A stretch of DNA of 40,462 nt, taken from IMG/VR virus record IMGVR_UViG_3300042389_001102, positions 1 to 40,462 of that record; one strand, written 5' to 3'. Made by a program: the position numbers and the translations under genes. Under the pieces are notes generated by a model. It ran no database searches, was not told where the DNA came from, and worked only from the letters and a program-made list of their open reading frames with translations. This DNA is from a virus. Its lineage: Duplodnaviria > Caudoviricetes. This document shows positions 1 to 40,462 of this stretch, one piece after another. Every line of letters starts with the position of its first letter. Position 1 is the first letter of the stretch.

Positions 1-17
1 TTAAAGATGCAGCTCAC

Positions 18-1664
18 TTGTTAGCCGCTGCTAATCAGCTTGTCAAAACAGGCAAAGGGTTTAATGCCCTTCATTTGGTCGCTCAATGCGATAGAGCTTT
101 TCACAACGACATTAAAGCCTATTACAAACACAATGCAATTGCATTTATTAATCATTGTGTAGTTGCGGTTGATGAGTCTCAGCGAGGTCAAAAGCTTAGA
201 CGATTTATTCTTTATCCTGAGCAAGAGCGATTAATCAAAGAAATTGAAGAATTCTTCAACACTCGAAACCCTGATGAGAAGCTGATTTATGTAATTAAAA
301 AATCTAGAAGAGTTGGAATGACAAATACGATTCTTTGGTTTATGCTTCATCGTCTAATTTTTTGGAATGATTCATCAGGCCTGTCTTGCTTGACATTAAC
401 AAAGGTTGACGAAATTGGAAATCCATCATCGCTTATGGAAAGATTAAGGTCGGCTATCAAATTTGTCCCTTATTACTTGCTGCCCGAAAGCTTTAACCCT
501 GACAGAGATTGTCCTCAAAAGCTTATTAGAATTGGTGACGGTGCGACTAGTGCGGCAATATCAGGCCATCCAATCAATGATCCAAACGCAGCCAACGAAT
601 TCCTTAAATCGGGCCGTTATTCGATTGCTTTAATTGATGAGGCAGCTGCACTTGATTCACTTAGCTTGGACCTTGCTCTCACTGCTTGCCGTGCTAGTAC
701 AGATTTAACAGTAGTTTTAAGCACCGCTGCAACAAGTGCCAGTCACTCATTTGAGCGGATGAGTGATGAGACTAGTGATTATTTTGCAGATAAAAATATT
801 ATTAGGATTCGCTGGTTTCCTCATTCCATCAATCCTGACAATACGGATACATGGGTTAACAGCTTTAGAACGGACGAAGAAACATTCGAGCGAGAGATCA
901 TGGGTAATCCGTTTGGTGTGTCCAATGTTGTTATCAAAAATCCTGATCACAATATAATCACTAATGTCAAAACCCTCAAACCATGGGCTCTAACAGACAG
1001 CTTTATTAGCAAACAATTAACAAATGCAAAAGTATATTTATTCGGCGATGGTGGTGGAAACTCCAATTTTCATACGCTTACAGTTGCACTCAAACCGAAA
1101 GAAAATGACCGCTTAATATTAGTAAACAGTTTTGCCTCTCAACCACCACGAGAGGAATTTATGCCAGTTGCTGAACGAGCTTTGAGCTGGGTAAGAGATA
1201 ATCTTTCTCAGTATGAGGTTCACAAAGATGTGCATTGCGACCCCGTTTTGGCTTCAGAGGCTTTAGAGTTTCAAGCCAAATACGGCCTAAGGCTAGTCTG
1301 CATGGAGCATTTACAGCATCCATCTAAACACTACTCCGAAAAGACTCAGCAATTCTTCAAGTCACTCTTTGCAACTTCAGGACGTTTAACTCATCGGCTT
1401 GCTAGGCTTAGATGGTTTATGCAGTTAAAGTTAGCTGATAATCATCCCGCTCTTATCATCCTACCTGATTGCAAAAACATTATTAAAGGTTTAATTGGTG
1501 GTGATTATCAATTCGAGGTTAAGCACAAGGTAATAACAAGCGACTTACTCCAAAATCATCCCATCTGTGATGAGTGTGACGGCGTGAGTTATGGAATAAT
1601 ATCGTTATATCCACTCTCACAAATCACAACCACCACTCAAACAGGAAAACATGGAATCTTTTAA
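18..1664 (+). CDS. terL: Terminase large subunit (may begin upstream of the window)
   Basis: Walker A-like KSRRVGMT, Walker B IALIDEAA, coupling motif LST, C-terminal acidic nuclease motifs (GDGG, HCDP, DECDG). The frame is open back to position 3. Confidence 0.9.
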   Translation: MLAAANQLVKTGKGFNALHLVAQCDRAFHNDIKAYYKHNAIAFINHCVVAVDESQRGQKLRRFILYPEQERLIKEIEEFFNTRNPDEKLIYVIKKSRRVGMTNTILWFMLHRLIFWNDSSGLSCLTLTKVDEIGNPSSLMERLRSAIKFVPYYLLPESFNPDRDCPQKLIRIGDGATSAAISGHPINDPNAANEFLKSGRYSIALIDEAAALDSLSLDLALTACRASTDLTVVLSTAATSASHSFERMSDETSDYFADKNIIRIRWFPHSINPDNTDTWVNSFRTDEETFEREIMGNPFGVSNVVIKNPDHNIITNVKTLKPWALTDSFISKQLTNAKVYLFGDGGGNSNFHTLTVALKPKENDRLILVNSFASQPPREEFMPVAERALSWVRDNLSQYEVHKDVHCDPVLASEALEFQAKYGLRLVCMEHLQHPSKHYSEKTQQFFKSLFATSGRLTHRLARLRWFMQLKLADNHPALIILPDCKNIIKGLIGGDYQFEVKHKVITSDLLQNHPICDECDGVSYGIISLYPLSQITTTTQTGKHGIF

Positions 1665-2100
1665 AAAGCCAGCAGAAGAGCTCGTTAAGCTGTATTTAAT
1701 CAGGACGCACAAAGGACAGATTGATTTGTGCGAAAGGTCAATGGGGGCTTTTTACCCTTCGCCCAAATGTAGCTTTGGCAACTTAAGTGATGCAGTAAAT
1801 CGTGCGAATGAAGGTTATATTGCTAAGCCTTTCTTTTGGTCTCCTGGGTATTCTAAAAGCGACGTCCAGTTTTATGCACCGTTAGACAATTACATGACAG
1901 AAAAAGGTTTACACATAGCTAAGTTTATTGAGGACGCAGACAAAGCAAATCTCGCAATCGCAGACAAGGTGACAGAATTGATAGATTATTGCAAGAGAAA
2001 TGGCTTTTTTGTTGATGATCAATACCGCCTAATCAACGGGCCGCAAGAAATGAATATTGCAATTAGTGGGACCGAAAGGGTAACAATCACATACAAATGA
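1651..2100 (+). CDS. Hypothetical protein
   Basis: 149-aa ORF overlapping the terL stop. Confidence 0.7.
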   Translation: MESFKKPAEELVKLYLIRTHKGQIDLCERSMGAFYPSPKCSFGNLSDAVNRANEGYIAKPFFWSPGYSKSDVQFYAPLDNYMTEKGLHIAKFIEDADKANLAIADKVTELIDYCKRNGFFVDDQYRLINGPQEMNIAISGTERVTITYK

Positions 2101-2383
2101 CCGATTGATCTTTTCGGTTATATTGAATTTATTAGTTGATCAGTATTAAGAATATGAAATTTGACGAATCAGGGAAATTGGAATTAACAGACGAAGAACA
2201 ACAAGTTTACGATGAATTCAAAGAAGACCCAAGACCAGCCAAGTGGAATGAAGATTTTGCTTCAGAATACTTAGCTGGTGTATGGGCTGGCTTACAAATC
2301 GCAGAAGCTTATCTCACAATTGCAACCGATGAGTTAGAAGACAAGGTGACAGAAGGGTAACAATCACATACAAATGACCGATT
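2076..2383 (+). repeat. 31-bp exact direct repeat flanking a small gene
   Basis: AAGGGTAACAATCACATACAAATGACCGATT at 2076-2106 and 2353-2383. Confidence 0.95.
2154..2360 (+). CDS. Small acidic hypothetical protein (ATG 2154 preferred over TTG 2136)
   Basis: ORF lying between the two 31-bp repeats. Confidence 0.6.
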   Translation: MKFDESGKLELTDEEQQVYDEFKEDPRPAKWNEDFASEYLAGVWAGLQIAEAYLTIATDELEDKVTEG

Positions 2384-2799
2384 TTAAGCCATACAAAGCA
2401 AATCCCACAATCGCAACAGGCGATGACATGAAAAAGGTGGAAGATTTAGACCTGCCTACCAGTTGGAAGCCCGTAAACAATCTGGCCTATATAAAGCCTA
2501 ATACTGATATTACGGTTATAGTTAGAGAAAGCGGTTGGAGCACAAATGCGCTCGGAATTTCGATGCCATACAGGCAAATAGAAGAACATATTACGCTTGA
2601 TGCGGCTTGCTCAGTGCGAGTAATCGACGAAGTAGATCCAGGCAAATTTCTGTGTCGTTATACAGGCGATGACATGATTGACAACTTTATGGTAGTCCCT
2701 TTTGAGGCGCTTACATTCGATGAATGGAGTCAAGAGATATGCACTATTCAGCAACGCAGTGACAAAGTAATTGATGACGTGATGCAACTATTGGAATAA
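2374..2799 (+). CDS. Hypothetical protein
   Basis: 141-aa ORF; TAATG coupling to the portal gene. Confidence 0.7.
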   Translation: MTDFKPYKANPTIATGDDMKKVEDLDLPTSWKPVNNLAYIKPNTDITVIVRESGWSTNALGISMPYRQIEEHITLDAACSVRVIDEVDPGKFLCRYTGDDMIDNFMVVPFEALTFDEWSQEICTIQQRSDKVIDDVMQLLE

Positions 2800-4988
2800 T
2801 GAGCAATTTACAACAACTTGGATTATCTGGAATGCCCCAAATGATGGAGGCTGATAGCAAACCCTCTTTAGATGATGTTATGAGGGCAGTAGAAAGAGCC
2901 GATCAAGTATTCGAAAAAAATATTACAGCGAGAGCAAACCTGAATAGCGATTGGGCAAAACACGTAAAAGCGGCAATTGATGGAGAAAATGAATCAGAAA
3001 TCACTTCACTAGCTCAAAGATATTTACACGTTGGAGACAATACATTTGCCACTAATTGGAGACAAGGAAATCAAAGACGAGTCAAATTCATGGATGATGA
3101 CTGGTTTAGATTGATTCCAAATGATACTTTCAACGCTGATCCTTTTCTGTGCAATATCAAAGCCTCTTACTTAGCAGCCAATCTTAAGAAACCTAAATCT
3201 TATTTCAAAATGACTTGGCAAAATGTAGATGCTCAGTTTGGTCTATTAAACAGTACAGCAATGCATTATCGCTATGCTTGCGATGTTAAGCCTGCCAGAA
3301 AAACCAGAAGAGTCACAGAAAACGGCCGCACCAAGATGACATTTGAGCAGGGGGAAAGCAAATTAGTTCATCAGGGCGGGGTTGCAACCTTTGTGAATAT
3401 GTTTAACTGCTATCCAGACGTTATCAATTGCGCAACACAAAACCCATTTGAGCGAGATGTTTATTACAAAGAAGCTGCAATGTTTGACGCAGTGATAAAT
3501 AATCCCTTATTTGATGCGTCTAAAGAGTATGTTTACGAAGATTGCGTGATTTACAGGGGGATTGAATCACTTAGTGAGTTAGAAGCTAGAAGCGTTAGCT
3601 ACGAAAAGAGTTCAGCCGAAAAAGAATTAGAATACAAAGCAAATACTAGGCCAACTGTTGGACAAATAGCCATTAGGAGCGCTTATCTGAATGAATTTAA
3701 GATAAAAGACCAAGTTTATGAAGACGTAAATGTATTCTGGGCAAAAAATGGGGGAAATTGCTATCCATTATTAGTTGAATTCAATCAACTTCCTTACAAA
3801 GCTATTCTTACAGCCACTAATTGGGCGAATCCGTGGGATTTATACGGCAAATCACAGGCTCAATTAACCTACAATCAGCATTCAACGCGGGGGTTTTTAC
3901 TTTCAGCTTTAGCTTATGAAGTAGTTTCAAGCATATTTGACCCTGTCTTAATTCCCTCTGAGTTTATTGACGCTGTAATCAAAGCTGGTGGTGACAAAAA
4001 CATTCTGCAAGCGGCTTTTAGAAGAGATCCAAAAGCCCTTAACAAAATGATTCCTTACCAATATGCAGGTGATGGAATTGGAGCAAATATTGATTATCGT
4101 GGCTTAATCGGTGGAGTTAATCAAGGTAAGTCAAACTACAACCTTCAATTGATTCAGCAAGGCCTAGCAATGACCACAGGCGAAATGCAGAATACACAGG
4201 TTGATTTAAAATCGGTTGATGTTAACGCTTCAACTGCTAAGGGAGTTGAATTTATTACAGCTCAACAAGGGGACGCGCTTAGATCCAGCTTGGATATCCT
4301 CTCAGAGTGCATTCTTAAGCCATTCCTTGAGATGTGCTTGCATGATATGAGTACAAAGCTTTTCCCAGAACAATTCGGCTTAGAATTGCCTGATGAAGTA
4401 AAGGCAAGAATGGAACAAAGCCCAGAGTATCAAAACTTGGCTAATGAATATGAAAGAGTATTTCAGTTAAATAATGTAATCACGCTCCCAAATGGTCAAT
4501 CGGTACCAATTCAATACAACAACCTAACCAATAAAGTAAGTCTGGAAATAACCAGAGAGTTTATTGAATCAATTGATGCTGATATTGAGATTCAGATTGA
4601 AAACAATGATTATGACAAGCAACAAATAAGGGCTGCTATCACTGATTTAACAAATCTAACGGCTTCACTACCAGCAGAAGCGCAAGAGTTTAAAACAATG
4701 ATGCTAGCGGCACTTACTGAGCAAACGCTTGAACTATACAAATTCCCTAAACGCAAAGAATTGATTCAAAAACTGCAAATGGGAATTATTAATCCAGAGC
4801 AACAAGCACAGCAACAGGCTCAAACTCAATTAACTCAAGCTGAAGCGGTTAAAACTCAAGCACAAGCCGAAAAATACAGTGCTGAGGCAAAGGAAGAAGC
4901 CACTAGAGCACAAGCGCAAGGAATGGCAAATGAAGACAAGATTAAGCAGGATGAAATGATTGATCAGCTAGTTGGTCGGGGTGTTTAA
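2799..4988 (+). CDS. Portal protein (podovirus/P22-like, long Q/A-rich C-terminal helix)
   Basis: 729 aa, located after terL, NCYPD and STAKGV motifs, C-terminal Gln/Ala-rich helix resembling a portal barrel. Confidence 0.8.
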   Translation: MSNLQQLGLSGMPQMMEADSKPSLDDVMRAVERADQVFEKNITARANLNSDWAKHVKAAIDGENESEITSLAQRYLHVGDNTFATNWRQGNQRRVKFMDDDWFRLIPNDTFNADPFLCNIKASYLAANLKKPKSYFKMTWQNVDAQFGLLNSTAMHYRYACDVKPARKTRRVTENGRTKMTFEQGESKLVHQGGVATFVNMFNCYPDVINCATQNPFERDVYYKEAAMFDAVINNPLFDASKEYVYEDCVIYRGIESLSELEARSVSYEKSSAEKELEYKANTRPTVGQIAIRSAYLNEFKIKDQVYEDVNVFWAKNGGNCYPLLVEFNQLPYKAILTATNWANPWDLYGKSQAQLTYNQHSTRGFLLSALAYEVVSSIFDPVLIPSEFIDAVIKAGGDKNILQAAFRRDPKALNKMIPYQYAGDGIGANIDYRGLIGGVNQGKSNYNLQLIQQGLAMTTGEMQNTQVDLKSVDVNASTAKGVEFITAQQGDALRSSLDILSECILKPFLEMCLHDMSTKLFPEQFGLELPDEVKARMEQSPEYQNLANEYERVFQLNNVITLPNGQSVPIQYNNLTNKVSLEITREFIESIDADIEIQIENNDYDKQQIRAAITDLTNLTASLPAEAQEFKTMMLAALTEQTLELYKFPKRKELIQKLQMGIINPEQQAQQQAQTQLTQAEAVKTQAQAEKYSAEAKEEATRAQAQGMANEDKIKQDEMIDQLVGRGV

Positions 4989-5259
4989 TCAGTAAACAGT
5001 CTGATTGAGTAATTAGCCAAACATCTACATCTAAAGAAAACTCATTTTTGATTTCTTCAAGCTTTTTGATTTTGCAGCCTGAATGAGCCGCAATAATTCG
5101 AGCACCATTAAAACCAGTTTTTACTACTTCATTTGGGTCTACAATGTAAATCGATTTCGACAATGGTCTTTTAAGGTAAATCCAGCCGTTGCTTTCTTGA
5201 GCTGCTGTTAATGTTTTTTTCCAAGCCTCATCATATTCTTTAAATTCTTGGTATTTCAT
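4942..5259 (-). CDS. Hypothetical protein (probable start MKYQEFK at 5259)
   Basis: Last gene of the leftward cassette; convergent overlap with the portal end. Confidence 0.55.
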   Translation of the reverse strand: MKYQEFKEYDEAWKKTLTAAQESNGWIYLKRPLSKSIYIVDPNEVVKTGFNGARIIAAHSGCKIKKLEEIKNEFSLDVDVWLITQSDCLLIKHPDQLADQSFHPA

Positions 5260-5470
5260 AAATAATTTTGACAACAATTTCCTTTTGTTTGAGTAAAGAT
5301 TCACAATCAAGTAAGTCTGTAAAGTCATATTCTTTGTAGCTCAAATATCTTCTTTCTTCTTCAGCTTTTTTCATTTCAGTAAGAATTAATTGCCTAGCTT
5401 CTAGAATTGAAAGGTTTTTTTTTGATTTGATGTGAGTGTCTAGAGCTGTTGAAGCGTCTTGATATTTCAT
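5240..5470 (-). CDS. Hypothetical protein
   Basis: 76-aa ORF in a tightly packed leftward operon. Confidence 0.6.
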   Translation of the reverse strand: MKYQDASTALDTHIKSKKNLSILEARQLILTEMKKAEEERRYLSYKEYDFTDLLDCESLLKQKEIVVKIIYEIPRI

Positions 5471-5473
5471 TAA

Positions 5474-5662
5474 CTAAAGCTCTCCTAATTCATACAAACG
5501 CAGGCGGGCTTTTGCTCCCATTACATGCGCTTTTAATATCTCAAGATTGCGGGTGGATTCTTCTGACAAGGGTTGAGGGCTTGATTCGGCTAGCCTTATT
5601 GATTCTTCCCCTACTGAAACACTCTCTGTTAGTAAGTCAATTACTGCTTGTCTATCCATCAT
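5474..5662 (-). CDS. Hypothetical protein
   Basis: 62-aa ORF, ATGA overlap with the upstream gene. Confidence 0.6.
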   Translation of the reverse strand: MMDRQAVIDLLTESVSVGEESIRLAESSPQPLSEESTRNLEILKAHVMGAKARLRLYELGEL

Positions 5663-5958
5663 TCAAACTCCATTTGATATATCTCTTTGTATCTCTCTAT
5701 TTTTCTGTTTAATTTCTCAATCTCATTCATTTTTTTTGCTACGTGAAGCTTTTCAACTTCAATTACTTGCTCTAAGGTTTTTAATTCCCAGTGTGATGGG
5801 TGCGGAAGTCTAACCGAACAAGTAGGCCATAAATGCATTTTCCTTATTTTGCTGGGTGCGGAAACTATCTCGTAATTCTCCCCATTGGCAGAAATATTGG
5901 CAGCCAAAAAACATTTAGCGGCCTCGGCCTTTTCTGCTAGTTCAATCCAAGTGTTCAT
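5659..5958 (-). CDS. Hypothetical protein, tandem paralog 1 (start MNTWIEL)
   Basis: Aligns end to end with 5961-6335. Confidence 0.8.
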   Translation of the reverse strand: MNTWIELAEKAEAAKCFLAANISANGENYEIVSAPSKIRKMHLWPTCSVRLPHPSHWELKTLEQVIEVEKLHVAKKMNEIEKLNRKIERYKEIYQMEFE

Positions 5959-5960
5959 TT

Positions 5961-6335
5961 TTAATCCTTTTTTCTGACGATAAATATAGGACAAGTGGCT
6001 TTGTCTAAATCTTTGGCAATCGCTTGAAAGCCAATTTCTCCAAACTCCATTTGATATATATCTTTGTATCTCTCTATTTTTCCGTTTAATTCCTCAATCT
6101 CATTCATTTTCTTTGCTATTTGAAGCTTTTCCAGTTCAATTACTTGCTCTAGGGTTTTGAGCTTCCATCCTGATGGGCGTGGAATACAAAATGAAGTAGG
6201 ATCCCATAAGTGCCTTTCCCTAATTTGGCTTGGAGTTGAAATTATCTCGTAATTCTCGCCATTGTAACCAAAAGTATCACTTGCAAAACATTTAGCGGCC
6301 TCGGCCTTTTCTGCTAGTTCAATCCAAGCGTTCAT
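5961..6335 (-). CDS. Hypothetical protein, tandem paralog 2
   Basis: AGGAG RBS; paralog of 5659-5958 with a C-terminal extension. Confidence 0.8.
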   Translation of the reverse strand: MNAWIELAEKAEAAKCFASDTFGYNGENYEIISTPSQIRERHLWDPTSFCIPRPSGWKLKTLEQVIELEKLQIAKKMNEIEELNGKIERYKDIYQMEFGEIGFQAIAKDLDKATCPIFIVRKKD

Positions 6336-6429
6336 TTTTTCTCCTTTTCATAATACTCAAGTAACAAATTAGTAAATCTAGGCTTATCAAACAAGCCCAT
6401 AACCTTAGCTTAATAAGTAAGCGTTTCAT
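6319..6429 (-). CDS. 36-aa hydrophobic peptide (not in ORF track)
   Basis: MKRLLIKLRLWACLISLDLLICYLSIMKRRKNERLD; ATGA-coupled to the upstream gene and fills the gap. Confidence 0.4.
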   Translation of the reverse strand: MKRLLIKLRLWACLISLDLLICYLSIMKRRKNERLD

Positions 6430-6716
6430 TCTGGCTCCTTTTCAATTGCGGCTTGACGTAAAGCAGCATATCTTTCTGCTACTTTGTCAGCGTGTTCCAT
6501 TTTTCTATCAATCTTTTCTTTTTGTCTTTTGATTGCATCTTCTAAGCTTTGTCTAAACACTTTAGCGATTTGGTAGTCACCCTCATCCGTCAAGGAATCA
6601 ATGTAGTCTTCCGCTTCTTCGTAAGTGTCAAACTCGTTTAATTCTCTTTGTTCTAACCATGTACTAGAACCGCTGTGTTGGTGTACTGCTTTTACAACTA
6701 CAAATATTGATTTCAT
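6426..6716 (-). CDS. Hypothetical protein
   Basis: 96-aa ORF, AAGGAG RBS. Confidence 0.7.
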   Translation of the reverse strand: MKSIFVVVKAVHQHSGSSTWLEQRELNEFDTYEEAEDYIDSLTDEGDYQIAKVFRQSLEDAIKRQKEKIDRKMEHADKVAERYAALRQAAIEKEPE

Positions 6717-6871
6717 CTCTTCTCCTTATCATCCTTCATGGCGGCTCTCATAAACGCAACACAAAAAGCCATATAAGACATTTCTTCATAAGTCATTTCA
6801 ACGCCGTTTTTCTCATTGTCTGCTTTTATAAAGTCATATTCTTCTTGAATTGCGGCTCTAGTGTCTATCAT
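6713..6871 (-). CDS. 52-aa hypothetical protein (not in ORF track)
   Basis: MIDTRAAIQEEYDF...KDDKEKR; ATGA overlaps at both ends. Confidence 0.6.
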   Translation of the reverse strand: MIDTRAAIQEEYDFIKADNEKNGVEMTYEEMSYMAFCVAFMRAAMKDDKEKR

Positions 6872-7098
6872 CTTTCACTTCCTGCCCATAAACGTCTTAA
6901 AACATCATTTACCCAGCGGTTAATACTAGGTGCTTTGGTTTTTCTTACTTGTTCTCTAACAAAAGACATTAAATCTTTATCAATGCTTATTGTTTGTTGA
7001 TACTTCCTAAAAGGCACAGTTTTTTTTAGTGAAGTCTTATCCAAGGCTTCTTTAAATTCGTCAGGAGTACCTTCAAAAGTAGCTAATTGTTTATCCAT
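6868..7098 (-). CDS. Ribbon-helix-helix DNA-binding protein (Arc/BrnA-like; start MDKQL)
   Basis: TISIDKDLMSFVREQ...SINRWVNDVLRR has the beta-alpha-alpha RHH pattern. Confidence 0.7.
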   Translation of the reverse strand: MDKQLATFEGTPDEFKEALDKTSLKKTVPFRKYQQTISIDKDLMSFVREQVRKTKAPSINRWVNDVLRRLWAGSER

Positions 7099-7109
7099 TA
7101 TTGTCTCGC

Positions 7110-7123
7110 TTAAGTGCACTTAA
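7110..7123. promoter_or_regulatory. 14-bp perfect palindrome, candidate operator
   Basis: TTAAGTGCACTTAA at the leftward start site and inside the spacer of a rightward TTGTCT-N18-TACACT (7101-7130). Confidence 0.55.
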
Positions 7124-7127
7124 TTAC

Positions 7128-7156
7128 ACTATAGCCGATTAATTCGATTCTATCAA
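7128..7156 (-). promoter_or_regulatory. Sigma70-type promoter for the leftward cassette
   Basis: Minus strand TTGATA-N17-TATAGT. Confidence 0.75.
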
Positions 7157-7443
7157 TGACTATCCTTTACAGTGATTACATGAGCAGCGAACACATAAAA
7201 ACAGTATTAGGACTCATCGACAGCAGAATCAGCCTTTGCAAAGCTGGAACAATAAACGAGCTTACCCGCTCTGAATCCCTTTTTGCAATGACACAACTGT
7301 TTGACTTGAGAATGACAATACTTGAAGAACTTGTGCTCACTGAAGAATATCAGCTTAGAAAAAATGCTGAAAAACACATTGTCGAACAAAGGAAAAATTT
7401 AGTAGCCGAATGGACAGTGAATACTACGCCCCCCTTGACTTAA
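7156..7443 (+). CDS. Hypothetical protein (small head-module gene before the scaffold)
   Basis: 95-aa ORF overlapping the next gene. Confidence 0.6.
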   Translation: MTILYSDYMSSEHIKTVLGLIDSRISLCKAGTINELTRSESLFAMTQLFDLRMTILEELVLTEEYQLRKNAEKHIVEQRKNLVAEWTVNTTPPLT

Positions 7444-8060
7444 ATGAAGAGACTCAAGCTCCTCAAGAAACAGTCGCCGATATAGAAGCCCGCCTTAATA
7501 AAACTTTTGAAGAAAAAATTAGCGCTTATGAGCAAAAAACAGCTCCAGCCGTTGATTTTTACCAAAAGATTCAACAAGGATTTCAACCCAGTCAGGAAAA
7601 TCAGCTTGATCCAGTTCAACAACTGAGTCAACAAGTGAAAGATTTGCGTACTCAATTGATGGATAAAGAAGCCGCCCAGCATGGTTTTTCAAACTATGCA
7701 CAAGCCATTTCACTCTATGAAGCGATGAGTGTTGACAGAGATCCAAATGTTAGAAATAAGGCCGAAGCAGCTGATGCAGCTTGGAGAAATGGAAACATTG
7801 AAGAAGCAGCAAAAATAATCAGTTCTCATTTCGGGAGTAAGCAGGCAGATGCTCCACCACTTGGAGCCAATTTAAGTCAGGGATATTCACCAGGGGCAAA
7901 TTCAGGTCAAACTCAATCATTTCCTAAAATGGACGGCTCGCAAATCACTGGTTATCAAATGAGTACCAATCCAGAGCACAAAAATTATTTAAACAATTAT
8001 GTGAACTATTGGAGCCAGAAAGACCCGCAACACATAAGGGATTTGATGAGTAGTTTCTAA
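7410..8060 (+). CDS. Putative capsid scaffolding protein
   Basis: Acidic, Q/E-rich helical protein directly upstream of the capsid gene. Confidence 0.65.
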   Translation: MDSEYYAPLDLNEETQAPQETVADIEARLNKTFEEKISAYEQKTAPAVDFYQKIQQGFQPSQENQLDPVQQLSQQVKDLRTQLMDKEAAQHGFSNYAQAISLYEAMSVDRDPNVRNKAEAADAAWRNGNIEEAAKIISSHFGSKQADAPPLGANLSQGYSPGANSGQTQSFPKMDGSQITGYQMSTNPEHKNYLNNYVNYWSQKDPQHIRDLMSSF

Positions 8061-8087
8061 ACATCCTTACTACTTTTTAATCAAAAA

Positions 8088-9065
8088 ATGTCATACACCC
8101 TTAATAACACAACAAATCAAGCTAACGTAGCTTTCCAGCTTTTGAGCGGAACTACATTGAGTTTTCTTGGTGATGAGACTCTCTTGTTCGGGAAAGAATT
8201 CACCGCACCAAATTCAAGCACAAAATCAAGCCCTGATAGACCTATTGTCCTCCGCAAGATTGAAGCAAGCGCAGGATCAATTATGAAAGGTCAACGTTAC
8301 ACAATACGTAAAGAACGCCCAGTAACTGCAACAGATAGATCAGAAAACAGCCCTGTTAATCTTCAAACTCGTACCTATGAACTTATCGACTTATTTGTAA
8401 ACAGATACAAAGAAGTCGGTGTTGGTACTACTAGAAGAGCAAAAGCTCAAACATCTACCTATGATGCTCAATCCAATGCAGCTGCAAATGCCAGCGCTTT
8501 GGCTCGTGCAATGGAACAAGATATTTATGCAATATTCCCCACCTTTAGCCGTTCTTTAGGTGATGGAACCACTTCAAGAACTAGTGCCGATATTGTTAAC
8601 GCCTTAAACGTTTTTCAAAATAACGGAATGGATGTCAGAAATTATCAAATCTATGACTTATGTACTCCTGAAGTTTACTCATCTTACAAACTAGAAGACC
8701 AAATCAGAAGATGGGATCATATTGGACAAACAGGCGCAAATAACTACATTAAAGGCTATATCCAAGAAACAGTAAACGGCGCTAAACCAATTCCTACTTC
8801 TTATGGTGGTAGTCCTGATGGTTTGCCAATTAATAGAGCTGGTTCAGCACCTTATCAGGCTGTAATGGTAGGCAATGGAGCTGATCCAATCTTCTTAGGG
8901 GTTGGCCTCAAATACAACGCCACTAACGAAACTATTCCGTTAATGGATGGCGCTGAAGCCGATTACGCAACCATTCTTTACGGTGTCACTAGAGGCCGTG
9001 ACGAAGCTGGTGTATACATGAACTACCTAAATCTCAACGGCAGGCCAGCATCCGTGCTGAATTAA
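8088..9065 (+). CDS. Major capsid protein (HK97 fold, P22-coat-like)
   Basis: 325 aa after the scaffold; G-x-x-x-TI motif, ALARAMEQDI spine helix, ILYGV near the C-terminus. Confidence 0.8.
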   Translation: MSYTLNNTTNQANVAFQLLSGTTLSFLGDETLLFGKEFTAPNSSTKSSPDRPIVLRKIEASAGSIMKGQRYTIRKERPVTATDRSENSPVNLQTRTYELIDLFVNRYKEVGVGTTRRAKAQTSTYDAQSNAAANASALARAMEQDIYAIFPTFSRSLGDGTTSRTSADIVNALNVFQNNGMDVRNYQIYDLCTPEVYSSYKLEDQIRRWDHIGQTGANNYIKGYIQETVNGAKPIPTSYGGSPDGLPINRAGSAPYQAVMVGNGADPIFLGVGLKYNATNETIPLMDGAEADYATILYGVTRGRDEAGVYMNYLNLNGRPASVLN

Positions 9066-9083
9066 CCCTTACAAATAAAACAC

Positions 9084-9785
9084 ATGTTAGACATTAAGCC
9101 CTTTCAACCTGAAGAACTCAAAGCGATCTCACTCGATTCAACTGCCACAGTTCGCCTTAAACCTACTGATATTGAGCATTATTCACGTGCTGTAATTCAG
9201 AGAGTAGAGCATTCTGACAAGCCGAATAGTGAGGAATACCGCTTAGCAGATGCTCAGGCAAAGCGTTTATGGGCTGATGAGTGTTTAGTAAGGACTCCAG
9301 ACAATCTATATATCGTATACAGCCATGCAGGTTTTGAATCTTACTGGAATTGTTTGGCTCCTGAAGTACGTGAATATGTAAAAGTGATTCGTCCTTTTTG
9401 GTTTGGATTATGCGGGAATCGTCTTGATTTCAAAATTGTAGGAGCCCGCACCCAAATTGAAATAGATGAATTTATTTCTAAAAGGTTGATTGAATCAATC
9501 AAAAAGCAAATCGGGCTTTATAAAGAAAAGGCAATGGTTTGTAACTTTTACAGAGACAAAATTACAGGCAAGCAAATTCCCAAGGATGACGTTAATTTTC
9601 GTGAAGCTTTTGTGAGTAATTTTAATGGAGTTGGACTTGAATATTCAACTTATAAACTTGCTCTTATAAAGGCATTAGCAGGAGAAGGTGCTTATCCTGA
9701 AATTCCTGAAGATTCACTTAGCAAGGCTGAATACGATGAACTCAAAAAAGAATTCACCCCCGCAAAATTAAAGGAAAATAAATAA
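9084..9785 (+). CDS. Hypothetical protein
   Basis: 233-aa ORF in the head module. Confidence 0.7.
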   Translation: MLDIKPFQPEELKAISLDSTATVRLKPTDIEHYSRAVIQRVEHSDKPNSEEYRLADAQAKRLWADECLVRTPDNLYIVYSHAGFESYWNCLAPEVREYVKVIRPFWFGLCGNRLDFKIVGARTQIEIDEFISKRLIESIKKQIGLYKEKAMVCNFYRDKITGKQIPKDDVNFREAFVSNFNGVGLEYSTYKLALIKALAGEGAYPEIPEDSLSKAEYDELKKEFTPAKLKENK

Positions 9786-10543
9786 TGTCAACTGAACAAG
9801 GATGGTTTCCAACTGATGCAACCTTGCTAAATGCTACAGCTGCATCAACTGCCAGTATTACTGTTCGTAGAAGTGGAACTTTAGACGTTCTTAATACTTT
9901 CGCTCAGGTATCAGGCGCAGCAATTAACGCAGGTTTAACCGCATCTCCATTAATAACCCTTGGTATTACCCGTACTACTTGGGCAGCTCCTACAACTAGA
10001 ACAGTAGGAACAATTAATCCAGGTGTGGGAATTACGGTTACCCCCGGAAGTAATACCAATAACTACGCTAATTTGGCTGGTGTTTTGCCCGCTGAAGGGA
10101 TTCAAGCATCTTCCGGAATTGGTGTTTCGTTCCAATTCCGCCCAGCATTTGGAGGTTTGATTAAGTATCCAGGTACTGTAACCACGGCTTCTGCCTCTCC
10201 TAACGTTACAGGCGTTGGAACTTCCTTTACGAGAGATTTCATCGTAGGAGACATCATCCTAATTAATGGAGTTCAAAGGGTTGTGATTACAATCACTTCC
10301 GATACTGCCATTGTTACAGACTCTAACTGGGGTGTTGTTAACACTGCGGTTTCTTACCGTAATGGTCAAGCTTCAGCACCAGGTGACAAGCTTAATGATG
10401 CTGGTATTGGTGCAGTTGGATCAGGCAAGATTCGTGTCATTAAAAATGATGTGATTGTTGCCACAGTGGTTCAAGCTGGTGTCGGTGGTACTGTAGCTGG
10501 TTCTCTTCGTTTACTTGCATCTTTAGCTTTAGATCCTAACTAA
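9785..10543 (+). CDS. Virion structural protein (decoration/fibre-like)
   Basis: T/G/A/V-rich beta protein with a GTVT...VTGVGTSFT...GDIILING segment typical of fibre proteins. Confidence 0.6.
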   Translation: MSTEQGWFPTDATLLNATAASTASITVRRSGTLDVLNTFAQVSGAAINAGLTASPLITLGITRTTWAAPTTRTVGTINPGVGITVTPGSNTNNYANLAGVLPAEGIQASSGIGVSFQFRPAFGGLIKYPGTVTTASASPNVTGVGTSFTRDFIVGDIILINGVQRVVITITSDTAIVTDSNWGVVNTAVSYRNGQASAPGDKLNDAGIGAVGSGKIRVIKNDVIVATVVQAGVGGTVAGSLRLLASLALDPN

Positions 10544-10545
10544 TC

Positions 10546-11268
10546 ATGGTTTCAACCGTACTATCAATTATTAATAGTGCAAGAGGTAGAGGGGGGCTAG
10601 GCAAAAGCCCTCTTACTGCTTCTCAATTTGATGCAATTGGAAATGTTGACAAAGATATCACCACTCTAAAAACCGAATTCGCAAGGCTGTACAAAGAACT
10701 AGCTTTGATGAAAAAAGAAGATTTCAGACAGTTATTTACTGTAACTACTGCAATCGGAGTAAATGAATATTCTTTGACTTTTGATCCTAATCAAATTGTT
10801 GAAATGGACTTAAGGGTTATTAACATAGCTAATAGCGCACCTTGGATAGTCAATTATGTTTCTGAAGCTGATGTGCTTAATCGTTATCCTGATGCTGATT
10901 TGATTCCATCTGGCAGGCCTTATCAATGGTGGATTAAGTCAACAACTAATCAACAAATCAAGAAGCTGGCATTTGTTGGAATCCCTGATGCTGTATACAC
11001 AATTGAAGGTTTCCAAAATGTTAGAGCTGAAACTTTAACTGCAAATTTAGCCACTAAGTGTGTTCAAGAGGGCGATTTATGGTTAGAAGATAAGCTGTAT
11101 GAAATGATGCTTATGTCATTTGGTTTGATTGATGGATATACCGAGCAATATAGCCATAACAGCAAGATGAAGTATATCGGTCAAGGCAATTCACAAGAAT
11201 TGCAAGGGGAGGCTTATTTCCCAGCACAAGACGGATTAAACCAGAGGGATTTTGTAGTATGGCGATAG
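10546..11268 (+). CDS. Head-tail adaptor / tail tubular protein A-like
   Basis: MVSTVLSIIN start, GVNEYSL, SGRPYQW and PDAVYTI motifs typical of podovirus adaptors. Confidence 0.7.
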   Translation: MVSTVLSIINSARGRGGLGKSPLTASQFDAIGNVDKDITTLKTEFARLYKELALMKKEDFRQLFTVTTAIGVNEYSLTFDPNQIVEMDLRVINIANSAPWIVNYVSEADVLNRYPDADLIPSGRPYQWWIKSTTNQQIKKLAFVGIPDAVYTIEGFQNVRAETLTANLATKCVQEGDLWLEDKLYEMMLMSFGLIDGYTEQYSHNSKMKYIGQGNSQELQGEAYFPAQDGLNQRDFVVWR

Positions 11269-11951
11269 GTGAACTTGAAATAAGTAACGTAATTCCAATT
11301 GAATTAAAGCCAAAAAAGGTTTTAACAGTTGGTTTATTTGTTCCTGAAAAAGATATACCTAGGCTTTCACGTCAAAACCTGATAAACATTGGTAAGCTAT
11401 ATTTTAGGACCCTTGATGATGGCAGATTTTTTGAACAAGCCGCAATCAAAATGAAGGTTCCTAAGCCACAAAACGCAGCCGAAGCTAAAGTTATTCGGAA
11501 TATGTGTTTGAAAAACTGGGAGGAATTACCAGTAGAAGAGCAATATGAGATTGTGGTTAGGCATCCAAGAAGTATTTTGAACGAATGGATCAGGGAATAC
11601 AACAAAGCTATTCACTTTATGCTAGATGGGAGTGAGATAGTTTCAGCCTTATTAATAAGCGAAAGAGAAAAAGGATTTAGTTTAAGCGCAGATTTCCCTT
11701 TTGTTGAAAATGGAATAAATAGCGTCGCTAAAGTCCGTAAATGGCTTAAAGTCAAAGACCAATTATTTTCAAACCTAGGCGCAGAAGGCTATAAATACCT
11801 ATTTGCAATTGCAGCAGATGAGAAAAGCAAGAAGCTACTTGAGCTTATAGGCTCCACAAACAAAGGTTTTCGCTCGATTAAACAGCTTGATAGTAGTGTT
11901 TATAATGGCAAGATAACAAGATATTCCCAGTATAGATTCAAATTAAAATGA
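11259..11951 (+). CDS. Hypothetical protein, possible GNAT-like C-terminal domain
   Basis: YLFAIAADEKSKKLLELIG pattern; positioned before the ejection genes like T7 gp13/P22 gp14. Confidence 0.4.
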   Translation: MAIGELEISNVIPIELKPKKVLTVGLFVPEKDIPRLSRQNLINIGKLYFRTLDDGRFFEQAAIKMKVPKPQNAAEAKVIRNMCLKNWEELPVEEQYEIVVRHPRSILNEWIREYNKAIHFMLDGSEIVSALLISEREKGFSLSADFPFVENGINSVAKVRKWLKVKDQLFSNLGAEGYKYLFAIAADEKSKKLLELIGSTNKGFRSIKQLDSSVYNGKITRYSQYRFKLK

Positions 11952-11991
11952 GCATTAACAATACAGGCTTTTTCCAACGAGGATTGAGATA

Positions 11992-12708
11992 ATGGGTAGT
12001 AAGAAAAAAGCACCACAAGTAGATCCAAGCCAAGCAATAAACGCCCAGAGAGAGGCTTTAGCGTATCAAGAGAAATACACACCAACTAGTCAAAATTATG
12101 ATTCAGGCGGTTTTGGTTCAACCTTTAGCAGCTTTGATCCTACTACTAAGCAAATCAAGACTAGTGTAAATGCTGACCCTAGAATACAAAAGGGATTAAG
12201 CGATTATCTTGACAGTGCAAACAATTTTGACAATGATGTAAATGCTGAACAGCAAAATACAGATGTTCAAGTAAATGACTTTATAAAATCTCAAATAAAC
12301 AATCTACAAGGTGATTTAGGGCCCGCTGGGCGTGCTAGCTCTAAAGGTGGCTATTATGCTGGTCAATTCGGTAAGTCATTGTCTTATGATGCCCAAAACA
12401 TGAGAGAAGCCGCTCGTCAAAGAGTGGTTCAAAGAAATCAAGATAGATACAACATGTTCTATCAGCCTTATGCAGTACTTGCAGGTAGCGCAAATCCTGG
12501 AATGGTTAATCAAAATGTGGCTGGACTCGGAGCTGGTGGAGCTAGCACTTATAACAATATGGGGCAAACATATTCCAATGCAGCTAACACAAATGCTCAA
12601 TTGAGAATGCAAGCCCGTATGCAGCCCGCACCATGGCAAACAGCGGTGGGTGTACTTGGTGGACTTGGTTCAAGCGCCATTGGAGCATATACGGGGGGTG
12701 GAAGATAA
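11992..12708 (+). CDS. Putative ejection (internal virion) protein, small
   Basis: MGSKKKAP start, Q/N/G/A-rich, Gly-rich hydrophobic C-terminus. Confidence 0.65.
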   Translation: MGSKKKAPQVDPSQAINAQREALAYQEKYTPTSQNYDSGGFGSTFSSFDPTTKQIKTSVNADPRIQKGLSDYLDSANNFDNDVNAEQQNTDVQVNDFIKSQINNLQGDLGPAGRASSKGGYYAGQFGKSLSYDAQNMREAARQRVVQRNQDRYNMFYQPYAVLAGSANPGMVNQNVAGLGAGGASTYNNMGQTYSNAANTNAQLRMQARMQPAPWQTAVGVLGGLGSSAIGAYTGGGR

Positions 12709-13826
12709 TGTCACAAGGAATTCTTCAAGGGCTTCAAATAGGTTCTCAACTTGGCGAGAATATGTTTGGTCCACGCCAAAGAAGACAATTACTTCAATTG
12801 CAACAAGAGGCCGAATTTGAAAGACAAAAACAATTAGCTCAATTCAATTCGGATTTAGCAGAAAACAAAGAAAACAGGCTTTACGACAGAAACGCAAAAA
12901 TCTTAGAGCAAATAATGGGCAGTAATATTCAGCAGCCAGCTAAACAGGGGCTTGCTGAAAGTGCTTTAATGGATTTAGGAGTTAGGGGAGCACCCGCAGC
13001 GCAAGGCGAATATTTAACACCAACACCCAAAGAAGGCGGAGGATTCAGCTTTGCTCCTTCTGGTGAAAAGTTTAACAATCCAGCTGCCAATAGAAGCACT
13101 TATATTGCACCTCAAAGCCTTGGACTTTTAGGGAAACAACAATTAACAGAAAGAGCGGGGCTAGCGCAAGATGCAATCACCAATAATTCTGATTTAATGT
13201 CACCTGCTAGCGTTGACAAGTCAAACAAAGTAATTCAGGCTAATTCTTTGTCTCAGGGCTTGAATGTAATGGGAAATAGCCCTCAAGGTGAACCTCAAGC
13301 TCCTGATAGGCAAGCCCATAAACGGGAATACATTAAAGCTTATGGGCCCGCTTTCTTAAACCAAAAAGGGGGAGTTGCAGCGCTTTTAAAAGCCGAAAAT
13401 GATGATTGGTACAAGAGCCAACAAGACAGCTATAACCAAAAGAAACAACCGCTTGAACTTGAAAAACTAACAAATGATATTGAATTTAATAAGAGGCACA
13501 GAGAATACACGCTTAAGCGTGACAAATTACTAACTGAGCTTGAAAAGGAAATCAATCCGCTAAAGATTAAACAAATAGAATCACAAATTAAGAATCTGGA
13601 CATTAGAAACCAGTATCAAGCTTTGATGTTCCAGAACACGTTAGACAATGGAAGCGCATATAGAGAAAATGTAAATGCTCCAACTTTTAGCCAATCAACT
13701 TCAACAATTGATCCAACCACAGGGGCAAAAATAACGAATACCACCAGAACAAAAGGAGCTCCATCTTCTCAACCCAAGCAAAAACCAGTCATCAACTTTA
13801 ATTACAGTCCAGTTTTAAAGAGGTAG
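12708..13826 (+). CDS. Putative ejection protein, medium (start MSQGILQG)
   Basis: TAATG coupling at 12706-12710; Q-rich helical; positioned between ejection genes. Confidence 0.6.
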   Translation: MSQGILQGLQIGSQLGENMFGPRQRRQLLQLQQEAEFERQKQLAQFNSDLAENKENRLYDRNAKILEQIMGSNIQQPAKQGLAESALMDLGVRGAPAAQGEYLTPTPKEGGGFSFAPSGEKFNNPAANRSTYIAPQSLGLLGKQQLTERAGLAQDAITNNSDLMSPASVDKSNKVIQANSLSQGLNVMGNSPQGEPQAPDRQAHKREYIKAYGPAFLNQKGGVAALLKAENDDWYKSQQDSYNQKKQPLELEKLTNDIEFNKRHREYTLKRDKLLTELEKEINPLKIKQIESQIKNLDIRNQYQALMFQNTLDNGSAYRENVNAPTFSQSTSTIDPTTGAKITNTTRTKGAPSSQPKQKPVINFNYSPVLKR

Positions 13827-13829
13827 GAC

Positions 13830-16800
13830 ATGACTCAAGGCTATATTCCAAATCAAGCAATTGTAAAAAAAGCGGGAACCCCCAGAATAGAAGATGTAAT
13901 GGGGGGATTGTTCAGCCGTGGCCTTTCAGGGGCTCAAGACATTATTAGTGGATTGTCAAACCGTGCAGATGTAAATCAACTTAAGTCAATTCAGGCCGCT
14001 CAATCAATAATTCCTAATAGAAATAATGTTTTAGATGCAAATGATTTATTCCAAAGCGTTTCAGGTAGAGTTTCAGGACAACAAGCTAGAGGTCTAGCCC
14101 AAAAAGAAAATCAATTAGCTTCTCAAGGACTAGTAAGCAAGCTTTCAGATAAAAACAAAATAGTTAATAGAATTGCAAGCGAAGAAGCTAAAAGCATTGA
14201 TTCAGCCAGATTAGATTTAGACAGGCAAGGGAAAGAAGCTTTAACTCAATTTGAGAAGCAATTAAGAGATTCCAATTCATTTGATGACAATGAAATTCAA
14301 GACGCTTTAAATTCTGCAAGAAAGCAAATTGAATTAAAAAATAAAGAATTAATATTTGGAGAAGCAAAAAAAGCTACTCAATTCCTTGACAAAACAGGGG
14401 GGATGAATCCAATTGAGAGCGCATCATTTAAAGGGAATGAACTCACTAGGGCGATAGGTGGACAGCCTTCAATTCAAGCACAAGCATTGCCAATAGCAGC
14501 CAAAGCAGCCGCAATCTATCAAGGTGGCGGAGCTCCATTGGTTAGAACCGCTGGGCAAATTCTTTCAGCTCCTGAAAACTTAATGAAACAGGTAGGCTAT
14601 CAACCAGAAAAGCCAGGGCTATTAAAATATGCTGGTGATTATCTTAAAGGGGTAAATCAGGATGTTCAAGAAAGTCCTCAAGTCCAAATGTTGCAAAATC
14701 AAAACCCTATTATTGCTGGTGGCACTGGACTTGCAGGTGAATCTATTCTTTTTATGATTGCCCCTGAGGGTGCATTAGCAAGGAACGCCGCTGCTTCAAC
14801 AATTAAAACACTTGCAAAAGCTGGAGCTCCTTCAATTGTCAAAAAAATTGCAGGCGCAGCCATAAAAGAGGGAGTCCAAGACGCAGGATTAAGCGCATTA
14901 CAAACTGGAAGCGATTTGCTTTCACAAGTTGACTCAGGAGCATTGACCAAAGAACAAGCATTATCACAGTTGCCAAGTCAATTAGCCATTAATGCAGCTG
15001 GTGATTTTGTAAGTGCTGGTGCATTACGTGGAGCGGGTGATTTAGCTGGTAAAGCATTAAAAGGACAAATCAAACTCCCTGAAATGCCTAAGACTGAGAC
15101 GGTTGGAGGTGAGGGCGGCGCAAATGCTGTATTAGAAAGACCAACTACCGCCAAGCCGTCAAATGATTTCAACATGTCTGAAACTTATAGACAAATTGGC
15201 CAAGAAATGGAGAAAGCGGGCTTGCTTGAACAAGCTACTAAGTTTTACAAAAAAGCGGATGCGAATGATCCTTTATTAGTAAATGCAAAGCTCAAAAAGC
15301 AAAAGGGAATTACCCAAGTTCGAAAAAGGATTGCAGAAGAAGAAGCTAATCTTCAGAAGTCTCAACAGGTTGCACCTGACAATAACATTCCTTCACAGGT
15401 GGACAATTTAGGTAACCAAGCGAAGCCACCGACAGAAACAGAATCGCCCAAATATAAAAACTCGGAATTGGATCGTCCTCAGACATTGGCTCAAGATAGC
15501 AATTTGCGGACAAATACGCAAACACAAGCCCAAGTTGAATTCGCCATAAGGGCAAAAGCTGGACGAATAGAGCAGCTTAACAAACGAATTAAAGGGAATT
15601 CTCTGGAGCTAGCAAACCTAAAAAAAGGCGGTAAGTCTTGGAGAGGTCTTACTACTAAAGATATACCTGCACTAGAAAAGAAAATACAAGAAGATAAAGA
15701 AGCTTTAAAGCAGATTAAAAACCCTTCTCCCGATCTCGCTTATCAATCCAATTTGCGTAACCAACAAACAGGAAATAGCACACAATCCCGTGAAACAATT
15801 CGTCAAAACGAAAATGCCAATACACCCCCACTAAAAGAACAGCAATTAATAAGTGAAGGTATGGGTGCCACCAAGCTCGTTTCTTCAAATGAAAACCTCT
15901 TAAATAAAAACCAAGATAGCAATTTAGGCAAGAATGCGCAAAAAGATTTAAAGAAACAACCCTCCCCAGTTCAAACACCACGCAATCAAGCCGAACTAGA
16001 ACAAACCTACAAAACCACCTTTGGACTTGATGAACCTAAAGCCAAAGCCGCAGCGGTTGTTACTGACAGGATATTTGACACCATTGCAAGGCGTAAAGGA
16101 ATAACAAAAGAAGCTGCTTATGCTGAGGTCGGTTTCAGAAAGAGTAATGTAAGTGAAGTTGGTAAAGGGGCTAAGTTCCAAGGCGCTCAAACAGACACGC
16201 CCGAATTTAAAAACTGGTTTGGTGATAGCAAGGTAGTTGATGAAAGCGGGAAGCCTTTAGTTGTTTATCACGGGGTAAGAAGTGGAAAACAAATTGATAA
16301 ATTCTTGCAAAAGGGCGATTTGGGCTATAAAAAAGCAGATTATTCTATTGCCAAAGCGGGTATCTATTTTACAGACAAGCCACACCTTGCAAAAAGTTAT
16401 GCAGGAGATTCAGGACAGGTAGAAAATCTTTATTTGTCGATGAAGAACCCCCTCGATCTTGGCGAATATGACGCAATGTATTTCAATGGAACAAAAATAA
16501 AAAGCGGATCGCTTATTAATGAAAATTTTAAAAGAGACTTGCAGGGATTGCCAGAACTTCCAGATCCCGACATTATGCTAGAAGCATTGACACTAAAAGC
16601 GAGAAAATGGTTAGAAAAAAATGGATATGATGGCATGGTCGGGAAAAAAGGCGAAATGTATGCTGGGGCTGAATACGTCGCATTAAATCCAACCCAAATA
16701 AAATCAGCCACAAAAAATACAGGTAAATTTGACCCAAATAATCCTGACATTCGCTTTCAAAACGGAAAAGGAGCGATGGAAACGCTTGAAAGCGGCAAGA

Positions 16801-19800
16801 AAGTTATTCACGCTTTAACAGATCCTAATGTTTCCACCCCTTTACATGAAGTCGCTCACGTTTACGAGGAAGTCTTAACCAAGAGTGAAAGAAATACAAT
16901 CCTTAAATGGGCTGGTTCTAAAGAATGGGACGCTAACGCAAGTGAAAAGTTTGCAAGAGGATTTGAAAGGTATTTGAGCGAAGGTAAAGCCCCGATCCCC
17001 GCTTTGAAAGAAATATTTGAAGACTTTAAAGACTGGTTAGTTGATATTTACAAAGGAATTACAGGCTCTGAAATAGATTTAAAACTCAATAAATCAATGA
17101 GAAAAATCTACGATGAAATGCTTGGACGTCCTGACTTGAAAAAGATTTACAATGCAGAATCAGCGACCAAACTAGATATTGATGACCTAGCCAAAACAGC
17201 CACTGAACCAATTGATGATTATGAAAAGGTTATGGCTGAAGCAATGCTTAAAGCTGATCCTCGTTCATTTAGAAGTGGGAAGCCTCCTGATGTTAAAGAT
17301 TGGACTGAATTTCAACAAAAATACAGAAATCCTGAAAACTACAATACGCTTGATAAGCAAGTAGATACCAAGCTTAAGCCACGTCAACAAAATATTATCA
17401 ATGAGCTTGCTAGCACTCAACAAGTAAGAACAAACCTTGATAAAACAGTAAAGAAAGCTAATCGTGAACTCACCAAACTTTTAAAACCAAATGAAAGCGT
17501 AAGTATTCAAGTTGGTAAAAACACTTACACCTTCACCAGAAAAGATACCGAAATAGTTCTAAATGCTAAAGGACAAGCTGAATTACAGCGAGCATTAGAT
17601 GATTTCAATGAAGGAAGAGAGCCAGAACTAAAACAAAGCAAAGACTCGCTTAATGTTCAAGTTAAAAATGTTGAAATCGAAACGCCCAGAATTAGCCAGC
17701 AAACAAAAGAAGGCTTAGCTAATTTCATTGTTGAAAAAAGCTTAAGATACGCAAATGTTGACAAAGAATATGATGCTTTAAAAGTAGAGTTTGACAACAA
17801 TTTCAAGCCAGATGAATTATTCGGCAAAGTTTGGACTGATAAAAATAGCACTGCTACTTTTCACGTATCCAAAGGGGCTTTAAGGGATAGCGACTTCAAC
17901 GAGTTTAAGGCAGCAACCACCAAGGAATTAAAAGGAAGCAAAGCTTTTACAGAAGAAGCAGAACTCAAATATCCTAAAACAGTCAAAGAGGGTCGCTTGC
18001 CACCAACATCAACGAAGAGAGCACAAGAAGCAATTAAACAACGCTTAGACATGGCAGAGGTCAAAAAAGAGGGCGTTAACACGGTTGAAGATATTGAAGC
18101 CATTAGCAAAGAGTTTGAAGGCGTTAAAGAGAAAGTCAAGAAATCTGCTAAAGGTAAATCTTTTGCTGATGCTGGAACAATAATTGCAGCTCTTAAACTG
18201 GCAACAGGTGATCCAGTTGATGCAGTGTTATCAGGTGTTAGAGCATTTGGAGGATTTAACAAATTAGCTGAAAAAACCAAGAGCAAAGGGCTTTATGAAG
18301 CGGCTGAACTTGCTGATGCTTTCTTAGGAATGCAAAGAGGAATTGAAACCCGCTTAATGGATATTGATCACCCAGCCGTTAAAAAATTCAGCGATATTTA
18401 CAAGAAAATGGCCGCTCAAGAATTCACGATTAGAGGCAAAATGAATTCTGCCATTGATGCCAAATTGGTTAATCCTGATGAGTTAGAGCTTGTCAAGAAA
18501 TTCTTTCAAGAGAATAGTCCTGAAACTATTGACGCTTTATTCGCTCAACATGGAGCGATTGAAGGAATCACAAACCCCGCTGCTTATGCCTATGCTGAAG
18601 CAATTAATGATATTAGAAGAGCCAGAAAAGAAGTGTTAGGAGCTATTACTAAATCTAATGCACTTCCTGATAATGCTAAGAAAGCTTTTGAAACCTTGTT
18701 TGCCTTGGATGATTCAGTTTATGGACAAGTTCATAGCAAAGTAAACGCATTTATTAATGACACTGTTTACAAAACCGCTTTAGCCTATAGGTTAACTTCC
18801 ATCCCTACTATCCTTACTGATGTTCCAATGAAGACGGGAACCACTCAAGGATTTAGAAATACAATTGGCGCCGTGGGTGATTTCTTGTCCAAAAATCCTA
18901 AAGTTGTTAATTCAGAGCTATTCAAATCATTCAAAGCGGAAAGAATGGGCAACTCATGGAATCAAGAATTATCAATACTGGCAAAGACAAGTAAAAACCC
19001 AGTCTTTAGAACACTTCAAGAGCTTGCAGGGAAAATCCAAAACAATCCTCTATTAGGAGATTGGTTTAGTAATACGACTTCAGGTATTCAAAACATAGGC
19101 TTAATTGCAATTGCCAAAAGGTTTGAGCAAAAATACAACAAGCTCAACAATACAAAGATTGACATATTCAAAGAATATAACGGCTCTAATGATGTATCCC
19201 GTGAATTTGCTTTGTACGCTAATGAGCAATTAAATGATTTATACAATGCAGGGGTTGGAAGCTTAGCCAAATCAGGCGTATCAGGAAATCAATTACTTAA
19301 ACCTCTTTTGTTCTTGAAGTCTGAAAGTTTGAGATATCAAAATCTTGAAAACAAGTTGATGCAACAAATGAAAACAGGAAGCGAAGAGGTTAAGCGTGAA
19401 GCCTTTTTCGCTTTCACCAAATACAAAATGGCTCAATTGCTACTAGGAGGAACAGCAGCAACGGGAATTGGAGCTGCTAGCAATCTATTCTTAAGCTATT
19501 TAACACCTGAGCAACAAGATAATTACAAAGAGTCAATGAATTATTTGAACATTGGAAGGCTCTTAAATGTTGATCTCACCGAAAAACTAAACTCAGCAAT
19601 CATTCAAAGAAAACCAGGACAAAGTTTTTATGAAGCAGCTAGAAGCACTTTTGACGAAATGAAGAATCCAATTGTGCAAGCTGTACTCAAATTCCCTGAT
19701 GCGATTAACAACTGGGAAAAAGCTCAAAAGAATGGTGATATTGCTGGTCAAATAAAAGCTTTAACAGCACCGCTCCCTTATGCTTCTGGGCTTGGTGATT

Positions 19801-20402
19801 TAATGGCTAAAGCGGTTAGGCAGTACAAAGGAGAATTTCAACCGTTTTACGTCCAAACAGCACCAGGCAAATTTGAACAAAGCGCAAAAGAATTTGAAGT
19901 GTCTGACTATGCTGGTAAGTCATGGAAGATTCATAATGCTCAGGAAATGGCTGATTATGAAAGAGGAGCTAAAGAGTTAGTCATGAAAATTGGAGTTGAG
20001 AAACAGGGCACGCTATACAAATTAACCAAAGATTCGGCTGAGTTGAATTCATACCTAAACGTATTAATCAAGCCTAAGTTTTATAACGATGATCCAGAGA
20101 TGCAAAAAATAGCTAATTTGCCAGATGGAACACCAGCAAAAGAGAGAGTAAAAAATGACATCAAAGCTGAATTGCTTAAATCTGCCTACACCTCAGTTAA
20201 TGCAAAAGCCAGAACGGACGCAGCAAAAGCGCCTGTTTCTAGCCCTGCATATTGGGCAAATGCTAAAGAAGATTCCATCGAAAGCACATACAAACTGTTT
20301 GCAAGAAGCAATCCAGAAAAGGCAAAACAAATTATCAAGGAAGCCCAGAAGATGGCTAGCAAAAACAGAAAAAAAGTACTAGCGAGGTTGACAGCAAACT
20401 AA
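13830..20402 (+). CDS. Large ejected polyvalent protein with ADP-ribosyltransferase and zincin metallopeptidase-like domains
   Basis: FKNWFGDSKVVD..GKPLVVYHG / GIYFT / GYDG / EYVA..PTQIKSA (ART of polyvalent proteins, ~16190-16760); HEVAH (16845-16859) followed by EKFARGFERYL. Confidence 0.8.
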   Translation: MTQGYIPNQAIVKKAGTPRIEDVMGGLFSRGLSGAQDIISGLSNRADVNQLKSIQAAQSIIPNRNNVLDANDLFQSVSGRVSGQQARGLAQKENQLASQGLVSKLSDKNKIVNRIASEEAKSIDSARLDLDRQGKEALTQFEKQLRDSNSFDDNEIQDALNSARKQIELKNKELIFGEAKKATQFLDKTGGMNPIESASFKGNELTRAIGGQPSIQAQALPIAAKAAAIYQGGGAPLVRTAGQILSAPENLMKQVGYQPEKPGLLKYAGDYLKGVNQDVQESPQVQMLQNQNPIIAGGTGLAGESILFMIAPEGALARNAAASTIKTLAKAGAPSIVKKIAGAAIKEGVQDAGLSALQTGSDLLSQVDSGALTKEQALSQLPSQLAINAAGDFVSAGALRGAGDLAGKALKGQIKLPEMPKTETVGGEGGANAVLERPTTAKPSNDFNMSETYRQIGQEMEKAGLLEQATKFYKKADANDPLLVNAKLKKQKGITQVRKRIAEEEANLQKSQQVAPDNNIPSQVDNLGNQAKPPTETESPKYKNSELDRPQTLAQDSNLRTNTQTQAQVEFAIRAKAGRIEQLNKRIKGNSLELANLKKGGKSWRGLTTKDIPALEKKIQEDKEALKQIKNPSPDLAYQSNLRNQQTGNSTQSRETIRQNENANTPPLKEQQLISEGMGATKLVSSNENLLNKNQDSNLGKNAQKDLKKQPSPVQTPRNQAELEQTYKTTFGLDEPKAKAAAVVTDRIFDTIARRKGITKEAAYAEVGFRKSNVSEVGKGAKFQGAQTDTPEFKNWFGDSKVVDESGKPLVVYHGVRSGKQIDKFLQKGDLGYKKADYSIAKAGIYFTDKPHLAKSYAGDSGQVENLYLSMKNPLDLGEYDAMYFNGTKIKSGSLINENFKRDLQGLPELPDPDIMLEALTLKARKWLEKNGYDGMVGKKGEMYAGAEYVALNPTQIKSATKNTGKFDPNNPDIRFQNGKGAMETLESGKKVIHALTDPNVSTPLHEVAHVYEEVLTKSERNTILKWAGSKEWDANASEKFARGFERYLSEGKAPIPALKEIFEDFKDWLVDIYKGITGSEIDLKLNKSMRKIYDEMLGRPDLKKIYNAESATKLDIDDLAKTATEPIDDYEKVMAEAMLKADPRSFRSGKPPDVKDWTEFQQKYRNPENYNTLDKQVDTKLKPRQQNIINELASTQQVRTNLDKTVKKANRELTKLLKPNESVSIQVGKNTYTFTRKDTEIVLNAKGQAELQRALDDFNEGREPELKQSKDSLNVQVKNVEIETPRISQQTKEGLANFIVEKSLRYANVDKEYDALKVEFDNNFKPDELFGKVWTDKNSTATFHVSKGALRDSDFNEFKAATTKELKGSKAFTEEAELKYPKTVKEGRLPPTSTKRAQEAIKQRLDMAEVKKEGVNTVEDIEAISKEFEGVKEKVKKSAKGKSFADAGTIIAALKLATGDPVDAVLSGVRAFGGFNKLAEKTKSKGLYEAAELADAFLGMQRGIETRLMDIDHPAVKKFSDIYKKMAAQEFTIRGKMNSAIDAKLVNPDELELVKKFFQENSPETIDALFAQHGAIEGITNPAAYAYAEAINDIRRARKEVLGAITKSNALPDNAKKAFETLFALDDSVYGQVHSKVNAFINDTVYKTALAYRLTSIPTILTDVPMKTGTTQGFRNTIGAVGDFLSKNPKVVNSELFKSFKAERMGNSWNQELSILAKTSKNPVFRTLQELAGKIQNNPLLGDWFSNTTSGIQNIGLIAIAKRFEQKYNKLNNTKIDIFKEYNGSNDVSREFALYANEQLNDLYNAGVGSLAKSGVSGNQLLKPLLFLKSESLRYQNLENKLMQQMKTGSEEVKREAFFAFTKYKMAQLLLGGTAATGIGAASNLFLSYLTPEQQDNYKESMNYLNIGRLLNVDLTEKLNSAIIQRKPGQSFYEAARSTFDEMKNPIVQAVLKFPDAINNWEKAQKNGDIAGQIKALTAPLPYASGLGDLMAKAVRQYKGEFQPFYVQTAPGKFEQSAKEFEVSDYAGKSWKIHNAQEMADYERGAKELVMKIGVEKQGTLYKLTKDSAELNSYLNVLIKPKFYNDDPEMQKIANLPDGTPAKERVKNDIKAELLKSAYTSVNAKARTDAAKAPVSSPAYWANAKEDSIESTYKLFARSNPEKAKQIIKEAQKMASKNRKKVLARLTAN

Positions 20403-20406
20403 AAAC

Positions 20407-22182
20407 ATGAGAACACGATTATCTTTCAATGTCCAGCCCTTGCCAATGTCGCTAACCTCTTTAGTGACTGGTGAAGGCATTAATGCAGCGGTAAGCAGAA
20501 AATCTTTAAACACTGAAACCACAAGCCAATTAAACACTGCTAATAATGTAATTGCCACAGTTGATGGAATCGGCAATCTAACTGAGGACTTAGAAGGGAT
20601 TGGTGTTAAAGAATTAACAGGAACGCTATTAAGCACAGGTATCACCAGAGCGGTCATTCCATTTCCCACCAAAACAGAACCCACCGAATTTTTAATTATT
20701 AAGGGCGGCAATGTTTACAAAATGGGCTCAGGCGGAGGAAATGAAACTCTTCTTGCAAGCGGTGTATTTAGTGCAACAGCTCAAATCGGCTTTCAATATA
20801 ATTTAGGGGGAGTGAGTCAAGAGCGCAGAGTTTATATCTGTGACGGGGTGAACAATCCTAGATACTATAACGGTACAAGCTTGGTCGAAGAAACCCAGTT
20901 TAATAGTCCAATCCTAGGTTTAGGTTTTCCAAAACCCTCAATAATGCCCAGCGAGAATGAAGGGGTTAGAGGAAGGGTACTTTATGGATTCCCTGAAACA
21001 AGCGAATTCAGAAATTTTGTTTTAGCCTCAAAAGAAGGAGATGGAAGCGATTTTACGGTTCCAGGGATTCCAAGCAATATTGATGCTTTCTTTCAAAATA
21101 TATTTCCTTCAGATGGTGGATATATCACAGCATTTGGAGTGCTTAAACAAAGCAATAGCACCTCTGAAACTTGGTATGTTTTTAAGAACAATAACAAGTC
21201 ATACACAAGCAGCACCCCTCAACTAGTGGGCGGTGTGGTAGTGGCTGATTTCAGTTTGTCAGCTAATAATATTGGATGTTCTTCAATGTTTGGAACATTC
21301 GCTTTTAATAATGAAATTTACGCTCTAAATGAATATGGCGTTGGCTCTTTCACCACTGCTACCTCTAGCGGTAACTCAGAAGCATTTGCAACTCAATTTT
21401 CTCAGAGAGTGAATCCACTAATTAGAAAATCCTCTCAAAACGCAGCTTTTAGTAAGTCATTCATCTTGCATTGCCAAGACAGAAACATAATAATGACTTT
21501 TATGCCTGAGCTGAATGCTAATGGGACTTATCAGGGATACTCCTATGGTGAAACCCCAATGAATTATTCAATTCAAATGCAATATGACCTCACAACAAAA
21601 GATGAACAAATTAGAAACTTTTGGTCAACAAGATATGGCAAAGGATGGGGATTCTCTTGTGGGGTAGCATGTGGCAAAAGAATAATTTTAGGCTCTTATT
21701 TTGGGAAAGTATTTGAACTGTTTGGAAGCAATGAATATGAAAGAAATCCTGCGGCTTCAAGTACAGCCGTTCCAATTCGGTCAAAGGTTGAAACTGGTGA
21801 TATGTATTTTGGAGGCTTAGACATTCTCAAATCATTTAATGAGCTGTATTTTCAATGGCAAGGGGTAGGCGGCATTATTGCCGATTTGTCTGTTTTCTTC
21901 AATCAAAGCGAAATCGCAAATGTTCAAGATGTTTATACCAACATAGGCACTAATGCAATAGTCGGACGATGGGATGATTCAAGTTCATTATTATGGGATA
22001 CATTAGGGGGCTGGGCTGGAGTTAGTAAGGTAAACTTAAATCTAACTCCTTCTAATGAAGGTAAATATGTTAGGTTAAGTCTGGAATGGGATTCACTGGT
22101 TGGTGAATTGCCAAATACCGCGTTACTTTCTGGCATGGCAGGTTATTTAACGCTAGGAACTAATACGAGGAATATCCGATGA
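20407..22182 (+). CDS. Tail nozzle / tubular protein B (P22 gp10, T7 gp12-like)
   Basis: 591-aa beta-rich protein with YICDGVNNPRYYNG, NIGC and ETGD motifs. Confidence 0.7.
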   Translation: MRTRLSFNVQPLPMSLTSLVTGEGINAAVSRKSLNTETTSQLNTANNVIATVDGIGNLTEDLEGIGVKELTGTLLSTGITRAVIPFPTKTEPTEFLIIKGGNVYKMGSGGGNETLLASGVFSATAQIGFQYNLGGVSQERRVYICDGVNNPRYYNGTSLVEETQFNSPILGLGFPKPSIMPSENEGVRGRVLYGFPETSEFRNFVLASKEGDGSDFTVPGIPSNIDAFFQNIFPSDGGYITAFGVLKQSNSTSETWYVFKNNNKSYTSSTPQLVGGVVVADFSLSANNIGCSSMFGTFAFNNEIYALNEYGVGSFTTATSSGNSEAFATQFSQRVNPLIRKSSQNAAFSKSFILHCQDRNIIMTFMPELNANGTYQGYSYGETPMNYSIQMQYDLTTKDEQIRNFWSTRYGKGWGFSCGVACGKRIILGSYFGKVFELFGSNEYERNPAASSTAVPIRSKVETGDMYFGGLDILKSFNELYFQWQGVGGIIADLSVFFNQSEIANVQDVYTNIGTNAIVGRWDDSSSLLWDTLGGWAGVSKVNLNLTPSNEGKYVRLSLEWDSLVGELPNTALLSGMAGYLTLGTNTRNIR

Positions 22183-23732
22183 CTTTATCGAGTGTATCGC
22201 CAGACAATACAGGGATCGCCCCTGCAAATCCTGTTCAATCAGCAAATGAATTAGCTTTTAGGTTAGCAGTTGCAAATGCCATTAATGCCTCAAATACGGT
22301 AGTTAATGGGAATTCGCTTGTAATTGACGCAATCCAAAGAACAAATTACATTAGAAGCTTTGATGTAGCTCAATTAAGCGTAGGTGCAAACACAATTGCA
22401 ATATTGTCTAATGCTGTTATTGCCTGGAATAATACAACTGAACTAGAAGTGACAGGATGGCCAGCAAAGACATTTAACACCACAAGCAGCCCAGTTGAAA
22501 TGGCTAACAATTTTGTGGGTTATTTGTGGATTATTTGGGACGGTGCAAGCGTCAAAGATTATGCAATTACAAGCCGCTTAATAGCTCCAGCTGTAAACTA
22601 CTCTTTGCTAGGCTTGTATTCAATTAATGGTTCTGGTGTTGTATCAATTACTTATGCCCTTGAAAGATTCTTTGAAAGTACTCCTAACTATTGGAGACAG
22701 CCTCAAACTTTTTTAGGTGGATTTGATAGACAACCGCCTGTACTTACTGCTTCAGTTGCTGCTAATGCTTTAACTGTTACCGCTGCACGTGGAAGCCTTG
22801 AATTTAGAAATGCAACTTTAACAAATGGAGCAATAACAACTTTATATAATAGCTCGGCTTCGATCACCATCCCCTCAGGAACAACGATTGGAAGTAGTTT
22901 CAGCGATACTTCACCTATCCACCTTTACGCTTTAAACAACGCTGGCACGATTGAATTAGCTTTAAGTCTAAATGGCTTTATTGATACAACCATTGCACAA
23001 TCAACTACCGCAATTAGCGGAGGAACTAATAGAGAATTACTGTATTCAACAACTGCAAGAGCTAGCGTTGCTGTAACTTATGTAGGTAAATTAGTAGCGC
23101 CTCAATCATTCCCTGGTACCTGGGCAACCGCTCCAACAAATGTTAAAACTTGCACTCAGTTTGAAGCAATTAATGATGAGAGATCAGGTTCTAGTTTGCA
23201 GGCTTTTAATACTCGAACCTGGGCTAATTTTGACGGCACTACAGCCGCTAATTTGTTTGGAACTTATTCGCAATCCGCATTTACGGTAACAGTCAATGCA
23301 ACCGCTCACAATCACAAGTTTGGAGATTTAATACAAACTACTATCGGCTCGGGAACAGCCGTTTCAGGAACTTATACTGTTGCAAGTGTAACTGGAGTAG
23401 ATAGTTTTACTTATACAGCCGGTACATCATTAACTACAAGCGGCAGTATAACTCTTAACAGGCGGGCTATTCGGGCTAGTGGAGGCGTGAGGAATGTAAC
23501 TTTTGTCGCAAATGGTGATTATGCCGTTAATTATACTTATGCTATGCCCGATGTTAACGGTTTGCCAATAGTATCAGGGTCGGTAGGCACAAACGGGAGT
23601 TTAATTACCGTTCTTTGTATCCCGGGCACAACCCTTAACGCAAATTACACTCGTATTAATGGCAGCCCTACCGCAAACGGTACAGGCGGACTAGCTAATT
23701 CTTCATATGTCAATTTTGCACTAATCAGGTAA
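22179..23732 (+). CDS. Tail fibre protein
   Basis: T/S/A/G-rich mosaic; WANFDGT...IRASGGV...GDYAVNY C-terminal fibre domain. Confidence 0.75.
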   Translation: MTLSSVSPDNTGIAPANPVQSANELAFRLAVANAINASNTVVNGNSLVIDAIQRTNYIRSFDVAQLSVGANTIAILSNAVIAWNNTTELEVTGWPAKTFNTTSSPVEMANNFVGYLWIIWDGASVKDYAITSRLIAPAVNYSLLGLYSINGSGVVSITYALERFFESTPNYWRQPQTFLGGFDRQPPVLTASVAANALTVTAARGSLEFRNATLTNGAITTLYNSSASITIPSGTTIGSSFSDTSPIHLYALNNAGTIELALSLNGFIDTTIAQSTTAISGGTNRELLYSTTARASVAVTYVGKLVAPQSFPGTWATAPTNVKTCTQFEAINDERSGSSLQAFNTRTWANFDGTTAANLFGTYSQSAFTVTVNATAHNHKFGDLIQTTIGSGTAVSGTYTVASVTGVDSFTYTAGTSLTTSGSITLNRRAIRASGGVRNVTFVANGDYAVNYTYAMPDVNGLPIVSGSVGTNGSLITVLCIPGTTLNANYTRINGSPTANGTGGLANSSYVNFALIR

Positions 23733-23739
23733 AACAAAA

Positions 23740-24288
23740 ATGAAACTATATATATTTAACAGACAAGACGGCTCTCAATCAGCAGAATCCTTTGAAAGTG
23801 AAATCTCTGAAGACATTCTTTGGGTAGGTGAAAACTGGGAACAATTCAAGGAAGAAACAGGGCTTTCACAAGCTGAGATCGGTGGGATTGTTAAGAAAAA
23901 CGGAAAACTTCTTTTTAGTATTGAGAAAAAAGCTGAAAGCGAAGCATTTAAAAAGCCAATTGCAAAAGGGAAAGACCTACTCAATTACTTGATAAAATCA
24001 GTAAGAGCACAAAGCAATCAAGAAGGGCTTAAACCAAGCGGTAAATGTATCAAGCTAAATAGATTTGAAAACATATTCACGAAGTGGAAATTTTCAGATA
24101 CTCTCACGGGCAACATTTGGGGTTACCTGGAAGTAGAAGAAGGTGATTTTACACAAGTTGAATTTGATGATTTTGTAAAAAGTTTGATTGATTCACAGGC
24201 TCTCAATAACCAGAACGGAAAGAAAAATATTGTGGATGCAGTAATTGGATTAATTCAGCAATGGTCGAGTACAGTCAGATTCGTCTAA
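23740..24288 (+). CDS. Hypothetical protein (possible fibre chaperone)
   Basis: 182-aa ORF directly after the fibre gene. Confidence 0.55.
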   Translation: MKLYIFNRQDGSQSAESFESEISEDILWVGENWEQFKEETGLSQAEIGGIVKKNGKLLFSIEKKAESEAFKKPIAKGKDLLNYLIKSVRAQSNQEGLKPSGKCIKLNRFENIFTKWKFSDTLTGNIWGYLEVEEGDFTQVEFDDFVKSLIDSQALNNQNGKKNIVDAVIGLIQQWSSTVRFV

Positions 24289-24320
24289 GGCTGTATATTA
24301 ATTTAAATAGGAGAAAAAAA

Positions 24321-24566
24321 ATGGGCTTTGATTTATCGATACAACCAATCAAGAACGCAGTAGATGTAACACCATCAAATACAGTTAATTTAACCAGACC
24401 AGCAAGGGGGCTATATGTTGGAGTGACTGGAAATGTTGTTGTAATAAACTTGCTAGGTAATATTGATACTTACACCAATTTAGCAGCAGGAATTTGGCAT
24501 CCAATAGCTTTCACTAGAGTAAATGCAACGGGTACAACAGCAACAAACATACTTGCGGGGTATTAA
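24321..24566 (+). CDS. Head spike base protein, RcGTA Rcc01079-like
   Basis: AGGAG RBS before ATG 24321; VTPS..V.L..PARGLYVG..GNV...RV.ATGTTAT.I motif. Confidence 0.75.
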   Translation: MGFDLSIQPIKNAVDVTPSNTVNLTRPARGLYVGVTGNVVVINLLGNIDTYTNLAAGIWHPIAFTRVNATGTTATNILAGY

Positions 24567-24568
24567 TA

Positions 24569-25438
24569 GTGGGAACTGCTTCGGGTTTAGCATTATCACC
24601 AAGTTTTGGGTCAGCTGCTAGCAGCTCCATTCTAGACCGCTTAAGTGTTAGCTCATCGGCTGCTTACTCATTGCGGAAACTAAGAAATGCATACACTGGC
24701 AATGCTATCAGGGTTAGACGTTCGAGTGATAATGCCGAGGCGGATATTGGTTTTACCACCATTGGTGATCTGGACACCGCCGCCCTTCTTACTTTTGTCG
24801 GTTCTGGCAGCGGCTTTGTTACCACTTGGTATGACCAAAGCGGCAATGCTCGCAATGCCACGAAGACCACAGCAGGAGCGCAGCCGCAAATTGTCAATAA
24901 TGGTGTACTTGAAATTGCCAACGGCAAACCCGCTATCAGATTTAACGGGTCAAGCATGTATTTAGGTGGTGTATCCCTTCCACTTTCTCAGCTTACCTTG
25001 TCATCTGTGCTAAATGACGTAACACAAGCACCAACTGTTCGCTATTCTATTGGGACTGGCAGCGGTTCCGTACCAAGGGGAATATTCAGCAGCTTTACTG
25101 GATTCTTTCCGCCAACCCCAAATGCCTCATTGGGATACGTTCCAGACGCAGGGGTTCCAGTAGTGCAGACAGGCTTTTTGCCAACAATAGGACAGTCTTA
25201 TGTTGTGAGCTTAACCACGACTGCGACAGAATCAAACATTCGGGCAAACGGTGGCAATAATGGAACAGGTGGAGTGATCACCCTGAACGAACTTTTCATC
25301 GGTCAACGCGGTGACGGTTTTTGGTATTACGATGGGTATAACTCAGAAACTATCGTATTCCCATCGGCATTCTCCACCACCGACCGTCAAACGCTTGAGC
25401 GTAACCAAGGGCAATACTACGGCATCACCGTCGCATAA
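24569..25438 (+). CDS. Putative head spike/fibre with ConA/LamG-like (arabinofuranosidase-B-like) domain
   Basis: AAYSLRKL...AIRVRRSSDNAEADIGF, FVTTWYDQSGNARNA; visibly GC-richer than its flanks. Confidence 0.7.
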   Translation: MGTASGLALSPSFGSAASSSILDRLSVSSSAAYSLRKLRNAYTGNAIRVRRSSDNAEADIGFTTIGDLDTAALLTFVGSGSGFVTTWYDQSGNARNATKTTAGAQPQIVNNGVLEIANGKPAIRFNGSSMYLGGVSLPLSQLTLSSVLNDVTQAPTVRYSIGTGSGSVPRGIFSSFTGFFPPTPNASLGYVPDAGVPVVQTGFLPTIGQSYVVSLTTTATESNIRANGGNNGTGGVITLNELFIGQRGDGFWYYDGYNSETIVFPSAFSTTDRQTLERNQGQYYGITVA

Positions 25439-25446
25439 GGAAAATC

Positions 25447-25818
25447 ATGAAATATTTAATTTTAAAAACACCATCAACCGCATACGCTCAAGCAATTAGC
25501 CGTTTTATCTATGGGATGAGCGTTCCCGCTTTTAATGAAACAACTCAATATTATTGCGGTTGGATTGAACATCCCGAAAATAACGAAGTGGCATTAGTAT
25601 TCCCAGAAAACGATTTACTGCCAATCTCACCAGAAGCAAATCCTATTTTATTGGTAGACACAATTAAAGCTACAATTACAGCCAGTGAAGCAACTGAGTT
25701 AGAAAACTTGATCGCAAATAGTCAGAGCATCAAGCCGATTGAACATATACCTGCAAGCTTAGCGAGTAATATAAAAACAGAAGCAGAAATGGAGGCGGGG
25801 GGATGGTTTCAGAAATAA
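25447..25818 (+). CDS. Hypothetical protein
   Basis: 123-aa ORF with AAGGA RBS. Confidence 0.65.
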   Translation: MKYLILKTPSTAYAQAISRFIYGMSVPAFNETTQYYCGWIEHPENNEVALVFPENDLLPISPEANPILLVDTIKATITASEATELENLIANSQSIKPIEHIPASLASNIKTEAEMEAGGWFQK

Positions 25819-26264
25819 GAGTAATTCGAGACAGAAAGGGCGGCACTGGTACGCTTTCTTATACCCATAATGGGATAAACATTGGGGATATTAAAATCCG
25901 TACTGGTGCAGCTAATCAGCTAGAAAACAGTGAATGGCTTAGAGGAATATCAGGGATTCCAATTGGTGATTTTTGGCTTTGGAACAAAAAAGGATATATA
26001 CAGCAGCCAAACGACTTAGACGCTACTGAAAAAGAAATAGGCCGCTTTTACCCGCTTAGTACCTACGCCCATGACCATAGAACTATCTGGAATCAAGACA
26101 AGTCTAAAAAGCGTGAAGAAATAGGGCTGCATGACGAAAACGGAATTAAGGGATCTGCTGGTTGTGTAGTGGTAATACTTAATCCATTATGGCGGGTATT
26201 GTGTAAGCACCTAGACGATACACCAGAAGGGCTTATTACGTTTAGGACTAGGTGGAGACAATGA
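25803..26264 (+). CDS. YkuD/L,D-transpeptidase-fold protein, candidate endolysin
   Basis: EIGLHDENGIKGSAGCVVV matches the H-xn-GS-x-GC catalytic motif; GGAGG RBS. Confidence 0.65.
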   Translation: MVSEIRVIRDRKGGTGTLSYTHNGINIGDIKIRTGAANQLENSEWLRGISGIPIGDFWLWNKKGYIQQPNDLDATEKEIGRFYPLSTYAHDHRTIWNQDKSKKREEIGLHDENGIKGSAGCVVVILNPLWRVLCKHLDDTPEGLITFRTRWRQ

Positions 26265-26488
26265 AAGCCTTAAGAACTAGACATATACCAGGCTGCTTAA
26301 CCCCCCGTCAGGTTGAAGCTCAGTATGGCGTATCAGCAATCAGAATAAGGAAACTGTTGGTCAACCATCCAAATTATTTAGATGGAATAGTAAGGATTCC
26401 GCATGGTGGACGGTCTTTGCATACCTACCATATACCAGAATCTGAAGTTAGCAAGTTATTCTTTTTGAAAGGGAAGCAAAAAAAGTGA
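26252..26488 (+). CDS. HTH DNA-binding protein (Xis/MerR-like; probable start MKALR at 26261)
   Basis: LTPRQVEAQYGVSAIRIRKL...YHIPESEV. Confidence 0.55.
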   Translation: METMKALRTRHIPGCLTPRQVEAQYGVSAIRIRKLLVNHPNYLDGIVRIPHGGRSLHTYHIPESEVSKLFFLKGKQKK

Positions 26489-26697
26489 TTAACTGGGAAA
26501 CACTCAACTTATTATCAGCCGCTAGACCTGATCACGGGATCAAGAAAGCCGTTGACGCATTCCTGAAAATCCAAGAAAAAAAAGAATTAAAAAAGCAAAA
26601 ACCACAAGGTGAACAAGTAGGCAAGTATACTAGTTGGATAACCAAGCAAACAGGAATAAATACTAGAAATGACAGCGATTTTACTAGAAGTTGTTAA
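26485..26697 (+). CDS. Hypothetical protein
   Basis: 70-aa ORF, GTGA overlap. Confidence 0.5.
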   Translation: MINWETLNLLSAARPDHGIKKAVDAFLKIQEKKELKKQKPQGEQVGKYTSWITKQTGINTRNDSDFTRSC

Positions 26698-27022
26698 AGC
26701 GGCTTGTCCTCACCTAAGCGAAGAGGAGATACTAGAAAAAGACAGAAAGATATTAGCCAGAAAGATACGAGAGAGGAAGTATTCAACAACCGTTCAGAAA
26801 GGGAGAATGTATTCTTCAGCAAAACATTGCAATATGACAGAGCTAGCGAACAAATACCCAGATCGCATATCCATGAACGAAATGCTAACGATTGTAAAAA
26901 GAACAGCTAAAACAATTCAGCTCAGGATGAAACAAGCGGGTGTAATTCCCCAAATAATACAAGTGGGAAGAAAGACCTACACGGTGACCAGAGAAGAGTT
27001 TAAAAGGGTGTTTGGAGTATGA
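26669..27022 (+). CDS. Putative HTH DNA-binding protein
   Basis: ISMNEMLTIVKRTAKTIQLRMKQAG...YTVTREEF. Confidence 0.5.
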   Translation: MTAILLEVVKAACPHLSEEEILEKDRKILARKIRERKYSTTVQKGRMYSSAKHCNMTELANKYPDRISMNEMLTIVKRTAKTIQLRMKQAGVIPQIIQVGRKTYTVTREEFKRVFGV

Positions 27023-27336
27023 GCAAAAAAGCATTAGGTAATTACTACGGGGCTTGTAACGAGCTAGTGAAAGCATTCTGCGAAAAACAAGACTTTACTT
27101 TTGATGGCTGGATAGCGAATGAAGTCGGAGAACATGCAAGCTTTGAATCTTACTGGGTTTTTCATTGTCATGATATTGTCACTGACCTTGAATTAAAGGC
27201 TCCAAAAGGGTTAATTAAAAAATGGGTTGAAGCCGCTTGTGAACACAATGAAGGTAAGGAATACAAGGACTGGAAAACAATCAATTACAAATCATATATA
27301 GAGGGGGCTAGGTATGAGCAAATTAACCCCACCTGA
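27019..27336 (+). CDS. Hypothetical protein
   Basis: 105-aa ORF, ATGA overlap. Confidence 0.65.
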   Translation: MSKKALGNYYGACNELVKAFCEKQDFTFDGWIANEVGEHASFESYWVFHCHDIVTDLELKAPKGLIKKWVEAACEHNEGKEYKDWKTINYKSYIEGARYEQINPT

Positions 27337-27607
27337 GCAAAAGTTTGTTGACTGGTGCAAACTGGAAAATATAACAGGTTATGAAATGCAATATAGATAC
27401 GAACCATCTAGAAAGTGGAGAGCTGACTTTGCATTTGTTGACCAAAAGATACTAATTGAAATAAATGGCAGTGATCATTTTCGCAGCTACACAAATATCC
27501 ACAACGATTACGAAAAGTGGAATCATGCCCAGATGCTTGGTTGGAAGGTGTTTTGTTTTGCCACAGGGAAACTATATTTCGAACAAATTAAGGAGCTGAT
27601 TAAATGA
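27314..27607 (+). CDS. PD-(D/E)XK endonuclease (Vsr/DUF559-like)
   Basis: RKWRADFA...ILIEING...DYEKWNHAQMLGWKV. Confidence 0.8.
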   Translation: MSKLTPPEQKFVDWCKLENITGYEMQYRYEPSRKWRADFAFVDQKILIEINGSDHFRSYTNIHNDYEKWNHAQMLGWKVFCFATGKLYFEQIKELIK

Positions 27608-27993
27608 ACAAAATAATAATGACAGCGCCAAACCTCAAAGAGAGGGCAGAGGCAGTAATAAAAGAATTAGAAATAAAAGATGTTGAAGTGTCTGATTTAG
27701 AACTTTTGTTTTACATTGCGAAGAATTATCCTGATACCGCTTTTGTAAGATATGACAATGGTGGTTATACTACTGATTACGATTCAGGAATTATGCTAAC
27801 CACTGAAGAGCTCGGACTAGATCCAAGATGTGATAAACAGGCTGTTTGGTTCAAGGAAGCAGGGGGCAACGGACTAGAGGAATTGGCTAAGGAGCTTAAC
27901 GAATTAGACATAGACAATATGTGCTCTCGCGAAATAGCCGCATACATACTAGACAATTATGAGATTAAAAAAAAGCCAGTTGATGGCGTATAG
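27604..27993 (+). CDS. Hypothetical protein
   Basis: 129-aa acidic ORF, AGGAG RBS. Confidence 0.65.
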   Translation: MNKIIMTAPNLKERAEAVIKELEIKDVEVSDLELLFYIAKNYPDTAFVRYDNGGYTTDYDSGIMLTTEELGLDPRCDKQAVWFKEAGGNGLEELAKELNELDIDNMCSREIAAYILDNYEIKKKPVDGV

Positions 27994-28025
27994 TAATTAA
28001 ATACAGAAGAATTGAGGCTAATTAA

Positions 28026-28310
28026 ATGAATCCAGATGAAATCAACATTGTAGAATTTGGCTTTGGAACTGCTTTAGAAGAATTAAAAGCAGGCTCAAAA
28101 GTTGCCCGCTCTGGCTGGAATGGCAAAGGAATGTTTATATATTACGTTCCCGCTGCATCATACCCAGCACAAACCGAAATAGCAAAAGAGCATTTTGGTG
28201 AAACTGTTCCTTATGGTGCATACATTGCAATGAAAACAGCTCAAGGTAATGTTGTTCCATGGCTTGCATCTCAAACAGATGTACTTGCTGATGATTGGCA
28301 AGTAGTTTAA
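28026..28310 (+). CDS. DUF2829 / Thoeris anti-defence Tad2-like protein
   Basis: FGTALEELKAG.KVARSGWNGKGMF...YIAMKTAQG.VVPWLASQTDVLADDW family signature. Confidence 0.85.
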   Translation: MNPDEINIVEFGFGTALEELKAGSKVARSGWNGKGMFIYYVPAASYPAQTEIAKEHFGETVPYGAYIAMKTAQGNVVPWLASQTDVLADDWQVV

Positions 28311-28321
28311 AAGGAGATTAA

Positions 28322-28615
28322 ATGAAAGACTCACTCAAGCTAATGCTAGGCCTTGCCATAACTTTCTTTTTGTTTGTTTTGGGGTGTTTTGTATGCGCAT
28401 TATCTGAAGAATTGAAGCCTGAAGACTTTAAGCCCGTCCTATTAGGCCGCAAAGACCTAATCAGAAACAATTTGATTTTGTCAAACAACGAATTGTGTAA
28501 GCATGTTGTTGATTCAATGAGCTTGCAAACTACCAGCCTAAACAAGCAACTGTTTATATTACTTGATGAAAACAAGGAACTAGGTCGCCAATTGAAGGAG
28601 TGTAAGAAGAAATAA
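28322..28615 (+). CDS. Membrane protein, possible lysis accessory
   Basis: N-terminal hydrophobic helix plus coiled-coil; AAGGAG RBS. Confidence 0.5.
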   Translation: MKDSLKLMLGLAITFFLFVLGCFVCALSEELKPEDFKPVLLGRKDLIRNNLILSNNELCKHVVDSMSLQTTSLNKQLFILLDENKELGRQLKECKKK

Positions 28616-28618
28616 GTA

Positions 28619-29026
28619 ATGGAAGCATTACCTCCAAATATTGAAAGTTATGGAGTGCTTGGCTTAGTTGCTTGGCTAGTCGGCAAAGAGGCATTGAAGC
28701 CGTTATTAGATAGTTTTATTGAAAAGAATAAAAAACAGTTAGATAGTGAATTAAGCATACGCAAAAGCGATCAGGAAGTGCTTCAAAGTATTTTGATTGA
28801 TGCCGTTAAAAGAATTCCTGATTGCTTGGATAATTTGAGGGATTGCATCAATAGGCAAATCGAGAAAGACAATCATAGAACGGACTTACTAGAGCAAATG
28901 CTAGAAAGAAATGGCCGTATCGATGAAACCTTCAAAGCAGTCTCACAAATAGAAGCGAGTTTGCGAAATATTGACGGCAGGATCGATGCAGCACTTATTG
29001 CGTCTGGGCATGTACAAAAACAATGA
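28619..29026 (+). CDS. Putative holin-like protein
   Basis: YGVLGLVAWLVG single TM segment followed by coiled-coil. Confidence 0.5.
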   Translation: MEALPPNIESYGVLGLVAWLVGKEALKPLLDSFIEKNKKQLDSELSIRKSDQEVLQSILIDAVKRIPDCLDNLRDCINRQIEKDNHRTDLLEQMLERNGRIDETFKAVSQIEASLRNIDGRIDAALIASGHVQKQ

Positions 29027-29433
29027 TTTACGATAGCGAAACAATTAAGCTAAGCCGCATCGATAATTACATTTATCATCAGTATTTTAAATTGCCTAGT
29101 GAAGAAAACTGGAAAGGTGGATTCAAGGCGGGGCTAGCATACTATGACGGTACGCCTGAATTGTTACACTGGCTAAATGATTTGAGTGGTTGCTGGGGTA
29201 CTGATTGCAATAATGTGATCTGGCTTTATGACAATGTGAATAAAAAAATTAATCCAACTAAAGGGTTAATGCGAATTGCATTTGTTAAGCCGCAGCCTGA
29301 ATTCAGGCAAATGAATGATGCAATTGATTTTTATATTACCTATTCCAACGCTGGGTTTAAAGATAAAAAAGAAGCGCTGATTTGTGCTTTTAATACTCTC
29401 GAAAAAGCTAAAGAATGGCTGAGTATGGGGTAA
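29023..29433 (+). CDS. Hypothetical protein, SpoIIAA/STAS-like pattern
   Basis: RIAFV and C-terminal F.TLEKAKEWL. Confidence 0.4.
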   Translation: MIYDSETIKLSRIDNYIYHQYFKLPSEENWKGGFKAGLAYYDGTPELLHWLNDLSGCWGTDCNNVIWLYDNVNKKINPTKGLMRIAFVKPQPEFRQMNDAIDFYITYSNAGFKDKKEALICAFNTLEKAKEWLSMG

Positions 29434-29466
29434 TATAAATATAGTTGTTTACTTTTGTTCAACTAT

Positions 29467-29502
29467 GTCGAAGGTAGCTCAATTCGATTCTCGCCCTTTG
29501 AC
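29467..29502 (+). pseudogene. Internally deleted tRNA remnant
   Basis: Acceptor stem TCGAAGG/CCTTTGA, TAGCTCAA at tRNA positions 8-15 fused directly to TTCGATTCTCGC (positions 54-65). Confidence 0.7.
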
Positions 29503-29561
29503 ATGACTTTCCCCTCTAGTTTTTTTATTGCAAAGTTGTGTATAATATTCTTTATATAGAC

Positions 29562-29672
29562 GTTGCCTTATTTCTAGAACATGCGTCTTCGGTAGATTGC
29601 AGCAACAGTAACTATCGCTCTAGATTGGGGAGTTATTCCGTCAAGCCTACGTACGAAGCCAATCAAAGGCAA
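29562..29672 (+). ncRNA. Candidate structured small RNA
   Basis: Closing stem TTGCCTT/AAGGCAA, inner stems TCTAGA/TCTAGA, TGCGTCT/AGATTGCA, GATTGG/CCAATC; promoter-like sequence upstream and terminator downstream. Confidence 0.5.
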
Positions 29673-29711
29673 AACCCTCAGATTATTAATTTAGTCTGGG
29701 GGTTTTTTATT
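29671..29711 (+). terminator. Intrinsic terminator, probably bidirectional, between the convergent arms
   Basis: AAAACCCTCAGATTA...TAGTCTGGGGGTTTTTT hairpin with A and T tracts. Confidence 0.8.
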
Positions 29712-29746
29712 TCGAAAAGGGGATTCCTTTAATTCTAAAAGTGTTT

Positions 29747-30226
29747 TCATTCAATCAAACTCCTTCCGTATTTATTCAGGATGGCTTCTAGTTTTGACGA
29801 CAGTGTGTCCATGCTAACGCCTTTGCATATTTCATAAACTAAATCTGGAATTGTTTTTGAGCCGTAAACGTTAACGACAAAATGCTCTTCAATGCGATAG
29901 TTTTCAGAATTAGTAAAAGTTTTAAGGTACTCCCTCGCAACCCTCACAAGCTCATCTGACCATGCTTTTTGGGTGAGCTGGTGGTTCCATGCTTCTTGAA
30001 AAGTGTATTCTTGATGACTGCTTGGATCAAAGCTTTCAAATGAAATACAGCTTTTTGTGATAACAATATGTCTGTAATAAGTGCCTGCATCTAGGTCAGT
30101 GTCGCTCCACCCAAAATTCCCTAAATGTCTTGGGCTAGGCTCCTCCTGCATCCTCAACAGCTCAATCAGCCTGTTAACCAAGCTTACTTGTTTTGCAATT
30201 TGTGATAGGTCTTTGTTAGTTGTCAT
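29747..30226 (-). CDS. Hypothetical protein (probable start MTTNK)
   Basis: Last gene of the leftward operon. Confidence 0.65.
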   Translation of the reverse strand: MTTNKDLSQIAKQVSLVNRLIELLRMQEEPSPRHLGNFGWSDTDLDAGTYYRHIVITKSCISFESFDPSSHQEYTFQEAWNHQLTQKAWSDELVRVAREYLKTFTNSENYRIEEHFVVNVYGSKTIPDLVYEICKGVSMDTLSSKLEAILNKYGRSLIE

Positions 30227-30452
30227 TTTCAAAAGCCTCAATTAGCGAAGATGCTGATTCAACTTGATTAGCCACGGTTTGCAAATACTTGCGCTGATTA
30301 ATATTAAATTGCAAAACATTGTCATTTAAAGGCCGTCCAATGGCGTAAAAGTCGCCATGCAAAGAGTCTAAAATGTCTTTCAAATCCGCAACTAGTTTTT
30401 TGTAGTGTTCGATTTCTAACTGTTGCTTACCTATTAGTTCTAATTCGCTCAT
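30216..30452 (-). CDS. Hypothetical protein
   Basis: GGAGG RBS, ATGA overlap. Confidence 0.65.
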   Translation of the reverse strand: MSELELIGKQQLEIEHYKKLVADLKDILDSLHGDFYAIGRPLNDNVLQFNINQRKYLQTVANQVESASSLIEAFENDN

Positions 30453-30907
30453 CCCTCGGCCTCCTTTTCTACAAAATATCTCATCCTTACACTTTCAGTT
30501 TTGCCAGTTAAACTACTAGTCAGCTGTTCGGGAACCGCAATCCGTCCGTCTTCCCCTTGAAGAAGCGGATCTATTTCTCTTAAATCTTCAATATTGTATT
30601 GTTTCATGTACTCTCTACTCTCCTTTGCTGGTGCGTTGCGGGCAATCTCAAAAGCAGATAAAACCGAATATGATCGGGCAAGAAGCGCCTCTTCAAGCTT
30701 TTTGATGCGGGCTTGCAGATCGAAATTAGCAACATGAAAACGGTGACAATCAACGTCTAAATTATCGTATTTGGTTTGCAACTCATCATACTCATCTTTG
30801 CGGATGTATTCAACAAAGCCAGCTTCCCCAAATTCTTTATCCTCCTCAAAAAAGAGAAGTCTAGGTATATCATCTGATAAAAATATTGTTTTTGGTGCTT
30901 CGCTCAT
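30449..30907 (-). CDS. Hypothetical mosaic protein (start MSEAPK)
   Basis: GGAGG RBS and ATGA overlap at 30904-30907; shares RIKKLEEAL and terminal EAEG with the neighbour. Confidence 0.7.
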   Translation of the reverse strand: MSEAPKTIFLSDDIPRLLFFEEDKEFGEAGFVEYIRKDEYDELQTKYDNLDVDCHRFHVANFDLQARIKKLEEALLARSYSVLSAFEIARNAPAKESREYMKQYNIEDLREIDPLLQGEDGRIAVPEQLTSSLTGKTESVRMRYFVEKEAEG

Positions 30908-31173
30908 CCTTCGGCCTCCTCTGATAGTGCGTTGTGGGCAGTTGTGCCAAAATCTTCTAAATTCCCATGAATATCTTCCACTAGGCACAATGGCTCATCA
31001 GTTGGATTTTCCTGCACGTTGTCAAAATTATCTGCATCCGTATAAAACCTAAGCGCCTCTTCAAGCTTTTTGATGCGGGTTTGCGCTTCTTGTATTTCTG
31101 TCTCACGGCTACGCTTCCCGTCAGCATATCCATCATCATAAGCAGCCCCTTGAAGTGTTCCCAGTCTCATCAA
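30904..31173 (-). CDS. Hypothetical protein
   Basis: GGAGG RBS; LEEALRFY motif common in small phage proteins. Confidence 0.7.
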   Translation of the reverse strand: MMRLGTLQGAAYDDGYADGKRSRETEIQEAQTRIKKLEEALRFYTDADNFDNVQENPTDEPLCLVEDIHGNLEDFGTTAHNALSEEAEG

Positions 31174-31655
31174 TCCACCTCCAACAAAATATTTAAACGC
31201 TTGCCAAAATGCTCAAGGAAATAGTGTATATTGGCGTCAAAGCTAAAATAAATACCCAAAGGGCTGCGAAGATCTGAAGCTTCTTTCAAATCCCAAAGCG
31301 CTTCCCTGACATTCCAAACAAGCTCCCACTTGTCAGAATCTTCATCTTCCCAATCCAGCTTAAAACTGTCAGGGTCATGCTTGCCTCTCCATTGCTTGAT
31401 TTCTTCGAGCAGTTTGAGTTTGTCAACGTGCTTTTGTGCGAGTTCTTCTGTCTTAAAGTAGTTGCCTATTGCGATTTTTTGTTGATCGTATAATGTTGAG
31501 CCTATGTCGCCACTACCCCAAAAATAAGAGCCTGGCTCTCCCTCTTCAGGCATCCAAAAAGGCAATTTAGCGGGCTCAGGTTTGGGCTGCTTGCCTTCAA
31601 GTTCCTCAATTCTCTTTTTTAATTCTTCAATTTCTTTTTCTAATTTTTTACTCAT
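31170..31655 (-). CDS. Hypothetical phage protein
   Basis: N-terminal coiled-coil, GNYFKTEELA motif. Confidence 0.75.
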   Translation of the reverse strand: MSKKLEKEIEELKKRIEELEGKQPKPEPAKLPFWMPEEGEPGSYFWGSGDIGSTLYDQQKIAIGNYFKTEELAQKHVDKLKLLEEIKQWRGKHDPDSFKLDWEDEDSDKWELVWNVREALWDLKEASDLRSPLGIYFSFDANIHYFLEHFGKRLNILLEVD

Positions 31656-31741
31656 TTGTTTTTTTCTCCAATTCTTGTATTCTGTTTTTTGTAATCTCTA
31701 GCGCTTTTGTTGTTCCAATTATTTGTGAATAATTTCTTCGC

Positions 31742-31930
31742 TCATTTGGCCTCCCCTTTGGTTACTTGGATGCCCTCTAGTGGGGGATCTAGTAACTTGA
31801 TTCCATTTTCCAGCTGGCAAATTAATTTAAGAATTATTTCGCTGTGTTCTTCATTGACGAGTACTTGATAAGTTTTGCCAGTGTCTAGAGTAGCTATAAA
31901 AGCTAGATGCTCTATGTTTAAATCGCTCAT
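31742..31930 (-). CDS. Hypothetical protein (start MSDLNIE)
   Basis: ATG lies at the end of the duplicated 74-bp junction, mirroring 32350. Confidence 0.55.
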   Translation of the reverse strand: MSDLNIEHLAFIATLDTGKTYQVLVNEEHSEIILKLICQLENGIKLLDPPLEGIQVTKGEAK

Positions 31931-31949
31931 GCTAACCCTTTCCAAGCTT

Positions 31950-32132
31950 TTAAAGCCCTTTGTCCGTAATAATGTGTTGAGTATTTGTCTTTGAACTGTC
32001 AATAAAATCTTTCAACTTTTTGCGTATTGCTTTGTAATTTCTATCATCCGCAAATTCTTTATCCTCTTGCTTAAGCATTTCTTCGTAAATGTCCTCAAGT
32101 ATTTGTATGTCTTCTCGGGTGAGTGTTTTCAT
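31950..32132 (-). CDS. Hypothetical protein
   Basis: AAGGAG RBS; C-terminus reads out of frame into the repeat. Confidence 0.55.
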   Translation of the reverse strand: MKTLTREDIQILEDIYEEMLKQEDKEFADDRNYKAIRKKLKDFIDSSKTNTQHIITDKGL

Positions 32133-32350
32133 CTGTTTCTCGCTCCTTCTTTTTCAATATACTTAATACACTCTTCAACGCTTGTACAGTTTTCTTTGAT
32201 CTCCCGCAAGTCAACTTCAGATACTAAGTATTGTGCTACAGCGGGGAAAGCAACTAAACCTAATTCGAGCCCTAAATTCTTTAAGGCTTCTTGTAACTCT
32301 GCCATGGAAACACTACTTTGTTTAGATTCTATAGTTATTACTAATTTCAT
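32129..32350 (-). CDS. Hypothetical protein (start MKLVIT)
   Basis: ATGA overlap with the upstream stop. Confidence 0.6.
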   Translation of the reverse strand: MKLVITIESKQSSVSMAELQEALKNLGLELGLVAFPAVAQYLVSEVDLREIKENCTSVEECIKYIEKEGARNR

Positions 32351-33144
32351 GCTATTCCTTTCCATGCTCTAAGAGCCCTTTGTCCGTAATAATGTGTTGA
32401 ATATTTGTCTTTGAATTGTCCAGAGTTGTAGTATGTTAAAGCGGCTCTATGAGGGTCTGCTATCCCTTTAGCCTTAGCTCTTTGATACCCTACTAAAAGC
32501 ACTTTGCTAATGGCATAATCTCCAGACTCTTCAAACGTTGTTAATTTAAACCAACCTTTATGCCAGCGTTTATCTATCTGCCATGCATGGCAACCATTCC
32601 CACCATCTCCCAATTGCAAGTATTTTTGATTTCTTGATTTTGGAACAAACCGCTTAGAATTGCCCGTTTCATTCTTTAATAAAGCCGCTAAATAATTAGC
32701 CATTTCACGCTCTGAGAGGTTGAATGATTTGTGATATTTTTTGGCTAGTGGCTGAAGATATGGTATAAATGGAGAGCTAATCTCTTTTACCTTCTCGTTA
32801 GAGCTGATTGATTTATTTCTTTCAGCTCTTTCTTGTTTTAGTACCTTCTGTGTCCATTTCAGCTTGCGCTCTGTAAGCTCTAACTCTTCCATGCCATAAA
32901 GAGGACAGGTACTAATATTCAATTCTTGCTCATCATTGGCTTTTGCTGGTGGAATCTTACTGCAACCAACAAAAGCAAATATTGCTAATAGCCCAATTAC
33001 AGTAGTGGCACAAATCAACCTTTTACCGAATAAACGATTCTGTTTATATTGCCAAGGTTGAATCCATCTTTCAATTAAGCGAAGCTTAACTTCTTCGTTT
33101 AGCATTCGGCTTTTTAGCAAATTAGCGTAATAGTATTCATTCAT
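32347..33144 (-). CDS. Membrane-anchored lysozyme-superfamily (goose-type/SLT-like) muramidase
   Basis: AALLKNETG (catalytic Glu), AWQIDKRWH, YYNSG; hydrophobic segment ending FVGC and a coiled-coil linker. Confidence 0.7.
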   Translation of the reverse strand: MNEYYYANLLKSRMLNEEVKLRLIERWIQPWQYKQNRLFGKRLICATTVIGLLAIFAFVGCSKIPPAKANDEQELNISTCPLYGMEELELTERKLKWTQKVLKQERAERNKSISSNEKVKEISSPFIPYLQPLAKKYHKSFNLSEREMANYLAALLKNETGNSKRFVPKSRNQKYLQLGDGGNGCHAWQIDKRWHKGWFKLTTFEESGDYAISKVLLVGYQRAKAKGIADPHRAALTYYNSGQFKDKYSTHYYGQRALRAWKGIA

Positions 33145-33379
33145 TTTTTGCAGTCTCCTTTTGGTTAAGCTTTTTTACGCCTGGCACGTTATATTCTGCA
33201 TAAAGCTTTACTAGGCTAGCCTCGAATTCCCACATTTGCTGGAAGCGGCCTTTTATCGCCCCTAGGAGTGTAGTAGAGACAAAAACATTACTGCCTACGT
33301 CTTTCACCACACAACCCTCTTTTACTTGCCAGTTATCGGGTTCAAGCAAATCACGAGTAATTAAATAATATTCAGTCAT
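33137..33379 (-). CDS. Hypothetical protein (start MTEYYL)
   Basis: ORF in the packed operon. Confidence 0.6.
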   Translation of the reverse strand: MTEYYLITRDLLEPDNWQVKEGCVVKDVGSNVFVSTTLLGAIKGRFQQMWEFEASLVKLYAEYNVPGVKKLNQKETAKNE

Positions 33380-33536
33380 TATTTTCTTGTCTCCCAATCA
33401 GGAATAATAATTTTGACAACGCTTCTAATGCCAAAAGAGCTAAATCGTTGACATGTGGATTGCTTTCGCCGTGAGTAAGTTCGAGCAAATTGCGCCTCAT
33501 TCGCTCAAGCAATTTCTGTTTTTCTTGGCTAGTCAA
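33372..33536 (-). CDS. 54-aa hypothetical protein (TTG start; not in ORF track)
   Basis: GGAGGTG RBS, TTGA overlap with the YopX stop, fills the gap. Confidence 0.5.
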   Translation of the reverse strand: MTSQEKQKLLERMRRNLLELTHGESNPHVNDLALLALEALSKLLFLIGRQENND

Positions 33537-33922
33537 TTCTTCACCTCCATCAATTCGGAATTGTCGTGGGTGTTGCCGATTACTTTTGTTGCAAATGCAT
33601 GAGCAATCGGCAGCGGGGCATAAAAATTCCCTCGCTTTAACTTAAATCCATATTCAAAAACAACCAAACAAGGCTCTTGAAGAGCTACTGCAACATCATT
33701 AGTTACAATATCCCCTTCAAAAATGCGACTTCTATTTGCGTCATACAAGCCTGTAAACTGCCCAACCGTGACTGGGTCTACATAAACCCAGTCAAACTCT
33801 TTTACTTGACCCTTACCAGCTTGAAAATAGATTGCTGGTTGTATGTCATCCGAGTAGACTAATGAGCCATAAGCCCAATTTCCAGAGTTGGTTTTCCCTC
33901 TAAATATTATTTCTCTATCCAT
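33533..33922 (-). CDS. YopX family protein
   Basis: REIIFRGK...W.YGSL...TVGQFTGLYD.N...IFEGDIV...VIGN.HDNSEL. Confidence 0.9.
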   Translation of the reverse strand: MDREIIFRGKTNSGNWAYGSLVYSDDIQPAIYFQAGKGQVKEFDWVYVDPVTVGQFTGLYDANRSRIFEGDIVTNDVAVALQEPCLVVFEYGFKLKRGNFYAPLPIAHAFATKVIGNTHDNSELMEVKN

Positions 33923-34481
33923 TTTTCAACAGCTCCTCTCTGACTTTGCCTTCAAACGGAAAAGAATCAGCTGGGTATTCATCATCAAACAATTTATTTA
34001 AATCGTATTGTAAAGTTTTTGCTCTTTCAGCAATAGCCTTGGCTAGTGGCTTTGGAGGACTAGGAATAATAGAATATTCGGTTTTTATCCCTTCCCCTTT
34101 CTTCGTAACGGTGAAGTCGTAGCCTTCGATTTGAACGCCGTAGTCAGGATTATTGATATATTCTCTGATGCTCTTAAGTAAGCCGATTTGAGTTAAGGAC
34201 AGTATTTTGAAGCTGTCTGAGTTGTAGTCATAGACACAGCAAGCCATAAAATATTGGGGCTTTTGTCCAGGTTTGGAAGGTGGCAACATTGCCAACTCTT
34301 CAAATGTAAATGGATTCTTTTCGAGTCTGGTTAGCTTCATCGTTTTGTCTTCTAGTTTCACGAAGTATTCATAACCAGTGACAGGCAAGCCAATAAAGCG
34401 AAATTTGTTTGTTCCTGCTGTAAATTTTAGAAATTGGTCTTTTTGGTTTGGTAATTGGTAATTTGGATCAAAAAAGTTCAT
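33915..34481 (-). CDS. Putative ssDNA-binding protein (gp32-like OB fold; start MNFFDP)
   Basis: FLKF..G..KFRF, VYDY....KIL, YDFTVTKKGEG.KTEYSIIPSP; acidic DDEYP...PF near the end. Confidence 0.6.
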   Translation of the reverse strand: MNFFDPNYQLPNQKDQFLKFTAGTNKFRFIGLPVTGYEYFVKLEDKTMKLTRLEKNPFTFEELAMLPPSKPGQKPQYFMACCVYDYNSDSFKILSLTQIGLLKSIREYINNPDYGVQIEGYDFTVTKKGEGIKTEYSIIPSPPKPLAKAIAERAKTLQYDLNKLFDDEYPADSFPFEGKVREELLKNG

Positions 34482-34610
34482 TGTATTTTCCCTTTGCGTG
34501 TAATTAATGGGGATTTGGCGCAAGTTCCCCTTCTTGCTGACATTCTAGTTTATAAACGTCTAATGTCCGACGTGGAAGCTTTGGTTTAGGGTTTACCAAC
34601 CCGCCTAAAT

Positions 34611-34877
34611 TTATTTGCTTGCATAGAGCGTTATCATGTCTCTGTAATACTCACGGCGGCGTTGAGCTTGTTTGATTAGCTTTTTCTTTAAGCCTATATT
34701 TGGAAATTTAATAGCTAAATAAGCCTCTCTTTGGGATTCAATGGAGCCGTAGGTTTTATGGTCGGTTAGAGAGACAAAGTCATTTTCTTCTTCTTGTGCA
34801 GCCTCTAGCTCATTCTCAAGCCTTTCAAGCTCCTTAATTACTGTTATATAGCTTGTTTGTAGTGTTTCTTTGTCCAA
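34611..34877 (-). CDS. Hypothetical coiled-coil protein
   Basis: GGAGG RBS, TTG start. Confidence 0.6.
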   Translation of the reverse strand: MDKETLQTSYITVIKELERLENELEAAQEEENDFVSLTDHKTYGSIESQREAYLAIKFPNIGLKKKLIKQAQRRREYYRDMITLYASK

Positions 34878-35067
34878 CTTGTCCTCCGTTTATAAATGTA
34901 TGTGTAAATTCTCTATTGTTGTGATTGCCAGACTGAATGGCTCTGTAGCTCCTGAGCTCTGCTTCAATAACGGAAATTGGTCTAGAGTTTTCTAGCGTCC
35001 CCGATTGCATACGCTCTTTTTCAAGCTGATTGATTTTTAAGTCTACGTATAGTGGGTTTTGTGTCAT
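34834..35067 (-). CDS. Hypothetical protein (start MTQNPL)
   Basis: Preceded by the same 30-bp linker as Gly-rich unit D. Confidence 0.6.
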   Translation of the reverse strand: MTQNPLYVDLKINQLEKERMQSGTLENSRPISVIEAELRSYRAIQSGNHNNREFTHTFINGGQVGQRNTTNKLYNSN

Positions 35068-35090
35068 TTTGTTTAATTTGTTTAGGGTAT

Positions 35091-35147
35091 TATTCAAAAA
35101 CAAGGCTCTTGAAGAGCTGCTACAACATCACTAGTTGCAATATCCCC
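35091..35147 (-). repeat. Displaced fragment of a YopX allele
   Basis: 35101-35147 matches 33669-33715 at 43/47 nt; TATTCAAAAA also shared. Confidence 0.9.
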
Positions 35148-35397
35148 CGTCACCATCGCCATAACCATAACCATCGCCCCAGCCATCGCCGTAACCATAA
35201 CCGCCGCACCAGCCATAACCATCGCCATCGCCATCGCCACGACCATTGCCATAGCCTGAGCCGTCACCATTGCCATAGCCTAAGCCATCGCCACAACCAT
35301 CGCCATGACCATAACCATAACCATCGCCATAGCCACAACCTGAGCCTAAGCCGTAGGAATTTTGATTCACCTCAAAATTTATAGTACGTTTAGTCAT
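35131..35397 (-). CDS. Leader + (Gly-X)n protein, unit D (88 aa)
   Basis: MTKRTINFEVNQNSY + GYGDG-type core. Confidence 0.7.
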   Translation of the reverse strand: MTKRTINFEVNQNSYGLGSGCGYGDGYGYGHGDGCGDGLGYGNGDGSGYGNGRGDGDGDGYGWCGGYGYGDGWGDGYGYGDGDGGYCN

Positions 35398-35419
35398 TTT
35401 GTTTAATTTGTTTAGGGTA

Positions 35420-35686
35420 TTAGCCATAACCATTATCACCATAACCGCCGCCCCAGCCATAACCATCGCCGTCACCATTGCCATAGCCATAGCCGTCACC
35501 AAAGCCATCGCCTGAGCCGTAGCCTAAGCCACAACCATCGCCATGACTATCACCATAACCATCACCCCAGCCACCACCACCGCAACCGTTGCCATCACCA
35601 CAACCATCACCATAACCGTCACCACAACCTGAGCCATCGCCGTAGGAATTTTGATTTAACTCAAAATTTATAGTACGTTTAGCCAT
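35420..35686 (-). CDS. Leader + (Gly-X)n protein, unit C (88 aa)
   Basis: MAKRTINFELNQNSY + core. Confidence 0.7.
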   Translation of the reverse strand: MAKRTINFELNQNSYGDGSGCGDGYGDGCGDGNGCGGGGWGDGYGDSHGDGCGLGYGSGDGFGDGYGYGNGDGDGYGWGGGYGDNGYG

Positions 35687-35709
35687 TTTTGTTTGATTTG
35701 TTTAGGGTA

Positions 35710-35967
35710 CTAGCCGTTACCGTAATTGTCGCCATAGCCAAAGCCATTACCATCATAACCATAACCATAGCCACAGCCATCGCCATTACCGTTACCATCG
35801 TTACCATAACCGTTACCATAACCGTCACCATCGTCACCATAACCGTCACCATAACCGTCACCATCGTCACCATAACCGCAGCCGCAGCCGCAGCCGTTGC
35901 CGTTGCCGTTGCCATCGTTGCCGTAGGAATTTTGATTTAACTCAAAATTTATAGTACGTTTAGCCAT
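35710..35967 (-). CDS. Leader + (Gly-X)n protein, unit B (85 aa)
   Basis: MAKRTINFELNQNSY + Asn/Asp-rich core. Confidence 0.7.
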   Translation of the reverse strand: MAKRTINFELNQNSYGNDGNGNGNGCGCGCGYGDDGDGYGDGYGDDGDGYGNGYGNDGNGNGDGCGYGYGYDGNGFGYGDNYGNG

Positions 35968-35971
35968 TTTA

Positions 35972-36247
35972 CTAGCCGTTACCATTGACGTAGCCATAGC
36001 CTGAGCCATAGCCTGAGCCATCACCGCAGCCATAATAGCCACAACCACAATTATCACCATAGCCATCGCCATGGCCATCGCCGTAGCTTAAGCCATAGCC
36101 TGAGCCATAGCCTGAGCCAAAGCCTGAGCCATCGCCATAGCCTGAACCATTGCCATAGCCTGAGCCATAACCTGAGCCAAAGCCATCGCCATAGCCCTTG
36201 TCGTAGGAATTTTGATTCACCTCAAAATTTATAGTACGTTTAGCCAT
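35972..36247 (-). CDS. Leader + (Gly-X)n protein, unit A (91 aa)
   Basis: MAKRTINFEVNQNSY + Ser/Tyr-rich core; overlaps the upstream gene by 19 nt. Confidence 0.75.
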   Translation of the reverse strand: MAKRTINFEVNQNSYDKGYGDGFGSGYGSGYGNGSGYGDGSGFGSGYGSGYGLSYGDGHGDGYGDNCGCGYYGCGDGSGYGSGYGYVNGNG

Positions 36248-36549
36248 TTCGATTCCTCGACTGATAAGGTGAAAACAACTGTTAAGTAATCAAATTCAAC
36301 GAGTCCGTTACATTTATCCAATTTTGTATTTGTTAAAGGGCCATTTTGTGCAAGCTCTCCAAGCCCCCTTGAAGTGCCCCAAGATCTAATAACCGAGGCA
36401 TTGTGCAATTTGCACTCAGAGCCATCTCTTTCAAATCGCCCAATCAGAACGTGCCCTCTTTGCAAAACGCAAATTTTAATATCTCCAGTGGCTTCTGTTG
36501 GTGGATTTTTGTAATACACTTCGCCATTTATTGTTATTGATTCGTTCAT
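36229..36549 (-). CDS. Conserved small beta-rich phage protein (DUF6948-like, possibly Sm-like fold)
   Basis: ICVLQRGHVLIG...L.NASVIRSWGT..GLGELA.NGP...TKLD motif; GAGGT RBS. Confidence 0.65.
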   Translation of the reverse strand: MNESITINGEVYYKNPPTEATGDIKICVLQRGHVLIGRFERDGSECKLHNASVIRSWGTSRGLGELAQNGPLTNTKLDKCNGLVEFDYLTVVFTLSVEESKWLNVL

Positions 36550-36553
36550 TGTG

Positions 36554-36712
36554 CTACCTCTTAATTGTTAGTGTGTTTAATACGTCTCTTTGTCTCTCCA
36601 AATTACTTGCTAGGTATTTAGCGTAATGCTCTGGAATCTTAAATTTAGCAGCGTTTGCTTCGAGCCATTTAATTGTTTCTTCAATCGCTAAAAATTCTTC
36701 TTCTGGTGTCAT
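36554..36712 (-). CDS. 52-aa hypothetical protein (not in ORF track)
   Basis: MTPEEEFLAIEETIKWLE...; AAGGGA RBS. Confidence 0.55.
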   Translation of the reverse strand: MTPEEEFLAIEETIKWLEANAAKFKIPEHYAKYLASNLERQRDVLNTLTIKR

Positions 36713-36804
36713 TGCAATCCCTTTACAAATAAGTCAACTTGCAGGAATCCAAAAAAAGCAACAAGTAGCAATCCGCTTAATGCTAAATAGTAAATATTTT
36801 TCAT
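36709..36804 (-). CDS. 31-aa membrane peptide (not in ORF track)
   Basis: MKNIYYLALSGLLLVAFFGFLQVDLFVKGLQ; AGGAG RBS, ATGA overlaps at both ends. Confidence 0.5.
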   Translation of the reverse strand: MKNIYYLALSGLLLVAFFGFLQVDLFVKGLQ

Positions 36805-37106
36805 TTAGACATACTCCTGTTCTTAATCAGCTCATAATTGAGGTCTATGCGTTCTTGCAAAATTGCTTCTGCTTCTTTTTCGTGGTCGTGCTTAAGAGCA
36901 AATTGATAACGTTGATCGTAATGAAGTTCGCAAATAGATTCCTTTTCGGCTCGCTCTAGCCAGTCAATATCTTCCTCAACCTGATTGCGGTTGCTAATGA
37001 TTTCTCGGCGTTCGAAATCAGAGAGGAATCTGTCTTTCAACTGATTATCTAAGCAGCTGAAACGGCTGTTTAGGAACTCTATCTTTTTAGTTAGTGTACT
37101 ATTCAT
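36801..37106 (-). CDS. Hypothetical protein, first gene of the leftward operon
   Basis: 101-aa ORF behind a structured leader. Confidence 0.7.
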   Translation of the reverse strand: MNSTLTKKIEFLNSRFSCLDNQLKDRFLSDFERREIISNRNQVEEDIDWLERAEKESICELHYDQRYQFALKHDHEKEAEAILQERIDLNYELIKNRSMSK

Positions 37107-37233
37107 GATCCTAATTTACCTTTGATTAGGGATTGATTTGTAAAGCGAATTAAGCTTTTTGCTAATTGCTTACAGAAGATATTAACCCAATTTCAAGATT
37201 AATGTAACCCTACTGTCAAACTTCTTTAGTTAA

Positions 37234-37434
37234 TTAATTCTCATTTTTCTTTTTGATTTTTCTTTTTAGTTTGACAAAATCTTCCACATCGTACCAACGA
37301 TCCACCCCTGCGCCTTTTATCTGTTCCCCTTTTGGAACAAGGTTATATTTTTCCCAGCGTATAACTTGCCTATTATCTACACCGAAATAATCCGCTATCT
37401 CTTTCCTCGAAACTTTGCTGTCTGGAATATACAT
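37234..37434 (-). CDS. MerR/Xis-like HTH regulator
   Basis: SRKEIADYFGVDNRQVIRWEK..LVP...RWYDVED. Confidence 0.8.
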   Translation of the reverse strand: MYIPDSKVSRKEIADYFGVDNRQVIRWEKYNLVPKGEQIKGAGVDRWYDVEDFVKLKRKIKKKNEN

Positions 37435-37449
37435 TTATTATTTATTTAC

Positions 37450-37487
37450 TGTCACTCAATTGACATAATACCCTAAATGTGTAAAAT
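37450..37487 (+). promoter_or_regulatory. Rightward sigma70 promoter overlapped by an inverted repeat
   Basis: TTGACA(37460)-N16-TAAAAT(37482); TGTCA-N6-TGACA at 37450-37465. Confidence 0.7.
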
Positions 37488-37511
37488 AGTAATAGAGATC
37501 AGGAGAAGCAA

Positions 37512-37700
37512 ATGAATAAAAAAATCGACAGGTTGCAAATTATAATTGATGCATACACGCCTGAACCCATTCGCGGGATAGGCAAGCTGGGCGAAGACTC
37601 ACAACAGCTCAAAGATTTGTATGAGATCCAAAAAATGGTTGAAAATTACCAAGACAGTCTGATTCACAAGTTTTACGAAAAATATCCAAATATTATTTAG
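37512..37700 (+). CDS. Hypothetical protein
   Basis: AGGAG RBS, first gene after the promoter. Confidence 0.65.
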   Translation: MNKKIDRLQIIIDAYTPEPIRGIGKLGEDSQQLKDLYEIQKMVENYQDSLIHKFYEKYPNII

Positions 37701-37703
37701 CAA

Positions 37704-37859
37704 ATGTATGAATTAGGACAACTTAGAGATTCGCAAACAATTCGCTTGATCCCCGCAAAGAAAAAGAGAATCAATTGGATTCCATATTTTCAAGCCGTTT
37801 TAGCCGCTTTTGTTTTGCTAGGTTTGGCGATGCTGTCGTTAATTAACGTAAATTTATGA
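37704..37859 (+). CDS. 51-aa membrane protein (not in ORF track)
   Basis: C-terminal hydrophobic helix; ATGA overlap with the next gene. Confidence 0.5.
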   Translation: MYELGQLRDSQTIRLIPAKKKRINWIPYFQAVLAAFVLLGLAMLSLINVNL

Positions 37860-38152
37860 AAAAATACTATATTTTAAATGACAATAAAGAGCCAGTAGAG
37901 GTGGACTGGGAGGAGTATTGTAAATTTTTGGACATCCTAGAAAACAAAATAGTCAAACAAGAAACAATTAACAATACAAAGATAAGCACGGTTTTTTTAG
38001 GACAAGACATAGGAAATGGCATTGGGGCACCAATTTTGTTCGAAACAATGTGTTTTGGAGACAAATTGGATGGCGATCAGTGGAGATATCAAACATTTGA
38101 TGAAGCTTTAAAAGGGCATCAAAAGGTGCTAGAAATGGTTACTGACTCTTAA
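37856..38152 (+). CDS. Conserved hypothetical phage protein
   Basis: ISTVFLG.D....PILFETM.FG...RY.T.DEAL.GH motif. Confidence 0.75.
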   Translation: MKKYYILNDNKEPVEVDWEEYCKFLDILENKIVKQETINNTKISTVFLGQDIGNGIGAPILFETMCFGDKLDGDQWRYQTFDEALKGHQKVLEMVTDS

Positions 38153-38159
38153 ATAAGAC

Positions 38160-38188
38160 TTGCAAGTTTTGTAATAATGTTTTATAAA
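38160..38188 (+). promoter_or_regulatory. Candidate promoter for the RNA element and replication genes
   Basis: TTGCAA-N17-TATAAA. Confidence 0.5.
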
Positions 38189-38199
38189 TAGAATTCTGC

Positions 38200-38260
38200 G
38201 GGATTTACAAATTAGGGATTGATCCCCCTGATTGCTGAGTATTTGCGGCACGTAGATCCC
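38200..38260 (+). ncRNA. Three-way-junction RNA, C4/CI antisense-like
   Basis: GGGATTTAC/GTAGATCCC closing stem; AATTAGGG/CCCTGATT and GCTG/CGGC hairpins with 8-nt loops; G-U pairs favour the + strand. Confidence 0.6.
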
Positions 38261-38300
38261 TTTCCATTACAAATACGACAAATATGAAAGGAAATAAATT

Positions 38301-39125
38301 TTGAGCAATAAAAAATACTTTTGGTTAAAACTAAACTCTGATTTCTTCGATCAGACTCATATTAAATATTTGAGAAAACTTCCTGACGGGGACAGGCTAG
38401 TAATCGTCTATTTGAAAATGCAATTGAAATCTTTAAAAAATGATGGAATTTTGTACTTTGAAGGAGTCTTAGAAGATTATATTACAGAGGTAGCGATGAG
38501 TATTGACGAGGAGGTAAACATAGTAACTTTATGCATCTCGGCATTGCAAAAAATGAAATTGATTGAACTTTTAGAAGGTAATAACGTATTTCTAATAGAG
38601 ACATTAAAAATTACGGGCAGAGAGTCTGAATCAGCCGAGAGAGTAAGGCAATACAGGTTAAATAAGGAAGATAAAGCGTTACAATGTAACAAGGATGTAA
38701 CGAAGTGTAACGGTGATGTAACAAAATGTAACACAGAGAAGAGAAGAGAAAGAGAAGAGAAAGAGTTAGATATAGAGAAGAGAAGAGAAGAGAAAGAACC
38801 GCTTTTAGAAAAAGCTAGCAAAACACGCTTTCAAATTCCAACAGAAAGCGATGTGATTCTATATTTACAAGGAGAGCTTTCTAGTAAGTATCAAAAGTTT
38901 AAGAATTTGCCTGCTTGCGAAAGTTTTTTTGAAAAATGGTTTTTCTACTACGAATCCAACGGTTGGAAAGTTGGAAGAAACCAAATGAAAGATTGGAAAG
39001 CAAGCATTCGGCAATGGCTTAGTAAAGATTACAGTGCTTCAAAAGAAGAAAAACTCGATGAATCTTCTTTTGAAAACTGGACTGATGAGCGAAAAAGAAT
39101 TTACAAAATACTTCAGGAGGCGTAA
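38301..39125 (+). CDS. Replication initiator (phage replisome organiser N-terminal domain)
   Basis: KYFWLKL..DFF...IKYLRKLPDG....YLKM; C-terminal YYESNGWKVG...MKDWKA; AAAGGA RBS, TTG start. Confidence 0.9.
   Translation: MSNKKYFWLKLNSDFFDQTHIKYLRKLPDGDRLVIVYLKMQLKSLKNDGILYFEGVLEDYITEVAMSIDEEVNIVTLCISALQKMKLIELLEGNNVFLIETLKITGRESESAERVRQYRLNKEDKALQCNKDVTKCNGDVTKCNTEKRREREEKELDIEKRREEKEPLLEKASKTRFQIPTESDVILYLQGELSSKYQKFKNLPACESFFEKWFFYYESNGWKVGRNQMKDWKASIRQWLSKDYSASKEEKLDESSFENWTDERKRIYKILQEA
38678..38797 (+). repeat. Iterons plus purine tract, probable replication origin
   Basis: TGTAAC at 38685, 38696, 38706, 38717, 38727 (10-11 bp period), an inverted copy at 38678, then AGAGA repeats. Confidence 0.8.
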
Positions 39126-39128
39126 AAA

Positions 39129-39671
39129 ATGATTACAGCAGAAGCATTAAAGCATCTATTGATGGTGTTAAAAGAAGCAAACTTACCAAATGCACCAAAA
39201 GAAATAAATGATTACGCTTTAGCCGCTTATCACATGTCTTTAGGGGATTACAGCGAAAAAGAAATTGCTACAGCAGTTAGAAAAATTCTAAAGAATCAAG
39301 CAGGGAGCGGGTTTTATCCTTCAGCCAGAGAATTACATGAAGTGATTTCGGGCATAAGCGAAACAAAGCAACTAACCCCACCAGTAGGAGAATTTAAATC
39401 TATTTGCAGGGGTTTATCGTGGAGTGGATTTTGCAATTATAATCATTCAGATAAAGCATTAGCTCAATGCATTAGGGATTTAGGAGAAGGTTTTGCAAAA
39501 AGTGAAATCTCTCAAGAGTCTTACTGGATAGACAAATTTACAAAATATTACGCTTCTCTCTCTGTCAGAGATTCTAAAACGCTAGCTCATCAACTAGAAC
39601 AAAGCAGAAAGCTTGAACTCACCGATTTAAACACTATAGCGAAAGGAATTTTAGAGCATGTCAAAAAATAA
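39129..39671 (+). CDS. Helicase loader/inhibitor-like protein (G39P/lambda P analogue)
   Basis: AYH..LGDY...EI..AV...FYPS..EL motif; follows the initiator. Confidence 0.65.
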   Translation: MITAEALKHLLMVLKEANLPNAPKEINDYALAAYHMSLGDYSEKEIATAVRKILKNQAGSGFYPSARELHEVISGISETKQLTPPVGEFKSICRGLSWSGFCNYNHSDKALAQCIRDLGEGFAKSEISQESYWIDKFTKYYASLSVRDSKTLAHQLEQSRKLELTDLNTIAKGILEHVKK

Positions 39672-39954
39672 TCATCACGTTTTGAGTGCATGGAATGAAA
39701 TATTTCCCATCCTTAAAAATAAACATCCAAACATTTTTAATGACTACACTGGAGCTCTTAAAGCTCTAGACTTCAAAGATTGGGAACTATTACAAAATTG
39801 GATGTATGTTAGATGGCGACAAATAGCGTTTAATGCAGGTGTGCCGATGGATGAATTAGATGTACACTCAGAAACGGATAGAAGAATGAAGATGTCCGAG
39901 CTCATCCAAAATTATTCTCATCCATTTCCAAAATTGGAGGCATTAGCAGCATGA
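39658..39954 (+). CDS. Hypothetical protein
   Basis: 98-aa overlapping ORF. Confidence 0.6.
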   Translation: MSKNNHHVLSAWNEIFPILKNKHPNIFNDYTGALKALDFKDWELLQNWMYVRWRQIAFNAGVPMDELDVHSETDRRMKMSELIQNYSHPFPKLEALAA

Positions 39955-40190
39955 AGAACACAGTAGTTAATCAAATTCTAGAATGTTATCAAGACGCTAT
40001 GTTTGATGTGTGTACAGGCATGGATGCAGCTCTAGCGGACGAGGAATGTAACGCACGCATAAAAAAGATTTATGAGCAAAATCCTGAATTTTTAAAACAA
40101 CCAAAAGGGGAAGAGCCAAAAATATCAATTGAAAACCCCGCAATTCTTGAAATCTTTCAACAATTAAAAAAGAAGAAGTTAGCATCATGA
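39951..40190 (+). CDS. Hypothetical protein
   Basis: GGAGG RBS, ATGA overlap. Confidence 0.65.
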   Translation: MKNTVVNQILECYQDAMFDVCTGMDAALADEECNARIKKIYEQNPEFLKQPKGEEPKISIENPAILEIFQQLKKKKLAS

Positions 40191-40309
40191 CCCAAGAAGG
40201 CCTCTTAAATCGCAAAGACTACACTTTACCCTCGGCAAACATTTACATAGCCAAGAAAAGCCAATGGCTTAAGGATAAATTGAATTCTTTGCAGAAAAGA
40301 ATTGGTTGA
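40187..40309 (+). CDS. 40-aa hypothetical peptide (not in ORF track)
   Basis: MTQEGLLNRKDY...LQKRIG; ATGA overlap. Confidence 0.35.
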   Translation: MTQEGLLNRKDYTLPSANIYIAKKSQWLKDKLNSLQKRIG

Positions 40310-40462
40310 GTGCGCTTTGTGCGTTTGTCACTATGCGATCTCCTTGATTGTTAGCCTAATTTTGTTTTTAAGATCTTGAAAATCAGTTGCTTTGATTTTT
40401 TTGATTTTTGCAATTAAAGATCTACAGCGAGATTTGCTATACATCTTAAAATCGGGGATGCC

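Follow-up and report, generated by a model that had tools for sequence, protein, structure and literature searches.

A four-copy array of (Gly-X)n genes behind a predicted Sm/LSm-like gene in a phage

Among described systems, Hfq offers what seems by analogy the nearest precedent for the gene pair considered here, a predicted ring protein followed by an acidic, glycine-rich chain. In the account given in PMC11617691, the disordered acidic tail of Hfq works on its own Sm core, releasing RNA, and the A. baumannii Hfq C-terminal domain combines GGFGGQ repeats with an acidic tip, such a tip being present in E. coli Hfq as well. The likeness lies in an Sm core joined to a Gly-rich, aromatic-containing, acidic and disordered chain, whereas the phage chain has a gene of its own, open to amplification, and shows a strict period of 2, acid throughout and near-random order, and the phage ring protein lacks the canonical Hfq and Sm RNA motifs while possessing an added loop-helix insert. 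A further acidic chain, DSS1/Sem1 (~70 residues), has been proposed to act as an ssDNA mimic (PMC6957567). It resembles the phage chain in being proposed to compete for small beta-barrels against single-stranded nucleic acid, but it is eukaryotic, has a fixed sequence and binds OB-folds, making this an analogy without homology. Nucleic-acid mimics are likewise net acidic and aromatic-bearing and exclude basic residues, and prion-like domains of the FUS type share with the phage chain a Tyr/Gly-rich composition and predicted disorder. In precursor arrays of RiPPs of the prochlorosin type a constant leader precedes a hypervariable core; the array layout is alike, but the phage pair has neither a modifying enzyme nor a family-wide leader. 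The best structural matches of the ring protein, 3BY7 (Sm/LSm-like, from a marine metagenome) and eukaryotic and archaeal Lsm rings, have to our knowledge no Gly-X partner.

DUF6948 (PF22253) relatives, phage proteins to which the papers searched ascribe neither a function nor a partner, belong to the same family by profile and carry the same (Gly-X)n gene downstream; compared with them, the locus described here has its partner gene amplified to four fixed paralogs with non-homogenised synonymous sites. No paper on the ring/Gly-X pair or its family was found in the literature searched, which leaves out most subscription journals, in agreement with an initial annotation that had proposed an undescribed system. 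The module is real and undescribed, and its parts have precedent; new from this locus are a seven-type accordion array in three genomes, a leader kept constant at the DNA level, a start-codon statistic and a composition-versus-order test. The module is also common: an estimated ~1,300 IMG/VR stretches contain ten consecutive units of one codon variant. The contigs that carry it have been assigned to a wide range of bacterial phyla, and annotation often mis-frames or misses it.

The locus and its array

The window, that is, the whole stretch of DNA analysed, comprises an entire linear virus record from IMG/VR (40,462 nt, 46% complete, 39% GC), the sequence of which is seen in lake and freshwater metagenomes. 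The ring/chain module lies on its (-) strand amid small early/middle genes, with an HTH gene, an ssDNA-binding-like gene (33915-34523) and yopX as neighbours and a replisome organiser across the strand switch; promoter and terminator counts in the window are at chance level. Its parts, with the evidence for each, are as follows.

36229..36549 (-): ring gene, encoding a 106-aa DUF6948-family protein, predicted Sm/LSm-like beta-barrel (Pfam, AF2, structure matches)
36254..36258 (-): GAGGA, Shine-Dalgarno-like, within the ring gene, serving unit A (sequence)
35972..36247 (-): unit A, 91-aa (Gly-X)n protein, net charge -5 (orthologues: L002 unit 2, L003 unit 1)
35710..35967 (-): unit B, 85 aa, net charge -11 (orthologues: L002 unit 4, L003 unit 3)
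35687..35709 (-): A-rich spacer repeat preceding unit C (motif count)
35420..35686 (-): unit C, 88 aa, net charge -11 (orthologue: L002 unit 6; none in L003)
35398..35419 (-): A-rich spacer repeat preceding unit D (motif count)
35131..35397 (-): unit D, 88 aa, net charge -9 (orthologues: L003 unit 5, L002 unit 7)
35098..35147 (-): 50-nt yopX-like piece (46/50 identical to the yopX interior, 33666-33715)
35067..35087 (-): third spacer copy, before the unrelated next gene, which starts at 35067 (motif count)

The ATG of unit A is formed by Lys-Trp codons of the ring gene, and 4 nt separate the stop of unit A from the start of unit B. All the features initially read from the sequence are borne out: the four (Gly-X)n genes lie where they had been placed and are all intact (91, 85, 88 and 88 aa for A to D), unit A overlaps the final 19 nt of the ring gene, the leader M(A/T)KRTINFE(V/L)NQNSY opens all four, and residue counts agree with cores of differing composition, that of A containing 9 Ser and 13 Tyr, that of B 12 Asp, 11 Asn and the sequence GCGCGC, and those of C and D two Trp each. 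Core lengths are 76, 70, 73 and 73 aa, with 45-52% Gly and a Gly/non-Gly alternation of 0.89-0.93, and the 11 runs of at least five Gly-X dipeptides present in the six frames of the window all fall inside units A-D. For unit A, AF2 predicted no structure (pLDDT 33). The surprise expressed earlier that frames stay open in slippage-prone hexamer DNA is unwarranted; the frames are indeed intact, in 16/16 array units of three related phages, but a slip of 6 nt preserves frame, so that no special explanation is needed.

The window units depart from the rule of the family at large in that they contain Cys (3-4 each), Phe and Trp and have no terminal aromatic residue, while still holding an aromatic share of 0.15-0.20 and an acid share of 0.09-0.17. 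Their Gly codons (GGC 81, GGT 57) illustrate that synonymous sites are no longer homogenised.

Two related phage loci, L002 with seven units and L003 with five, were assembled independently, refuting the possibility of an assembly artefact; their ring genes differ from that of the window by 2 and 6 nt. Sorted together, the 16 units make up seven types with 51-73% similarity from one type to another; the window has types 2, 4, 6 and 7 and L003 types 2, 3, 4, 5 and 7, both ordered subsets of L002. This common set of types, kept in one order, shows the array to be genuine and accordion-like. The core DNA of unit D is identical to that of L003 unit 5 and 99% identical to that of L002 unit 7. In three DNA runs, contigs were present over units A, B and D, none of them spanning the array, and in one DNA run part of unit C is uncovered and an L003-type insert is present. 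The best-matching run may be the source sample. Two matching RNA contigs provide too little signal to demonstrate expression.

In 16/16 units, leader codons 3-8, 11 and 12 agree completely, synonymous sites included, and codons 2, 9, 10, 13 and 15 show amino-acid changes. Such synonymous identity beside amino-acid change at codons 9-10 points to DNA copying, and the near-constant leader of the window array is likely to be mainly a DNA repeat, probably one serving recombination. Leader and A-rich spacer together form direct repeats of 45-70 nt, which we take to be crossover points for adding and dropping units. The spacer motif occurs 3 times in the window, against 0.02 expected. Its third copy, before an unrelated gene, is the likely source of the spacer captured when a unit was duplicated; this copy and the yopX-like piece, which supplies the final codons and stop of unit D and is found in L002 and L003 as well, are signs of local copying. 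Arrays are known from other lineages, namely L090 (7 units), L147 (8 units, classical subfamily), L152 (3) and L154 (2), and these arose separately from that of the window; L090, for one, sits on a different branch of a quick ring tree. Even so, an array is the exception, a single unit being seen in 57/58 unbiased loci within the short flanks covered.

The ring family and its coupling to the chain gene

Compared directly with Pfam PF22253, the ring protein does not reach the gathering cut-off (20.6 bits, E 5e-4, against a cut-off of 27), and 35/48 of its close homologs match the family at E<0.01. The profile of its subfamily is homologous to members that do pass (hhalign 96.7%, E 4e-10, 108 columns), among relatives the L128 protein scores 85.7 bits and P0133 28.2 bits, and fold matches of the ring model in BFVD include DUF6948 proteins. 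By profile comparison the ring gene is thus classed as a divergent DUF6948 member, much as first suggested. The family comprises 1,334 clusters at 50% identity. In the ESM Atlas the ring protein falls in DUF6948 clusters and the chain in unnamed viral clusters, and searches of the ring/chain module against PHROGs, PADLOC, NCBIfam and Rfam found nothing; TrAA12 matches were dismissed as low-complexity noise.

An AF2 model of the ring protein (pLDDT 90) is predicted to adopt an Sm/LSm fold, a five-stranded barrel, lending support to the Sm-like partner that had been proposed. Its best structure match is 3BY7 (Z 8.9, rmsd 2.5, 72 residues aligned), after which come Lsm/Sm chains (Lsm1-7 at Z 8.0), and Sm/LSm entries fill most of the top 50; Foldseek matches begin at E 2e-3. 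These middling scores are evidence of fold, not of function. By sequence there is no match in the PDB, identity to 3BY7 being ~19%, and a pattern search with the canonical Sm1, Sm2 and Hfq YKH motifs gave 0, 0 and 0 of 48 rows and 1, 0 and 0 of 112 rows, respectively. The domain is near neutral (median charge +1), strongly keeps Arg31, Gly32, Trp33, Arg55, Trp57, Gly58, Thr59, Asp78 and Trp102 together with a Gly-Leu-Gly helix start, and has a Gly-rich loop-helix insert. Two matched stretches occurred in 20 among the 150 homologs listed, 19 of which proved on reading to be true tandem duplications, and homolog P0121 naturally has six domains. These two-domain and six-domain forms suggest a ring with an even number of subunits, six being likely. 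A search for the loci of two-domain ring genes found none.

The two-component module that had been proposed, with a Gly-rich ORF behind the upstream family, is supported from both directions. A forward census of 111 loci (9 re-fetched copies having been dropped earlier), from which 5 duplicates and 15 loci with <150 nt downstream were left out, showed a Gly-X ORF starting within 60 nt downstream of the ring gene in 90/91 distinct loci, the sole exception being a truncated gene. A reverse census, starting from the DNA repeat at 120 loci and leaving out 3 duplicates and 49 loci with <450 nt upstream, found a ring gene in front of 58/68 tracts, with a nested start in 38 of the 58, and no detectable ring gene for the other 10. 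Among ring genes, those of L120, L127 and L159 have no tract. In the classical subfamily a tract is evident at 16 of 18 viral loci, some near-identical, while at another it is very short and the remaining locus is cut off; L126, L128 and L129 possess the tract that L127 lacks. No third gene recurs in >7/143 loci within 1.5-3 kb of the pair.

The two genes are also translationally coupled, as judged from their start sites. In 90/99 loci with a tract, the chain start codon is made by the base preceding the terminal Trp codon of the ring gene; this base is A in 82 cases, G in 21, T in 2 and C in 0, versus A 38, T 37, G 14 and C 13 before internal Trp codons, and words resembling a Shine-Dalgarno sequence precede 40/90 nested starts versus 0/102 internal Trp. 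The terminal Trp is retained within two-domain ring proteins as well and must therefore be doubly constrained. An in-frame Gly-X tail is found on 2/278 ring proteins, a number possibly undercounting fusions because few longer homologs were scored, and these rare fusions may be frameshift products. A programmed -1 frameshift fusion was rejected, as downstream units start alone and a Shine-Dalgarno sequence precedes the nested start. On a quick ring tree the leader types are grouped (16 changes, against 49 when shuffled), an effect that linkage explains and that is not taken as evidence of co-evolution.

Composition and turnover of the chain

In close relatives the cores span 24-190 aa (median 68) with a median alternation of 0.98, and X is Tyr (37%), Asp (24%), Asn (21%) or Ser (8%); cores are 48% Gly and 19% Tyr, Asp is present in 70/71 tracts, and Cys and His each make up ~1% of X family-wide. 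Net charge is negative in 85/85 complete chain peptides (median -9), with a median of 0 Lys+Arg in the cores. The aromatic share of X is held narrowly, at 0.43 in 71 tracts (sd 0.108 vs a binomial 0.096) and at 0.44 in another 110 tracts, chosen by their DNA (sd 0.125 vs 0.092). Residue order at lags 1-4 is at the shuffled level in the former, and even-lag matches in the latter reach 0.39 vs 0.355 (z 4.5 and 4.1). This excess at lags 2 and 4 is a small signal of 12-nt duplication, and order is not purely random.

At the DNA level, X codons ending in C account for >90% or <10% in 82/94 tracts, and GGC is the majority Gly codon in 81/94. From locus to locus the synonymous sites flip as a block, whereas the Gly-[YDNS] pattern is constant and the X letters are mixed, which argues for selection on the peptide. 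We infer that the chain undergoes concerted evolution by hexamer slippage combined with selection on composition. Variation of the kind made by diversity-generating retroelements was looked for and the adenine-specific pattern was absent: X codons vary at the first base (T, G, A) with the second A mostly fixed, His stays at ~1%, and no neighbour gene recurs in >7/143 loci. A (Met-Ala)n frame, open in 79/83 cores, was discarded because it follows from the codon pattern.

Outside the core little is shared. Leaders in the unbiased sample range from 4 to >30 residues and have no common motif; those of the classical group are 4-10 residues long, other lineages carry small domains or basic tails, and 5/18 chains at classical loci end in a 150-aa C-terminal domain. 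To judge by sequence, leaders and C-termini are subfamily traits and the core alone is universal. The earlier view of the constant leader as the defining docking element is consequently unsupported in that form, since leaders vary family-wide and their identity in the window lies at the DNA level. Docking by the leader may still hold locally, because an N-F-[E/D] leader motif, kept solely in the window's subfamily, persists despite synonymous variation. A C-terminal aromatic residue was considered as a family rule (60/87, with Trp in 23/87 vs 0.3% of internal X) and rejected as a subclade trait; it fails in the unbiased sample (of 34 LQRGW-type sequences scored, 3 end in Tyr and 2 in Trp), where other termini predominate, and is absent from 16/16 array units.

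Possible roles of the pair

Our preferred reading, still a tentative one, is that the window holds a four-copy amplification of a widespread module whose chain would bind the ring as a separate tail resembling single-stranded nucleic acid. The chain would be a statistical copolymer, selected for Gly alternation, ~43% aromatic X, Asp and the exclusion of Lys/Arg and hardly for order, and the core rather than the leader would be the universal working part. In early or mid infection it may compete for single-strand-binding surfaces, either those of the ring itself (compare the acidic tail of Hfq acting in cis) or those of host RNA- or ssDNA-binding proteins, while the ring would keep hold of it and shield it, and in the window lineage the leader-plus-spacer repeats would let recombination add or drop units, raising dose and variety. 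A gene selected for composition over sequence, and kept as a statistical copolymer, would be unusual in itself, and a decoy for single-strand-binding defences would, if true, be a new kind of counter-defence. Several points weigh against the tail model. A neutral ring lacking the canonical RNA motifs fits strong polyanion binding poorly; the presence of 4-8 chain genes per ring gene argues against a fixed 1:1 tail, amplification of the chain alone fitting a consumed decoy or building material better; and a period of 2 can be obtained from hexamer slippage alone, silk-like and amyloid models predicting likewise. A rather unlikely reading would make the chain an encoded mimic of random-sequence single-stranded nucleic acid, loaded and protected by a repurposed Sm ring, its arrays broadening the range of host single-strand sensors or nucleases that would be jammed. 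Hexamer slippage would change the order of its four letters (Tyr, Asp, Asn, Ser) and leave their proportions as they are; each Gly-X dipeptide contributes six backbone bonds for its one side chain, as many as a nucleotide does.

The main rival to the tail model, possible if on the unlikely side, is that Tyr stickers and Gly spacers self-assemble into a condensate, gel or amyloid with the ring as hub or nucleator, shielding phage nucleic acid or trapping host factors; if true, the module would offer a small phage system in which to study how stickers and spacers behave. Selection on composition alone, the narrowly held aromatic share, the predicted disorder of the chain and the many chains per ring gene all speak for such assembly, and FUS condensates are described as driven by G/S-Y-G/S repeats (PMC8409303). 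The median net charge of -9 would oppose self-assembly unless cations or a basic partner were supplied. Sticker-spacer behaviour, moreover, does not need a strict period of 2. An ion- or metal-binding polymer is improbable: alternating Gly would let the backbone make cups for cations or anions, on the pattern of the K+ channel filter or of EF-hand-like loops, the ligands being Asp, Cys and His, and the near-universal Asp, the high alternation and the Cys of the window units are all in keeping with this, but Asp-Asp-Asp and Asp-Asn-Asp are about as frequent as in shuffled sequences (z 0.8 and 0.1), window units have 0-1 Dx[DN]xDG motifs, Cys and His are scarce across the family, and the ring partner is left unexplained. 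Similarly improbable is a scheme in which the ring is the effector, for instance by sponging up nucleotides or RNA to counter host defence, with the chain as its regulator, timer or plug. It would account for the kept Arg31, Arg55, Trp33, Trp57, Thr59, Asp78 and Trp102, the loop-helix insert and the tandem-domain ring forms, and the same phage does encode a Tad2-like protein; the lack of a PADLOC or NCBIfam match for the ring tells against it, and it fails to explain why the chain gene is amplified instead of the ring gene. That the tract acts as DNA or RNA, as a recombination hot spot or ring-bound repeat with the peptide as by-product, is very unlikely. Sm rings do bind repetitive RNA, and most single-copy tracts show perfect synonymous homogenisation with GGC predominating, yet synonymous letters vary between loci while amino acids stay, the nested start codon, Shine-Dalgarno sequence and in-frame leader are kept, and all array units hold frame. 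The most doubtful proposal, and one raised at the outset, is a RiPP-like precursor family, with leader and variable core modified by the ring or a host enzyme: the constant leader, the variable cores and the several precursors per partner in arrays recall such systems, and Asn-Gly and Asp-Gly are succinimide-prone, but an enzyme, transporter or other third gene occurs in at most 7/143 loci, leaders go down to 4 residues without conservation or a cleavage motif, and we know of no catalytic Sm fold. The idea of a SAM sink, in which Asn-Gly deamidation would feed host repair, was set aside because such a process would not keep pace with a lytic cycle.

A cultured host-phage pair with the module exists (Rheinheimera phage barba18A, with 115 related records), making the module directly testable. 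By sequence, gp018 of barba18A is the ring and gp017 the chain. Expression data for this relative, which concern transcripts, assign both genes to cluster 1, whose transcripts are highest at the two earliest time points, with log cpm at t1 of 13.0 for gp018 and 10.1 for gp017 (PMC9305737); the chain counts are ~8-fold below those of the ring gene, not length-corrected. Among the 115 Rheinheimera phage records the tract is at least 99% identical in 79, and four aligned variants differ by one X change or by in-frame indels, with length changes of +6 and +42 nt; tract turnover is thus real, not extreme. Further pairs are found in Ralstonia phage NK-7, where XCO36016 (ring) accompanies XCO36015 (annotated as 'fibroin heavy chain-like'), and in Iodobacter phage phiPLPE, where gp84 is a ring member and its partner is present as well, though it carries no annotation.

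Arrays and irregular chains

Array architecture departs from that of the window in two other loci, a separate lineage within the classical DUF6948 subfamily (L147) and a close relative of the window phage carrying five units (L003):

L147:2790-4900, eight-unit Gly-X array written with GGA codons
L003:3573-3640, additional non-repeat insert separating units 1 and 2

Most units of the L147 array begin nested in the final codons of the preceding unit, and the L003-type insert recurs as a loose end in sequencing run X5, whose contigs were compared with the window array. In the window itself, the end of unit D is made by a yopX-derived 50-nt copy (35098-35147) read in another frame; this yopX-internal piece, present also at 33666-33715, carries a small hairpin. 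Strict alternation of glycine is largely gone in the chain partners at two loci, L111 and L113 (n=2), both from one delta-proteobacterial bin and both long (about 230 aa), irregular and composed of Gly, Tyr, Asp and Cys.

Added and repeated domains

Elsewhere the Gly-X tract is joined to further domains:

L146:2587-3282, tract fused to a 150-aa C-terminal domain (likewise L173, L200, L226, L242 and L244)
L163:2761-2979, weak TIGR02996-like N-terminal domain ahead of the tract (16.6 bits, under the cut-off; likewise L185)

The C-terminal domain of these six fusions contains a conserved His/Cys motif, and its L146 representative found no match in Pfam or NCBIfam. Among ring homologs, the 624-aa P0121 comprises six DUF6948-like domains in tandem, to which the two-domain proteins P0226 and P0257 are related.

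Other genes of the window

Pfam matches elsewhere in the window include:

13830-20402, + strand, protein of 2190 aa in which residues 804-967 match an ART-PolyVal ADP-ribosyltransferase domain
24569-25438, + strand, 289-aa protein with a 39-bit match to the catalytic (lectin-like) domain of arabinofuranosidase B
28026-28310, + strand, Tad2-like (Thoeris anti-defence 2) protein (PF11195, 97.6 bits)

Outside residues 804-967, the 2190-aa protein had no Pfam match. Since most long plus-strand genes at 18-13826 and 20407-24288 likewise lack a Pfam match at E<0.001, the structural module of the phage appears to be divergent. The 289-aa protein is possibly a tail or receptor-binding component.
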